Part shown: piece by piece, positions 1 to 24,757 of the stretch
How positions within the stretch are numbered: position 1 is the stretch's first letter
Layout of the letters: each line of letters opens with the position of its first letter
IMG/VR virus record: IMGVR_UViG_2648501797_000006
Location: 1 to 24,757 of that record
Reading direction: 5' to 3' (one strand)
Length of the DNA stretch: 24,757 nucleotides
From: a virus
Taxonomy: Duplodnaviria; Heunggongvirae; Uroviricota; Caudoviricetes
Made by a program: the position numbers and the translations under genes
The notes under the pieces: generated by a model
Told to the model about the DNA's origin: nothing
Databases searched by the model: none
The model's input: the letters and a program-made list of their open reading frames with translations, nothing else

Positions 1-135
1 TCAAAACATGTAAAGCCTTGCAAGCCATTGCGAGGCCTTATGTGTCTCAGTTTTGTCCCACCTTGTATTACGACTTGCATAGCCAATGAAGATAAACGTG
101 ACGACAAACGGCGCAGCAGTCTTCTTTTCCTTCAT
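1..135 (-). CDS. Possible small hydrophobic protein (44 aa, MKEKKTAAPFVVTFIFIGYA...); speculative
   Basis: In-frame ATG at 133..135 (complement) preceded by GGGGA; stop at 1..3; one hydrophobic helix-length segment. Lies inside the longer 1..345 track ORF. No recognised family. Confidence 0.2.
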   Translation of the reverse strand: MKEKKTAAPFVVTFIFIGYASRNTRWDKTETHKASQWLARLYMF

Positions 136-295
136 ACTTTCCCCACCCAGCATGCATACCTTTATGCCATAACTGAAGTTTATGTCTGTTATGAGCGAGG
201 AGCGGAAGTCCGCAATTGTTCTTGCAACTAGGGCAGCTAAAAGACATGGCAGGCAAATGTCTACATGTAGGATACACCTGCTATCATAAAGAATC

Positions 296-1075
296 TTAGT
301 CCTGAAGCATTTTAACTTTCTTCTCATGCTTTTTATATTCGCCATTTATCCATTCAGGTTCTTCCCGAATAGCTGATCGCATACAGTGTGTTGGGATATC
401 ATTCCAGAAAGCTGTAATCGCATCTGCAAACTCTATAAACTGTGTTTCTGTAACCTCAAGTTGCTCATGACGTAGACTAAATCTATAGCCTCCTGGAATA
501 TTGATATCCTGATAATACTCAGGATGCGCGATGGAAAGCTCCCGATGGGCATGGCCATCACCGTGCTTATAAACATTGACTACTTGGCGACAGGCATCGA
601 TTTTTTCGTAATAAGCCTTGCCGGTGATATCCATCCCAACCCATTCTAGAATTTCAATTAGCCTTGGGAAGCCGATGTCCCAGATCATCGATGTTACGGG
701 TTTAGAGTCGAGCCAATGGCTGAATTCACGGATACACTTTTCTCGAAGTTCCTTATCGAACTGGTGAAACATTCCTGCTGTCAGAGCAAGTGAAACCGTA
801 TTTTTCATATCACTGAGGGCAATCCAATGTGAAATTCCTTCATCATGAGCCTGTTCCCAGATAGCCCCCTCGTCGTCATAATCGGGGTCAAAACGCTTAC
901 CGGCGGCCTCATAGTAATCTTTTTCTTTCTGCCGAGCTTCAGCTTCAAGATCAGAATCGCTAAACTGCGAAAATAAACGTTTTCTGGCTTCAGAAACATA
1001 AAAATTGTGTTTGTCGAGGAAGTAAGCCCGATCAATGGTTGCAAAATAAAAAAGTGAAAAATCTTTTTCGCTCAT
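296..1075 (-). CDS. Hypothetical protein, 259 aa, no family recognised (candidate prophage cargo)
   Basis: Track ORF 296..1153; likely start is the ATG at 1073..1075 (MSEKDFSLFYF...), preceded by AGGGAG. Stop TAA at 296..298. Contains HGDGHAHRELSIAH (an Rx5H spacing). Confidence 0.6.
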   Translation of the reverse strand: MSEKDFSLFYFATIDRAYFLDKHNFYVSEARKRLFSQFSDSDLEAEARQKEKDYYEAAGKRFDPDYDDEGAIWEQAHDEGISHWIALSDMKNTVSLALTAGMFHQFDKELREKCIREFSHWLDSKPVTSMIWDIGFPRLIEILEWVGMDITGKAYYEKIDACRQVVNVYKHGDGHAHRELSIAHPEYYQDINIPGGYRFSLRHEQLEVTETQFIEFADAITAFWNDIPTHCMRSAIREEPEWINGEYKKHEKKVKMLQD

Positions 1076-1451
1076 GGGGATCTCCCTCGTTTCGTCAGTT
1101 CTACAAGCCCTTGGAAGTAGGCTGCTAATAAAGAAAAGATTACATTTGAACAACTGTGCAAGATAGCAGTACGCCTAAAGGTAGTGCAAGTATCCCAACT
1201 AAGGTAACGATGCGTTTTCAAATATATAACTTAACGCTCGCGATATCCGCTTCTGGCACGAGGCGGACAGAACATGTGGACATGACGTCAGCTCTAAGCG
1301 AGGAGCTGATGCTAGCGGGGTAGGTTCAGTACAATCATAGGAGAGATCCAAAGTGTGCAGACACTGACTAAATTAAAGAAAATAGCATCTACGCTATATG
1401 GATATTAATAATGTCTATGACGAATATCATTATACGGGTAATGACTCCAAC

Positions 1452-1955
1452 TTATTGATAGTGTTTTATGTTCAGATAATGCCCGATGACTTTGTCATGC
1501 AGCTCCACCGATTTTGAAAACGACAGCGACTTCCGTCCCAGCCGTGCCAGGTGCTGCCTCAGATTCAGGTTATGCCGCTCAATTCGCTGCGTATATCGCT
1601 TGCTGATTACGTGCAGCTTTCCCTTCAGGCGGGATTCATACAGCGGCCAGCCATCCGTCATCCATATCACCACGTCAAAGGGTGACAGCAGGCTCATAAG
1701 ACGCCCCAGCGTCGCCATAGTGCGTTCACCGAATACGTGCGCAACAACCGTCTTCCGGAGCCTGTCATACGCGTAAAACAGCCAGCGCTGGCGCGATTTA
1801 GCCCCGACATAGCCCCACTGTTCGTCCATTTCCGCGCAGACGATGACGTCACTGCCCGGCTGTATGCGCGAGGTTACCGACTGCGGCCTGAGTTTTTTAA
1901 GTGACGTAAAATCGTGTTGAGGCCAACGCCCATAATGCGGGCTGTTGCCCGGCAT
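1452..1955 (-). CDS. insB: IS1 InsB frame (transposase made as an InsAB' fusion by -1 frameshifting)
   Basis: 167-aa frame overlapping the insA 3' end, sequence ...[27 protein letters not shown]... typical of IS1 InsB. Confidence 0.9.
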
Positions 1956-2149
1956 CCAACGCCATTCATGGCCATATCAATGATTTTCTGGTGCGTACCG
2001 GGTTGAGAAGCGGTGTAAGTGAACTGCAGTTGCCATGTTTTACGGCAGTGAGAGCAGAGATAGCGCTGATGTCCGGCGGTGCTTTTGCCGTTACGCACCA
2101 CCCCGTCAGTAGCTGAACAGGAGGGACAGCTGATAGAAACAGAAGCCAC
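1874..2149 (-). CDS. insA: IS1 InsA (91 aa)
   Basis: Translation [43 protein letters not shown]... matches IS1 InsA from memory. Confidence 0.9.
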
Positions 2150-2515
2150 TGGAGCACCTCAAAAAGACCATCATACACTAAATCAGTAAGTTGGCAGCAT
2201 CACCAATCAAACGATAGTTTGCAATGACAATATAAACGTTTTCAGTGAGTTAAGCAATACTAGGAAATTATGAGACAGATTACGTCGCCTCCACCATAAT
2301 GATTAACGAACCGTACTTTTTGCAAAGTCCGCATCTGGCACATAGCAGACCAGAGACACTGGCGTAAAGCCATGGAGGATCGGTGGGAGGAGGTAAAAAT
2401 CCTCTCATGCAAAAAATACGCAAAATCGATAACAGTTGGAAATCATTCAATACTCGCACTATCGGAAGTTCACCAGCCAGTCGTAGCACGTTCTTGCATA
2501 CGACGTGCTACGGTT

Positions 2516-2911
2516 TCATTTATCTCCGACCGGAAACCTCTTATACAAAGTCGATATGCCAATATCATAGATGATCGCCACCTTCTGGCGAGGAACTCCT
2601 GATGCAATTAATCGTCCGGCCTGTGCCCATTGTTCTGGTGTAAGTTTGGGACGTCGTCCACCAATTCGTCCCTGTGCGCGAGCAGCTTCCAGGCCAGCTT
2701 TTGTTCGTTCAACAATCAGTTCTCGTTCCATTTCAGCCAGGGCACCCATCACATGAAAGAAGAAGCGCCCCATAGGCGTACTCGTATCGATGCTATCCGT
2801 CAGGCTCCGGAAGTTAACACCTTTCTCCCGCAGTTCCTCCACTAACCCAACAAGATGTCGCATGCTGCGACCGAGGCGGTCACGCTTTCAGACCACCAGC
2901 GTATCGCCTTC
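2516..2911 (-). pseudogene. Pin/Hin/Gin-family serine DNA invertase remnant: N-terminally truncated with an in-frame nonsense codon
   Basis: Track ORF 2516..2863 gives ...RSLTDSIDTSTPMGRFFFHVMGALAEMERELIVERTKAGLEAARAQGRIGGRRPKLTPEQWAQAGRL..., an invertase C-terminal two-thirds. Reading upstream in frame gives EGDTLVV-stop-KRDRLGRSM: TGA at 2888..2890 (complement) replaces the conserved Trp of GDTLVVWKLDRLGRS. Similarity ends near 2911, so the catalytic-serine N-terminus is absent. Confidence 0.8.
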
Positions 2912-3026
2912 AGATATGCATCCTTGCTAAACTTAGATCGCCGGTCACCAACTAAGCATGCAGTATGCGTTATGTTTTTTATTGCTCCCAGGGTAATGTG
3001 TCCACTAACTAAACAAGGAGATAGTG

Positions 3027-3578
3027 ATGCTGCATACTATGAATTTCACGGTGCCCGTAAATCAGTCCACCGTTAACGCTTTAATTAGCAATTGCCTTGG
3101 AGCTATCAATCAGGGGGCGACTGAGTTAAACATTTACATTTCCAGTCCGGGCGGTGACCTCGTTGCAGGTTTTACTGCTTATCACTTTCTAAAGGCCCTA
3201 CCAATCCCAGTAAAGACCCATAACCTTAGCAATGTTGAATCAGTCGCTAATATCATTTTTCTTGCAGGGTCTGAACGTAAGGCGAATCCTGGGAGTCGGT
3301 TCTTACTGCATCCTTTTCACTGGGGCTTGATGGGCCCAAGCGTGGATCACTCACGCGTCAGTGAGTGGAGCGCGTGTCTCAATAATGACCTGGAGCGTTT
3401 TGTCGATATTTTGGAGAGTCAGATTGAGCTCAGTAAGAGCCGCAATGAGTGGAAGGAGGTTATCTCCGCCGCCACCATAGCCAATGCCTCTACAGCTCTG
3501 GATTGGGGGATGGTTCACGAGGTTGCCGCCGCCACTTACCCGCAGGCACCCGGCACATACTGGTGGATTAACTGTTAA
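3027..3578 (+). CDS. ClpP-fold (peptidase S14-like) serine peptidase-like protein, 183 aa
   Basis: AAGGAG at 3015..3020, 6 nt before ATG 3027. ...ELNIYISSPGGDLVAGFTAYHFL...SNVESVANIIFLAGSERKANPGSRFLLHPFHWG parallels ClpP ...YINSPGGVITAGMSIYDTM...GQAASMGAFLL...RVMIHQPLGG, with Ser and His at the corresponding positions. Assignment from recalled motifs only. Confidence 0.55.
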   Translation: MLHTMNFTVPVNQSTVNALISNCLGAINQGATELNIYISSPGGDLVAGFTAYHFLKALPIPVKTHNLSNVESVANIIFLAGSERKANPGSRFLLHPFHWGLMGPSVDHSRVSEWSACLNNDLERFVDILESQIELSKSRNEWKEVISAATIANASTALDWGMVHEVAAATYPQAPGTYWWINC

Positions 3579-3737
3579 CATAATTACCTCTCAAATTTAA
3601 ATTGGGCAGAGATGCCAGCATCCAGGCTCGCGCCTGGACGATTGTCTGATGATGAAAAGTGCAGTTTAATCTGTGGCTGGATTATCTGGATGCACTGGAG
3701 CTGGTTGATACCTCCAGTGCGCCAGATATTGAATGGC

Positions 3738-4148
3738 CTACTCCTCCGGCAGTTCAGGCCAGATGACATCCGGTGCGGTGCTGGTATCTGTTGCCGTCAC
3801 AGCGTCGATATAATCCAGCACAACGTTAAGTCGGGTAGTTTCTTCTTGCGTCAGTTTGCGCCCGGCCTGCAGCTTTAACTGAATCACGCTGATATTGACC
3901 ATTGCTGCGTCTATCAGCGACTGTTTTTTTTGTTCAGCGTCAGCTACCAGTTCATCATGAGAACGTTCCGGAGGGAGCGGCGCAGTAAATACCCCGTCTG
4001 AATACCCCCAGCCGATTCCGGGATGCTCACTGATATCAGAAATATCAATGAGCTGCTGATTATCCGGCACTGTGAATTCAGCCTCGCCATCCCAGACAAT
4101 GACATTCACAACCATCCCATTTTCAATAACTGCATATGACGCATTCAT
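3738..4148 (-). CDS. Tail fibre assembly protein (Tfa/gpU-like)
   Basis: C-terminus ...LDYIDAVTATDTSTAPDVIWPELPEE is the conserved Tfa C-terminal motif. Start ATG (complement 4146..4148) follows GAGGAG and overlaps the upstream stop as TAATG. Confidence 0.7.
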   Translation of the reverse strand: MNASYAVIENGMVVNVIVWDGEAEFTVPDNQQLIDISDISEHPGIGWGYSDGVFTAPLPPERSHDELVADAEQKKQSLIDAAMVNISVIQLKLQAGRKLTQEETTRLNVVLDYIDAVTATDTSTAPDVIWPELPEE

Positions 4149-4624
4149 TATGCAAACTCCTCGATAATACAAATCCCAGCAGCACCTTTCCCGCCTGTCA
4201 TACTGGTTCCGCTATAACCGGCATCGTATGCGCCACCGCCACCTGAACCATATACCTTACCACTAACACCACCGCCAGCGCCTGCGCGTCCACCGCCCCC
4301 CCAGTACGATGTTCCGCCTTCACCGCTGACGCCGATATTTCCGGACTGACCGTCGCCTCCATTTCCACCAATGATGTTGATACCGCCAGTACTTGGCACA
4401 CCGCCGTTATCGTCTTCGGTCAGCTCGCTGATGACCGAAAAATCGAACTGATAAATCAGCTCATGACGATTCAGATCCAGCAGCGTGCCGCCGTCATAAG
4501 TAATCGGGTTACCGCACGCTTCCGGGTTCCAGCCCAGAATGGCCTTAAAGAGCATCTGCCGGATATCGTCCACCACATCATACGAGGCAAACTGACCGCG
4601 CTCATCACGCCCGTTCCAGCTCTT
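4148..4624 (-). pseudogene. Tail fibre C-terminal (receptor-binding, Gly-rich) fragment lacking its N-terminal portion
   Basis: Frame is open from 4624 to stop 4148..4150 with only an alternative GTG at 4576; the Gly-rich C-terminus is directly followed by tfa. Upstream is the terminase gene, not the rest of a fibre gene. Confidence 0.6.
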
Positions 4625-6104
4625 TCATCGGGTCGGACATGTTGGTGTAGTTCTGAATGATGGTGATGGGATTCAGGTCTTCATCAGCAAGGTCATGTGA
4701 CAGCCCGGTCGCCCCGAAGGGGTCGATGGGTGACTCGCTGACCGGGCTGATTTTGTTCGCTGCTTTGGCCTCTTCGAGGATGTAGCGATAATCCACCTCT
4801 GCACCATCGGTAACGGTCAGGACGCCCATTTCCACCCATTTCTGAAAGCGTTCGGCTGTCCGGCGATCTTCATTTTTCTCGACGCTGTACACCGTGTCAT
4901 ACGGTACCCAGAAACGCGGGGCCACACTGTAGTAATGCGTTTTACCGTCAATCTCGCGGGTATAAAGTCGCGCCATGCTGTTCATATCCAGCTTACGCGC
5001 CAGGTCAAAGGCCAGAATGCACGGCTGCCCCTCGAACTGCTCAAGGGTCAGTGATTTATCCTCGCAGCTCTGCCAGCTCACCAGGTTGAAATACGCCGAA
5101 CGCGCCGACACCCAGATATTGAGGTGTTTTGTTTTAAAGACGTTTGCCAGACGGGCGTTATTTTTCGCACGCTGCTGCTGACTTAACAAAAATTCGCGAT
5201 AAACCGACACGCCAATATTTGGATTGGCTTTTTCCAGCACCTGCGGGTCGGTCCAGTCGTCACCTTCATCAACGGTATAGATGATCCCGAACAGTTCATC
5301 GTTGGGCACCGAGCCGTTGAGCATCTCGATGACTTCCCGCCGCTTGTCGTAGCACGGCCCCTCAATGTTGTACCCGGCAGTAGTAATGGCCCACATCAGT
5401 GGCTGACGTCGCGCCCCCATCCCGGTAAGCATCGTGGTGTAAAGCGCATCGGTGGCGTGCTCGTGATATTCATCCACCACCGCACAGTGGGGTGATGATC
5501 CATCACCGGGGTTACCGATCAGCGGTTCAAACCGCGCGCCATCCTCCGGACGGTTCATGTTTGAGGCGTTAACCTCAATCCCGAACGCTTCCGTCAGCAT
5601 GGGCGTGCGTTTACACATCAGTCGCGCCGGGCGAAAGACTTCCCACGCCTGTTTCTCTGTCGTGGCACCGGAATACACTTCCGCGCCAAACTCGTTATCA
5701 CAGGCAAAACAATACAGGGCGACACCGGCAGAGATTGCCGATTTGCCGTTCTTACGGGGGATTTCGGTATACACCTCCCGGAAGCGGCGCAGCCGGGAGC
5801 CTTTATTGACCCAGCCAAACGCACAGCAGATCACAAAGAGCTGCCACGGCTCCAGCGTGATGGGCATCCTCTTGAATGCCCACTCACCCTTGGTGTGCGG
5901 CAACAGCTGAATAAATTTGGCGGCTCGTTCAGCCAGGTCCTTGTCGAAGCGGTAACGAAACGACTTACTTTTTTCCGCCATCAGGTCATCAAGATGGCGC
6001 TGGCAGGCCTGAATCACAAACTGGCAGGCCACAATCTTTCCGCGAAAGACATCCCGGGCATACTGATTGGCAGCATTTACGTTGGGGTAAGATTTCCGGC
6101 TCAT
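4605..6104 (-). CDS. Terminase large subunit (Terminase_1-like, 499 aa)
   Basis: 499-aa frame; its ATG overlaps the TerS stop as ATGA (6101..6104). Placed after HNH and TerS as in HK97-type packaging modules. Confidence 0.85.
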
Positions 6105-6595
6105 GATTCGATGATTTTCAGAAACGGGTTAGTAGCTTTCTTCTGCCCCGCCAGGCCAATCAGACGCTGGCGGCTGCTGGGGTCGAGTCCGAGCATTGCC
6201 CCCGTGCTGCTCATCTCGGACTCCTGTTCTTTTTTGGCGGTCAGCTCAGGATTTTTGACCATACCGCCCATTGCACCGGTGATGGTGTTGCCCTGTCTGG
6301 CAATATTTTTCACGGCACGTCGCCAGAACTCATAGGCCACACACCACCGCTCAAGCACCGCGAGGTCAGTCACGCACAGCAGGCCCTGACCGCAAAGTTC
6401 TTTAGTTGTCAATTGCCACATGATCGTGGCGAGAGGGAGATCTTCTTCAGCGAACCACTCCGGTGGCTCAACACCTTTGATGGGCGTAAAAACAGGTTCA
6501 TCTTTATTCAGGGCTCGCTTGCCGGGGTTTCCGGCCAGCGCCTTGCGCGCCGTTGGCTTGGGGCGACGCCCGGAACGCCCCGCCGTTCCAGCCAT
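6101..6595 (-). CDS. Terminase small subunit (P27-like)
   Basis: Basic N-terminus [27 protein letters not shown]...; ATG at complement 6593..6595 with GGAG 8 nt upstream (the track used an upstream GTG). Directly upstream of TerL. Confidence 0.7.
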
Positions 6596-6720
6596 ATGCG
6601 GCACTCCTGGTTAAATTTCATTTTTCGCGGGTATAAAAAAACGATGGGGCGGGCAGTCCTGAAGACGTCAGGGTACAGAGATTTGACCCGCCCCTCCCCT
6701 CTGGCAGTGGGAACTGGTTC

Positions 6721-7071
6721 TTACTTCAGCCGTTCACGGGCCGTCTTCGCCTTATGACACGGCCAGCACAAACTCTGCAGATTACTGTCGACATCAGTGC
6801 CGCCATGCGATTTAGGGATGATGTGGTCAACGGTCTTCGCCTCACGCACCACACCAGCACGCAGACATAACTGACACAGGCCTTTGTCACGCTTCAGGAC
6901 ACGCGCGCGGATACTTTCCCACTTCGAACCGTAGCCGCGCTGATGACGGGATTGTCCAGGTTTGTATTGCTTCCAGCCTTCGCTTTTGTGGCTTTCGCAG
7001 TAGCCTGAAGGGTCCGTGGTTGTAGAGCGGCAGCCGCGAACACGGCAGGCTTTTGGGGTTCGTGGGGGCAT
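6721..7071 (-). CDS. HNH endonuclease (packaging-associated)
   Basis: Cys/His pattern C..C...HIIPKSHGGTDVDSNLQSLCWPCH typical of phage HNH proteins next to terminase genes; GGAG 6 nt before the ATG. Confidence 0.8.
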   Translation of the reverse strand: MPPRTPKACRVRGCRSTTTDPSGYCESHKSEGWKQYKPGQSRHQRGYGSKWESIRARVLKRDKGLCQLCLRAGVVREAKTVDHIIPKSHGGTDVDSNLQSLCWPCHKAKTARERLK

Positions 7072-7595
7072 ATGTACTCCAATGAAGAAACCAGCGAAAT
7101 AGCAGCCTTCATTCGTAGTAAACCTTTTTCATCAACGCAGTAATGGATTCTTTGAAGAGTCGCAATCAATACAACTCACTAATGGAGAGACTTGTCTCAC
7201 GCATGAGACAAATTTCCCGTTTGATTTAATGGACACTATAGAGGGACAGAATGCCTTCCTCACTCGAATCACATCAATTAAGGAGGTTCAACATGTTTCA
7301 TTCCACAAGTCATCAGGCTGTAATTATGGCAGCATCAGTTTGTGCCACAGACCTTTTCCGCTTCACTTTGAGCCTGATTCATTTCTACCTGACCGGCTCG
7401 CCTCTATCTTTTTAATCCCCACTTTATCCAAATTGCATTGCCAGAATGCCGACAACAGACTGACATTCAAATCCTGACTACCTCCAATAGGCTGAGCATC
7501 CACCTATATAGTTTTAATTTTCATCAATCCATTTAACTATCGTTTAATTGTTGTCACATAGGATTCTGCCGTTTTTAACAATGCAGGATAATAAG

Positions 7596-7889
7596 ATGAA
7601 AAAAATGTTGTTTTCTGCCGCTCTGGCAATGCTTATTACAGGATGTGCTCAACAGACGTTTACTGTTGGAAACAAACCGACAGCAGTAACACCAAAGGAA
7701 ACCATCACCCATCATTTCTTCGTTTCGGGAATTGGACAGGAGAAAACTGTTGATGCAGCCAAAATTTGTGGCGGCGCAGAAAATGTTGTTAAAACAGAAA
7801 CCCAGCAAACATTCGTAAATGGATTGCTCGGTTTTATTACCTTAGGCATTTATACTCCGCTGGAAGCGCGGGTGTATTGCTCACAATAA
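7596..7889 (+). CDS. bor: Bor lipoprotein (lambda bor homologue)
   Basis: MKKMLFSAALAMLITGCAQQTFTV...ICGGAENVVKTETQQTFVNGLLGFITLGIYTPLEARVYCSQ is near-identical to lambda Bor as recalled; lipobox LITGC; AGGA upstream of ATG 7596. Confidence 0.9.
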   Translation: MKKMLFSAALAMLITGCAQQTFTVGNKPTAVTPKETITHHFFVSGIGQEKTVDAAKICGGAENVVKTETQQTFVNGLLGFITLGIYTPLEARVYCSQ

Positions 7890-7920
7890 TTGCATGAGTT
7901 GCCCATCGATATGGGCAGCT

Positions 7921-8382
7921 CTATCTGCACTGCTCATTAATATACTTCTGGGTTCCTTCCAGTTGTTTTTGCATAGTGATCAGCCTCTCTCTGAGAGTGA
8001 AATAATCCCGTTCAGCGGTGTCTGCCAGTCGGGGGGAGGCTGCATTATCCATGCCGGAGGCGGTGGTGGCTTCACGCACTGACTGACAGACTGCTTTGAT
8101 GTGCAACCGACGACGACCAGCGGCGACATCATCACGCAGAGCATCATTTTCAGCTTTCGCATCAGCTAACTCCTTCGTGTATTTTGCATCGAGCGCAGCA
8201 ACATCACGTTGGCGCACCTGCATGTCAGTAATTGTCGAGTTCGCCAGCTTCAGTTCTCTGGCATTTTTGTCGCGCTGGGCTTTGTAGGTAATGGCGTTAT
8301 CACGGTAATGATTAACCGCCCATGACAGACAGACGATGATGCAGATAACCAGAGCGGAGATAATCGCGGTTAATCTGTTCAT
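7921..8382 (-). CDS. Rz: Rz i-spanin
   Basis: [48 protein letters not shown]... near-identical to lambda Rz; start overlaps the R stop as ATGA. Confidence 0.95.
7980..8162 (-). CDS. Rz1: Rz1 o-spanin, nested in the +1 frame of Rz
   Basis: [55 protein letters not shown]... matches lambda Rz1 with lipobox and Pro-rich tract. Confidence 0.9.
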
Positions 8383-8855
8383 ACCTCAATCTCTCTGACC
8401 GTTCCGCCCGCTTCTTTGAATTTTGCAATCAGGCTGTCAGCCTTATGCTCGAACTGACCATAACCAGCGCCCGGCAGTGAAGCCCAGATATTGCTGCAAC
8501 GGTCGATTGCCTGACGAATATTGCCGCGGTCAATCATCGGTAAAGCGCCACGCTCTTTAATCTGCTGCAGAGCTACAGCGTCCTGGCTTTCTGGAGAAAA
8601 ATCTTTCAGGCCAAGCTGTTTACGGTAAGCATCCCACCAGCGTGAAAGAAGCTGGTAACGTCCGGCGGCTGTTGATTTGAGTTTGGGGTTTAGCGTGACA
8701 AGTTTGCGAGGGTGATCGGAGTAATCAGTGAACAGTTCACCACCAACAATAACATCATAACCGTGGTTACGTGTCGGTTGTCGCCCGTTATCCGTTCCTT
8801 CTGACCAGGCCACCATATCAAGGAAAGCTTTACGCTGAGGATTTAGTTCCTGCAT
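8379..8855 (-). CDS. R: Endolysin R (lambda R-type lytic transglycosylase)
   Basis: ...[77 protein letters not shown]... near-identical to lambda R. Confidence 0.95.
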
Positions 8856-8858
8856 AAA

Positions 8859-9185
8859 TTACTCCTTCGAGCTACCAAACTTGTTACCGATTACTCTCAT
8901 TGCCGCACCACGAATAGCATCGACCCCGATCAGCCCCACCCCACCACCAATAGCAACAGAAAGTGATTTAGGCCATCCGACATACTCAAGCGCGGATGCA
9001 AAGGTCAGTGTCAGAGCGCCACAGAGCAAAATCTCGAGCGTTTTTCGCTTCCAGCCGCCACCGCCACCAAAATAGGCAATACGTAAACCAGCCATAACGA
9101 TCGACATAATTACTGCGCCCAGTGGTGTGTCTCCACGCCACCAGCTCTGTACCAACTCCAGCCAGGTATTTGGGTTATGAGGCAT
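8859..9185 (-). CDS. Putative holin (three predicted TM segments)
   Basis: Immediately upstream of R; likely start at complement 9183..9185 (MPHNPNTW...) after GAGGTGAG; three hydrophobic segments. Not lambda S by sequence. Confidence 0.55.
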   Translation of the reverse strand: MPHNPNTWLELVQSWWRGDTPLGAVIMSIVMAGLRIAYFGGGGGWKRKTLEILLCGALTLTFASALEYVGWPKSLSVAIGGGVGLIGVDAIRGAAMRVIGNKFGSSKE

Positions 9186-9228
9186 TTCGTCATCTCTCAC
9201 CTCGCGATATTTGCGGGTGCTGTGTTGG

Positions 9229-9254
9229 AAATAAAAAGGCCACGCAACGTGGCC
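9229..9254 (-). terminator. Rho-independent terminator between the methyltransferase and holin genes
   Basis: Perfect stem GGCCACG-caa-CGTGGCC (9238..9254) followed on the minus strand by TTTTTATTT (complement of 9229..9237). Confidence 0.6.
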
Positions 9255-9261
9255 ACCAGAA

Positions 9262-10314
9262 TTATTTCCCCACCAGTTCACTTACCTCTTTCACCGTCTG
9301 ATTAAACCGCTCTGACTCAAGTTCAACACCTAACGCCCGACGCCCCAGCGCCATTGCTGCTTTTATTGTGGAACCGGATCCCATAAAGAAATCAGCAACC
9401 AGATCACCAGGTCGACTACTGGCATTGATTATTTGCCGGAGCATATCCGCCGGTTTCTCGCACGGATGTTTACCCGGGTAGAACTGAACGGGCTTATGCG
9501 TCCAGACATCGGTATAAGGCACAGAGACTGATACGGAGAAATAGCGCCGGAGAGATTTAAACTCATCCAGCAATTCAGAATATTTGCGATTCAGTGAATC
9601 ATAAGATGCCACCAGCTGGTGGTGTGGTTGTTCCAGTTGTTGTTCCTGAAACTTCTCTGCCGCTATACGGGAAAACAGTGCCTGTAACTTCCGATAGTCA
9701 GCCTCATTCGGCAACTGCCACTGACTGGCACCAAACCAGTGGGAAACCATATTTTTCTTATCTGTGGCTTCGGCAATTTGTTTTGCCGTTATACCCAGTT
9801 CGGCACGAGCATCCCTGAAATACGATATCAGCGGTGCCATTATGTGCTGTTTGAGTTCCCTTTCTTTTGCCGCATAGTCGTCACTTTTGCCGCGATATGG
9901 CCCCTGGTAATGTTCAGCAAACAGAACGCGCTCTGTGGCAGGAAAATATGCGCGCAGACTTTCTTTATTACACCCATTCCAACGTCCGGACGGCTTCGCC
10001 CAGATGATATGGTTAAGCACGTTGAAACGTTCACGCATCATGATCTCAATATCAGATGCCAGGCGATGCCCACAGAACAGGTAAAGGCTTCCGGCAGGTT
10101 TTAACACCCGCCAGAACTGGGCCAGACAGTGGTCCAGCCACTTAAGGTAATCTTCGTCCCCTTTCCACTGATTGTCCCAACCGTTAGGTTTCACTTTGAA
10201 GTAAGGCGGATCGGTAACAATCAGGTCAATGGAATCATCAGGCAGGGACTGAATAAAATGCAGGCAATCAGCGTTGATTAAATCAACACTGTTTATTTTT
10301 ACAGTATTTTTCAT
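9262..10314 (-). CDS. Orphan DNA methyltransferase (DPPY motif, beta-class N6-adenine or N4-cytosine)
   Basis: IVTDPPYF near the N-terminus and SAM-binding FFMGSGST near the C-terminus (motif IV before motif I). No partner endonuclease recognised nearby. Confidence 0.85.
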   Translation of the reverse strand: MKNTVKINSVDLINADCLHFIQSLPDDSIDLIVTDPPYFKVKPNGWDNQWKGDEDYLKWLDHCLAQFWRVLKPAGSLYLFCGHRLASDIEIMMRERFNVLNHIIWAKPSGRWNGCNKESLRAYFPATERVLFAEHYQGPYRGKSDDYAAKERELKQHIMAPLISYFRDARAELGITAKQIAEATDKKNMVSHWFGASQWQLPNEADYRKLQALFSRIAAEKFQEQQLEQPHHQLVASYDSLNRKYSELLDEFKSLRRYFSVSVSVPYTDVWTHKPVQFYPGKHPCEKPADMLRQIINASSRPGDLVADFFMGSGSTIKAAMALGRRALGVELESERFNQTVKEVSELVGK

Positions 10315-10464
10315 GGATCAGTAAGCGTAACTCTGGTAGGCTCACTCTGCTTTTGCGCTAAAGCAGTGGGCCGTGGTTCGCTTGTGACCAGTAAGCATGA
10401 GCGAATGGCTGGCAGGTGCTACCAACACCCACCAGCCGCCCATTTTCACAGCAGGAAACCGCCA

Positions 10465-10668
10465 TTACTGGCAGCGTCTGAATTTATTCCCGTACCCGCC
10501 GTTATCCTTCGCCAGACCCGCCAGAACTAACTGAGTCAGTATTAACTGGCACCGGGCTTCGCTTACTCCGGTAGTTCTCGTCATCATGCGTGGCGTTACC
10601 CACTTGTCAGCAGGTAAGAAATGAAGGACTGCGGCGGCGGTTTCTGTCATATCTTGCTGTTTTAGCAT
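10465..10668 (-). CDS. Possible small helix-turn-helix protein (67 aa); speculative
   Basis: Internal ATG at complement 10666..10668 preceded by AGGGA; RMMTRTTGVSEARCQLILTQLVLAGL resembles a winged-helix recognition region. No family recalled. Confidence 0.25.
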   Translation of the reverse strand: MLKQQDMTETAAAVLHFLPADKWVTPRMMTRTTGVSEARCQLILTQLVLAGLAKDNGGYGNKFRRCQ

Positions 10669-10790
10669 GTCTTTTTCCCTTCTGGTTAACATGACATACC
10701 AATAACTCTTGTCTAAAAAGCCAGCAAGATAAAAAGTCAGTATTCACGACCACCAGCGTGTTTACTGTGCTGCACCAAGTTTACAGGTAC

Positions 10791-10822
10791 AAAAAAACCG
10801 CTCAGCGGCGGGTTTAAGTTGT
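10791..10822 (-). terminator. Weak candidate bidirectional terminator
   Basis: aaaaaaaCCGCtcaGCGGcgggttt: short GC stem flanked by an A-run on one side and a T-run on the other (seven Ts on the minus strand). Confidence 0.3.
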
Positions 10823-10987
10823 GTGGCGAAGTAACCACTCTTAACACAGTAATCTAGAAAATGCGGACCGCGTTAGTGATTTTTATCTGTTTTTCCATTA
10901 TTTTTTTGCCACACAGCTTAAAACGAAAAATAAAGCAGGCGTTGCCAAACCTCACGGTGACAGTTGGCTTAGAATGAGGACATATTT

Positions 10988-12007
10988 TTGGATAAGTTTG
11001 ATGAGATTCATGTAGATATTGAATCTGAGCAGCAAGCCTTCGATTTGCTTGAAAGCTATCTTGATGGTTATGGTTTACCTGACAGTTTAAGTTTCAACGG
11101 ATGGCCAAACCTTACCATCAGATTAACCGGTGAAAAATTCAACAGATCGCTAACACCTTCAGTTATGAAGGGATTTGTTGAAATGCAAGCTCAAATCAAC
11201 AAATCATATGCCCTTGCCAAGTACGGTGTCCCTGACGTCCGCAAACTGACCAAAGAAGAACTTGATGCCCTAGAAATAGAAGTTACGGTAGAACAGGGTT
11301 CTTCAATAGTAGAAATCAACATTGATGGCTTTTTAACCAAACTCACACAGGAACTTGTTGGTAAAATGAACGCAACTGAGATCATGTTTACTGTTCTCGG
11401 CGCAGCAGTCATCTGGGGCGGAGTAACAGTATTTAAACGGTTCTTGGACAACCGTAAAGATATTCGCCTTGCAGAAATTGCTAAGGATGGAGAGAAAGAA
11501 CATCTCCGGACTATGCAGATCATGAGCGAGCAAGAAACTAAACGCCTGCGGGTTATTTCAGAAATGATTGCGGAAAAACCACTTCTCGATAACATGGACC
11601 GTATGTCGTATGACGCTAAAACCCAAATGGTCAAATCCTTTGTGCGTTCAGATAACGCTCAAATTGATGGCGTTACTATTGATTCTGAAATGGCGAAAGA
11701 GTTGGTTACGAATGCTCGTAGACGTTCATCAGAAATGAGGATTGATGGTATTTACCGAATTGAAGAAGTCAATAATACTGACCCAGAGAGTTTCAAAGTT
11801 AAGGTCCGACGCGTAGATACCGACCAACGTCTAACCTGCGTAGTTCAGGATGTTTTCCTTGATGAATCCGGAAACAAAGAAGCATTGCAGCGAGCTGAGT
11901 GGGAAAGAAAGCCTGTACATTTGAGCATTAACGCAAAACACGTCGATGGTGACATTAAGTCAGCAGTAATTCTCTATGTTCGAGATGTGGAACAAAAGCC
12001 CGAGTAA
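10988..12007 (+). CDS. Hypothetical membrane-anchored protein, 339 aa, no family recognised (candidate moron)
   Basis: Only start is TTG at 10988, with GAGGA 7 nt upstream; no in-frame ATG for about 60 codons although the N-terminus reads protein-like. One central hydrophobic segment (IMFTVLGAAVIWGGVTVF) in a charged, helix-rich sequence. Visibly AT-rich versus flanks (not computed). Converges on Q, stops 14 bp apart. Confidence 0.6.
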   Translation: MDKFDEIHVDIESEQQAFDLLESYLDGYGLPDSLSFNGWPNLTIRLTGEKFNRSLTPSVMKGFVEMQAQINKSYALAKYGVPDVRKLTKEELDALEIEVTVEQGSSIVEINIDGFLTKLTQELVGKMNATEIMFTVLGAAVIWGGVTVFKRFLDNRKDIRLAEIAKDGEKEHLRTMQIMSEQETKRLRVISEMIAEKPLLDNMDRMSYDAKTQMVKSFVRSDNAQIDGVTIDSEMAKELVTNARRRSSEMRIDGIYRIEEVNNTDPESFKVKVRRVDTDQRLTCVVQDVFLDESGNKEALQRAEWERKPVHLSINAKHVDGDIKSAVILYVRDVEQKPE

Positions 12008-12021
12008 TCGGGCTTCAATAA

Positions 12022-12414
12022 TCAATCTTTAATTTCGGGGTCCATCTCTAGACTAATTTCCAGCATCGATAGGCAGCCATCAATAAACCCCTCAGCCATC
12101 TGTATCTCAATGCGTATTAGTTTCTCATCCTTTTTACGAGCCTTGGCGAGCTTTCTTTTAGAGATACCGTATAGGTAATGGGCAACAAGAAGCGAATGTT
12201 CGTCCGGCCTTTTTTGCCTTAGACGAGCAAGACAACCTTCAATAATTAATGCATCACTATCTGAACATGCCTGACGTGTTTTGCTTGTATAGGGAAGAAG
12301 CCCTTTAAACCCAGCAGCTATAGGAGAATAGTCTACTCCTGAACTATCACTCGCCGCCCATGCTCCCCAACGATCCAGAACCATTTGAATATCACGCATC
12401 AACTTTCTCCACAA
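12022..12414 (-). CDS. Late-gene antiterminator Q (phage 82/21-type Q family)
   Basis: MRDIQMVLDRWGAWAA...IAAGFKGLL... matches the Q antiterminator family as recalled; true start may be the MRDIQ methionine 5 codons in. Confidence 0.8.
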   Translation of the reverse strand: MWRKLMRDIQMVLDRWGAWAASDSSGVDYSPIAAGFKGLLPYTSKTRQACSDSDALIIEGCLARLRQKRPDEHSLLVAHYLYGISKRKLAKARKKDEKLIRIEIQMAEGFIDGCLSMLEISLEMDPEIKD

Positions 12415-12416
12415 AA

Positions 12417-13412
12417 TCAGGCCAGCACGCCAATTGCCAGCGCACGATCGATAAAACGAAATATCAGCTCCAACTGAGAGCCATACTTTTCTTCAAATAC
12501 CACGGTATCCGCATGCAGCTCGTCGTGATGCTTTCTGCACAAAGGCAACACAAAAAGGTCATGCGCTTTTGTTCCCATTCCACCCTGACCGTAACCTATC
12601 AGGTGGTGGGGATCATCAGCGGGCTTTCCACAACATGCACACGGCTGTGTCTTAACCCAGCGCGTGTACTTTTCATTAACCCAGCGGCGACGTTTTGGGC
12701 GTAACATAAAAGACTCCGGCGACTCCGGATCCACTTTCAGCGCCAGCACCTTTTTCGCCTTATCCTGGATGATGCTGGTGGCAGGAACCGAAGGCACAAG
12801 GTCACTTTCCCGGGTGACAGACGGCACAACAGGCTTCGGTAATCTCAGTGCCTTACGGGCTGCACTTTCCGGTAAGGCATCCGCCAGGTCATTACGAATC
12901 AGCCACCAGCACAGTTCCGGCATTGTCACAACGTGACTGTCATCAAAACCGAGATCCCGACGCACAACAGACAACACCCAGCGGGCACAGTTATCCGTTG
13001 CCATTGATTCCAGCCGTTCCGTGAACTGATCGCGCAGCTGGTTATCGCAGTGCCAGCACAGACGGATTGCACCCGGAGCGTGTCGCATTGTGGTCATGTT
13101 CTCGCTGTGCCAGTCGGAATGAGGCCACTGGCAGCCTTTTTCACGAAGTAACCAGCTTTCAAGACATTCCACGCCACCAGCACGACGGATCACTGCCTCA
13201 TTGCGGAACACGGCCCGAACGGTAGGATCATCCGCCAGCGGTTGTGATGCCGCCGGAACGGCACCACTGGCGAAAGATGAATAACGTTCCGGCTCAGGCT
13301 CCAGCAGGACACGCCCCTGCATAAACAGGGGCATCAGCTCTGAACCTGGTCTGAACAATACGATCCCCATACGCGGGGCAATTTCAGGGGTCAGTAGTGC
13401 TCTCACGGTCAC
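12417..13412 (-). CDS. HNH-motif protein of the nin region (DUF968-like)
   Basis: C-terminal CACCGKPADDPHHLIGYGQGGMGTKAHDLFVLPLCRKHHDELH motif; GTG start abutting the upstream gene. Family name from memory only. Confidence 0.55.
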   Translation of the reverse strand: MTVRALLTPEIAPRMGIVLFRPGSELMPLFMQGRVLLEPEPERYSSFASGAVPAASQPLADDPTVRAVFRNEAVIRRAGGVECLESWLLREKGCQWPHSDWHSENMTTMRHAPGAIRLCWHCDNQLRDQFTERLESMATDNCARWVLSVVRRDLGFDDSHVVTMPELCWWLIRNDLADALPESAARKALRLPKPVVPSVTRESDLVPSVPATSIIQDKAKKVLALKVDPESPESFMLRPKRRRWVNEKYTRWVKTQPCACCGKPADDPHHLIGYGQGGMGTKAHDLFVLPLCRKHHDELHADTVVFEEKYGSQLELIFRFIDRALAIGVLA

Positions 13413-13413
13413 C

Positions 13414-14223
13414 TCAATGTACGGTATCGAGCAGCTTTAACAGCTCAGGGAATCGGGATTCGAAGAAATGCGGCTGCGTCTCGCGCGGATTTGCGGGACT
13501 GGTGATGTTCTTGCCGAACATGCAGCCTTTCGCTGTCAGTGACCAGAATTTTTTGATGTTGTTAATCGCGGTACGGCTGTATCGTTCGCGCTGCTCGACG
13601 ATCCCCAGCTTCACCATCTGGTGATATGCCTGATTAGCTGTCAGGCGGATACCATACTGCTTCAGCAATGCACTCAGTGACAGCGTGGGGCGGCTTGAGC
13701 CATCAGGCGCGTCAGCAGGAGCATCAATGGCATAGCGCGGTGCCAGATTCGGTAAGCCAACAGCCTCCTGGAGTTTCTGACAGGCCCCAAGCACTGAAGA
13801 GTTAGACAGGTTTAACTCCCTGCGCATAAAGTCCAGCAGAATCACTCCAGCCTGCATCTTGTCAGCAGCCTGCCCGGATAATTTTTCCGGTGCGCTGGTT
13901 ACCATATCGAAAGTACGGATCACCTTCAGATGGAATGACGGGCTGATCCACATTGCATAGGCATACACCAGTTCCTTGCAGACATAAGTTCCCCGTTCAT
14001 TTCCCCCATGAATCACACTCACCGGGTCAACACCCAAATTCTGGGTGTTGGTCAATTCATGAACAAGTTCAACAGTTTGTTGGCTGGAAAGAAACTTTCC
14101 TGGCTCCTTGGTTCTGGCATTTGCACCAGATGCTACTGCTGCGCGATGCAGATCGTTCAGGCTGTAACGCCCATAAGCATCACGACGAACTTCAATACCA
14201 TCAATGACCATCAGATTATTCAT
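13414..14223 (-). CDS. KilA-N domain antirepressor-like protein (Ant family)
   Basis: N-terminal MNNLMVIDGIEVRRDAYGRYSLNDLHRAA...KEPGKFL has KilA-N character; ATG at complement 14221..14223 follows AAGGAG. Confidence 0.7.
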   Translation of the reverse strand: MNNLMVIDGIEVRRDAYGRYSLNDLHRAAVASGANARTKEPGKFLSSQQTVELVHELTNTQNLGVDPVSVIHGGNERGTYVCKELVYAYAMWISPSFHLKVIRTFDMVTSAPEKLSGQAADKMQAGVILLDFMRRELNLSNSSVLGACQKLQEAVGLPNLAPRYAIDAPADAPDGSSRPTLSLSALLKQYGIRLTANQAYHQMVKLGIVEQRERYSRTAINNIKKFWSLTAKGCMFGKNITSPANPRETQPHFFESRFPELLKLLDTVH

Positions 14224-14242
14224 ACTTCGTTTCTCCTTTTGC

Positions 14243-14633
14243 TCAGGCGGCTGCACCCGCCGTTTTCTCGTACTTACTGATAGTGATCTCGACCTTCCCT
14301 TCCGGGATAACCGGTCCCCACTCCACCAGCATTCTTTTCACCTGACTGTCGTCTTCCCACACACCCGCGTGGGTCAGGGCGTCAAACAGCGCCTTGTTAT
14401 AGTTGTCCAGATCGCGGCTCCGGTTATCCGGAAGGAAACAACACGATCTCCACTGAAGCAGGTGCCGACGTTGGTTTCGGCAGACGACGTAACTGCTCAA
14501 CTATTGCTGCGCACGCCGCGCTCTGGAATTTTCGCCCCGCCGCGCTTATCAGGCTCTTACCAGCAAACGCCCCTTTGTTGGGGTGTCGCCAGTACGTGTT
14601 CACGCTGGGCGGGAAAGGCAGGATCAGCTTCAT
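14243..14633 (-). pseudogene. rusA: rusA Holliday-junction resolvase split by a 1-nt frameshift
   Basis: ORF 14424..14633 (MKLILPFPPSVNTYWRHPNKG...VEIVLFPSG-stop) is the RusA N-terminus; ORF 14243..14500 (+1 frame) carries ...FLPDNRSRDLDNYNKALFDALTHAGVWEDDSQV..., the RusA catalytic C-terminus. Shift maps to the TGTTGTTT run near 14431..14445. Confidence 0.75.
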
Positions 14634-14956
14634 ACTTTCAGGCCTCTCTCATGTAACCAGTGAGTTGCACGCAGCCTTGCGTTTTCCTCACCGGCAAGCA
14701 GTGAGCGGATAATCCCGACCGCCTCGCTGTCGTCGTCCTTCACCGCGGTATGAAGCGTGATCCCCCGGGCCACACCACGCTTTATCGTGATGACGCCTTT
14801 TTTCTCCAGTGCGCGAAGATGCTCCACCGCTGCATTCACTGAACGGTATCCCAGCATGGTTGCCACCTCCTGATTGGTTGGCGGAAAGCCACGTTCTTGC
14901 TGGTAAGAAATCAGCATATCCAGCACCTGCTGCTGACACTGAGTTAACGTCGTCAT
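14630..14956 (-). CDS. LexA N-terminal DNA-binding-domain protein (108 aa, no peptidase domain)
   Basis: MTTLTQCQQQVLDMLISYQQERGFPPTNQEVATMLGYRSVNAAVEHLRALEKKGVITIKRGVARGITL parallels the LexA winged-helix domain; the S24 domain is absent. Start overlaps the upstream stop as TAATG. Confidence 0.7.
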   Translation of the reverse strand: MTTLTQCQQQVLDMLISYQQERGFPPTNQEVATMLGYRSVNAAVEHLRALEKKGVITIKRGVARGITLHTAVKDDDSEAVGIIRSLLAGEENARLRATHWLHERGLKV

Positions 14957-15450
14957 TAAGCCCCCACGTAATTCCCTGACAGATACCATTCATCACCCGA
15001 TACAGCGCGCTTGCTGCTTTTCCGTAAGCACCGCTCTCGACGCGCCAGAAAGTTGTTTCGTTCTGGCTGGGAGTGACTTTCACGGAATGCCGCCATCCAC
15101 ACCGTTGCAGCACGACGGTATAAGCCCCTGGACTCCAGCTCTTCAGCCTGGCGGGTCAGGCACAAAATCACCCGGGGATCGTTAGTGCCGACATAGAAAT
15201 TGCGCACAGGTCTGGTTTCACGAACAGGTTGTGGTTCCGGCTCCTGCGCTCTCTCAGTCAGGCGCGGGAAATGTCTGCGTGTATCTCCTTCACAACGGTG
15301 AGCCACATGCCCACTCTGACGTAACTTGCTTGCTGACTGCAGAACGCGCTGCCGTGAGTAACCTGCAAAAGCATCCGCAATGTCTCCGGAAGTACAGCCC
15401 GGATGGGCTTCAATGAATTTCTGAACGTCATTCAAAAGACTCATGATCAC
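14956..15450 (-). CDS. Putative PerC-like transcriptional regulator
   Basis: C-terminal LESRGLYRRAATVWMAAFRES...RRERCL resembles the PerC/Pch signature as recalled; N-terminal half unassigned. Confidence 0.45.
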   Translation of the reverse strand: MIMSLLNDVQKFIEAHPGCTSGDIADAFAGYSRQRVLQSASKLRQSGHVAHRCEGDTRRHFPRLTERAQEPEPQPVRETRPVRNFYVGTNDPRVILCLTRQAEELESRGLYRRAATVWMAAFRESHSQPERNNFLARRERCLRKSSKRAVSGDEWYLSGNYVGA

Positions 15451-16388
15451 CCCCTGAATCCTGCCGGGATCTGGCTGTAGTCCACGTTGTCGTAACTGGC
15501 TTTGAAGTACGGGTCTTCACGTTTTTCTGTGTGCGTGCTGACGGACGGCGATAAGCGCAGGGAAAGCTCATCCCATTTTTCCCGCAACTTCGACGGGCTG
15601 AGCACGTTACGGCACCAGAACGGATCGCGGCTGACGCGGCTGTACATCTCGCAGATTTGTTTGTGAGTACGACCATCCTGCACACACATCAGGCGAATTT
15701 CGTTTGCCCATGCTGTCCAGTTCGGTTCTTTGGGACGAACCACCTCGCCGTCACATTCGGCGGCCTGCTCGTACAGGGCAATGATTTTTTTCCAGAGCCA
15801 CTGTGCGCAGGTCAAATCATCCTGCGTTCCCCACTGGCGCTTTTTAGGGCTGAATACAACCGCATCAGGATGGCGAGTTAAAAAATCCTGTTCAGCCGTC
15901 TGCGTGTCCGGTTGCGAAGCGTCCGGACGAGAAGGTTTTTTATCTGACGGATCATGTTTTGATTTTACTGACGGATCCCCGCCAGATTCTGACGGGTGAA
16001 AACCCGCTTTTTTGCCAGATTTCGACGCATCAAATTTTGACGTGTCAGATTTTGATGCGTCAGATTTTGACGGGTCAGAATCTGACAGTTGAGAAAATGC
16101 CGCTGCCTGAAGCTTCGCAACGTTAAGCTGATAAACATTCGACGCATTGCGGTTACCCTGGCGACGCGCCTTACGCGTTAACCAGCCTTCTGCTTCCAGC
16201 CGTGCGATAGCCGTTCTGACGGTACTCATCCCCGCGCCAATCTGACGGGCAATAGTTTCAATTGATGGCCAGCACACACCTTCGTCATTACTGAAATCAG
16301 CCAGGCGGGCCATAATTGCCACGCTGGATAATTTCATGCCTGACGCAGCGCAACCATCCCATACATAGCCGGTTAATTTAGTGCTCAT
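15447..16388 (-). CDS. Replication initiator (O-like function) with an N-terminal HTH domain
   Basis: N-terminus ...CWPSIETIARQIGAGMSTVRTAIARLEAEGWLTRK is a winged-helix replication-protein domain; the central low-complexity SDSDPSKSDASKSDTSKFDASKSG is encoded by tandem DNA repeats. Confidence 0.7.
   Translation of the reverse strand: MSTKLTGYVWDGCAASGMKLSSVAIMARLADFSNDEGVCWPSIETIARQIGAGMSTVRTAIARLEAEGWLTRKARRQGNRNASNVYQLNVAKLQAAAFSQLSDSDPSKSDASKSDTSKFDASKSGKKAGFHPSESGGDPSVKSKHDPSDKKPSRPDASQPDTQTAEQDFLTRHPDAVVFSPKKRQWGTQDDLTCAQWLWKKIIALYEQAAECDGEVVRPKEPNWTAWANEIRLMCVQDGRTHKQICEMYSRVSRDPFWCRNVLSPSKLREKWDELSLRLSPSVSTHTEKREDPYFKASYDNVDYSQIPAGFRG
15940..16095. repeat. Tandem iteron-like repeats (about 8 copies, ~15 bp period) inside the replication gene: probable ori
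   Basis: Repeated (C/T)CAGA(T/A)TTTGACG units, for example tcagattttgatgcg, tcagattttgacggg, tcagaatctgacagt, ccagattctgacggg. Boundaries approximate (within a few nt). Confidence 0.6.
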
Positions 16389-16736
16389 GACCGACCTCTA
16401 TTTCCCTGAATTTACGACGAAACTGTTCGAGCGGGCTGAAGCACTCATGCTCATAGCCTTCACGGAGGTAGATAACCCGTTGTGTTTCCGGCTCCCAACG
16501 AATGACTCTGACGGGCACTCCGTAGTGATCTTTGAACCAGCGGTTAACTTGTCGCAAAGGACTGTCTCCTTCTGCCGGTTGAAATCCCCCACAGCCCACT
16601 CAGCAAAGCTGTGGGTTACAATTTCCCTGTCACCTGGTACATTTACTGCATAGCAATACTCCACCTTCGCTTTTCCACCCGGTACAGGAAGCGCAATCAG
16701 TTGCGAGCGACGGTAGTGTGTTGTTAAACTGTTCAT
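16378..16736 (-). CDS. Hypothetical small protein, possibly split by a +1 frameshift at a G5/C5 tract
   Basis: ORF 16398..16736 has a protein-like N-terminus then a Ser-rich tail; ORF 16378..16599 (+1 frame, GTG start) has a protein-like C-terminus ([37 protein letters not shown]...). Frames cross at ccccc, 16586..16590. Confidence 0.35.
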
Positions 16737-17347
16737 GCGTTAGTTTCTCCACAACCAGAAGCAATCGACGCCACGACGCCCGGAGCTGCACACTCGCGGG
16801 CGTCATTACTTTCTGAAACGCAAAAAATTTTGTAGACAAGTGCTGCATGCTCCTGCAGCTTCGAAATTGAGAGGTACAGCTCGTCGTTAATTGCTGTCTT
16901 CTCATGCGGTTCCACTACACCGTCTTCGATTGCCGAACGAATCTGTCTGGAATAACTGCCAATCTGTTCAATGACTTCCAGCAGGCGCTGGTTAATATCG
17001 GCGTTGTCCACATCCTCGACGTCAGGAAGAGACACAAAGACGCCATTTGCAGACTGCGCCACAGCGTCAGCAATGAAGTGAGTTCCACCAGCACGTTGCA
17101 AAATCATTGCCCATCCCAGCGGGAAAATCTGATCGCCATCGGCACGAAGGCGGTTAAATAATGCGTTTTCTGTTACATCCAGCCAGTCAGCTGCTTCAGC
17201 GTAACCACCCGGCAACGCTGCGATAGTTTTTCTGACAGCTTTCACGTACCACTCAGGCTGTTTTTCTACTTTCCAGTGATGCTTACCCACGGTTAGCCTC
17301 ATCGTTCTGTGGTTTCTGTTAATCGATTTATCCATTAGATTTTTCAT
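16733..17347 (-). CDS. CII-like regulatory protein (YdaT/CP76-like, 204 aa)
   Basis: Sits directly downstream of cro; start MKNLMDKS at complement 17345..17347 overlaps the cro 3' end. Family assignment from memory, not verified. Confidence 0.45.
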
Positions 17348-17528
17348 AAAGCTCAGGTTTAAATGGCAACCGTCCGCAAGTTCTATATGCAGCTTCTGCT
17401 GCACGTCCTTTTGGAATTAACTGGCCCGGACGGTTTCGCCACTGATAAACGGCTTCAGTTGTTATGCCGAAAAAAGCAGCAACTTTCTCAATACTGCCGA
17501 AGTAGCTTTCGATATCGTCAGTTGTCAT
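17328..17528 (-). CDS. Cro-like HTH regulator (YdaS/DicC-like, 66 aa)
   Basis: Small HTH protein (...VAAFFGITTEAVYQWRNR...) divergent from the cI-like gene; GGAGGG 5 nt before the ATG. Confidence 0.65.
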   Translation of the reverse strand: MTTDDIESYFGSIEKVAAFFGITTEAVYQWRNRPGQLIPKGRAAEAAYRTCGRLPFKPELYEKSNG

Positions 17529-17625
17529 ACGCCCTCCAAACTAAGTTTTATTAGATGCTAATTACAAATCTATCTTTGGTCAATAAAAACTAAGATTACT
17601 TAGCAATTCAAGAAATGGTGCTCCT
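17529..17625. promoter_or_regulatory. Divergent immunity-region promoter/operator (OR-like)
   Basis: 97-bp gap between cro-like and cI-like genes with two AACTAAG motifs in near-palindromes: ctaagttttattag (17541..17554) and ctaagattacttag (17590..17603). Candidate leftward -35 TTGACC (complement 17579..17584) and -10 TAGCAT (complement 17555..17560). Confidence 0.55.
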
Positions 17626-18252
17626 ATGGAAACGGTTGGTCAGCGTATAAAAGCTCTGAGAAGAGTTACCGGAACGTCCCAGAAAGAATTGGGTAAATTT
17701 TGTGGAGTAAGCGACGTTGCTGTGGGGTACTGGGAGAAAGACATCAATACCCCTGGTGGGGAGGCACTTTCGAAATTAGCGAAGTTCTTCAATACGTCAA
17801 TAGATTACATTCTTTATGGTGCTGAGTTTGAAGGCAAACTCGTCACAAACATGCGCAGAGTTCCTGTAATATCGTGGGTTCAGGCTGGGCAGTTTACTGA
17901 GTGCAGGGCAGCAGAAGTGTTTAGTGAAGTGGACAAGTGGGTAGATACATCATTAAAGATTGGTGATAACTCATTTGCATTAGAGGTTAAAGGTGACTCC
18001 ATGACTAACCCTAATGGCCTCCCAACAATACCAGAAGGCGCAACAGTGATTGTAGATCCAGATGCAGAACCTCGTCATGGAAAAATAGTCATCGCTCGAC
18101 TTGATGGAACAAACGAAGCTACAGTAAAAAAATTAGTCATCGATGGCCCTCAAAAGTTTTTAGTGCCATTAAATCCTCGGTATCCCAACATCCCTATCAA
18201 TGGTAATTGCCTTATCATTGGTGTAGTCAAAGGAGTTCAATACGAACTCTAA
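17626..18252 (+). CDS. cI-like prophage repressor (HTH-XRE plus S24 LexA-like peptidase domain)
   Basis: N-terminal HTH (QKELGKFCGVSDVAVGYWE) and C-terminal autocleavage domain with GDSM serine and a downstream lysine (VKKLVIDG). Confidence 0.85.
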   Translation: METVGQRIKALRRVTGTSQKELGKFCGVSDVAVGYWEKDINTPGGEALSKLAKFFNTSIDYILYGAEFEGKLVTNMRRVPVISWVQAGQFTECRAAEVFSEVDKWVDTSLKIGDNSFALEVKGDSMTNPNGLPTIPEGATVIVDPDAEPRHGKIVIARLDGTNEATVKKLVIDGPQKFLVPLNPRYPNIPINGNCLIIGVVKGVQYEL

Positions 18253-18420
18253 GACCTCTCTTCTCTAACTAAGGCACCGAACTAAGAAAAGTTTGGTGTT
18301 TTCTCTTGCCATAATAACTAAGTTAAGTTAGATTTTATATCAAAGATAACGAACAGGCAGGACGCCCACGAAGTAGCCGCCTGGGGCATATGAAGTCCAG
18401 GATGATTCGTTGAGTCATGT
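18253..18420. promoter_or_regulatory. Candidate second operator cluster (OL-like) downstream of cI
   Basis: Three more AACTAAG copies at 18267..18273, 18280..18286 and 18316..18322 (the last followed by ttaagttag). Confidence 0.35.
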
Positions 18421-18458
18421 TGTGCCACCAGGCACTCATGTTAAAGCAGGTGTATGAA

Positions 18459-18734
18459 ATGAAAGTCCAGATTTTAAACAATAACTGTGAAGTCGTTTGG
18501 TCATACGACATAGCCGCCCCTGTAGATCAGAGCGGCGATAGCTGGACCAATGGGAAACATCAGATTATGGCTGGAGTTGTGTTCTCTTTACGCCGTGCTT
18601 TGGAACAGGCTGAAGTATTTCCATCAGACCCTGAATGGAAATGGCCTTTTTCTATTTGTCCAAATTCGGAGAGCACATTTCAGAAAATTGGTCAGAAAGT
18701 CGCACTCGAAGAGCATCAGCCAACTGTTTCCTGA
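18459..18734 (+). CDS. Hypothetical small protein downstream of cI (rex/sieB-equivalent position)
   Basis: ATG at 18459 (MKVQILNNNCEVVW...) with a weak AGG upstream; its 3' end overlaps a convergent ORF and reads less protein-like there. Confidence 0.3.
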   Translation: MKVQILNNNCEVVWSYDIAAPVDQSGDSWTNGKHQIMAGVVFSLRRALEQAEVFPSDPEWKWPFSICPNSESTFQKIGQKVALEEHQPTVS

Positions 18735-18897
18735 TTTTTTCAGGTAACTCGTCGGCATCGCAGAAACAACAACGCTCGATCATGTTGAAAGCCGATTCGT
18801 AGAACTGTTTCTGCTGAGTGTCGCTGAGACAGGAAAAGAGCGACGTTACGATGATTTTATTAATTGCATTATCAAGTTCTTTTTCATCAAAAGTCAT
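18652..18897 (-). CDS. Hypothetical small protein (81 aa), convergent with and overlapping the previous ORF
   Basis: AAGGAAAA 7 nt before ATG (complement 18895..18897); MTFDEKELDNAINKII...; no family recognised. Confidence 0.4.
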   Translation of the reverse strand: MTFDEKELDNAINKIIVTSLFSCLSDTQQKQFYESAFNMIERCCFCDADELPEKIRKQLADALRVRLSDQFSEMCSPNLDK

Positions 18898-19129
18898 TTG
18901 ATTTTCCTTTTATGTATACGGGCTTAAAAGGATACCACCGAGCCTGAAGTGGTGAAAAGACAGGCACATAACAGCTAAGTATTTTCAACCAGAGAGAATC
19001 CTTAGCGTTGTGGTGAATGCGGCTCAGCGCACGCGGGTTAAGGTTGAGGCTGACAGTCGACCTTCTGTAGATACCCACCCGCCTGGTGTGCAACCTTCGC
19101 CAGGCACCGGGAGGCACCCGGCACCACAA

Positions 19130-19197
19130 CTTTATGCTGTGTGTAGTCCTGGCGGTACCAGTTTGTACCCTTGCTTCCGGCTGGTACCGCTCTTTTT
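19130..19197 (+). ncRNA. Candidate DicF-like small RNA with an intrinsic terminator
   Basis: In a ~440-bp gap with no convincing ORF: perfect 10-bp stem gcggtaccag (19152..19161) / ctggtaccgc (19181..19190), 19-nt loop, then tcttttt. The segment ggcggtaccagtttgtaccc resembles the DicF core as recalled (ggcggtatcagttttactcc). 5' boundary not determinable. Confidence 0.35.
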
Positions 19198-19334
19198 ACA
19201 AAACAGAGAAGAGCATCACCGGACGACGGGCTCATAACCCAATCCATCCGGGCGGCTGCCACCGCAGGTGTTCTTCTCTGTTTTGTGGAGAAACTAATCG
19301 GCCTTGCAGGGTCGATATGATGAGGAGCAGCAAA

Positions 19335-19697
19335 ATGGCTAGCGAACGCAGTACTGATGTGCAGGCATTTATCGGGGAGCTGGACGGCGGCGTATTTGAA
19401 ACCAAAATCGGCGCAGTTCTCAGTGAAGTCGCTTCCGGTGTGATGAACACGAAAACCAAAGGTAAGGTCTCACTCAACCTGGAAATCGAACCATTTGATG
19501 AGAACCGTGTGAAAATCAAACACAAACTCTCATATGTTCGCCCGACTAACCGCGGGAAAATTTCCGAAGAAGACACCACCGAAACGCCGATGTATGTCAA
19601 TCGCGGTGGTCGCCTGACTATTCTGCAGGAAGACCAGGGACAATTACTGACTCTTGCCGGTGAACCTGACGGAAAACTCCGCGCAGCAGGTCATTAA
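19335..19697 (+). CDS. yfdP: YfdP-like protein (120 aa)
   Basis: GAGGAG 7 nt before ATG 19335; the track's upstream extension is GC-rich structured sequence. Assigned by length and position ahead of yfdQ/yfdR-like genes. Confidence 0.5.
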   Translation: MASERSTDVQAFIGELDGGVFETKIGAVLSEVASGVMNTKTKGKVSLNLEIEPFDENRVKIKHKLSYVRPTNRGKISEEDTTETPMYVNRGGRLTILQEDQGQLLTLAGEPDGKLRAAGH

Positions 19698-19762
19698 TAT
19701 CGTTCTTAATTAACTGATTATTTATCTCATCACTGAATATCTTTATATAGTGAGGACTTATT

Positions 19763-20587
19763 ATGTCTCAGAACTTAGACGCAACCGCAATTAATCAAAT
19801 CCATGCCCTTATTTCTGCTCAGGGTGTTAATGAAATTATCAGTAAGATTGGTGCCGATGCTGTGGCATTGCCTGAGAATTTCCGCATTCATGATCTGGAA
19901 AAATTTAATTTAAATCGCTTCCGTTTCCGTGGTGCGCTTTCCACTGCCAGCATCGATGACTTTACCCGTTATTCTAAAGATCTTGCAGATGAAGGCACCC
20001 GCTGCTTTATCGATGCTGATAATATGCGTGCCGTCAGTGTGCTTAACCTGGGTACTATTGATGAACCAGGTCACGCAGATAACACCGCCACTCTCAAACT
20101 GAAAAAGACAGCACCGTTCTCTGCTCTGTTGTCTGTTAATGGCGAGCGTAACTCCCAGAAATCACTGGCAGAATGGATTGAAGACTGGGCCGACTACCTT
20201 GTGGGCTTTGATGCTAATGGTGACACCATTCAGGCAACAAAAGCGGCTGCGGCGGTCCGTAAAATCACGATTGAAGCAAACCAGACCGCTGATTTTGAAG
20301 ATAATGACTTCAGCGGCAAACGCTCCCTGATGGAGTCTGTCGAAGCGAAGACCAAAGACATTATGCCAGTGGCATTTGAATTTAAATGCATTCCGTTTGA
20401 AGGTCTGAAAGAACGTCCGTTTAAATTACGCCTCAGCATTATCACTGGCGATCGTCCGGTACTGGTTCTGCGCATTATTCAGCTGGAGGCGGTGCAGGAA
20501 GAAATGGCTAACGAATTTCGTGATCTGCTTGTTGATAAATTCAAGGACAGCAAAGTAGAAACCTTTATTGGTACTTTCACCGCCTGA
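19763..20587 (+). CDS. yfdQ: YfdQ-like protein (DUF2303 family, 274 aa)
   Basis: 274-aa ORF with a good RBS (gtgaggactt before ATG); length and neighbourhood match the CPS-53 yfdPQRST module as recalled. Confidence 0.7.
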
Positions 20588-20598
20588 TTTCATTACTG

Positions 20599-20624
20599 CA
20601 AATGCCCCTGCGGGGGCATTTATG
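20599..20624 (+). terminator. Candidate hairpin terminator after the yfdQ-like gene
   Basis: ATGCCCC-tgcg-GGGGCAT perfect 7-bp stem (20602..20619) followed by ttat; short T-run so strength uncertain. Confidence 0.4.
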
Positions 20625-20714
20625 GAAACGTAATTTACTCAATAATCGCCGGATGGTGAGGGATTCTTTTTACCAGAATTCAGCGCGGTGCAGCGCATAT
20701 ACGTGGAGAACAAA

Positions 20715-21251
20715 ATGTCATTTATTAAAACTTTTTCCGGGAAGCATTTTTATTATGACAGGATAAATAAAGACGACATCGATATTAACGATATCGCGGT
20801 TTCCCTTTCAAATATCTGTCGCTTTGCCGGTCATCTTTCGCACTTCTACAGCGTCGCCCAACATGCGGTTCTTTGCAGCCAGCTGGTGCCGCAGGAATTT
20901 GCTTTTGAAGCGTTAATGCATGATGCAACAGAAGCGTATTGCCAGGACATTCCCGCACCACTGAAACGCCTTCTTCCTGACTATAAACAAATGGAAGAAA
21001 AAATAGACTCCGTAATCCGTGAGAAATACGGATTACCCCCAGTTATGAGTACGCCCGTGAAATATGCCGATCTCATCATGCTGGCAACCGAACGCCGCGA
21101 TCTCGGGCTTGATGATGGCTCTTTCTGGCCTGTACTGGAAGGTATCCCGGCAACAGAGATGTTCAACGTGATTCCACTGGCACCGGGCCATGCCTACGGG
21201 ATGTTTATGGAACGCTTTAACGAGTTATCGGAGTTACGCAAATGCGCATGA
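20715..21251 (+). CDS. yfdR: YfdR-like HD-domain phosphohydrolase (178 aa)
   Basis: GGAG 6 nt before ATG 20715 (MSFIKTF...); candidate metal-binding His/Asp residues (HFYSVAQHAV...MHDATEAY); length equals recalled YfdR. Confidence 0.7.
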   Translation: MSFIKTFSGKHFYYDRINKDDIDINDIAVSLSNICRFAGHLSHFYSVAQHAVLCSQLVPQEFAFEALMHDATEAYCQDIPAPLKRLLPDYKQMEEKIDSVIREKYGLPPVMSTPVKYADLIMLATERRDLGLDDGSFWPVLEGIPATEMFNVIPLAPGHAYGMFMERFNELSELRKCA

Positions 21252-21604
21252 ATGTTTTCGAAATGGAAGGGTTTCTTCGTGGGAGATGTGTACCGCGAGA
21301 TCTGAAAGTAAATGAAACAGATGCTGAATACCTGGTGCGTAAATTCGATGCGCTTGAAGCTAAATGTGCAGCACAGGAAAACAAAGTAATACCAGTGTCA
21401 ACTGAACTGCCACCAGCAAATGAAAGTGTTTTGTTATTCGATGCTAACGGAGAAGGCTGGCTAATTGGCTGGCGTTCTCTCTGGTACACCTGGGGACAAA
21501 AAGAAACCGGAGAATGGCAGTGGACATTTCAGGTCGGGGACCTTGAAAACGTCAATATCACTCACTGGGCAGTAATGCCAAAAGCACCGGAGGCTGGAGC
21601 ATAA
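21242..21604 (+). CDS. yfdS: YfdS-like protein (120 aa)
   Basis: Start overlaps the yfdR-like stop; length and order match recalled YfdS. Confidence 0.55.
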   Translation: MRMNVFEMEGFLRGRCVPRDLKVNETDAEYLVRKFDALEAKCAAQENKVIPVSTELPPANESVLLFDANGEGWLIGWRSLWYTWGQKETGEWQWTFQVGDLENVNITHWAVMPKAPEAGA

Positions 21605-21909
21605 TGACCACTTTTACCGACAAAGAACTGATTAAAGAAATTAAAGAGCGTATCAGCAGCCTTGACGTGCGAGACGATATTGAGCGCCGTGCTTATGAAA
21701 TCGCACTCCTATCTCTGGAAGTAGAACCAGATGAACGCGAAGCTTATGAATTATTCATGGAAAAGCGTTTCGGTGACTTAGTAGATCGTCGGAGAGCAAA
21801 AAACGGCGATAACGAATACATGGCATGGGATATGACTCTCGGTTGGATCGTCTGGCAGCAACGAGCTGGTATCCATTTTTCAACAATGTCACAGCAAGAG
21901 GTGAAATAA
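21604..21909 (+). CDS. yfdT: YfdT-like protein (101 aa)
   Basis: Start overlaps the upstream stop as TAATG (21602..21606); length and order match recalled YfdT. Confidence 0.55.
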   Translation: MTTFTDKELIKEIKERISSLDVRDDIERRAYEIALLSLEVEPDEREAYELFMEKRFGDLVDRRRAKNGDNEYMAWDMTLGWIVWQQRAGIHFSTMSQQEVK

Positions 21910-22259
21910 TGGAGCCATACAGCCTCACACTCGATGAGGCCTGTCATTTTCTCAAGATATCCAGACCGACTGCCATTAACTGGATACGCACAGGGCGTCT
22001 TCAGGCAACACGCAAAGATCCCACTAAGAATAAATCTCCTTACCTCACAACACGACAAGCCTGCATTGCGGCTCTTCAGTCTCCGCTGCATACTGTCCAG
22101 GTGAGCGCGGGTGATGGCATAACAGAGGAAAGAAAATGTCACTCTTCCGCAGAGGTGAAATATGGTACGCCAGTTTCACATTGCCGAACGGTAAAAGATT
22201 TAAACAGTCTCTTGGAACAAAGGACAAAAGGCAGGCGACAGAACTCCATGACAAGCTAA
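21909..22259 (+). CDS. Excisionase/AlpA-like DNA-binding protein (xis candidate)
   Basis: AAGAGGTGA before ATG 21909, which overlaps the upstream stop as TAATG. N-terminus [31 protein letters not shown] is an AlpA/Xis-type HTH. The 3' 124 nt overlap int in another frame, so the functional protein may be shorter. Confidence 0.5.
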
Positions 22260-23299
22260 AGGCTGAAGCATGGCGGGTCAGCAAACTTGGTGAAATACCT
22301 GATATAACGTTCGAGGAAGCATGTGTCAGGTGGCTTGAAGAGAAAGCACATAAAAAATCACTGGACGATGACAAAAGCCGGATCGGATTCTGGCTTCAAC
22401 ATTTCGCAGGAATGCAACTAAGAGACATTACTGAATCAAAAATTTATTCAGCAATGCAGAAAATGACGAACCGGCGTCATGAGGAAAACTGGAGACTCAG
22501 GGCAGAAGCATGCAGAAAAAAAGGGAAACCTGTTCCAGAATACACGCCAAAACCAGCGTCCGTTGCAACGAAGGCTACGCATCTTTCATTTATAAAGGCC
22601 CTACTAAGAGCCGCAGAGCGTGAATGGAAAATGCTGGATAAGGCACCAATTATTAAAGTGCCTCAACCAAAGAATAAACGGATCCGCTGGCTGGAGCCCC
22701 ATGAAGCACAAAGGCTGATTGATGAATGTCCGGAGCCATTAAAGTCTGTTGTTGAATTTGCACTGGCAACAGGCTTAAGACGCTCGAACATCATCAACCT
22801 TGAATGGCAACAAATAGACATGCAGCGCCGGGTGGCATGGATAAACCCGGAAGAGAGTAAATCAAACCGCGCAATTGGCGTTGCGCTGAATGATACTGCA
22901 TGTCGCGTTTTGAAAAAACAAATCGGGAATCATCACCGTTGGGTATTTGTGTACAAGGAAAGCTGTACCAAACCAGACGGAACGAAAGCGCCAACAGTAA
23001 GGAAGATGCGGTATGACGCAAACACAGCCTGGAAAGCGGCGCTGAGACGGGCTGGTATTGATGATTTCAGATTTCACGACTTGAGACACACCTGGGCAAG
23101 TTGGCTGGTTCAAGCCGGAGTCCCGTTGTCAGTGTTACAGGAAATGGGAGGCTGGGAGTCTATCGAAATGGTTCGTCGATATGCTCACCTTGCACCTAAT
23201 CACCTTACCGAACACGCACGGCAAATAGACTCGATCCTGAACCCATCGGTCCCAAATTTGTCCCAATCAAAAAATAAGGAAGGTACTAATGATGTGTAA
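22136..23299 (+). CDS. int: Tyrosine recombinase (phage integrase, 387 aa)
   Basis: AGGAAAG before ATG 22136; C-terminal catalytic region with ...[42 protein letters not shown] (R, H-x-x-R, Y). Ends 15 bp from the tRNA 3' end. Confidence 0.9.
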
Positions 23300-23313
23300 C
23301 TTATTGATTTAAA

Positions 23314-23389
23314 TGGTGCCGATAATAGGAGTCGAACCTACGACCTTCGCATTACGAATGCGCTGCTCTACCAACTGAGCTATATCGGC
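23314..23389 (-). tRNA. thrW: tRNA-Thr (anticodon CGU), 76 nt with encoded CCA
   Basis: Reverse complement reads GCCGATATAGCTCAGTTGGTAGAGCAGCGCATTCGTAATGCGAAGGTCGTAGGTTCGACTCCTATTATCGGCACCA: D-loop AGCTCAGTTGGTAGAGC, anticodon loop TTCGTAA, T-arm GGTTCGACTCC. Confidence 0.9.
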
Positions 23390-23503
23390 CCTGAAAGGAC
23401 ATGTTCACGAACGTGAATCACGGTGGACAAGGTTAAAACTAACCGGGCGATGCGTCAATGGCCTTGTGAATCAAATGGCTACTTTTGCATCACCCGGTTT
23501 TAT

Positions 23504-24757
23504 TTACGCACGAATGGTGTAATCACCAATGCCGATCCACTTGTAAGTGGTCAGTGCTTCCAGCCCCATTGGGCCACGCGCGTGGAGTTTTTGTGTGCTT
23601 ACCGCCACTTCCGCACCCAGACCAAACTGGCCGCCGTCGGTAAAACGCGTAGAGGCGTTAACGTAAACAGCGGACGAATCCACTTCGTTAACAAAACGCT
23701 GGGCGTTGCGCATATCGCGGGTCAGGATCGCATCGGAGTGTTGTGTGCCGTGTTCACGAATATGGGCGATGGCATCGTCAAGATCGCTGACGATTTTGAC
23801 GTTCAAATCTAATGACAGAAACTCATCGTCATACTCTTCGGCTTTAACAGCAACCACCTTCGCAGGGCCTGCCTGCAACTGCGCCAGTGCAGCTGCATCT
23901 GCGTGTAATGTCACGCCGCTTTCCGCCATTTGTTTGCTTAATGCGGGCAGGAAGCTATCGGCGATGTTTTTATTCACCAGCAACGTTTCAACCGTATTAC
24001 ATGTGCTCGGACGCTGAGTTTTCGCGTTGACGATCACTTTTAATGCTTCAGCGATCTCTACACTTTCATCAACGTAAATATGGCATACGCCTATACCACC
24101 TGTGATCACCGGGATTGTCGACTGTTCACGGCACAGTTTATGCAAACCAGCGCCACCACGCGGGATCAGCATGTCGATGTATTTATCCATACGCAGCATT
24201 TCACTGACCAGCGCACGGTCAGGATTATCAATCGCCTGCACGGCACCCGCCGGTAAGCCGCAGGATTTCAGGGCGTCCTGAATCACCGCCACCGTTGCAG
24301 CGTTAGTGCGACACGTTTCTTTGCCACCGCGCAGGATCACCGCATTACCGGTTTTCAGGCACAGCGAAGCGACATCAACCGTCACGTTCGGGCGCGCTTC
24401 ATAAATCACGCCAATAACCCCCAGCGGTACGCGACGACGCTCAAGACGCAGGCCGCTGTCCAGTACGCCGCCATCGATTACCTGCCCCACCGGATCGGCG
24501 AGGTTACACACCTGGCGCACATCGTCGGCAATGCCTTTCAGCCGTGCGGGCGTCAGTGCCAGACGGTCAAGCATCGCTTCGCTAAGGCCGTTGGCACGCG
24601 CGTCAGCAACATCCTGCGCGTTAGCGTTGAGGATGATTTCGCTTTGTGCTTCCAGTTCATCGGCTATTTTTTCCAGTACGCGATTTTTTTCGCGGCTGGA
24701 GAGTTGCGCTAATTTATACGAGGCTTGCTTCGCGGCAATGCCCATTTGTTCCAGCAT
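23504..24757 (-). CDS. proA: Gamma-glutamyl phosphate reductase ProA (417 aa, start codon at the window edge)
   Basis: [38 protein letters not shown]... is E. coli ProA as recalled; stop at 23504..23506. Confidence 0.95.

What the first reader, a model, noticed from the sequence alone, without database searches (positions are those of the whole stretch)
14243..14633. rusA split by a single-base frameshift in a T-rich run
The RusA N-terminus and its catalytic C-terminus lie in adjacent frames offset by +1, with the switch near 14431..14445 (tgttgttt on the coding strand). Prophage rusA is a known cryptic suppressor of ruv defects, so inactivation is functionally relevant. A sequencing error is possible.
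Basis: partly seen in the sequence, partly recalled or inferred. Interest (0 to 1): 0.4.

Follow-up and report, generated by a model that had tools for sequence, protein, structure and literature searches.

The report
Frameshifted prophage rusA resolvase pseudogene
A prophage copy of the DNA-junction-cutting enzyme RusA is broken by one extra T; the same break recurs in hundreds of public E. coli and Shigella assemblies, so it is a real but ordinary, already annotated pseudogene.

Summary
On the minus strand, 14243..14633 is a RusA-family Holliday-junction resolvase gene split into a 69-codon N-terminal ORF and an out-of-frame C-terminal remainder. Alignment with intact alleles (390 nt, 129 aa) shows one extra T: TTTCCTCCGGAT has become TTTCCTTCCGGAT, at window 14432/14433. 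A TAA follows at 14424..14426. Every catalytic residue (D74, D76, K80, D95, equivalent to K-12 D70, D72, K76, D91) lies downstream, so the product should be inactive.

It is not a sequencing error. The identical insertion is in 23 of 5,426 complete E. coli genomes. The exact 69-aa product occurs on 339 contigs. NCBI's annotation pipeline already labels the gene "frameshifted" in every copy inspected.

The allele forms only four near-identical haplotypes, yet it sits in at least six prophage architectures at five integration sites. This points to one mutation spread by modular phage recombination.

The window's own prophage has also lost about 15 kb of head and tail genes.

I found no signals for programmed recoding. 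The link to ruv suppression is extrapolated from a different copy, DLP12 rusA.

Verdict: an ordinary, already annotated pseudogene of a dispensable phage accessory gene. Interest is low.

The parts
14243..14633 (-). rusA pseudogene, 391 nt against 390 nt for the intact gene. Start ATG is 14631..14633 and the native stop TGA is 14243..14245.
   Evidence: The identical sequence is annotated 'RusA family crossover junction endodeoxyribonuclease, frameshifted' in RefSeq genomes.
14432..14433 (-). The lesion: TT on the coding strand where intact alleles have a single T (CCT CCG has become CCT TCC G). One of these two bases is the insertion.
   Evidence: Alignments A1 and A2; coordinates checked.
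14424..14633 (-). Truncated reading frame of 69 codons: residues 1-67 are native, followed by Ser-Gly and a premature TAA at 14424..14426. It has no catalytic residues.
   Evidence: PHROG 34 hit on residues 1-67. The exact product is on 339 contigs.
14243..14431 (-). Out-of-frame remainder, codons 68-129 of the intact gene. It holds R73 (14414..14416), D74 (14411..14413), D76 (14405..14407), N77 (14402..14404), K80 (14393..14395) and D95 (14348..14350). These correspond to K-12 RusA R69, D70, D72, N73, K76 and D91.
   Evidence: Alignment to PDB 1Q8R/2H8C; codon coordinates; residue roles from PMC10956419.
14630..14956 (-). Upstream gene for a 108-aa LexA_DNA_bind-only protein. Its TGA overlaps the rusA ATG (ATGA), so the arrangement is translationally coupled.
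13414..14223 (-). Downstream KilA-N gene with its own Shine-Dalgarno sequence (AAGGAG, 9 nt before the ATG). It starts 200 nt after the premature stop.

Best explanation
This is a genuine, inherited loss-of-function allele of a phage RusA-family Holliday-junction resolvase. A single T was duplicated after codon 67, changing CCT CCG to CCT TCC G. Translation, coupled to the upstream LexA_DNA_bind gene through an ATGA overlap, reads 67 native residues plus Ser-Gly and stops at TAA 14424..14426. The DNA-binding arginine and all residues of the Mg2+-dependent active site are therefore never made, so no resolvase activity is expected. This last step is inferred from the mutational literature and was not assayed. 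The mutation arose once on a Ser72 variant of a very common allele. Resolvases at this position in lambdoid phages, between the replication genes and Q, are accessory. The lesion was therefore tolerated and carried passively into many mosaic prophages by modular recombination. In the window's lineage the prophage later also lost its head and tail genes, so the broken rusA is one of several decay lesions.
For: Single indel relative to intact alleles that are 98-99% identical; the rest of the gene is collinear. Repairing the frame gives a 129-aa protein that exists exactly on at least 1000 contigs. It matches Pfam RusA (3e-15), PHROG 34 (4.8e-58) and E. coli RusA structures 1Q8R/2H8C (2e-18), with D70, D72, N73, K76 and D91 aligned to D74, D76, N77, K80 and D95. 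Those residues are required for catalysis and R69 for DNA binding (PMC10956419). The identical +T is in 23 of 5,426 complete genomes from at least nine countries, from human, mink, pig and river sources. In each of the 16 genomes inspected the gene is annotated as frameshifted. The exact 69-aa product is on 339 contigs and in 557 index blocks, including Shigella sonnei. There are only four haplotypes, differing by 0-2 substitutions. They sit in prophages at thrW-proA, at the ybhC side, at the yjjG side, at tRNA-Ser/mtfA and at a DUF4760-adjacent site, with different integrases, repressors, Q genes, lysis cassettes and head types. The window's prophage lacks about 15.3 kb present in its closest relative, and terL is truncated. 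The lambda nin region, including the resolvase NinG/Rap, is dispensable for plaque formation (PMC10695390). rap or rusA occupies this slot in lambdoid phages (PMC4118853).
Against: No expression or activity data exist. The allele shows no further decay: the C-terminal remnant differs between haplotypes only by two synonymous changes. A retained function could produce that pattern, though the numbers are far too small to distinguish it from a young age. None of the 51 isolated phage genomes carrying this gene has the +T. Viability of phages carrying it is therefore not shown; at about 1% frequency only 0.5 would be expected.
Confidence: 0.93

Rival explanations
1. Sequencing or assembly error in this window; the real gene is intact.
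Against: The same insertion is in 23 independently sequenced complete genomes and on 339 contigs from NCBI, ENA and Logan assemblies, including short-read projects such as E. coli KTE213. The site is a T-to-TT change, not a long homopolymer. The allele is linked to a specific Ser72 substitution.
Confidence: 0.01
2. Programmed or leaky +1 ribosomal frameshifting, for example tRNA-Phe slipping from UUU to UUC at UUU-CCU-UCC. This would yield full-length RusA with P67L, so the gene would be expressed at a low, regulated level rather than being dead.
For: UUU-C allows P-site re-pairing after a +1 slip, and the 0-frame stop is only three codons downstream (sequence). The allele has spread widely without further disruptive mutations.
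Against: The allele is rare, about 1% of genomes carrying the gene, and is a recent derivative of an intact gene. It is not conserved across divergent homologues. No stop or known hungry codon sits in the A site at the slip position. The only GGAG lies 10 nt upstream of UUU, whereas by general knowledge prfB-type stimulation needs about 3 nt (sequence). The local RNA fold is no better than shuffles (z -0.54).
Confidence: 0.02
3. A split gene with working pieces. Either the 69-aa N-terminal peptide has a role of its own (junction binding or a dominant-negative effect), or the C-terminal part is made by re-initiation and the halves reassemble.
For: The N-terminal ORF keeps its coupled start and is translated in principle. 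PHROG 1532 shows that stand-alone C-terminal RusA halves are repeatedly called in phage genomes.
Against: In the C-terminal frame the only start codon before V91 is the TTG at 14500. It has no Shine-Dalgarno sequence and is followed by 23 out-of-frame residues. Any restart after the TAA would begin beyond D74, D76 and K80. By general knowledge RusA is a compact single-domain homodimer (PMC10956419), so complementation between fragments has no precedent.
Confidence: 0.02
4. The inactivation was positively selected, for example because leaky resolvase is harmful to lysogens or exposes the phage to a host defence, rather than being neutral decay.
For: One allele reached hundreds of assemblies and at least six prophage backbones.
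Against: It is found in only about 1% of carriers. About 2,100 genomes keep intact alleles at the insertion site, often in several copies. Hitch-hiking in a roughly 1.9-kb identical block is sufficient to explain the spread. I found no independent recurrent lesions at this site.
Confidence: 0.05

Closest known systems
RusA family resolvases of SfII/SfV/mEp460-type lambdoid phages (e.g. SfII_45 AGQ45535, SfV orf43, WP_000767113; 129 aa)
   Same: 98-99% nucleotide identity. Same neighbours (PerC, LexA_DNA_bind, rusA, KilA-N, DUF968, Q). Same length apart from one base.
   Different: Those genes are intact. The window has +T after codon 67 and Ser72 instead of Ile72.
E. coli K-12 RusA (YbcP) of defective prophage DLP12; PDB 1Q8R, 2H8C
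   Same: Same Pfam family. It aligns over residues 3-120 with all catalytic residues conserved in the conceptual translation. It is also a silent gene of a defective lambdoid prophage.
   Different: It is a distinct, much more divergent copy of 120 aa. The K-12 gene is intact but unexpressed, and it suppresses ruv only after an IS2 or IS10 insertion supplies a promoter (PMC10956419). The gene here is broken in its coding sequence.
Lambda Rap (NinG)
   Same: Same genomic slot between the replication genes and Q, and the same role of resolving branched recombination intermediates. It is dispensable for plaque formation (PMC4118853, PMC10695390).
   Different: Structurally unrelated protein family.
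The identical RefSeq pseudogene entries (e.g. E5Q65_RS03190 in GTEN_24, ABRO93_RS19130 in strain 123636) and the deposited 69-aa products (e.g. CAD5636543.1, E. coli KTE213 A171_04180)
   Same: 100% identical sequence and lesion.
   Different: None for the gene itself. The window's prophage additionally lacks about 15 kb of structural genes.

Membership tests
RusA Holliday-junction resolvase family (Pfam PF05866 / PHROG 34) | Profile match above the curated threshold | tested here: met
   The repaired protein scores 57.4 bits and the C-terminal ORF 47.5 bits, against a cut-off of 22.8. PHROG 34 gives E 4.8e-58. PDB 1Q8R gives E 2.2e-18.
RusA Holliday-junction resolvase family (Pfam PF05866 / PHROG 34) | Catalytic Asp-x-Asp, Lys and distal Asp (K-12 D70, D72, K76, D91) plus DNA-binding Arg69 | tested here: met
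   Present as R73, D74, D76, K80 and D95 in the conceptual repaired translation. Residue roles are from PMC10956419. All are encoded downstream of the frameshift.
RusA Holliday-junction resolvase family (Pfam PF05866 / PHROG 34) | One uninterrupted ORF of about 120-130 codons encoding the whole domain | tested here: not met
   A +1 insertion at 14432/14433 leads to TAA at 14424..14426 after 69 codons. It is therefore a pseudogene of the family, not a functional member.
RusA Holliday-junction resolvase family (Pfam PF05866 / PHROG 34) | Position in the nin-like region between the replication genes and antiterminator Q of a lambdoid (pro)phage | tested here: met
   The gene order on the minus strand is HTH_36 replication-type gene, PerC, LexA_DNA_bind, rusA, KilA-N, DUF968, Q. 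The rule is stated in PMC4118853.
RusA Holliday-junction resolvase family (Pfam PF05866 / PHROG 34) | Mg2+-dependent symmetric cleavage of Holliday junctions, or suppression of ruv | not testable with these tools
   Needs biochemistry or genetics.
Frameshift pseudogene | Single indel relative to intact, nearly identical homologues, with a premature stop that removes essential residues | tested here: met
Frameshift pseudogene | The lesion is reproducible in independent assemblies, so it is not an artefact | tested here: met
   23 complete genomes; 339 contigs and 557 index blocks.
Programmed +1 ribosomal frameshift site (prfB-like) | Frameshift conserved across divergent homologues | tested here: not met
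   It is in 23 of about 2,244 genomes carrying the gene, and all copies fall into four near-identical haplotypes. It is absent from all 51 phage genomes with the gene.
Programmed +1 ribosomal frameshift site (prfB-like) | Slippery codon with a stop or hungry codon in the A site, plus a closely spaced upstream Shine-Dalgarno-like stimulator or a downstream structure | tested here: not met
   By inspection of UUG UUU CCU UCC GGA UAA, the stop is not adjacent to a slippery codon, and GGAG lies 10 nt upstream. The fold z-score is -0.54. Leaky slippage cannot be excluded without a reporter assay.

The most novel reading that the evidence does not exclude
The +T allele is not dead. Low-frequency +1 slippage at UUU-C would give full-length RusA(P67L). 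That would supply a trickle of an otherwise hazardous junction nuclease, which could explain why the allele spread through many prophage backbones without further decay.
Probability: 0.03. Interest if true: 0.5.

Novelty: already known. Interest (0 to 1): 0.1.

Why it matters
It matters little for biology. It is one more decayed accessory gene in a defective prophage, and public annotation already flags it. Its practical value is as a marker. A single, unambiguous +T lesion, shared by only four near-identical haplotypes, has been carried into at least six prophage architectures and five chromosomal sites. This gives a clean natural tracer of modular exchange among lambdoid prophages. It also adds population-level support for the view that the nin-region resolvase is dispensable. 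For annotation, the 69-aa 'crossover junction endodeoxyribonuclease RusA' entries in protein databases should not be read as functional enzymes.

Tried and rejected
1. Antisense gene. The + strand ORF 14204..14656 (150 aa) spans the whole locus. It exists only because the +T fuses two antisense open stretches, and in intact alleles it is interrupted. I rejected it as a by-product.

2. Stimulatory RNA structure at the shift site. The minimum free energy is -17.8 kcal/mol, z -0.54 against shuffles. There is none.

3. Internal restart producing a catalytic fragment. No ATG or GTG lies in the C-terminal frame before V91, and the TTG at 14500 has no Shine-Dalgarno sequence.

4. A selection test on the untranslated remnant. 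Only four substitutions separate the frameshift haplotypes (P52P, R73R and E93E synonymous; P9H non-synonymous). This has no statistical power.

5. Search for the +T allele in isolated phage genomes. There was no match among 50,697 records. This is uninformative at about 1% allele frequency and 51 carriers.

6. Terminator or promoter scan for polarity. No terminator-like site was found on the coding strand between rusA and kilA-N. The 200-nt untranslated stretch is G-rich and C-poor (70 G, 43 C), which is unlike a Rho-utilisation site, so I propose no polarity effect.

7. Quasi-palindrome templating of the insertion. TCCGG-ATAA-CCGGA flanks the site, but the extra T makes the palindrome less perfect, not more. 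The insertion is therefore not templated by it.

Full report
**1. What is in the sequence**

On the minus strand, ORF 14424..14633 (69 aa, MKLILPFPPSVNTYW...VEIVLFPSG) and ORF 14243..14500 (85 aa) lie in adjacent frames. The second ORF, after 23 out-of-frame residues, reads PDNRSRDLDNYNKALFDALTHAGVWEDDSQV.

The C-terminal ORF hits Pfam RusA PF05866 (E 3.3e-12). The N-terminal ORF alone hits nothing in Pfam, but it hits PHROG 34 'RusA-like Holliday junction resolvase' (E 3.7e-21).

Joining the two frames gives a 129-aa protein. It covers the whole Pfam profile (E 3e-15) and PHROG 34 (E 4.8e-58). It also aligns to the E. coli K-12 RusA crystal structures 1Q8R and 2H8C over residues 3-120 (E 2e-18).

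**2. Where and what the lesion is**

I aligned the window against two intact genes: SfII gene 45, and the intact gene of E. coli GPEC1035 (WP_000767113; 390 nt, 129 aa). The alignment shows exactly one indel. Intact TTT CCT CCG GAT has become TTT CCT TCC GGA TAA.

The extra base is one of the two T's at coding positions 201/202, which is A14432/A14433 on the + strand. The frame is therefore offset by +1 because of an insertion. The premature stop is TAA at 14424..14426.

However, the mutation is a T-to-TT duplication in CCTTCC, just 3' of TGTTGTTT. The frame is restored by removing a base, not adding one.

A linked substitution lies 14 nt downstream: ATC (Ile72) has become AGC (Ser72). All 23 frameshifted copies in complete genomes carry it. 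Intact Ser72 alleles exist. The exact repaired Ser72 protein is on at least 1000 contigs. The lesion is therefore one mutational step from a common functional allele.

**3. Consequence for the protein**

Residue correspondences come from the alignment to 1Q8R and the codon coordinates:

| K-12 RusA | This gene | Window coordinates |
|---|---|---|
| R69 | R73 | 14414..14416 |
| D70 | D74 | 14411..14413 |
| D72 | D76 | 14405..14407 |
| N73 | N77 | 14402..14404 |
| K76 | K80 | 14393..14395 |
| D91 | D95 | 14348..14350 |

D70, D72, K76 and D91 are required for endonuclease activity, and R69 for DNA binding (review PMC10956419). All of them lie downstream of the frameshift.

The translated product is 67 native residues plus Ser-Gly. 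No in-frame ATG or GTG exists in the C-terminal frame before V91. Re-initiation therefore cannot recover the active site. Loss of activity is inferred, not measured.

**4. Not an artefact**

- A 41-mer centred on the TT can only seed on sequences that contain the insertion. It finds 23 of 5,426 complete E. coli genomes, all at 100% identity.
- About 2,244 genomes carry the gene, and about 2,100 match the intact version of the site.
- In all 16 of those genomes whose annotation I inspected, the RefSeq record calls the gene 'RusA family crossover junction endodeoxyribonuclease, frameshifted'.
- The exact 69-aa product is recorded on 339 contigs and in 557 index blocks. These come from NCBI, ENA and Logan assemblies, and include Shigella sonnei and E. 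coli KTE213.

**5. One origin, many backbones**

Across 24 fetched carrier loci plus the window, there are only four haplotypes of the frameshifted gene. One is identical to the window. The other three carry, respectively:
- P52P;
- E93E;
- P9H together with R73R.

Yet the carriers differ in integrase and attachment site:

| Carriers | Site and features |
|---|---|
| window, 123636, 124611 | thrW-proA |
| GTEN_24, MJ-T, EC554, 23AR1183, 23CRST046 | DUF4760-adjacent site, HK97-type heads |
| EC23-1020, C11 | Same site, lambda Nu1/A-type packaging |
| EC147566 | tRNA-Ser/mtfA |
| GN06156, KK05-19 | ybhC side, extra Dam methylase |
| AVS0247, 1436 | yjjG side |

Further combinations appear in draft and metagenome contigs.

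The window and the GTEN_24 group are identical over only about 1.9 kb around rusA (13224..15091). They diverge outside that block. This is the pattern expected if one mutant module is passed around by recombination among lambdoid phages and resident prophages, a process documented experimentally (PMC3945230).

**6. Context in the window**

The window is the integrase-proximal part of an SfII/SfV/mEp460-like prophage inserted at tRNA-Thr(CGT) next to proA. Its closest relatives are strains 123636 and 124611, at 99.9% identity. The window lacks two blocks of the 123636 prophage, 10.1 kb and 5.2 kb. These blocks hold the tail, baseplate, head and portal genes and the 3' end of terL. Remnants, a ClpP gene and an IS1 element lie to the left.

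The prophage cannot make particles. The rusA frameshift predates this deletion, because it is shared with undeleted relatives.

**7. Why it was tolerated**

rusA or the unrelated rap (ninG) occupies the slot between the replication genes and Q in lambdoid phages (PMC4118853). The whole lambda nin region, including ninG, can be deleted or knocked down without loss of plaque formation once Q is supplied (PMC10695390). A nonsense-type lesion here is therefore expected to be nearly neutral for the phage.

For the host, the K-12 precedent is that prophage rusA is silent. It suppresses ruv only after an IS element supplies a promoter (PMC10956419, PMC4118853).

**8. Rivals**

- *Sequencing error* is excluded by section 4.
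- *Programmed +1 frameshifting.* tRNA-Phe could re-pair after a UUU-to-UUC slip. But the allele is a rare, recent derivative. No stop or hungry codon abuts the slippery codon. No closely spaced Shine-Dalgarno-like element or significant structure is present. I give it about 2-3%.
- *Functional fragments* or *selected inactivation* cannot be excluded, but nothing supports them.

**9. Comparison with the known, and verdict**

By sequence, catalytic motif and position, this is a RusA-family gene. It fails the requirement of an intact ORF, so it is a pseudogene of that family. It is identical to entries already labelled as such in RefSeq.

Novelty: already known. Interest: low (0.1). The only mildly instructive aspect is the clean tracing of one lesion across many mosaic prophages.

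Noticed in passing
window 4408..4615 and flanks (1..4409; 4611..24757): Relative to the closest genome (strain 123636, locus L004) the window lacks two blocks of about 10.1 kb and 5.2 kb, holding tail, baseplate, head and portal genes. A 208-bp scrap of the tail-terminator gene is left between them. The junctions overlap by 2 and 5 bp. terL is cut to 499 aa (4605..6104, minus strand) from 577 aa. The prophage is structurally defective.
   Followed up: partly
window 19010..19320 (+): A second gene annotated 'hypothetical protein, frameshifted' in related genomes (ymfH-like, next to yfdP). It is split here into 75-aa and 49-aa ORFs. Most of about 1,800 full-length matches in E. coli genomes have the same length as the window, and a few are one base longer. 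The 'frameshifted' form may therefore be the common one.
   Followed up: partly
window 10988..12007 (+): A 339-aa ORF in opposite orientation, between the Q antiterminator and a DNA methyltransferase. It hits PHROG 6191 (unknown function), has no PADLOC hit and only a sub-threshold Pfam hit. In other prophages with the same early module, genes found at this position after Q include a TIR-domain protein (GN06156, KK05-19) and a DUF262 plus HEPN-like nuclease pair (AVS0247, 1436). This suggests a cargo or defence hot spot.
   Followed up: partly
PHROG library, seen with the repaired protein of window 14243..14633: PHROG 1532, labelled 'unknown function' (80-position profile), matches residues 56-129 of RusA at E 1.1e-38. 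That family appears to consist of stand-alone C-terminal halves of RusA genes, so truncated or split rusA genes recur in phage genomes.
   Followed up: no
window 14411..14431 (coding strand TCCGGATAACCGGA): A short palindrome (TCCGG-ATAA-CCGGA) starts right at the insertion. In intact Ser72 alleles it extends to a perfect CTCCGG-ATAA-CCGGAG, and in the common Ile72 alleles it does not. The Ile72-to-Ser72 change could be a quasi-palindrome-templated mutation. The +T itself is not templated by it.
   Followed up: no
window 14204..14656 (+): A 150-aa antisense ORF spans the whole rusA locus. It is open only because the +T joins two antisense open stretches, and it is interrupted in intact alleles. 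It is a chance by-product.
   Followed up: yes
window 23314..23389 (-) with integrase at about 22181..23299 and proA at about 23504..24757: tRNA-Thr (anticodon CGT) lies immediately next to the prophage integrase and proA. By general knowledge this is the thrW attachment site used by the Shigella serotype-converting phages SfII, SfV and SfX.
   Followed up: partly
window 12417..13406 (-): A DUF968/HNHc_6 protein is encoded two genes downstream of rusA. The literature notes that DUF968 is found fused to recombinases, including RusA, in other phages (PMC4118853). This hints at a functional link within the module.
   Followed up: no
window about 7596..7890 (+) and about 1452..2149 (-): An iss/bor-type serum-survival lipoprotein gene sits after the lysis cassette. 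An IS1 element lies in the degraded left end. Both coordinates were mapped from the annotation of strain 123636.
   Followed up: no

What the first reader, a model, noticed from the sequence alone, without database searches (positions are those of the whole stretch)
15940..16095. Iteron array inside the replication-initiator gene, read through as a Ser/Asp/Lys-rich linker
About eight ~15-bp repeats of (C/T)CAGA(T/A)TTTGACG lie within the replication gene, as lambda ori lies within O. The same DNA encodes the SDSDPSKSDASKSD... linker, so binding site and linker are co-encoded and copy number can change by slippage.
Basis: partly seen in the sequence, partly recalled or inferred. Interest (0 to 1): 0.5.

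Follow-up and report, generated by a model that had tools for sequence, protein, structure and literature searches.

The report
Replication origin inside prophage initiator gene
A run of 15-base palindromic repeats inside this prophage's replication-initiator gene is very probably the phage's replication origin, built like the classic lambda origin but with a different binding domain and repeat, so it is a new example of a well-known design.

Summary
Window 15930-16088 lies inside a 313-aa O-like initiator gene (15447-16388, minus strand) of an SfII/SfIV-type lambdoid prophage. It holds five contiguous 15-bp units, a sixth unit 33 bp further on, and two GATC-bearing half-units in the most A/T-rich 40 bp of the gene. 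The coding-strand unit is nCnTCA(G/A)A(T/A)TCTGAC, with a palindromic core.

- **DNA-level selection.** In 73 homologues, synonymous sites are nearly frozen in the repeats and the adjacent block, yet vary freely in the N-terminal domain.
- **Modular behaviour.** The repeats travel with the N-terminal winged-helix domain while the C-terminal domain is swapped between at least three types.
- **Co-variation.** Diverged N-domains carry different repeats at the same place.
- **Copy number.** It varies from 2 to 10, always in 15-bp steps that keep the reading frame.
- **Linker.** The encoded peptide (aa 102-161) is predicted to be disordered.
- **Relation to lambda.** The C-terminal domain is homologous to that of lambda O.

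This is a new member of a known kind, namely an origin inside the initiator gene. It differs from lambda in four ways: an HTH_36 rather than lambda-type N-domain, an in-frame 15-bp period, conserved GATC sites, and no helicase-loader gene next to it.

The parts
15447..16388 (-). Replication-initiator gene, 313 aa, O-like
   Evidence: ORF. phrog_391 'replication initiation O-like' 5.5e-135. 98-99% DNA identity to the Shigella phage SfIV and SfII replication genes.
16089..16388 (-). N-terminal winged-helix DNA-binding domain (aa 1-100), the presumed iteron reader
   Evidence: Pfam HTH_36, 42.9 bits against a cut-off of 25, at aa 23-70. The AF2 model shows four helices, a beta wing and a further helix (H90-99). 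Foldseek finds MarR/ArsR-type winged-helix proteins, at weak E-values of 2e-3 and above.
16014..16088 (-). Iteron array: five contiguous 15-bp units (aa 101-125, LSDSD PSKSD ASKSD TSKFD ASKSG)
   Evidence: Across homologues the consensus is nCnTCARAWTCTGAC.
15996..16013 (-). 18-bp spacer, AAAAAAGCGGGTTTTCAC. Its length is constant and its 3' end (TTTTSAC) is conserved, acting as a right half-site that abuts unit 6.
15981..15995 (-). Unit 6, an isolated iteron (CCGTCAGAATCTGGC), nearly invariant in DNA across genera
   Evidence: The majority base at third codon positions reaches 0.97 here, against 0.56 in the N-domain.
15930..15980 (-). Conserved A/T-rich block with two about 24-bp direct repeats. 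Each repeat has a GATC, an iteron half-site (CCGTCAG) and an A-run. This is the candidate unwinding or helicase-entry region.
   Evidence: Lowest G+C of the gene, 30% at 15930-15969. GATC sites at 15950 and 15974. Conserved at the DNA level in 68 homologues and in N-domain specificity variants.
15903..16088 (-). Predicted disordered inter-domain linker (about aa 101-162), co-encoded with the repeats
   Evidence: AF2 pLDDT is below 50 for aa 102-161; 10-residue block means across aa 101-160 run from 28 to 42.
15549..15902 (-). C-terminal domain (aa 163-280), homologous to the C-terminal part of lambda O, which in lambda recruits the helicase loader
   Evidence: BLASTP against lambda O gives 6e-26. 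tblastn gives 39% identity to the O proteins of lambda, 434 and 933W. AF2 pLDDT is about 71-96 over this span, mostly near 90.
17555..17583 (-). pR-like promoter candidate upstream of cro. Transcription from it would pass through cro, the CII-like gene and the initiator gene, and so through the repeats.
   Evidence: Consensus match only: TTGACC, 17 nt, TAGCAT. P22_Cro-type gene at 17328-17528.

Best explanation
Window 15930-16088 is the replication origin of an SfII/SfIV-type lambdoid prophage, embedded in its own initiator gene.

Proposed mechanism:
1. The initiator's N-terminal winged-helix domain, probably as a dimer, binds the palindromic core of each 15-bp unit (GTCAGAWTCTGAC). This covers five contiguous units plus one unit 33 bp downstream.
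2. The resulting nucleoprotein complex destabilises the adjacent conserved A/T-rich block. That block carries two GATC sites and two iteron half-sites.
3. The lambda-O-like C-terminal domain then brings in the host replicative helicase.

Because the element lies in the coding sequence, the same bases are translated as a disordered Ser/Asp/Lys-rich tether between the two domains. The 15-bp period equals five codons, so gain or loss of units never breaks the reading frame.

What is shown: the anatomy, purifying selection on the DNA itself, co-inheritance and co-variation with the N-domain, copy-number polymorphism, linker disorder, and homology of the C-domain to lambda O.

What is inferred: initiator binding, the site of unwinding, origin activity and the route of helicase recruitment.
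For: - **Selection on the DNA rather than the peptide.** In 73 non-identical homologues from many Enterobacterales genera, units defined only by their peptide (SxS[D/E], n=204) use TCA for the first Ser in 195 of 204 cases and TCT for the second in 185 of 204. Elsewhere in the same genes these codons make up 16% and 9% of Ser codons (Fisher p below 1e-100, not corrected for phylogeny).
- **Frozen synonymous sites in the non-repeated block.** Columns with a conserved amino acid have a mean codon entropy of 0.32 bits in the block (11 columns) against 1.44 bits in the N-domain (51 columns) (Mann-Whitney p=1.7e-6). Third-position conservation is 0.97 over unit 6 and falls to 0.45 beyond the block.
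- **No overlapping gene explains this.** Four of the five alternative frames contain stop codons in all 68 homologues, and the fifth does so in 37 of 68.
- **Modularity.** The same N-domain, repeats and block are joined to a lambda-O-like C-domain (this window, Klebsiella phage 1 LV-2017), to a Phg_2220_C domain (Citrobacter phiNP, Yersinia YeP3), or to a third C-terminal part followed by a Toprim/DnaB-like helicase (EKP1).
- **Co-variation with the N-domain.** One N-domain variant (full-length protein about 56% identical) has 15-bp units GTCAA-NNN-TTGAC. Another has TCCAGAAWCTGRA. Both keep the GATC block. Relatives 34-41% identical in the N-domain carry unrelated arrays at the same place, with spacings of about 18 to 33 bp that are mostly not multiples of three, and several of them are palindromic.
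- **Copy-number polymorphism.** 4 to 7 units among identical N-domains, and 2 to 10 across the family.
- **Same layout as lambda.** The order is N-domain, iterons, A/T-rich tract, C-domain. The A/T-rich tract is the G+C minimum of the gene.
- **Disordered linker.** AF2 pLDDT is below 50 for aa 102-161.
- **Published precedent.** The lambda and Stx-phage origins lie in the middle of O. They have 4 and 6 iterons respectively, and the extra two add 13 residues to the protein (PMC7466680).
Against: - There is no experimental evidence for binding or origin function in this phage group, and no paper in the searched library contains the motif.
- The A/T-rich tract is short and only moderately A/T-rich (30% G+C over 40 bp), so it is weaker than lambda's.
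- The 15-bp period is about 1.4 helical turns. This differs from the roughly two-turn spacing of lambda iterons (20, 24 and 23 bp) and of plasmid iterons. Neighbouring sites would therefore face different sides of the helix, so a lambda-like wrapped complex cannot simply be assumed.
- No helicase-loader gene lies next to the initiator gene or anywhere in the 54-gene SfIV genome, so the last step of the mechanism has no identified partner.
- Collapsed arrays exist in otherwise intact genes (P0016, P0032, P0063).
- The statistical tests treat related sequences as independent.
Confidence: 0.8

Rival explanations
1. The repeats are only a slippage-prone, low-complexity peptide linker. On this view the DNA has no function in cis, and its uniformity reflects recent expansion and homogenisation of the array.
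For: The region encodes a disordered Ser/Asp/Lys-rich segment. Copy number is unstable. Tandem arrays do homogenise their codons by descent.
Against: The strongest synonymous conservation is in the parts that are not tandemly repeated, namely unit 6 and the GATC block. These cannot be homogenised by slippage. Amino-acid changes within units (S to F, P or T; D to V, G or E) preserve the DNA consensus better than they preserve the peptide. Distant relatives have arrays at spacings that are mostly not multiples of three, so in those the repeated entity cannot be a peptide. The units are palindromic, a property that means nothing for a peptide.
Confidence: 0.06
2. The repeats are real protein-binding sites but not the origin. 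They could be autoregulatory or copy-control sites for the initiator, or sites for another phage or host protein, with the true origin elsewhere.
For: Iterons in plasmids also serve in control and handcuffing. Binding was not tested. The conserved GATC sites suggest host Dam/SeqA involvement. Several relatives carry a dam gene directly after the initiator gene.
Against: The layout copies lambda's proven origin. The only constant neighbour of the repeats across module swaps is the N-domain. No other repeat cluster or A/T-rich candidate was seen in the early region: Tandem Repeats Finder finds just one other weak array in the window. The initiator gene is transcribed from far upstream, so repeats in mid-gene are badly placed to act as an operator.
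Confidence: 0.1
3. The conserved DNA is a recombination 'linker' at a module boundary. On this view it is shared because mosaic phages repeatedly exchange at this point, not because the sequence is selected.
For: The junction between exchangeable N- and C-modules lies right after the block. P0114 joins an unrelated N-terminal part to the same C-domain at ...SSRPDASQPD.
Against: Conservation spans about 160 bp and shows a motif-like pattern, with base-specific information peaks in each unit, rather than uniform identity. It persists across genera in which flanking synonymous sites vary freely. N-domain variants have changed the unit sequence symmetrically in both half-sites, as expected for a dimer-binding site.
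Confidence: 0.04

Closest known systems
Phage lambda origin (ori-lambda) within gene O, and its 6-iteron versions in Stx phages 933W and P27
   Same: The origin lies in the middle of the initiator gene. The order is N-terminal DNA-binding domain, dyad-symmetric iterons, A/T-rich tract, C-terminal domain. The C-terminal domains are homologous (6e-26). Iteron number varies and changes the protein's length (4 against 6 iterons, adding 13 aa; PMC7466680).
   Different: The N-domain is HTH_36 here; Pfam reported no match to lambda's Phage_rep_O domain. The iteron sequence is unrelated. The units are contiguous 15-bp in-frame units, whereas lambda has 18-bp sites spaced 20 to 24 bp apart. Two conserved GATC sites sit in the A/T-rich block. 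No P gene follows the initiator gene.
Origins inside the initiator genes of other lambdoid and Gram-positive phages, such as P22 gene 18, phi80 gene 15, SPP1 gene 38 and lactococcal TP901-1 repA (from established knowledge, not re-examined here)
   Same: The initiator's binding repeats are embedded in its own coding sequence. The DNA-binding part and the replisome-recruiting part are exchangeable modules.
   Different: The protein families and repeat sequences differ. Those phages usually encode a helicase or a helicase loader next to the initiator.
Iteron origins of plasmids (P1, F, R6K, RK2, pSC101), which use Rep proteins with two winged-helix domains
   Same: Both have an array of repeated initiator-binding sites next to an A/T-rich unwinding region. 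GATC sites are also present in the P1 and oriC unwinding regions (from established knowledge).
   Different: Plasmid iterons are non-coding direct repeats of 17 to 22 bp, spaced at about 22 bp and bound by Rep monomers. DnaA boxes are usual. Here the units are palindromic, have a 15-bp period and are coding. No DnaA box is present and there is no Rep_3-type protein.

Membership tests
Lambda-type origin embedded in an O-type initiator gene | The repeat array lies inside the initiator ORF, between an N-terminal DNA-binding domain and a C-terminal domain | tested here: met
   The units occupy codons 101-136, between the HTH_36 winged helix (aa 1-100) and the folded C-domain (aa 163-280).
Lambda-type origin embedded in an O-type initiator gene | Several dyad-symmetric repeats that co-vary with the initiator's N-domain | tested here: met
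   Six units with a palindromic core. N-domain variants carry different units at the same place.
Lambda-type origin embedded in an O-type initiator gene | An A/T-rich tract on the promoter-distal side of the iterons | tested here: met
   15930-15969 is 30% G+C, the minimum of the gene. Only 3.1% of 40-bp windows in the whole window are this low. The tract is conserved at the DNA level but is shorter and less A/T-rich than lambda's.
Lambda-type origin embedded in an O-type initiator gene | C-terminal domain homologous to that of lambda O | tested here: met
   BLASTP 6e-26, 30% identity over 210 columns. tblastn gives 39% identity over aa 166-277.
Lambda-type origin embedded in an O-type initiator gene | N-terminal domain of the lambda O type (Pfam Phage_rep_O) | tested here: not met
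   Pfam reports HTH_36, GntR and MarR-like matches only. BLASTP shows no significant N-terminal similarity to lambda O.
Lambda-type origin embedded in an O-type initiator gene | A helicase-loader gene (P, DnaC-like) or helicase gene directly downstream | tested here: not met
   The next genes are a PerC-like gene, a LexA-DNA-binding-domain-only gene and rusA. None of the 54 annotated SfIV genes is a loader, helicase or primase.
Lambda-type origin embedded in an O-type initiator gene | The initiator binds the repeats and the fragment supports initiation in cis | not testable with these tools
   This needs EMSA or footprinting and a replication assay. No publication on this element was found.
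HTH_36 (PF13730) replication-protein family | Score above Pfam's gathering threshold | tested here: met
   42.9 bits against a cut-off of 25, E=4.3e-11. The homologues in the protein database carry the same domain.
Plasmid-type iteron origin (Rep_3/RepA/pi/TrfA class) | Non-coding direct repeats at a spacing of about 22 bp, DnaA boxes, and a Rep with two winged-helix domains | tested here: not met
   The period is 15 bp and coding. No DnaA box with a full match lies in 15300-16700. There is one winged-helix domain and no Rep_3 match.

The most novel reading that the evidence does not exclude
The in-frame 15-bp period may be an adaptation rather than an accident. It would couple two quantities that normally evolve separately: the number of initiator-binding sites in the origin and the length of the flexible tether between the initiator's DNA-binding and helicase-recruiting domains. 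Slippage would then tune origin strength and protein reach together without ever inactivating the gene. In addition, this initiator, which has a lambda-O-type C-domain but no P partner, may load the host helicase by a P-independent route.
Probability: 0.2. Interest if true: 0.6.

Novelty: new member of a known kind. Interest (0 to 1): 0.35.

Why it matters
The finding gives a precise, testable origin for a very common group of Escherichia, Shigella, Salmonella and Klebsiella prophages. These include the Shigella serotype-converting phages SfII and SfIV, whose replication has not been studied. It also shows that synonymous-site freezing can locate origins hidden inside genes, and it documents natural variants with 2 to 10 iterons for experiments. 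Finally, it identifies a lambda-O-like initiator that works without a phage-encoded helicase loader. The general principle has been textbook knowledge since lambda, so the conceptual gain is modest.

Tried and rejected
- **Overlapping ORFs.** The window has a 55-aa ORF on the plus strand at 15959-16126 and a 60-aa ORF on the minus strand at 15965-16147. As a cause of the synonymous constraint they are rejected, because the alternative frames carry stops in all or most homologues.
- **A known RNA family.** Rfam finds only a tRNA-Thr elsewhere in the window. The 13-bp palindromes leave a central loop of one nucleotide, too short for a hairpin.
- **DnaA boxes.** No full match is present near the repeats.
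- **Plasmid evidence for autonomous replication.** A 16-kb and a 64-kb circular 'plasmid' carry relatives of the gene, but in both the gene is frameshifted. These look like low-quality assemblies or phage circles, so they were not used.
- **Solved structures.** No close relative has been solved. Only generic MarR-type winged-helix matches were found.
- **Literature.** Searches for the motif and for the SfII/SfIV origin found nothing relevant.
- **An intrinsic-terminator-like hairpin** on the antisense strand at 15993-16006. It is not conserved in homologues and was judged a chance match.

Full report
**What is in the sequence.** Window 15447-16388 (minus strand) is a 313-aa ORF. Tandem Repeats Finder reports a 15-bp array at 16016-16079 with 4.3 copies and 81% matches. 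The repeat finder places copies at 15980, 16013, 16028, 16043, 16058 and 16073. On the coding strand the copies are in frame. There are five contiguous units at 16014-16088, then an 18-bp spacer, then a sixth unit at 15981-15995. After that come two roughly 24-bp direct repeats, each starting GATCCGTCAG and ending in an A-run, at 15930-15980. The core of a unit is the 13-bp palindrome GTCAGAWTCTGAC. Allowing up to 2 mismatches it occurs four times in the window, all within 106 bp. The expected number is 0.45, and none of 100 shuffles reached four.

**What the gene is.** The protein matches phrog_391 'replication initiation O-like' over its full length (5.5e-135). It has a Pfam HTH_36 winged helix at aa 23-70. 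Its C-terminal part is homologous to lambda O (BLASTP 6e-26; 39% identity over aa 166-277 to the O proteins of lambda, 434 and 933W). The DNA is 98-99% identical to the replication genes of Shigella phages SfIV and SfII and of several E. coli phages. The neighbouring genes form a lambdoid immunity and early region: an S24 repressor at 17626-18252, a P22-type cro at 17328-17528, a CII/CP76-like gene at 16733-17404, the initiator, and then PerC-like, LexA-DNA-binding-domain-only and rusA genes. An AlphaFold2 model built from a 59-sequence alignment folds aa 1-100 (helices plus a beta wing) and aa 163-280 with confidence. It leaves aa 102-161 at pLDDT 28-42. The repeats and the adjacent block are thus translated as a predicted disordered linker.

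**Is the DNA itself under selection?** I collected homologues with the same N-domain from one genome per species and from phage records. This gave 73 non-identical genes from Escherichia, Citrobacter, Klebsiella, Kosakonia, Buttiauxella, Yersinia, Pantoea, Providencia, Proteus and other genera. All of them have the array.

- I defined units by peptide alone (SxS[D/E], n=204) to avoid circularity. The first Ser is TCA in 195 of 204 units and the second is TCT in 185 of 204. Elsewhere in the same genes these codons make up 16% and 9% of Ser codons.
- In the non-repeated block that follows (FxPxESGGDPSVxS..DP), columns with a conserved residue have a codon entropy of 0.32 bits. The figure for the N-domain is 1.44 bits (p=1.7e-6).
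- Third-position conservation peaks at 0.97 over unit 6 and falls to 0.45 just beyond the block.
- Alternative reading frames are closed in all or most homologues, and Rfam finds no RNA family here.

The simplest reading is purifying selection on a DNA element that acts in cis. The p-values treat related sequences as independent, so they are descriptive only.

**Who reads it?** Across mosaic phages the repeats travel with the N-domain. The same N-domain, array and block are joined to a lambda-O-like C-domain (this window and Klebsiella phage 1 LV-2017), to a Phg_2220_C domain (Citrobacter phiNP and Yersinia YeP3), or to a third C-terminal part followed by a Toprim/DnaB-like helicase gene (EKP1). 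Conversely, the same C-domain occurs with other N-domains and other linker repeats.

- One variant, whose full-length protein is about 56% identical to the window's, has 15-bp units GTCAA-NNN-TTGAC.
- Another variant has TCCAGAAWCTGRA.
- In both variants the two half-sites changed symmetrically, as expected for a dimeric reader, and both retain the GATC block.
- Relatives that are 34-41% identical in the N-domain carry unrelated arrays at the same position. Their spacings run from about 18 to 33 bp and are mostly not multiples of three, and several arrays are palindromic.

This is the co-variation between initiator and iteron that defines origin specificity in lambdoid phages. The fold of the N-domain resembles MarR/ArsR winged-helix proteins, which bind palindromes as dimers, although the match is weak.

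**Copy number.** Among 80 viral contigs whose N-domain is 100% identical to the window's, most have five contiguous units. Single cases have four, six or seven, always differing by 15 bp. Across the family the range is 2 to 10. I found no such homologue. I did find collapsed arrays (P0016, P0019, P0032, P0063). The Salmonella variant P0032 keeps two units plus the block, and it lies in a roughly 14-kb prophage remnant next to icd that lacks head and tail genes. According to work cited in PMC7466680, two iterons plus the A/T-rich tract suffice for lambda unwinding in vitro. These variants therefore do not contradict an origin role.

**Comparison with lambda.** The lambda record annotates four 18-bp iterons within gene O, starting 20, 24 and 23 bp apart. 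They are followed by the A/T-rich tract. Stx phages have six iterons and 13 extra residues in O (PMC7466680). The window has the same order of parts and a homologous C-domain. It differs in five respects:

- The N-domain belongs to another family.
- The sites are contiguous at 15 bp, about 1.4 helical turns, so neighbouring sites face different sides of the helix.
- The period is a whole number of codons.
- The A/T-rich block is short (30% G+C over 40 bp) and carries two conserved GATC sites.
- There is no P, DnaC-like or helicase gene beside the initiator gene or anywhere in the 54-gene SfIV genome.

No DnaA box is present near the repeats.

**Verdict.** This is most probably the phage's replication origin, co-encoded with the initiator's linker (confidence about 0.8). 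It is a new member of a long-known kind. I found no description of this particular origin. Binding, unwinding and origin activity remain to be shown. How the helicase is loaded without a phage-encoded loader is the most interesting open point.

Noticed in passing
window 14200-16388; SfIV genome NC_022749.1 (L165, L172): The replication module consists of the initiator alone. No lambda-P-like, DnaC-like, helicase or primase gene follows the initiator gene, and none is annotated among the 54 genes of the near-identical functional phage SfIV. Yet the initiator's C-domain is homologous to the part of lambda O that binds P in lambda. How the host helicase is recruited is unknown.
   Followed up: partly
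window 15944-15977 (GATC at 15950 and 15974); L001, L002, L003, L168: Two GATC sites in the A/T-rich block are conserved in at least 80-95% of homologues. Several relatives (Klebsiella phage 1 LV-2017, phiNP, YeP3 and a Salmonella prophage remnant) carry a DNA adenine methylase gene at or within two genes downstream of the initiator gene. This hints at control of the origin by Dam/SeqA.
   Followed up: partly
L169 (lambda) 663-680 compared with window 15981-15996: Just past lambda's A/T-rich tract, gene O reads CGTCAGAGAATTCTGGCG. This resembles unit 6 here (CCGTCAGAATCTGGCG). It could be chance or a trace of shared ancestry between the two origins.
   Followed up: no
window 14630-14989 (-): A 119-aa protein consists of a LexA DNA-binding domain only (PF01726, 3.3e-19) and has no S24 peptidase domain. 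It would be an uncleavable LexA look-alike encoded in the phage early operon.
   Followed up: no
window 14243-14633 (-): The gene identified as rusA appears as two overlapping ORFs, 14424-14633 and 14243-14500, which suggests a frameshifted or pseudogenised gene. SfIV has an unannotated gap at the corresponding place.
   Followed up: no
window 22136-23389: An integrase ORF at 22136-23299 (+) abuts tRNA-Thr (CGT) at 23314-23389 (-). This is probably the prophage attachment site and the right-hand end of the prophage in the window.
   Followed up: partly
window 15993-16012 (+): An intrinsic-terminator-like hairpin followed by a T-run (CGGGTGAAAACCCG CTTTTTT) lies on the strand antisense to the initiator gene, inside the 18-bp spacer between units 5 and 6. 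The stem is not conserved in homologues, so it is probably a chance match.
   Followed up: yes
L170 (NZ_CP148542.1, 15,977-bp circular record): This small circular E. coli 'plasmid' consists of a lambdoid immunity and early region: repressor, cro, a relative of this initiator gene, a DnaC-like ATPase, rusA and Q. It resembles a natural lambda-dv-type replicon. However, its initiator gene is frameshifted in the record, so the assembly quality is doubtful.
   Followed up: partly

What the first reader, a model, noticed from the sequence alone, without database searches (positions are those of the whole stretch)
17529..19005. Recurrent AACTAAG motif marks candidate operator clusters around the repressor gene
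Exact AACTAAG occurs twice in the 97-bp cro/cI gap and three times in the ~165 bp after the cI stop. A further CTAAG/CTTAG pair lies at 18975..19005. About three copies of a 7-mer are expected by chance in the whole window on both strands, so five in ~260 bp of intergenic DNA is unlikely to be chance. The layout resembles a lambda-like OR/OL arrangement.
Basis: seen in the sequence. Interest (0 to 1): 0.5.

Follow-up and report, generated by a model that had tools for sequence, protein, structure and literature searches.

The report
Prophage repressor operators, P22/21 type
The repeated AACTAAG is the contacted half of an 18-bp palindromic operator for a lambdoid prophage's cI and Cro repressors: an ordinary OR/OL genetic switch built like that of phages P22 and 21, but with a different recognition sequence.

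Summary
AACTAAG occurs 8 times in the window (about 2 expected), and 5 copies lie in 262 bp flanking the cI gene (Poisson P about 4e-9).

The 7-mer is not the unit. It is positions 1-7 of an 18-bp dyad, AACTAAG-N4-CTTAGnn.
- They overlap PR (TTGACC-17-TAGCAT, minus strand).
- OL1 (18318-31) fills the spacer and -10 of PL (TTGCCA-17-TAGATT).
- OL2 (18282-95) sits inside the cI terminator hairpin.

Two items are not operators.
- The copy at 18267 is not conserved.
- The CTAAG/CTTAG pair at 18975/19001 lies in DNA shared with heteroimmune phage SfV, inside an STnc100-like sRNA.

The sites keep their positions in about 20 prophages of nine other genera. The half-site changes with the repressor's recognition helix:
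- SNVAISQWER with TTAAG (P22/21)
- SDVAVGYWEK with CTAAG (this window)
- VNRVTVTGWEK with GTAGG

The DNA-binding domain is closest to P22 c2. P22 repressor is reported not to bind specifically to operators with C at position 3, which is the difference seen here.

Verdict: a real, uncharacterised member of a well-known kind, of low interest. No binding data exist.

The parts
17328..17528 (-). cro (66 aa, P22_Cro family; recognition helix TTEAVYQWRN)
   Evidence: Pfam PF14549, E 4e-11. 31% identical to phage 21 Cro. Closest solved structure is N15 Cro, 2HIN.
17539..17556 (+). OR1: AACTAAGTTTTATTAGAT (core CTAAG-N4-ATTAG at 17541-54). It runs from the last two bases of the PR -10, across the inferred PR start, to the cro ribosome-binding site.
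   Evidence: One of only three exact CTAA-N6-TTAG sites in the window. PWM score 26.7, with the PWM built from relatives only. Conserved in all relatives. Same register as the phage 21 operator nearest cro.
17555..17583 (-). PR promoter for cro: -35 TTGACC (17583-17578), 17-bp spacer, -10 TAGCAT (17560-17555)
   Evidence: Promoter scan. GGTCAA and TAnnAT are conserved in the alignment. Aligns with phage 21 TTGACT-16-GATAAT. The transcription start is not mapped.
17563..17580 (+). OR2: weak, degenerate site TACAAATCTATCTTTGGT (core CAAAT-CTAT-CTTTG at 17565-78) that fills the PR spacer
   Evidence: PWM score only 6.7, within the null range. A dyad-like site is kept at this position in relatives, with a perfect CTTAG half in mEp460 and CTAAT..ATTAG in Rahnella. 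Positional match to phage 21 OR2 ACTTAAGATTCCTTTGGTG. Its centre is 24 bp from OR1 and 25 bp from OR3.
17588..17605 (+). OR3: AACTAAGATTACTTAGCA (core is the perfect palindrome CTAAG-ATTA-CTTAG at 17590-603), next to cI. It presumably overlaps PRM.
   Evidence: PWM 22.0. CTAAGAT..CTTAG is kept in 17 of the 24 aligned sequences and with a single-base change in 6 more. The conserved TAAGAT (17591-96) is a candidate PRM -10 (inference).
17626..18252 (+). cI repressor, 208 aa: N-terminal HTH (recognition helix SDVAVGYWEK) and C-terminal S24 self-cleaving domain. Ala87-Gly88, Ser125 and Lys168 align with lambda Ala111-Gly112, Ser149 and Lys192.
   Evidence: Pfam HTH_3 and Peptidase_S24. In the PDB, the N-terminal domain is closest to P22 c2 (1ADR, 2R1J; E 2e-9) and the C-terminal domain to lambda cI (E 7.5e-28). 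48.8% identical to phage 21 cI.
18267..18273 (+). AACTAAG copy that is probably not an operator. It is the A-rich 5' flank of the terminator stem.
   Evidence: Not conserved: AACCAAA in mEp460, and shifted or absent in other relatives. It has no dyad partner (CTAAGGCACCGAAC). It would overlap OL2. It is not among the top 25 PWM hits. Its AAGG pairs with the U-tract in the fold.
18271..18302 (+). Intrinsic terminator-like hairpin for cI: core stem CACCGAAC/GUUUGGUG (18275-98) followed by UUUUCUCUU
   Evidence: RNA fold -15.1 kcal/mol, z -3.0. Kept in 10 relatives, with one compensatory pair (CG to UA) and several G-U-compatible changes. The simple terminator scan did not list it.
18280..18297 (+). 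OL2: AACTAAGAAAAGTTTGGT (core CTAAG-AAAA-GTTTG at 18282-95), embedded in the loop and 3' arm of the cI terminator, 8 bp upstream of the PL -35
   Evidence: PWM 12.6, which is marginal. The equivalent site scores 17-22 in LLS, Enterobacter and Kluyvera, and is a full palindrome without a hairpin in Yersinia, Providencia and Proteus. Same 8-bp distance to the -35 as the annotated phage 21 OL2. OL1-OL2 spacing is 36 bp here, 35 bp in phage 21 and 33-34 bp in the distant relatives.
18306..18334 (+). PL promoter: -35 TTGCCA (18306-11), 17-bp spacer, -10 TAGATT (18329-34). It drives the early-left operon (phrog_3195, yfdP-like, yfdQ-like, phosphatase, then integrase).
   Evidence: Promoter scan. Aligns base for base with phage 21 TTGACC-17-TAAATT, whose pL start is annotated. 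Downstream genes.
18316..18333 (+). OL1: AACTAAGTTAAGTTAGAT (core 18318-31), occupying the PL spacer and the first bases of the -10
   Evidence: Best PWM hit in the window, 27.7. Identical in 11 relatives from 6 genera. Positional match to phage 21 OL1 AATTAAGAAGTCTTAAAT.
17315..18347 (.). Extent of the exchangeable immunity module (cro, OR, cI, terminator/OL2, PL/OL1)
   Evidence: Similarity to heteroimmune SfV stops at 17314 and resumes at 18348 at 99.5%. The module is present in 514 of 5426 complete E. coli genomes.

Best explanation
The window holds the immunity region of an SfV/lambda-like E. coli prophage.

The unit. AACTAAG is positions 1-7, the protein-contacted half, of an 18-bp dyad-symmetric operator (AACTAAG-N4-CTTAGnn). 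This operator is recognised by dimers of the prophage repressor cI and, by inference, of Cro.

OR. Three sites, 24 and 25 bp apart, lie between the divergent cro and cI genes. OR1 covers the PR start and OR2 fills the PR spacer, so bound cI shuts off cro and the early-right operon. OR3, the perfect palindrome next to cI, overlaps PRM. It would let high cI or Cro turn cI synthesis down.

OL. Downstream of cI, OL1 sits in the spacer and -10 of PL and blocks the early-left operon. A weaker OL2 lies 36 bp upstream, within the DNA that encodes the cI terminator hairpin.

Induction. cI carries the RecA-dependent self-cleavage motifs, so DNA damage would release all of these promoters.

Relation to P22/21. 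The geometry and the promoter/operator register match those of phages P22 and 21. The specificity differs: C instead of T at operator position 3, and A instead of T at position 2. The recognition helix changes in step (SNVAISQWER to SDVAVGYWEK in cI, SDAAVSQWK to TTEAVYQWRN in Cro), which would make the phage heteroimmune to P22/21.

Shown versus inferred. Shown here: the sequence anatomy, conservation, covariation and homology. Inferred: binding, affinity order, cooperativity, PRM position and activation, and the heteroimmunity.
For: 1. Enrichment. 5 of 8 copies fall in 262 bp (P about 4e-9).
2. Dyad structure. The only three exact CTAA-N6-TTAG sites in 24.7 kb are at OR1, OR3 and OL1.
3. Independent PWM. 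A PWM built only from relatives puts its top four window hits at 18316, 17539, 17588 and 18280 (27.6, 26.7, 22.0, 12.6). The next hit is 9.9, and the mean null maximum is 10.
4. Gene context. Divergent cro (P22_Cro) and cI (HTH_3 + Peptidase_S24), with a cII-like gene and an O-like gene beyond cro.
5. Promoters. PR and PL are found by the consensus scan exactly where the operators lie.
6. Conservation. The sites keep their positions in about 20 loci with cI 63-90% identical, from Enterobacter, Kosakonia, Kluyvera, Serratia, Rahnella, Yersinia, Rouxiella, Providencia and Proteus, while the flanks diverge. 86 of 98 PWM hits of at least 12 in those loci fall in the OR/OL zones.
7. Helix/half-site covariation within one geometry. 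TTAAG goes with SN/HVAISQWE, CTAAG with SDVAVGYWEK, and GTAGG with VNRVTVTGWEK.
8. Match to phage 21. Base-for-base positional correspondence with that record's annotated OR, OL and pL. The phage 21 N-terminal domain differs from the crystallised P22 c2 domain at 2 of 68 residues.
9. Structure and published binding. The N-terminal domain is closest to P22 c2 among solved structures. In P22R, positions 2-7 and 12-17 are contacted and 8-11 are not, and a T-to-C change at position 3 abolishes specific binding (PMC4267663).
10. Module boundaries. The sites lie inside the exchangeable immunity module, which ends within about 15 bp of the PL -10.
Against: - There are no binding, footprint or transcript data for this immunity type, and I found no paper on it.
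- OR2 (PWM 6.7) and OL2 (12.6) are not significant on sequence alone. They rest on positional conservation.
- The promoter scan finds about as many promoter-like sites as in shuffled sequence (4 against 3.1), so the promoter calls lean on the match to phage 21.
- The phage 21 features are a depositor's annotation and contain at least a label slip: two sites are both called OR2, and the cI start looks truncated.
- PRM is not located. Neither candidate -10 (TAAGAT at 17591-96, TAGCAA at 17601-06) has a recognisable -35.
- The OL1-OL2 spacing of 36 bp is not an integral number of helical turns, so pairwise cooperativity there is uncertain.
- All AACTAAG copies point the same way, which a pure palindrome model does not require. 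I attribute this to the right halves overlapping promoter elements (TTAGAT).
Confidence: 0.85

Rival explanations
1. Only three sites are real operators (OR1, OR3, OL1). The middle OR site and the copy inside the hairpin (OL2) are not bound. The 18280 copy exists only because a terminator stem-loop happens to contain it.
For: The PWM scores of OR2 (6.7) and OL2 (12.6) lie within or near the null maximum, whose mean is 10. The hairpin is itself conserved and shows a compensatory change, so it alone could explain conservation of 18275-18298.
Against: A dyad-like site sits at both positions in every clade. At the OL2 position, Yersinia, Providencia and Proteus have a full palindrome and no hairpin, and LLS and Enterobacter score 20-22. 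OL2 lies the same 8 bp from the -35 as the annotated phage 21 OL2. In the hairpin loop, which needs no pairing, 9 of the 10 aligned relatives keep TAAG.
Confidence: 0.2
2. AACTAAG copies are direct repeats read by a protein that binds non-palindromic repeats, as the P2 C repressor does, or they are iteron-like or host-factor sites. They are not halves of palindromes.
For: All eight copies in the window, including the five at issue, are on the + strand. The left half is much better conserved than the right half.
Against: A TTAG partner lies exactly 6 bp after CTAA at OR1, OR3 and OL1, and nowhere else in the window. Those partners are conserved in relatives. The repressor is an HTH protein homologous to P22 c2, which binds 18-bp dyads as a dimer (PMC4267663). 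The spacing of the direct copies is irregular (49, 13 and 36 bp).
Confidence: 0.04
3. The clustering is a by-product of AT-rich promoter and terminator sequence and shared ancestry, with no sequence-specific protein recognition.
For: The two gaps are AT-rich (61% A+T). Parts of the motif overlap promoter-like hexamers (TAAGAT, TAGATT).
Against: With local composition the expectation is 0.054 copies against 5 observed. The sites are conserved across loci whose flanks have diverged. The half-site changes together with the recognition helix in related repressors.
Confidence: 0.02

Closest known systems
Phage P22 c2 repressor and phage 21 cI with their OR/OL operators (18-bp sites, consensus ATTTAAG-N4-CTTAAAT; solved complex PDB 2R1J)
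   Same: - Homologous HTH domain. It is the best PDB match for the N-terminal domain (E 2e-9), 44% identical to the P22 c2 domain, and the whole protein is 48.8% identical to phage 21 cI.
- Same 7+4+7 dyad geometry.
- Same register of OR1, OR2 and OR3 relative to PR.
- Same placement of OL1 in the PL spacer/-10 and of OL2 8 bp upstream of the -35.
- The best palindrome is the site next to cI in both.
- Cro belongs to the P22_Cro family.
   Different: - The half-site is AACTAAG rather than A(T/A)TTAAG, so position 3 is C. P22 repressor binds a position-3 T-to-C operator only non-specifically (PMC4267663).
- The recognition helix is SDVAVGYWEK against SNVAISQWER.
- cI has a 22-nt leader with a Shine-Dalgarno-like GGTG, whereas in phage 21 the ATG abuts OR3.
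- The cI terminator is fused with OL2 instead of lying upstream of an OL3.
- No OL3 was found.
Phage lambda OR/OL switch
   Same: - Divergent cI/cro with three operators 24-25 bp apart (23-24 bp in lambda, from memory).
- A second operator cluster at PL, downstream of and co-directional with cI.
- A C-terminal domain homologous to lambda cI (E 7.5e-28), with the self-cleavage site and Ser/Lys dyad aligned.
- A cII-like gene after cro.
   Different: - Operators are 18 bp with the symmetry axis between base pairs, not 17 bp with a central base pair.
- The operator sequence is unrelated, and the N-terminal domain is of the P22 type.
- There are no rexAB genes between cI and OL.
- No N gene and no boxA/boxB were seen after PL.
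- OR-OL distance is about 750 bp, against about 2.4 kb in lambda (from memory).
- Only two OL sites are evident.
Shigella phage SfV immunity region (GenBank U82619, 'putative operator region')
   Same: Same genome backbone. The flanks 16700-17314 (87% identical) and 18348-20500 (99.5% identical) are shared. The cro/cI/early-left layout is the same.
   Different: The immunity cassette differs. SfV cI is unrelated in its N-terminus and its gap carries TACA/TGTA-type repeats, with no AACTAAG sites. SfV therefore serves here as a heteroimmune control.

Membership tests
Lambdoid immunity region (cI/cro switch with OR and OL) | Divergently transcribed cI-like (HTH + S24 self-cleaving) and cro-like genes separated by a short gap | tested here: met
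   cI is 17626-18252 (+), with HTH_3 and Peptidase_S24. cro is 17328-17528 (-), P22_Cro family. The gap is 97 bp.
Lambdoid immunity region (cI/cro switch with OR and OL) | Three related dyad-symmetric sites in the gap, overlapping the divergent promoters | tested here: met
   There are two strong sites and one weak site, with centres 24 and 25 bp apart. PR overlaps OR1 and OR2. PRM itself was not located.
Lambdoid immunity region (cI/cro switch with OR and OL) | A second set of the same sites overlapping PL, downstream of and co-directional with cI | tested here: met
   OL1 lies in the PL spacer/-10 and OL2 lies 36 bp upstream. A third OL site was looked for and not found. The 18267 copy fails the conservation test.
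Lambdoid immunity region (cI/cro switch with OR and OL) | The repressor and Cro physically bind these sites and repress PR and PL | not testable with these tools
   This needs EMSA or footprinting and reporter assays. Only covariation of recognition helix and half-site supports it.
P22 c2 / phage 21 cI operator class | Repressor N-terminal domain homologous to P22 c2 | tested here: met
   1ADR, 2R1J and 3JXB are the best N-terminal-domain hits (E about 2e-9). 44% identical to the P22 c2 domain in the alignment.
P22 c2 / phage 21 cI operator class | 18-bp dyad with contacted positions 2-7 and 12-17, a 4-bp non-contacted centre, and the axis between bp 9 and 10 | tested here: met
   AACTAAG-N4-CTTAGnn. 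The conserved columns are positions 3-7 and 12-16 and the centre varies (PWM information content). The P22 geometry is taken from PMC4267663.
P22 c2 / phage 21 cI operator class | Half-site sequence TTAAG (T at position 3), i.e. P22/21 immunity specificity | tested here: not met
   Position 3 is C in all strong sites. P22R binds 3C operators only non-specifically (PMC4267663). This locus works like the P22/21 class but is not a member of its immunity group.
Intrinsic (rho-independent) terminator, for 18271-18302 | Stable G+C-containing hairpin followed directly by a U-tract at the end of a gene, with pairing maintained in relatives | tested here: met
   -15.1 kcal/mol, z -3.0, followed by UUUUCUCUU. 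11 pairs are kept in 10 relatives, with one compensatory pair. The simple scan did not list it. Termination itself was not tested.
STnc100 sRNA (Rfam RF02076), for the 18975-19005 pair's surroundings | Score at or above the Rfam gathering threshold over the full model | tested here: inconclusive
   44.8 bits against a gathering score of 47. E 6e-8, full-length match 1-206 at 18977-19199 (+).

The most novel reading that the evidence does not exclude
OL2 is a dual-use element. As DNA, the stretch 18275-18298 is a repressor operator upstream of PL. As RNA, the same stretch is the stem-loop of cI's own intrinsic terminator.

In more distant relatives (Yersinia, Providencia, Proteus), the operator and the terminator are separate. 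In the E. coli, Enterobacter, Kosakonia, Kluyvera and Rahnella clade, the flanks of the operator dyad have been extended into a terminator. Repressor bound at OL2 could then also act as a roadblock that helps insulate PL from PRM read-through.

Separately, the natural change of T to C at operator position 3 is matched by a new Tyr in the recognition helices of both cI and Cro. This offers a ready-made specificity switch for the P22-type recognition code.
Probability: 0.35. Interest if true: 0.3.

Novelty: new member of a known kind. Interest (0 to 1): 0.2.

Why it matters
This immunity cassette sits in about 9.5% of complete E. coli genomes (514 of 5426) and in prophages of many enterobacterial genera. 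Its operators are not annotated in any record I saw. Knowing them helps in four ways:
- It allows prediction of superinfection immunity groups.
- It supports correct annotation of PR and PL in these prophages.
- It allows design of reporters or orthogonal repressor/operator pairs.
- It adds a natural data point (C at position 3 with Tyr in the helix) to the well-studied P22 repressor recognition problem.

It does not change any concept. It is the textbook lambdoid switch with a different address label.

Tried and rejected
1. The 7-mer as the functional unit or as direct repeats. Rejected because TTAG partners occur at fixed spacing and are conserved.
2. The 18267 copy as OL3. Rejected for four reasons: it is not conserved (mEp460 has AACCAAA), it has no dyad partner, it would overlap OL2, and its PWM score is low. 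It looks like the A-tract flank of the terminator.
3. The CTAAG/CTTAG pair at 18975/19001 as an operator. Rejected because its halves are 21 bp apart. It also lies in DNA that is 99% identical in heteroimmune SfV and absent from homoimmune LLS, inside an STnc100-like RNA.
4. The other three AACTAAG copies (1197, 2950, 22416). They have no partner half, and the best PWM score among them is 5.4. The count matches chance.
5. Rfam at gathering threshold found nothing in the region.
6. Literature. No paper on mEp460 operators turned up. The only hit for 'AACTAAG' with operator was a flank in EMSA oligonucleotides for another phage. The 2008 P22R-DNA structure paper is not held, so which residue reads position 3 is my inference.
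7. PRM location. Two candidate -10 hexamers, neither with a -35. Left unresolved.
8. An N/nut antitermination system after PL. The first + strand ORF (18417-18734) is not Arg-rich or N-like, and no boxA was seen in the window.
9. The terminator scan missed the cI hairpin. I relied on folding and alignment instead.
Full report
**1. The observation**

Two copies (17539, 17588) lie in the 97-bp gap between cro (17328-17528, minus strand) and cI (17626-18252, plus strand). Three copies (18267, 18280, 18316) lie within 70 bp after the cI stop codon.

The window holds 8 copies, all on the + strand, against 2.07 expected from dinucleotide shuffles. No shuffle out of 100 reached 8. Using the A+T-rich local composition of the two gaps, 0.054 copies are expected. 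P(>=5) is 3.5e-9, or about 3e-5 after correction for all 7-mers. The three copies elsewhere (1197, 2950, 22416) match chance and have no partner half-site.

**2. What the unit really is**

Each strong copy is followed, after four variable bases, by the inverted half.

| Site | Core sequence | Coordinates |
|---|---|---|
| OR1 | CTAAG-TTTT-ATTAG | 17541-54 |
| OR3 | CTAAG-ATTA-CTTAG (perfect palindrome) | 17590-603 |
| OL1 | CTAAG-TTAA-GTTAG | 18318-31 |

These are the only three exact CTAA-N6-TTAG matches in 24.7 kb. AACTAAG is therefore positions 1-7 of an 18-bp dyad.

Two further sites are degenerate:
- OR2, CAAAT-CTAT-CTTTG at 17565-78, lies between the two OR sites with centres 24 and 25 bp away.
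- OL2, CTAAG-AAAA-GTTTG at 18282-95, carries the middle copy of the downstream cluster.

**3. Gene and promoter context**

- cI has an HTH_3 domain and a Peptidase_S24 domain. cro belongs to the P22_Cro family. Beyond cro lie a CII-like activator gene and an O-like replication gene.
- Downstream of cI, on the same strand, come small ORFs, yfdP/yfdQ-like genes, a phosphatase gene and an integrase gene next to a tRNA. This is a lambdoid, SfV-like prophage arm.
- In the alignment to lambda cI, Ala87-Gly88, Ser125 and Lys168 fall on the lambda self-cleavage residues. The repressor should therefore be SOS-inducible (inference).
- The consensus scan places PR at TTGACC(17583-78)-17-TAGCAT(17560-55) on the minus strand, and PL at TTGCCA(18306-11)-17-TAGATT(18329-34) on the plus strand.
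- OR2 fills the PR spacer and OR1 spans the end of the PR -10 and the start region. OL1 fills the PL spacer and the start of the PL -10. OL2 ends 8 bp upstream of the PL -35.

**4. Comparative evidence**

The same cassette is in phages vB_EcoM-689R6 and 569R4, mEp460_4F5 (about 95%) and LLS (about 77% DNA identity). It is also in 514 of 5426 complete E. coli genomes.

A scan of one genome per species returned about 20 loci with cI 63-90% identical. They come from Enterobacter, Kosakonia, Kluyvera, Serratia, Rahnella, Yersinia, Rouxiella, Providencia and Proteus.
- In the alignments, OR1, the PR -10 (TAnnAT), the OR2 half-site next to the PR -35, GGTCAA (the PR -35) and OR3 form conserved blocks in otherwise diverged DNA.
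- In most loci the same holds for TTGAC, OL1 and ATTT.
- A PWM built only from the relatives' sites ranks the window as 18316 (27.6), 17539 (26.7), 17588 (22.0) and 18280 (12.6). The next hit scores 9.9, and the mean null maximum is 10.
- In the relatives, 86 of 98 hits scoring at least 12 fall in the two zones.

**5. Link to a known system**

Phage 21 cI is the closest annotated relative (48.8% identity). Its record marks OR sites, OL1-3 and the pL start.

The phage 21 sites read AATTAAG-N4-CTTAAAT. Its PL is TTGACC-aataaaTTAAGaagtcTTAAATT. The window has TTGCCA-taataaCTAAGttaagTTAGATT, the same register base for base. The OR register is also the same.

The phage 21 N-terminal domain differs at only 2 of 68 residues from the crystallised P22 c2 domain. 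P22 c2 is the best PDB match for the window's N-terminal domain.

For P22 repressor, positions 2-7 and 12-17 of the 18-bp site are contacted and positions 8-11 are not. A T-to-C change at position 3 reduces binding to non-specific levels (PMC4267663). The window's operators carry exactly that change.

**6. Covariation**

Within the same operator geometry, the half-site tracks the recognition helix:

| Recognition helix | Half-sites | Hosts or phages |
|---|---|---|
| SNVAISQWER / SHVAISQWEK | TTAAG..CTTAA | P22/21, Photorhabdus, Xenorhabdus |
| SDVAVGYWEK | CTAAG..CTTAG | this family |
| VNRVTVTGWEK | GTAGG..CCTAC | Proteus, Morganella |

Cro changes in parallel, from SDAAVSQWK to TTEAVYQWRN. 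In N15 Cro, the Tyr at the matching helix position touches the outer base pairs (PMC6649833). I infer that the new Tyr in both proteins reads positions 2-3. This is not tested.

**7. The downstream cluster in detail**

The segment 18271-18302 folds into a 13-pair hairpin followed by U-rich sequence (-15.1 kcal/mol, z -3.0). The hairpin is kept in ten relatives, with one compensatory pair and several wobble-compatible changes. It is most likely the cI terminator.

OL2 lies in its loop and 3' arm. In Yersinia, Providencia and Proteus the same position holds a full palindrome without a hairpin, 33-34 bp from OL1. The spacing is 36 bp here and 35 bp in phage 21. OL2 is therefore probably real and has become fused with the terminator in this clade.

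The first copy (18267) is not conserved, has no partner, and pairs with the U-tract as an A-rich flank. I do not count it as an operator.

**8. The extra pair at 18975-19005**

Similarity to heteroimmune SfV stops at 17314 and resumes at 18348 at 99.5%. The resumed stretch includes this pair. Homoimmune LLS lacks it. SfV has a different cI and different repeats in its gap.

The pair lies at the 5' end of a full-length match to the sRNA family STnc100 (18977-19199, 44.8 bits against a gathering score of 47, E 6e-8). It is not part of the operator system.

The same comparison delimits the exchangeable immunity module as 17315-18347. That module ends about 14 bp after the PL -10.

**9. Mechanism, with status**

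- Shown: the anatomy, conservation, covariation and homology described above.
- Inferred:
  - cI dimers occupy OR1/OR2 and OL1/OL2 to block PR and PL.
  - OR3 overlaps PRM and mediates negative autoregulation and Cro action.
  - RecA-stimulated cleavage induces the prophage.
  - The phage is heteroimmune to P22/21.
- Unresolved:
  - The position of PRM is not settled. TAAGAT inside OR3 is kept in all but two of the aligned loci and matches the phage 21 arrangement. TAGCAA would put OR2 at about -42, as in lambda.
  - It is not known whether OR2 activates PRM.
  - It is not known whether OL and OR, about 750 bp apart, loop.

**10. Verdict**

It is a new, uncharacterised specificity variant of the P22/21-type lambdoid switch. 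It is useful for annotation and as a natural specificity-switch example, but conceptually ordinary.

Noticed in passing
window 18977-19199 (+): Full-length match to Rfam STnc100 (RF02076), a gammaproteobacterial sRNA: 44.8 bits, just under the gathering score of 47, E 6e-8. It ends in a GGCGGUACCAG...CUGGUACCGC hairpin plus U-tract. It lies in the 437-bp non-coding stretch of the early-left operon, which is shared with SfV.
   Followed up: partly
window 18348-18410 (+): The 5' leader of the PL transcript (GAACAGGCAGGACGCCCACGAAGTAGCCGCCUGGGGCAUAUGAAGUCCAGGAUGAUUCG) is conserved in mEp460, SfV, Kluyvera and Kosakonia loci. Its hairpin CCUGG/CCAGG shows compensatory changes (CCCGA/UCGGG, CCCCA/UGGGG) at 3 pairs, though only 5 sequences were compared. 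From memory it resembles the start of the lambda PL transcript (AUCAGCAGGACGC...CAUGAAGG). In Kluyvera a boxA-like CGCTCTTTAACA follows, but none is seen in the window.
   Followed up: partly
window 17314/17315 and 18347/18348: Sharp mosaic junctions with phage SfV. Flanks are 87% and 99.5% identical, and the cassette between them is unrelated. The right junction falls about 14 bp after the PL -10, at the start of the PL transcript.
   Followed up: yes
window 22136-23299 (+) and 23317-23389 (-): An integrase gene is followed 18 bp later by a tRNA gene (71.8 bits). This is probably the prophage end and its attachment site at a tRNA.
   Followed up: no
L011 642-706, L018 1009-1075, L027 933-999: In the Serratia aquatilis locus and two metagenome-assembled genome loci (an uncultured Serratia and an uncultured gammaproteobacterium), a second pair of high-scoring operator-like sites 49 bp apart lies 440-860 bp upstream of cI (beyond cro). 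No high-scoring site follows cI there. The Rouxiella loci L014, L015 and L017 also show no high-scoring site after cI.
   Followed up: no
window 18307-18322: The 16-mer TGCCATAATAACTAAG (PL -35 end, spacer and the OL1 left half) is identical to the common 3' flank of EMSA oligonucleotides used for an unrelated Stx-phage repressor study (PMC5977221). The origin of that flank is unknown to me.
   Followed up: no
L005 (phage 21, OL657228) 1492-1570: The deposited phage 21 cI CDS starts at locus position 1570. The reading frame from the ATG at 1492 encodes MNTQLMGERIR..., nearly identical to the crystallised P22 c2 N-terminus, so the annotated start looks too far downstream. Two OR sites in that record are both labelled OR2.
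   Followed up: partly
window 18652-18897 (-): An 81-aa ORF (phrog_3311, unknown function) is oriented against the PL transcript. It converges on and overlaps the 3' end of the + strand ORF 18417-18734 (phrog_3195).
   Followed up: no

Follow-up and report, generated by a model that had tools for sequence, protein, structure and literature searches.

Comparative evidence shows that two short open reading frames (ORFs), which converge and overlap downstream of the repressor gene of an SfV-like lambdoid prophage of E. coli, are both real protein-coding genes under purifying selection and are held in a fixed geometry. This conclusion draws on a constant distance of 439 nt between the two start codons, the presence of only two open frames, the ratio of non-synonymous to synonymous change, a switch of codon phase along the pair, and the existence of divergent members of both protein families. 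The prophage makes up the window, that is, the whole stretch of 24,757 nucleotides that was analysed, in which positions 18253-19340 match E. coli strain 123636 at 100% identity and phage SfV at 99%. An earlier note, made from the sequence alone, had described the two ORFs and held that they could not both be confirmed from sequence; the comparative data now confirm both. Its description of the pair agreed with the ORF list, in which the plus-strand ORF (18459-18734, hereafter the plus gene) and the minus-strand ORF (18897-18652, the minus gene) converge and share 83 bp (18652-18734). The contrast it drew between their ribosome-binding sites was also visible in the sequence, with a weak AGGTG 6 nt 5' of the plus ATG at 18459 and a strong Shine-Dalgarno sequence, AAGGAAA (18909-18903), 5 nt 5' of the minus ATG at 18897, the latter conserved across lineages.

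Eight lineages were compared at the DNA level (the window, L003, L090, L094, L105, L107, L108 and L109), with pairwise nucleotide identities of 51-78% except for L105 and L109 (92%). The distance from the plus ATG to the minus ATG was exactly 439 nt in 8/8 lineages, without indels and with both ORFs intact, and the overlap geometry was identical in the lineages mapped by tblastn. L003, which has a Rac-like immunity region and is the source contig of the plus homologue P0040, carried both ORFs in convergent orientation, each at ~60% amino acid identity. A frame control in four lineages found only the two called frames open, the other frames containing 1-7 stops per lineage, and pN/pS was 0.33 in the called frames versus 0.5-2.2 in the others. 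Over all 28 pairs, with synonymous sites near saturation in most between-lineage comparisons, mean pN/pS was 0.38 for the plus gene and 0.37 for the minus gene, so that a comparison of synonymous and non-synonymous conservation, as the earlier note had proposed, found both frames constrained. That note had also named stop codons in related prophages as evidence against the frames, and the search for them returned rare frameshifted variants, present only as small clusters (1-14 members), together with a remnant in SfII, and no systematic disruption. The SfII sequence, at first sight a 35%-identical homologue of the plus gene, was set aside as a product of recombination that keeps the first 14 codons and then runs into a stop. 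The viral contig loci (80-82) were all near-identical, at least 99%, and are informative for polymorphism only; neither ORF carried an indel (0/82), and the polymorphisms by codon position (5/6/7 in the plus gene, 2/1/4 in the minus gene) were too sparse to separate the frames.

The phase of the overlap places codon position 3 of the plus gene opposite position 2 of the minus gene, and position 2 of the plus gene opposite position 3 of the minus gene, so the most variable class of sites reveals which frame is constrained. Along the first part of the module (module positions 0-216; 18459-18675) the plus-frame signature was observed, with mean pairwise differences of 0.54-0.60 at plus position 3 and 0.21 at plus position 2. 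The last part (module positions 252-438; 18711-18897) carried the minus-frame signature, with 0.53-0.67 at minus position 3 and 0.15-0.29 at minus position 2. Between them, at module positions 217-251 (18676-18710), all classes were depressed to 0.18-0.30, compared with 0.5-0.67 for the wobble class elsewhere, and these 35 nt form a core under dual constraint, coding on both strands, where the conserved cores of the two proteins overlap.

The plus gene encodes 91 aa and corresponds to WP_021563905 (PGAP), SfV orf33 and PHROG 3195. Its frame, open over 18417-18734 in the ORF list, offers three possible ATG starts (18417, 18438 and 18459), and annotations differ in their choice (18459 in PGAP, 18438 in SfV orf33). 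The comparisons place the true start at 18459 (MKVQIL...), because all divergent homologues begin there and one mosaic junction lies 2 nt upstream, at 18457. Constraint covers residues 1-84 (18459-18710), to about ...VALEE, residues 85-91 being unconstrained; the stop varies among lineages (codon 92, 94, 108, 123 or 127), and this tail shows only the signature of the minus frame. The tail thus just reads on to the next stop, and the exact extent of the ORF overlap (83-161 nt) is not itself under selection. A profile search recovered plus homologues at 43-68% identity, one of them from Salmonella, and a word-indexed search, which returned mainly near-identical E. coli sequences and frameshifted variants, yielded one true divergent homologue (P0040, 64% identity). 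The protein matches PHROG 3195 over its full length (E = 8e-70), a family without assigned function. It is acidic (pI 4.8-4.95) and has no Arg-rich N-terminus, which sets it apart from N-type antiterminators, small and very basic proteins that bind RNA through an arginine-rich motif at the N-terminus; the structure model, of low confidence (pLDDT 58), has a beta-hairpin followed by helices and would make it an alpha/beta protein of ~84 aa.

The minus gene (18652-18897) encodes 81 aa, with its core at residues 1-74 (18897-18676), and its product matches PHROG 3311 over the full length (E = 1e-56), again a family without assigned function; the PHROG matches of both ORFs show only that earlier annotators had called them. 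It is unannotated in PGAP/RefSeq and in the SfV record, and called as an ORF in vB_EcoM-720R4. Exhaustive HMMER searching found homologues at 35-58% identity (P0051, P0053, P0055, P0056 and P0058), and a scan of genome contigs with the minus protein returned no relative. With a pI of 4.6 the protein is acidic; it is also hydrophilic, and a three-helix fold of ~75 aa is predicted by AF2 with modest confidence (pLDDT 71). In a decayed prophage of E. coli FDAARGOS_1276 (L104, 2415-2702), a deletion has fused a fragment of a tail-protein gene to the middle of the cassette; the plus gene is gone there, and PGAP calls the minus-strand ORF as a 95-aa fusion (WP_000141754).

Upstream of the minus gene, the only sequence conserved across nine lineages, solo copies included, is a promoter-like block (18957-18929, minus strand) consisting of TTTCAC (18957-18952), a 17-nt spacer and TGg-TATCCT (18937-18929). 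Its consensus is TTTAAC/TTTCAC, 16/17 nt and (TGn)TAnnCT, located 31-33 nt upstream of the minus ATG; L107 lacks the TG of the extended -10, and a tenth lineage, L100, has a weaker version directly beside the start codon. The block scores 7-8/12 and was missed by the promoter scan, for which the cut-off was 9/12. It lies inside the mobile unit and transfers with the module, and its conservation suggests that it is the minus gene's own promoter. The spacer of this block also contains an inverted repeat, ACCAC-N10-GTGGT, with one compensatory CCGC/GCGG change in L107 and with arm spacing and position relative to the -10 that vary among lineages. A conserved RNA hairpin or terminator was considered for this repeat and rejected, since it folded no better than shuffled sequences (z -0.6 and -1.4 on the two strands) and has no U-run; it could be a protein-binding site.

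The placement of the pair in the immunity region was then read from the flanking signals. The gene order is cro (17528-17328, minus strand), cI (17626-18252, plus strand, with HTH_3 and Peptidase_S24 domains), the convergent pair, an STnc100-like RNA, and yfdP, yfdQ, yfdR ... xis, int, all of the last series on the plus strand. Directly after cI lies an intrinsic terminator (18271-18302, plus strand) whose hairpin (-15.1 kcal/mol; z = -4.0 versus shuffles) runs into UUUUCUC, and the SfV record annotates a rho-independent terminator at the equivalent site. It is followed by a predicted pL-like sigma-70 promoter (18306-18334, plus strand; TTGCCA-17-TAGATT; 9/12 in the promoter scan), and an operator-like palindrome, CTAAG-TTAA-GTTAG (18318-18331), lies between and over its hexamers. 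The palindrome between cro and cI, CTAAG-ATTA-CTTAG (17590-17603, OR), has a form like the CTAAG-N4-GTTAG of OL, and ACTAAG half-sites cluster only around cI, at 17540 and 17589 (OR) and at 18268, 18281 and 18317 (OL). From these signals we infer that 18306-18334 acts as pL. The plus gene would then be the first gene of the pL operon, in the position of lambda N, and the minus gene would lie antisense to pL transcription.

These features revise the location proposed in the earlier note, which had put the ORFs where lambda carries rexAB/sieB. In lambda, rexAB lies between cI and OL/pL and is co-transcribed with cI from pRM. The likeness is that small accessory genes sit beside the repressor in a lambdoid immunity region; here, unlike in lambda, a terminator and a pL-like promoter separate cI from the ORFs, and because the terminator and the promoter/operator precede them, the ORFs lie on the pL side and not in the rexAB slot. 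No match to RexA, RexB or SieB profiles (Pfam/NCBIfam/PADLOC) was obtained at E <= 1 for either protein or its homologues. A further likeness to rexAB is that at least the minus gene is plausibly expressed in the lysogen.

Several further features were observed in this part of the window. Downstream of pL, a conserved leader element (~18345-18410, plus strand; CAGGCAGGACGCCCACGAAGTAGCCGCCTGGGGCATATGAAGTCCAGG) recurs in L003 (~3530-3590), where another first gene follows it, and in L090 (2886-2920), where it lies on the far side of the cassette. No Rfam family matched the element, and its fold was no more stable than that of shuffled sequence (z -0.6); it could conceivably be a nut-like site or some other signal of the leader. 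A 58-aa ORF on the minus strand (18335-18511) runs across the leader of pL and the 5' end of the plus gene and is a CDS in vB_EcoM-720R4; it lies antisense to conserved leader sequence and is probably spurious. On the other side of cro, a replication-initiator-like protein with an HTH (15447-16388, minus strand) contains a low-complexity repeat, SDSDPSKSDASKSDTSKFDASKS, in mid-protein, and the repeat DNA also yields several short ORFs on both strands.

To the right of the pair lies an STnc100/PasD-family sRNA-like element (18977-19199, plus strand; Rfam RF02076, 44.8 bits against a gathering score of 47, E = 7e-8). Its terminator (19151-19197; -21.2 kcal/mol, z = -3.6) is the next plus-strand terminator after the ORF pair, and the element is the right bound of the pL-proximal unit, outside the cassette. 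EHEC transcribes copies of the STnc100 family (PMC5331693), which has also been discussed together with PasD (bioRxiv 10.64898/2026.05.13.724894). A role as an HK022 put-type antiterminator RNA was considered and dropped, the HK022 immunity region containing no STnc100 match. Such elements lie near the module in several lineages and not in all, so no obligatory link is claimed. A PGAP pseudo-CDS, a "frameshifted hypothetical protein" at 19010-19320, overlies the element, as does a 112-aa CDS in SfII, and both are probably a mis-annotated RNA gene.

The pair behaves as a mobile cassette (~18457-18970) that comprises the plus gene, the minus gene and the promoter block of the latter, with mosaic junctions at 18457 on the left and ~18966-18972 on the right. 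Near-identical cassettes, moving as a single block, were found on at least three kinds of left flank (window-like, SfV-like, and one starting at 18457), and in SfII and 689R6 the flanks are shared and other convergent pairs occupy the slot. The GC content of the cassette (0.41-0.46) did not differ from that of cI (0.39-0.47). The cassette was present in ~401/5426 complete E. coli genomes, with a single CDS, the plus gene, annotated under the match; the ~400 bearers include O157:H7 strains, in which RefSeq likewise annotates the plus gene only. At every examined locus with a plus gene, an intact minus gene lay beside it, and the pairwise divergences of the two proteins were correlated (Mantel r 0.83, p ~2e-4). 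The sequence comparisons show the two genes to be inherited together in the convergent-cassette context. The minus family also occurs without the plus gene (L097, L098/L099 and L100), and coupling of the two is therefore not obligatory.

Orientation relative to the phage's transcription was kept wherever it could be read. In five other lineages with readable flanks, the module comes first or second behind the repressor gene in the pL direction, with kilR and gam downstream of it in L105. In L094 the pair has the same geometry upstream of the lysis cassette, with the plus gene co-oriented with the late genes. Across every readable context (at least six different repressors, and L094), the plus gene runs with lytic transcription and the minus gene against it. 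Of the three solo minus homologues, two occupy the interval from Q to the holin gene and oppose late transcription; the contigs with the third (L098/L099) are too short to reveal its surroundings. One of the solo loci, L100 (2265-3738), is a dense accessory/TA island in the Q-to-holin region, where a Sib antitoxin RNA (107 bits), an STnc100 element (71 bits) and hicAB adjoin the minus homologue.

On these grounds, we consider it fairly probable that the cassette is a switch-coupled, excludon-like pair, with the minus gene on in the lysogen and the plus gene on after induction. An excludon consists of convergent or divergent neighbouring genes with overlapping transcripts and mutually exclusive expression. 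As the first gene behind a cI-repressed pL-like promoter, the plus gene would stay off in the lysogen and be expressed early once the prophage is induced or a cell is infected. The minus gene, as a separate transcription unit with a strong ribosome-binding site running head-on into pL, would be the member expressed in the lysogen. Firing of pL would shut off the minus gene by transcriptional interference and duplex RNA, the reverse also being possible, and the outcome would be mutually exclusive expression coupled to the switch. Neither strand of the module yielded an intrinsic terminator, and as the coding regions share 83 nt, the two transcripts would necessarily overlap, provided that both are made. 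Both promoters, the state in which each gene is expressed, the interference and any relationship between the two proteins are what we infer. What the proteins do can only be guessed, given that fold searches were uninformative and the structure models of modest or low confidence; most likely the minus protein is a lysogen-state accessory factor and the plus protein its lytic-phase partner or antagonist. Searches of both proteins against Pfam, NCBIfam, PADLOC, PDB and fold libraries gave no match, and both are hydrophilic (GRAVY -0.2 to -0.6) without membrane segments.

Excludons have been recorded in E. coli K-12, where ExcludonFinder lists ymfI-ymfJ of e14, as a convergent excludon from RNA-seq, and sieB-ydaF of Rac (PMC12288877); ymfJ, which is under CI-like control, is switched on late in the SOS response (PMC11002266). 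In e14 (L103, 5498-6085), ymfJ and ymfI converge with a 63-bp overlap directly downstream of the repressor gene ymfK. Like the plus gene, ymfJ lies just downstream of a CI-like repressor and an early promoter, and its partner faces it; unlike the e14 pair, the cassette has 35 nt constrained in both frames and is a fixed 439-nt unit. YmfJ and YmfI were tested as homologues and showed no sequence homology, and the likeness is architectural only. With e14, SfII and vB_EcoM-689R6 all holding unrelated convergent pairs, a gene that faces pL head-on seems to be a recurrent design.

The same recurrence can be turned against an excludon-like coupling. The two genes might be independent, abutting morons in the post-pL slot, whose overlap is incidental to tight packing and a chance stop, and unrelated convergent pairs in that slot in SfII, 689R6 and e14 fit such a picture. 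Morons of lambdoid phages, a concept of Juhala and Hendrix, are autonomous accessory transcription units inserted between phage genes. The cassette resembles them in being present or absent among relatives, in its sharp junctions and in its exchange among immunity types, as well as in the promoter-like block of the minus gene and the occurrence of the minus family in the Q-holin moron slot; it differs in being a two-gene convergent unit with no recognisable terminator of its own and with a GC content like that of its neighbours. That the minus family occurs alone, and that the plus tail is unconstrained with a variable stop, both favour a looser coupling. Independence leaves unexplained, however, the exact, indel-free 439-nt geometry in eight lineages down to 51% nucleotide identity, the doubly constrained 35-nt core kept in all of them, the correlated divergences of the two proteins, the absence of any plus gene without a minus gene, and the retention of the pair geometry after the move to a late-region context in L094. 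Fixed geometry, core, co-divergence and the plus gene never standing alone favour functional coupling. We judge independence to be unlikely.

Those four facts also leave room for a poison/antidote relationship, in which the plus protein would be a harmful product of the lytic phase, acting in host take-over, and the minus protein, its antisense mRNA, or both would neutralise leaky plus expression in the lysogen. A plus gene never found without the minus gene, alongside a minus gene that is sometimes alone, would fit this relationship, and TA systems (Fic/Phd, HicAB, Sib) abound in the regions that contain the module, which also lies beside kilR. Type I TA systems of B. subtilis prophages, such as bsrG/SR4 and txpA/RatA, have convergent, 3'-overlapping transcripts, and the cassette shares with them this geometry and a prophage location, and nothing further; unlike them, it encodes two conserved soluble proteins of ~75-85 aa, with no small hydrophobic toxin and no dedicated non-coding RNA. 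Nor does it resemble type II systems, as its genes are convergent and form no operon, and neither protein had a toxin or antitoxin family or fold match. Neither is hydrophobic or membrane-like, and frameshifted minus variants in genomes that keep the module argue against strict addiction. A TA-like role is doubtful in our view.

A bolder version of the favoured coupling is that the cassette is a self-contained accessory switch, in which the minus mRNA would double as a 3'-overlapping antisense regulator of the plus gene and the plus product would antagonise the minus protein. The 35-nt core would then be where the partners interact, maintained because selection acts on the two proteins and the RNA duplex alike. 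We hold this version, too, to be improbable. The possibility that only one ORF, either the plus ORF or the minus ORF that the earlier note preferred for its better signals, is a gene and the other a tolerated antisense open frame, which would accord with the PGAP and SfV annotators calling the plus ORF only and with the long antisense ORFs that can arise by chance opposite real genes, is already contradicted by the comparative data and is hardly credible, since each ORF carries its own codon-phase signature and a pN/pS of ~0.37 in the part beyond the overlap, where the facing strand is non-coding or unconstrained, members of the minus family stand alone without a plus gene, and all other frames are closed.

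Collectively, the cassette is an ordinary-sized accessory unit whose type of architecture is known, a pair that is convergent and overlapping and resembles both morons and excludons, and it is noteworthy mainly for the evidence of dual coding and for the annotation gap, its present value being moderate. The comparisons resolve an annotation ambiguity and bring to light a conserved family of 81-aa proteins that RefSeq has systematically missed, and they supply a clear natural instance of protein-coding genes that overlap in antisense, a short segment of which is selected in both frames. Lying directly downstream of pL in opposite orientations, the two genes are a candidate accessory switch between the lysogenic and lytic states, with possible roles such as superinfection exclusion or defence combined with lytic-phase release. 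Should the self-contained switch be true, it would tie an exclusion, defence or host-modulation function to the lysis-lysogeny state and would represent a type of accessory switch not yet described for lambdoid phages.

Follow-up and report, generated by a model that had tools for sequence, protein, structure and literature searches.

A DicF-like hairpin in the leader of an SfV-like prophage is the terminator of an STnc100/PasD-type RNA

Introduction

Between the immunity region and a yfdP-like gene of the prophage described here lies a gap of 437 bp (18897 to 19335) containing a conspicuous hairpin followed by a T-run. A sequence-only reading of the locus proposed that this hairpin belongs to the DicF family of small RNAs and would block translation of ftsZ, and the question is what kind of RNA, if any, is encoded in the gap. 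Throughout, the window means the whole stretch of DNA that was analysed (24,757 nt), and all positions are those of the window. The gap had been described as GC-rich and about 440 bp long; the length holds, the GC-richness is only mild (52.4% compared with 49.2% for the window, with 56.8% over 19004-19320).

We find that a structured non-coding RNA element is indeed present in the early leftward operon, as had been suggested, and that the hairpin is the Rho-independent terminator that closes an STnc100/PasD-type RNA of some 200 bases and is not DicF.

The prophage and its leftward operon

The stretch 18898-19335 is 98.9% identical to Shigella phage SfV, and the element sits in an SfV-like prophage integrated at a tRNA-Thr(CGU) gene. 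The features that surround it are as follows.

12022-12414, minus strand, homologue of the Q antiterminator
16733-17404, minus strand, CII-like gene
17328-17528, minus strand, P22-type Cro
17626-18252, plus strand, LexA/CI-type (cI-like) repressor gene
18306-18334, plus strand, probable pL, TTGCCA, 17 nt, TAGATT (promoter scan, 9/12)
18315-18331, plus strand, OL operator TAACTAAGTTAAGTTAG within pL (operator repeat)
18459-18734, plus strand, ORF of 91 aa (PHROG 3195, PGAP-annotated)
18652-18897, minus strand, ORF of 81 aa, antisense to and overlapping the 91-aa ORF (PHROG 3311)
19335-19697, plus strand, yfdP-like gene, the first after the leader (PHROG, Pfam; SfV and PGAP annotation)
3' of the yfdP-like gene, plus strand, yfdQ-, yfdR- and yfdS-like genes, then xis (PHROG, Pfam; SfV and PGAP annotation)
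22136-23299, plus strand, int (PHROG, Pfam; SfV and PGAP annotation)
23314-23389, minus strand, tRNA-Thr(CGU), adjoining int

Two copies of the operator half-site repeat AACTAAG...TTAG lie between cI and cro (17538 and 17587), and a third lies at 18315-18331. With the cI-like gene on the plus strand, Cro on the minus strand and operators of the OL type lying on the promoter-like site at 18306-18334, the plus strand is taken as the leftward early direction and the site itself is, on its sequence, probably pL.

No promoter scoring at least 9/12 was found in 18898-19003 by consensus scan or by inspection, the best found by hand scoring 6-7/12, and scanning detected no sigma-70-like promoter between pL and the RNA; with no convincing promoter found for it alone, the RNA is most likely made from pL. 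The scan likewise found no promoter between the terminator and yfdP, so the downstream genes need read-through. No N-like protein was found among the early-left ORFs tested, the only antiterminator homologue being that of Q at 12022-12414, and we know of no antiterminator for the left operon of this phage. The CPS-53 prophage of K-12 was considered as a model and set aside, as its yfdO-yfdP spacer has no leader.

The hairpin is an intrinsic terminator

The hairpin had been described as a perfect 10-bp stem with a 19-nt loop and a T-run, and this description is confirmed.

19151-19197, plus strand, intrinsic terminator (stem of 13 bp, loop of 15 nt, CUUUUU)
19131-19150, plus strand, unpaired linker UUUAUGCUGUGUGUAGUCCU joining the body to the terminator, a candidate for a seed or an Hfq site

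The perfect inverted repeat consists of GCGGTACCAG (19152-19161) and CTGGTACCGC (19181-19190) with 19 nt between the arms; when G-U pairs are counted the stem extends to 13 bp (19151-19163/19179-19191) and the loop shortens to 15 nt. The stem is followed by CTTTTTAC, with the T-run at 19193-19197, giving an RNA tail of CUUUUU. The fold is far better than that of shuffled sequences: a 71-nt stretch around the hairpin folds at -24 kcal/mol (z = -3.76, equalled by 0 of 200 shuffles), and the 56-nt hairpin by itself has z = -3.6. The T-run lies 3' of the stem on the plus strand only, which makes this a terminator-type hairpin for leftward transcription, and the G+C-rich stem with an immediate U-run on the transcribed strand is what defines an intrinsic terminator. 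Strong intrinsic terminators typically have a short loop (3-8 nt) and a U-rich tract of 7-9 nt; with a loop of 15-19 nt and 5 U the hairpin falls outside this norm, and a simple consensus terminator scan does not list it.

Comparison with relatives shows that it is the terminator, and not the stem sequence, that has been kept. The homologous leaders include 33 distinct tail-proximal sequences, every one with a hairpin plus U-run and with differing stems. Among leaders from phages of E. coli, Salmonella and Klebsiella the two stem arms change in concert, the U-run and the CUUUUUAC that follows it being retained; compensated pairs include GGCGGUACCAG/CUGGUACCGC, GUCGGCGUC/GACGCCGAC, GGCGGUUAUCCA/UGGAUAACCGCC and GGCGGCAUC/GAUGCCGC among others, each with a U-run. 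In the relatives from ST64B and Klebsiella phages the stem sequence is not conserved, and the hairpin and U-run alone are retained. A terminator at this position is thus conserved across homologous leaders.

The terminator begins 21 nt past the end of P1 (19130), the closing helix of the preceding folded body. The linker between them is single-stranded in the predicted fold and is largely retained in the ST64B and Klebsiella relatives despite their changed terminator stems; as it stays similar while the stem changes, it would be the best candidate for a seed. No target was evident within the window, where its longest complementarity is 9 nt, which is in the range of shuffled sequences.

Likeness to DicF

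The claim that the 5' arm resembles DicF is well founded. The segment TGGCGGTACCAGTTT matches TGGCGGTATCAGTTT of K-12 DicF at 14/15 positions, and a natural DicF variant (L103) at 15/15. The local alignment score to DicF, 28 against a maximum of 27 in 500 intergenic shuffles, is borderline. Other traits are shared: both are terminator-type hairpins with a U-tail in the leftward early operon of a lambdoid prophage, an operon repressed in each case by a CI-like repressor, both have a terminator base of GGCGG...CCGC(C) and a 5-U tail, and both adjoin a body of the STnc100 type.

Family membership is another matter. With the Rfam model of DicF (RF00039), whose cut-off is 48 bits, the score is 15.7 bits (E = 1 when 551 nt are searched), whilst true K-12 DicF scores 76.7 bits with the identical tool; there is no covariance-model match to DicF, the outcome that the sequence-only reading had itself set against the idea. 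The conserved single-stranded 5' part of DicF, UUUCUGGUGAC, pairs with xylR, and this seed is absent from the window, which has UGCUGUGUGUAGUCC in its place. The loop and 3' region of DicF, UUUUACUCCGU...CUGCUCUGCC, pairs with the ribosome-binding site of ftsZ (PMC5069750); this ACUCCG loop is also missing, the loop in the window being UUUGUACCCUUGCUUCCGG, and the innermost hairpin loop of DicF is 9 nt. Pairing with the ftsZ leader, which had been put forward as a check, fails as well: the cofold energy with the K-12 leader is -6.1 kcal/mol, and 77% of shuffled leaders do as well or better. (RNAduplex was tried on long sequences for the same purpose, gave meaningless long-range structures and was replaced by cofold energies.) Furthermore the hairpin lies 3' of the body here and 5' of it in the Qin prophage, and its stem sequence is not conserved in the ST64B or Klebsiella relatives. 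It would seem very improbable, given all of this, that the window encodes a DicF-family RNA that blocks ftsZ translation, even with the identity in the 5' arm and the position beside the same body that flanks dicF in Qin.

The base GGCGG...CCGCC is common to most of the relatives' terminator stems and is found in DicF likewise. The likeness to DicF therefore most probably comes from a common kind of terminator in leftward operons and, as far as the sequences indicate, no shared regulatory sequence. What stands of the original proposal is the neighbourhood and the local similarity; the family and the target were wrong.

A folded body of the STnc100/PasD family

Upstream of the terminator lies a body of five helices, recognised by Rfam and by a covariance model of our own.

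19004-19132, plus strand, STnc100/PasD-type folded body
19007-19015/19122-19130, plus strand, closing helix P1
19019-19034, plus strand, P2
19035-19037/19078-19080, plus strand, P3, a short closing helix
19082-19088/19098-19104, plus strand, P4
19107-19121, plus strand, hairpin P5 (CCGGGAGGCACCCGG)
19040-19046/19091-19097, plus strand, pseudoknot of AAGGUUG with the P4 loop CAACCUU (complementarity across the family)

The Rfam STnc100 model (RF02076) matches 18977-19199 over its full length (model positions 1-206) with 44.8 bits and E = 1.6e-8, and the match aligns the hairpin of the window with the model's own 3' terminator helix. As the score is about 2 bits under the curated cut-off of 47, a default scan is silent. 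IMG/VR was scanned for the invariant motif CACCNGGAGGCACCNGGCAC, which gave at least 120 loci, reduced to 45 diverse representatives, and the 44 of these that are not of the SfV type were used to build a covariance model, R1. Applied to 19004-19132 of the window, R1 scores 76.8 bits (E about 1e-20), and it found no second convincing copy of the body in the window. The closing helix P1, the hairpins P2, P4 and P5 and the motifs GGUGAAU and CACCGGGAGGCACCCGGCACC are all present.

The structure is supported by covariation. In a MAFFT alignment 95.1% of the cells in consensus helices hold standard pairs, compared with 34-49% when the partners are slid, and 137 cells are changed on both sides, compared with 45 in shuffles. 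Most of the 45 diverse members can also pair the P4 loop with the segment that follows P2, and they do so with many different sequences: pairs seen elsewhere in the family include CUGGUG/CACCGG, CCAGUC/GACUGG, AGACUGACAAA/UUUGUCAGUCU and GCCAGGUCG/UGACCUGGC. The mean run of complementarity is 6.2 nt, against 4.2 nt for mismatched partners, and runs of at least 6 nt occur in 64% of sequences against 15%. This covarying pairing, which is lacking from the Rfam STnc100 consensus structure, makes the body a five-helix pseudoknotted fold. The body at 19004-19132 is a member of the STnc100/PasD family, whose RNAs are small and prophage-borne.

Within the family, 72 of the 117 distinct occurrences among the matches listed have a terminator-like hairpin (by the criteria of our own script) 0-91 nt past the body, with unrelated stems, and tandem body-terminator units also occur. 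Among the family members listed there is no common protein neighbour, the flanking ORFs falling into 43 clusters downstream and 61 upstream; several of the IMG/VR copies lie near late-region genes, such as holin-like ORFs, a large esterase-like ORF and a Q-like ORF. Of 5426 complete E. coli genomes, 2746 contain some part of 18960-19210 and 1825 contain at least 80% of the stretch. Searching the literature with conserved sequence strings yielded only a PCR primer in an OMV paper.

A riboswitch-like alternative pairing between body and terminator was also considered and rejected, as no such relation holds across subfamilies when the sequences are inspected by eye. In the window the 3' arm of P4, CGCCAGG, is able to pair with CCUGGCG at the base of the terminator, and in canonical family members P2 resembles the terminator.

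The same body beside dicF

K-12 carries the same body in its Qin prophage, in the spacer from dicF to dicB (L006, 2952-3084), and it is in this sense that the comparison with DicF had the right neighbourhood. The Qin body scores 34.4 bits with Rfam STnc100 (E = 3.8e-4) and 87.5 bits with R1, of which it is a training member. There the DicF hairpin precedes the body, no terminator follows it, and the body ends about 25 nt before the start of dicB; no degenerate body was found upstream of dicF in Qin. Members of this dicB type are bodies without a following terminator located in a 5' UTR, and may therefore have a function in cis that the small-RNA model does not explain. In ST64B there are terminators on both sides of the body. 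The order in Qin and the two-sided terminators of ST64B together indicate that these leaders are built from shuffled modules.

For the 72-nt species of DicF, a 3' end made by RNase III is reported (PMC5069750). If 72 nt are counted off from the start of dicF (L006, 2883), the position reached is about 2954, among the first bases of P1 of the body (2952-2963), and by these coordinates the RNase III end of DicF would fall in P1, to within a few nt.

A junction carrying an initiator-tRNA anticodon arm

One base past the U-run of the terminator a further structured element begins.

19198-19286, plus strand, three-way-junction RNA with a closing stem of about 20 bp (fold)

The junction folds at -46.2 kcal/mol (z = -7.2) and is conserved with compensatory changes. 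One of its arms, CGGGCUCAUAACCC (19227-19240), is identical to the anticodon stem-loop of the E. coli initiator tRNA, with 14/14 positions matching metZ; no such match is expected by chance, and it includes the three G-C pairs and CAU. The motif is present in more than 100 IMG/VR contigs and in two settings. One is that of the window, directly after the leader terminator and upstream of yfdP-like genes, with a long covarying outer stem. The other is in Klebsiella phages, directly after tRNA-Asn and tRNA-Arg and downstream of Q, where a 7-bp outer stem is followed by ACCA or GCCA, a tRNA-like form without a D-arm. As to a tRNA cloverleaf, ARAGORN finds only the tRNA-Thr in the window and Rfam gives no tRNA match at E <=10 in 18850-19400; the Klebsiella form is likewise not called by tRNA finders.

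Is the region a decayed gene?

The gap had been said to hold no convincing ORF. ORFs of 74-80 aa, called mechanically, cross the region; the relatives keep no reading frame. The equivalent of 19010-19320 in E. coli MB98 is annotated by PGAP as a frameshifted hypothetical protein (a pseudogene), and several phage records have 'hypothetical protein' features under the match. These annotations and the mechanical ORFs are what would favour a decayed protein-coding gene. On the other side, 23 of 45 diverse family cores have stops in all three sense frames, core lengths fall into all three classes modulo 3, and substitutions compensate base pairs. A small ORF running from the terminator loop across the junction (19171-19320) was rejected: neither its start nor its Shine-Dalgarno sequence is conserved, and an alignment of the window with ST64B, counted by hand, gives 9 non-synonymous and 3 synonymous differences in it. 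We reject the reading as a decayed gene, which is extremely improbable.

Comparison with known systems

The element is most like STnc100, matching it in full length including the closing helix, P2, P4 and the invariant CACCGGGAGGCACCCGGCACC hairpin, with a terminator after a short linker, and STnc100 too is prophage-borne. It differs in that its P2 is compensated, GCGGC...GCACGC in place of CCCCC...GGGG, in that it lies in a leftward early operon under repressor control and shows no evident promoter of its own, and in that it is followed by the tRNA-like junction. In Stx2 phage a copy of STnc100 lies just downstream of stx2 (PMC12370729). The likeness to PasD1 and PasD2 of enteropathogenic E. 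coli goes by description: they are prophage-encoded, and PasD is reported to share STnc100 structure and ancestry. Unlike the element of the window, PasD lies in late regions, near Q and LpxR genes.

With lambda 6S RNA (pR'-tR'), StxS of Stx phages and lambda tL1, a terminator within a long operon gives rise to a discrete small RNA and blocks the genes beyond it unless it is read through, and in this the window would be alike. The leaders of lambda 6S and StxS start at the promoter, whereas here the RNA lies some 650-850 nt past the probable pL and after an ORF. The put RNAs of HK022 are two simple stem-loops; like them, the element is an RNA upstream of terminators in an N-less lambdoid phage, but the architecture differs, and relatives of the element terminate efficiently right after the body. 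In HK022 neither Rfam STnc100 nor R1 gave a match at E <=0.5 in 24000-32000, the stretch where putL and putR are expected.

Proposed mechanism and alternatives

We think it probable that the terminator on the pL strand forms the 3' end of an STnc100/PasD-type RNA which serves both as a trans-acting small RNA and as an attenuator. On induction or infection pL would fire, transcripts would terminate at the hairpin (19151-19197), and processing of the 5' end would leave an RNA of about 130-220 nt. DicF is made likewise from the dicB operon, with a terminator and a processed 5' end. By analogy with the relatives that have been studied, the RNA would act as an Hfq-associated base-pairing small RNA and would most likely pair through the conserved unpaired linker. 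The hairpin would also attenuate transcription into the yfdP-like gene, xis and int, and transcripts that read through would probably be cut by RNase III in the long flanking helices. Expression from pL, the efficiency of termination, Hfq binding, function in trans and RNase III cleavage are thus what we infer for this phage, the trans-acting role by analogy. Points that weigh against the proposal are the score of 44.8 against 47, the long loop (15-19 nt) and the short U-run (5 U) of a hairpin that the simple terminator scan passed over, the negative promoter scan from pL to the RNA, the negative search for a target in the window, and the dicB-type members, in which no terminator follows the body.

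Work on the relatives is consistent with it. In E. coli O157:H7 EDL933 there are 11 copies of STnc100, one confirmed by Northern blot and 10 of the 11 with several hundred to several thousand transcriptome reads (PMC5331693). In EPEC, PasD1/2 depend on Hfq; Northern blots and RIL-seq have validated them, and RIL-seq gave them many partners (PMC8550237). A 2026 preprint concludes that PasD and STnc100 descend from a shared ancestor and describes their functions as not yet elucidated (bioRxiv 10.64898/2026.05.13.724894).

It may be instead that body, terminator and tRNA-like junction form a leader device acting in cis, which controls read-through from pL into yfdP, xis and int, by RNA antitermination of the HK022 put type or as a sensor modulating termination. 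The element is placed for this, downstream of pL and ahead of the left operon's first terminator, the early-left ORFs tested gave no N-like protein, the genes past the terminator need read-through for want of a promoter, the pseudoknotted fold is more complex than a simple small RNA needs, and in the dicB type the element belongs to a 5' UTR and has no terminator. However, the relatives accumulate as terminated RNAs (PMC5331693, PMC8550237), which argues that the body does not suppress its own terminator, and tandem body-terminator units would be redundant for a persistent antiterminator. Neither the Rfam model nor R1 matches the stretch of HK022 expected to hold its put sites, put RNAs are two simple stem-loops, no alternative pairing of body and terminator is conserved across subfamilies by inspection, and in Qin the terminator (DicF) precedes the body. 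We consider such a device unlikely. The same low probability is given to the folds being processing 'punctuation', cut by RNase III to separate and stabilise segments of the early-left transcript, with no function in trans. The RNase III-made 3' end of the published 72-nt DicF (PMC5069750), at about 2954 in P1 of the body, fits this, the junction's roughly 20 continuous base pairs are of the size of an RNase III substrate, and the flanking genes are unrelated between phages, as expected of an autonomous RNA module. Set against this, five helices, a pseudoknot and invariant loops are more than a plain RNase III site needs, the P1 of the window has just 9 bp, and the relatives are Hfq-dependent with many RIL-seq partners.

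A broader idea, which we regard as more doubtful still, is that body, terminator and junction together are a protein-independent RNA control device of the early-left operon in N-less lambdoid phages. If so, the device would set read-through into xis and int, or would couple read-through to the state of translation initiation or to anticodon nucleases acting on initiator tRNA, and the STnc100/PasD and DicF 'small RNAs' would be by-products or offshoots of such devices.

Significance for prophage small RNAs

Returning to the reading of the hairpin as the terminator of an STnc100/PasD-type RNA, a tempting DicF label is corrected: the hairpin looks like DicF, yet judged from its sequence it would not be an inhibitor of cell division. 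An unannotated early-operon variant, missed by the Rfam cut-off and mislabelled as a broken gene by PGAP, is placed in a known family of small RNAs. The family was already known; new leads are the pseudoknot in its fold, its occurrence next to dicF and the mimic of initiator tRNA. The complex fold and the place beside dicF suggest that the body has a role beyond carrying a seed, and the copy of the initiator-tRNA anticodon arm offers a separate lead that can be tested. Finally, DicF, STnc100 and PasD become linked as pieces shuffled within a single set of prophage leader modules.

The STnc100-type body and its terminator

The RNA body that precedes the intrinsic terminator hairpin (19151-19197) contains a pseudoknot, in which window positions 19040-19046, the segment that follows helix P2, pair with 19091-19097 in the loop of P4. 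This pairing covaries family-wide in our alignment of family members (A2), whereas the Rfam STnc100 consensus structure lacks a pseudoknot between these two elements. In some phage contigs the body and terminator are found together as a unit repeated in tandem, with the following copy numbers.

L105: four copies
L017 and L030: three copies each
L033, L051 and L126: two copies, spaced about 253-267 nt

There is a mosaic junction in the window at ~19150, where the hairpin begins. The stretch 19150-19335 is common to the window, mEp460, cdtI and Stx2a/Stx2c phages at about 97% identity, and the body upstream of it is much diverged in these phages, with R1, our own covariance model of the body, scoring 25.7 and 16.7 bits (mEp460, L002, and Stx2a_1447, L004, 2352-2491).

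A full STnc100-type body also lies in the dicF-dicB spacer of the E. coli K-12 Qin prophage (L006), at 2952-3084, between these genes.

2883-2935: dicF
3110-3298: dicB

The 72-nt DicF species is reported to have an end made by RNase III, and by its coordinates this end maps to the base of the P1 helix of this Qin body. In ST64B (L003) a second GGCGG-type terminator, CUGGCGG...CCGCCAG-CUUUUU, is found upstream of the body at 2405-2448, the position that DicF occupies in Qin. Elsewhere in this related ST64B locus, the minus strand at 21-97, within the sb41 region, carries an isrK-family RNA that scores 64.3 bits, above the Rfam cut-off.

In L243 the interval 1851-2161, equivalent to window 19010-19320, has been called by RefSeq/PGAP as a pseudogene, a "frameshifted hypothetical protein", which is probably a mis-annotation that has spread from ORFs called across this structured RNA.

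A weak match to the body model, of about 17 bits and centred on the hairpin AAAUGCCCCUGCGGGGGCAUUU, lies in the yfdQ-yfdR spacer of the window (20589-20699, plus strand), recurs at 3940-4050 in L002 and L004 and at 2859-2969 in L244, and is probably no more than a terminator-like hairpin 3' of yfdQ.

A three-way-junction RNA

Directly 3' of the terminator is a further structured RNA, which is also present at other loci.

Window 19198-19286, plus strand: three-way-junction RNA
L128 2505-2585, L129 2515-2620 and ST64B 2741-2835: the same RNA

The anticodon stem-loop of the E. coli initiator tRNA is found again, without a mismatch, in one arm of the junction at 19227-19240 (CGGGCUCAUAACCC). This RNA is carried by over 100 phage contigs, and neither ARAGORN nor Rfam recognises it. 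Klebsiella phages have a form of it with a short stem and the ending ACCA or GCCA, which lies downstream of Q, after tRNA-Asn and tRNA-Arg.

Flanking regions

Between the proposed leftward promoter pL and the RNA lies a convergent pair of ORFs that overlap by 83 nt, and a hairpin is found immediately upstream of pL.

18262-18305: terminator-like hairpin 3' of cI, CACCGAACUAAGAAAAGUUUGGUG then UUUUCUC, with operator-like AACTAAG half-sites inside
18459-18734, plus strand: ORF
18652-18897, minus strand: ORF

Each ORF matches one PHROG family, both of unknown function. Only the plus-strand ORF of the pair is annotated by PGAP, and the SfV annotation has orf33 on that strand; the better ribosome-binding site (AAGGAAAATCAAATG) belongs to the minus-strand ORF.

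At the other end of the window the integrase adjoins a tRNA gene.

23314-23389, minus strand: tRNA-Thr(CGU)
23504-24757, minus strand: 417-aa ORF, after the tRNA

This order of integrase, tRNA-Thr(CGU) and 417-aa ORF is consistent with the end of a prophage at thrW, the attachment site that SfV-type phages use.

Follow-up and report, generated by a model that had tools for sequence, protein, structure and literature searches.

The closest described relatives of the genes considered here are yfdP-yfdT of the E. coli K-12 element CPS-53 (KpLE1; b2359-b2363) and orf32-orf28 of phage SfV, the SfV-like block being grouped with those of SfIV, SfII, mEp460 and Stx2c phages. Among complete E. coli genomes, approximately 70% have the yfdPQRST genes, and genes of the yfdP/yfdQ/yfbR type are commonly carried by lambdoid early-left operons (PMC12315714). 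The sole experimentally documented activity of the block is a DnaA-mediated inhibition of host replication initiation (PMC4776307). In multicopy, yfdQ and yfdR combined with yfdS or yfdT block initiation at oriC: they inhibit initiation in the wild type and suppress the over-initiation of hda-185, dnaAcos and seqA mutants, yfdQ being required for the K-12 replication-inhibition phenotype and yfdP dispensable (PMC4776307). YfdR binds domain I of DnaA and is pulled down by DnaA, with Phe46 of DnaA important for this binding, and DiaA and DnaB compete with YfdR for DnaA; stable binding of YfdQ, YfdS or YfdT to DnaA or YfdR was not detected (PMC4776307). All these functional data come from the overexpressed K-12 copy, replication is unaffected when yfdQRST is deleted, and a possible artefact is conceded by the authors of the study (PMC4776307). 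Later reviews and papers accept the YfdR-DnaA mechanism.

In the window, that is, the whole 24,757-nt stretch of viral DNA analysed, yfdPQRST belongs to a lambdoid prophage of the SfV type inserted at thrW; cro, cI, xis, int, thrW and proA were detected around the block (Table 1). As judged by sequence comparison, its genes hardly differ from the catalogued yfdP-yfdT of E. coli and Shigella lambdoid prophages. The earlier note had described five co-directional genes spanning 19335-21909, and the ORF calls reproduce their boundaries and lengths to the base. Its description of them as tightly packed holds for R, S and T, which overlap by 10 nt (R/S) and 1 nt (S/T), and less so for P, Q and R, which are separated by +65 nt (P/Q) and +127 nt (Q/R). 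The correspondence in length and order that it had proposed with the CPS-53 cluster is borne out by an ungapped protein comparison, in which 119/120, 269/274, 173/178, 115/120 and 97/101 residues of YfdP, Q, R, S and T, respectively, are identical to K-12. All five proteins match profiles strongly (PHROGs 204/210/318/583/660, E 1e-31 to 1e-120; for YfdQ also Pfam DUF2303, E 2.9e-91), and these ORFs are therefore real genes and not chance occurrences. An identical stretch in RefSeq NZ_CP158323.1 already carries the names yfdP, yfdQ, yfdR, 'phage protein' and yfdT and, given also the published phenotype, the block as flagged is already known.

Table 1. Coordinates of the features in and around the yfdPQRST block (positions in the window).
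Feature	Coordinates	Strand	Description
cI	17626-18252		upstream of candidate PL
Candidate PL promoter	18280..18334	+	TTGCCA-17-TAGATT at 18306-18334; overlapped by operator-like repeats
STnc100-like prophage sRNA candidate	18977..19199	+	ends in terminator-like hairpin 19152-19161/19181-19190 and U run
Conserved three-way-junction leader RNA	19198..19286	+	covariation-supported; just upstream of yfdP
Leader P1	19198-19217/19267-19286	+	closing stem, 20 bp
Leader P2	19219-19223/19247-19251	+	encloses invariant core GACGGGCTCATAACCCAATCCA (19225-19246)
Leader P3	19252-19255/19262-19265	+	
Fourth small hairpin	19299..19314	+	CGGCC/GGGTCG stem, loop UUGCAG; between conserved linker GGAGAAAC and yfdP ribosome-binding site
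yfdP	19335-19697	+	120 aa; probable member of YfdP family PF27127; ATG start within longer GTG ORF
yfdQ	19763-20587	+	274 aa; DUF2303/PF10065
yfdR	20715-21251	+	178 aa; HD-domain protein, putative phosphohydrolase (5'-deoxynucleotidase family); K-12 orthologue binds DnaA (PMC4776307)
yfdS	21242-21604	+	120 aa; mosaic N-terminal ~50 aa and C-terminal DUF551 domain
yfdT	21604-21909	+	101 aa; PHROG 660; N-terminal ~50 aa common to other PHROGs
xis	21909..22259	+	HTH_17 excisionase; alternative start 21825; next gene in same operon
Tyrosine integrase	22136..23299	+	attachment site at tRNA-Thr(CGU) thrW follows
thrW tRNA-Thr(CGU)	23314-23389	-	followed by proA

The block is superimposable on that of CPS-53, with the same five genes in the same order, orientation and lengths (96-99% protein and 95-99% nucleotide identity), and order and orientation also agree with SfV, the block occupying the integrase-proximal end of the lambdoid prophage. 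The two settings are nevertheless different. CPS-53 is a decayed element at argW in which the block is followed by the excisionase remnant ypdJ and which has lost all sequence beyond approximately 25 nt upstream of yfdP, and with it both the STnc100-like RNA and the leader structure, whereas the SfV-type prophage at thrW retains cI, cro, xis and int. SfV itself is closer, with 99.7% nucleotide identity over 19000-22300, 120/120, 273/274, 176/178, 120/120 and 101/101 identical residues in the five proteins, and identical downstream xis-int and thrW attachment. However, the window differs from SfV, in a mosaic-like manner, throughout much of its remaining length and in the immunity region (cI/cro/operators). 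SfV covers only 45% of the window.

Within the early-left operon yfdPQRST lies distally, just upstream of xis-int. The early-left unit would run from cI and the candidate PL through orf33, the STnc100-like RNA, the structured leader and yfdPQRST to xis and int. We propose the candidate PL on the basis of its position downstream of cI and of its operator-like repeats (ACTAAG-N-TTAG), which recur between cro and cI (17534-17554, 17583-17603). Since they lie downstream of a candidate CI-controlled promoter, the yfdPQRST genes are probably silent in the lysogen and would be expressed on infection or induction. A terminator-like hairpin separates the candidate PL from yfdP and makes PL-driven transcription of the block a tentative assignment. 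The stretch annotated in RefSeq as a frameshifted hypothetical protein (18977..19199) matches the full STnc100 model (Rfam RF02076, 1-206) with E 3.5e-8 and 44.8 bits against a gathering score of 47, and it goes unreported in gathering mode.

The HD-domain member pointed out in the earlier note is YfdR, and at the positions that could be aligned the loss of conserved HD residues, which would have spoken against the note's reading, is not seen. The protein has H50, H69-D70, E73 and D78. Its metal-binding motif (HDAxE...D) aligns with that of YfbR (PDB 2paq; identity approximately 23%), H69-D70, E73 and D78 corresponding to H68-D69, E72 and D77, and these residues, as well as H50, align with Atu1052 of A. 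tumefaciens (PDB 2gz4), which matches residues 19-175 with E 9e-14. D119 is probably the final Asp metal ligand. Profile scores fall below gathering for Pfam YfbR-like (25.1 vs 25.9 bits) and HD_3 (17.4 vs 22.5) and below threshold for the NCBIfam 5'-deoxynucleotidase model (20.4 vs 122); PHROG 318, 'deoxyribonucleoside 5' monophosphate phosphatase', matches with E 4e-110, and the RefSeq product name is 5'-deoxynucleotidase. The start may also be the GTG at 20688, giving 187 aa, and the allele differs from K-12 by five substitutions (R16K, D23V, Q92R, S99A, E170D; 5/178). According to the account in PMC4776307, which cites Zimmerman 2008, K-12 YfdR is unlike YfbR in that its affinity for nucleotides is far weaker and in that it binds DnaA non-enzymatically. 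The same account gives the dNMP phosphatase activity of the K-12 orthologue as weak, and the YfdR described here, with its HD motif intact, probably retains such a weak activity.

Two enzymatic roles have to be weighed. The earlier note had suggested that the HD protein could deplete nucleotides and affect competing phages. That it does so in the lysogen, thereby protecting against such phages, is highly improbable: its sole support is that defence enzymes which deplete nucleotides are known in general and that the protein has an HD fold, but the family is annotated as 5'-deoxynucleotidase, a dNMP phosphatase acting on monophosphates and not a dNTPase; no PADLOC-DB defence model, nucleotide-depletion enzymes included, was hit at E<=0.01 by any of the five proteins or by two neighbouring ones; the operon is probably repressor-controlled, its genes being probably silent in the lysogen; and many virulent phages carry the same HD protein family. 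Alternatively, YfdR could be, in its true role, a phage dNMP phosphatase that reshapes or disposes of deoxynucleotide pools during lytic growth, the binding of DnaA being a side effect of overproduction. We regard this as unlikely. The 5'-deoxyribonucleotidase of phage T5 is a precedent for a phage dNMP phosphatase acting on deoxynucleotide pools. The aligned HD residues, the PHROG 318 match and the RefSeq name are in keeping with such a role, and the occurrence of YfdR-type HD proteins in 333 phage records, from hosts as diverse as Bacillus, Caulobacter and Rhizobium, in many phyla and independently of YfdP/YfdQ, suggests a conserved enzymatic function rather than DnaA binding. However, deletion of yfdR left the CMP yield unchanged in an engineered strain (PMC10870394), and an enzymatic YfdR leaves unexplained why yfdQ and yfdS/T are needed for the replication phenotype.

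Based on the above data, we favour as reasonably probable a mechanism in which this prophage block, orthologous to that of CPS-53 and to SfV orf32-orf28, acts in host-replication takeover. YfdR would bind domain I of DnaA at the Phe46 surface that is used by DiaA and DnaB and, acting with YfdQ plus one of YfdS and YfdT, would block initiation at oriC. For the copy described here, DnaA binding and the oriC block are inferred from the 96-99% identical K-12 orthologues.

The distribution of the five genes shows that the block is modular. YfdQ covers nearly the whole of Pfam DUF2303 (PF10065; residues 7-272 aligned to profile positions 2-269 of 269), a family with 3922 50%-identity representatives at E<=1e-3, of which the best 150 of 3922 are single-domain proteins of 249-290 aa. 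YfdP matches PHROG 204 (E 1e-49) and has no match in the Pfam copy searched, whereas PF27127 is the precomputed assignment of homologues that are 99% identical to it. YfdS matches DUF551 (PF04448) marginally, at 22.2 bits against a cut-off of 22 over residues 50-117, and PDB sequence searches with YfdP, YfdS and YfdT gave nothing below E 0.1. In 6/6 distant phages the yfdP and yfdQ genes are adjacent, next to RecT-Exo in phiON-2011, ERF-YqaJ-SSB in a Xanthomonas phage, and SSB with a protein annotated as DNA polymerase III subunit epsilon in a Vibrio phage. The 80 IMG/VR loci among the YfdQ matches listed are all 99-100% identical and hence informative for recent mosaicism only; among the contigs with near-identical YfdQ, P-Q-R are present together in 74/74, S in 59/74 and T in 48/74. 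YfdP-YfdQ is thus an ancient two-gene cassette found beside recombination/replication genes in distant phages, YfdR is joined to it only in enterobacterial lambdoid phages, and YfdS and YfdT are exchangeable 'ea-type' mosaics.

This arrangement raises the possibility, to our minds a somewhat unlikely one, that YfdP-YfdQ is a DNA-metabolism device independent of YfdR, working in DNA-end binding, in annealing or as a recombination/replication accessory. It would account for the adjacency of the pair, next to recombination/replication genes, in every phage examined, and ORF and profile searches detect no canonical recombinase in the early-left operon of the window. The weak MMS and H2O2 sensitivity caused by yfdQ deletion (PMC4776307), the invariant charged residues and the PGHAD and EDW motifs, and a YfdQ homologue in PDB entry 9o7m, which has 36 chains, point in the same direction. 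On the other hand, no annealase, SSB or nuclease resembles the YfdP and YfdQ models in fold, and a search of PDB libraries with the AF2 model of YfdQ (pLDDT 85) gave no related fold; moreover, the phages that carry the cluster include some with a full Rec module and some that lack one (PMC12315714).

The leader upstream of yfdP is, apparently, an undescribed conserved RNA structure. In its alignment, 94.4% of cells are paired, as opposed to 37-53% in slid controls, compensatory changes occur at 9 pairs, and no Rfam family matches. RNAalifold also places a helix at the fourth hairpin (columns 130-133/151-154), which has compensatory changes in other phages. In other phages the leader precedes yfdR, rdgC or a holin gene. 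Fourteen nucleotides of its core, 19227-19240 (CGGGCTCATAACCC), match exactly the anticodon stem-loop of E. coli initiator tRNA-fMet. The core is not a tRNA gene, as ARAGORN calls only thrW and the Rfam tRNA model finds no match at E<=10; nor is it an attP-type tRNA fragment, as identity to tRNA-fMet ends after 14 nt. A BLAST match labelled 'tRNA-Arg' (Klebsiella phage) corresponds to sequence directly after the tRNA and not to the tRNA itself. The leader was likewise rejected as a copy of HK022 put, from which it differs in architecture; it is present once in the window, and a comparison with 8 kb of HK022 revealed no counterpart.

A more speculative proposal, which we consider quite unlikely, is that this uncatalogued RNA, which presents the anticodon stem-loop of initiator tRNA (GGG-CUCAUAA-CCC) in an invariant 22-nt loop, serves as a tRNA-fMet mimic, as a put-like processive antiterminator or, where long phage operons begin, as a processing/stability element, while, separately, YfdP-YfdQ forms a large DNA-metabolism machine of a new kind, built as a homo-oligomer (36 chains, 9o7m). 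VapC-type toxins are anticodon nucleases that cut initiator tRNA. A mimic could be a decoy for such nucleases, or a site for a factor that reads the anticodon arm (MetRS, IF3, the 30S P site). The leader could also be a cis-regulator, its CAU loop pairing with a downstream AUG. If functional, a leader with an initiator-tRNA-like loop would represent a new class of regulatory or counter-defence RNA in enterobacterial temperate phages.

With regard to host-replication takeover, the window shows in an intact, probably repressor-controlled setting a block otherwise studied only in its decayed K-12 copy. Telling the old YfdP-YfdQ cassette apart from YfdR, which was attached later, and from the exchangeable S/T may guide the understanding of why yfdQ is needed for replication inhibition.

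An initiator-binding block of initiation, as described for K-12 YfdR, is also known for the lambda P protein, which binds DnaA domain III, and for B. subtilis SirA, which binds domain I (PMC4776307). SirA and YfdR use an equivalent surface of DnaA, Phe49 and Phe46, respectively (PMC4776307), but both lambda P and SirA are unrelated to YfdR in sequence and fold, and YfdR requires partner genes in vivo. The leader finds its closest counterpart in the put RNA of HK022, a cis-acting antiterminator RNA located just downstream of PL and PR. Like put, it is a structured, conserved RNA near the start of a lambdoid early-left transcript; other phages have it near the start of the late transcript. put, however, comprises approximately 70 nt in two side-by-side stem-loops and occurs as a putL/putR pair (PMC9378689), whereas the leader is a three-way junction with a 20-bp closing stem; we place it outside the put class and hypothesize that it may share a put-like function.

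The five plus-strand ORFs that the earlier note had singled out as a yfdPQRST-like block were found exactly so, 5' of the integrase and excisionase genes, and they are real genes because every one has strong family matches. Their naming is also correct: in a residue-by-residue comparison, YfdP, YfdQ, YfdR, YfdS and YfdT are identical to their counterparts in the E. coli K-12 cryptic prophage CPS-53 at 119/120, 269/274, 173/178, 115/120 and 97/101 positions, and to orf32 to orf28 of Shigella phage SfV at 120/120, 273/274, 176/178, 120/120 and 101/101. A RefSeq stretch that is 100% identical (E. coli 123636) is annotated yfdP, yfdQ, yfdR (5'-deoxynucleotidase), 'phage protein' and yfdT. Positions 19000-22300 are matched in 3882 of 5426 complete E. 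coli genomes (1329 at 80% of the length or more) and in 178 phage records, among them SfV, SfIV, mEp460 and Stx2c phages; the whole window is a mosaic lambdoid prophage, of which any single phage record covers about half at most. The yfdPQRST block is a set of catalogued, widespread and already known prophage genes, whose published mechanism rests on overexpression. At the far side of yfdT in K-12, ypdJ (10182-10235 of the K-12 locus, L003) is 92.6% identical to the first 54 nt of the window's xis region and therefore looks, by sequence, like a remnant of an SfV-type excisionase.

Features of the yfd block and its surroundings
Feature	Position	Strand	Description
Operator-like repeats ACTAAG-N-TTAG	17534-17603 and 18280-18334		both sides of cI
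Sigma-70-like promoter site	18306-18334		3' of cI; points into orf33 and the yfd block
ORF	18417-18734	+	SfV orf33; full-length match to phrog_3195, unknown function
ORF	18652-18897	-	full-length match to phrog_3311, unknown function
STnc100-like prophage sRNA candidate	18977-19199		full-length match to Rfam RF02076
Three-way-junction leader RNA	19198-19286		core 19225-19246; directly 5' of yfdP
Small fourth hairpin	19299-19314		directly before the ribosome-binding site
yfdP	19335-19697	+	120 aa
yfdQ	19763-20587	+	274 aa
yfdR	20715-21251	+	178 aa
yfdS	21242-21604	+	120 aa
yfdT	21604-21909	+	101 aa
HTH_17 excisionase (xis)			adjoins the integrase, inside proA/tRNA-Thr
Tyrosine integrase	22136-23299		directly inside proA/tRNA-Thr
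tRNA-Thr(CGU)	23314-23389	-	window end
proA	23504-24757	-	window end

The K-12 block was isolated in multicopy as a suppressor of hda-185, an over-initiating mutant (Noguchi and Katayama, PMC4776307). Suppression needs yfdQ, yfdR and either yfdS or yfdT, with yfdP dispensable, and extra copies of these genes likewise inhibit initiation in dnaAcos, seqA and wild-type cells (PMC4776307). YfdR is the protein that DnaA pulls down, a binding for which Phe46 of DnaA domain I is important; deletion of the K-12 genes gives no phenotype, and the authors concede that overexpression could mislead (PMC4776307). They proposed a role in the takeover of host replication, by analogy with lambda P (PMC4776307), and later literature regards YfdR as a prophage-encoded domain-I inhibitor. 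In the window, the ACTAAG-N-TTAG repeats overlap the promoter-like site and recur between cro and cI, making this a candidate OL/PL. From the location of the block 3' of cI, together with a promoter-like site bearing repeats of the cro-cI type, we infer that a CI-repressed PL transcript would run through the yfd block to xis-int. The block would then be expressed early in lytic growth, which would fit host-replication takeover by this prophage. Compared with SfV, the immunity region is different, yet the yfd block is 99.7% identical. The two ORFs between cI and the block are convergent and overlapping, and RefSeq annotates only the plus-strand one.

YfdR is indeed the HD-domain member proposed earlier. 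It retains H50, H69-D70, E73 and D78; the HDAxE...D stretch aligns with H68-D69, E72 and D77 of YfbR, and the HD protein Atu1052 (PDB 2gz4) matches residues 19-175 (E 9e-14) with H50 aligned too, so the assignment is not undone by loss of HD residues. YfdR scores slightly below the thresholds of the Pfam HD models and matches PHROG 318 (dNMP phosphatase) with E 4e-110. The accompanying speculation, that nucleotide depletion might act against competing phages, is without support: a PADLOC search of the block proteins gave no matches to defence-system models, annotation of the family gives monophosphates as its substrates, the nucleotide affinity of the K-12 enzyme is reported to be low (PMC4776307), and a lysogen probably does not express the block genes.

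YfdQ is a DUF2303 protein over its full length by profile match. That family has 3922 representatives at 50% identity; the 150 best of these consist of a single domain and are 249-290 aa long. Among 51 diverse homologues, PGHAD (residues 102-106; window about 20066-20080), EDW (residues 140-142; about 20180-20188) and E46, R54, R56, Q132 and R166 are invariant or nearly so, a pattern that would suit a metal-binding or a catalytic site. The solved structure of a homologue, PDB 9o7m, for which a literature search found no publication, holds 36 chains in a single entry and suggests a very large homo-oligomer. YfdP belongs to the newer family PF27127; its predicted structure consists of one long helix and then a meander of three strands, and a structural comparison of the model gave no informative neighbour. 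YfdS has a marginal DUF551 match in its C-terminal part, and the N-terminal ~50 residues of YfdS and YfdT also occur in further PHROG families, as mosaic 'ea-type' proteins would be expected to show.

A YfdP homologue lies directly 5' of YfdQ in all six distant phages compared (Xanthomonas MET23-P3-like, Citrobacter phiNP, Stx2a phage phiON-2011, Thalassomonas BA3, Vibrio 75E35.1 and Acinetobacter Mystique), next to RecT-Exo, ERF-YqaJ-SSB, or SSB together with a protein annotated as DNA polymerase III subunit epsilon. Xanthomonas phage OK913680.1, the source of the 9o7m homologue, has the pair in its early operon, followed by ERF, YqaJ and SSB (5571-6825 of its locus, L004). Enterobacterial lambdoid phages, phiNP and LLS among them, are the only ones in which the pair is followed by a YfdR homologue. 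Conversely, HD proteins of the YfdR type are found in 333 phage records that span many host phyla. Among IMG/VR contigs with near-identical YfdQ, P-Q-R is present in 74/74, S in 59/74 (often as its N-terminal part only) and T in 48/74. Given this conservation against the variability of S and T, the 'five-gene module' is a conserved P-Q(-R) core with exchangeable S/T, and the YfdP-YfdQ cassette, with its unexplained large oligomer structure, is worth carrying forward.

So is the RNA directly 5' of yfdP. Its core, GACGGGCTCATAACCCAATCCA, is invariant, occurs once in the window where none is expected by chance, and turns up in 119 or more IMG/VR contigs as well as in 32 species-representative genomes, nearly all of them from Enterobacterales. 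The leader folds as a three-way junction with strong covariation support: across 32 distinct sequences, 94.4% of cells are paired versus 37-53% with the partner slid, the covariation score is 0.180 versus at most 0.072 (0/500 shuffles as high), and compensatory changes are seen at nine pairs, one example being GC to CG in 13 sequences. RNAalifold independently recovered the outer stem, third stem and fourth hairpin. Fourteen core nucleotides (CGGGCTCATAACCC) reproduce the E. coli initiator tRNA-fMet anticodon stem-loop exactly, down to its three G-C pairs; despite this identity, a tRNA search gave no match and we rejected the leader as a tRNA. The leader stands 5' of yfdP in 172 instances, elsewhere directly before yfdR or an RdgC homologue, and in phages of Klebsiella, Raoultella and Pantoea there is a second class, located 3' of Q and tRNA genes and 5' of a holin gene. 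No Rfam 15 family matched the leader and a literature search found no paper containing the core; this leader RNA with its initiator-tRNA-like loop is uncatalogued.

Upstream of it, the STnc100-like candidate scores 44.8 bits, slightly below the threshold of 47 (E 3.5e-8), and its end is a terminator-like hairpin with a U run. In RefSeq, 19010-19320 is a frameshifted pseudogene (hypothetical protein). Of 80 near-identical IMG/VR loci, 77 have the candidate segment, full or at least partial, alongside yfdP. Both RNA elements lie 5' of the block (19335-21909) in the same transcription unit, and whereas the K-12 CPS-53 block has lost the STnc100-like RNA and the leader RNA, the window has both.
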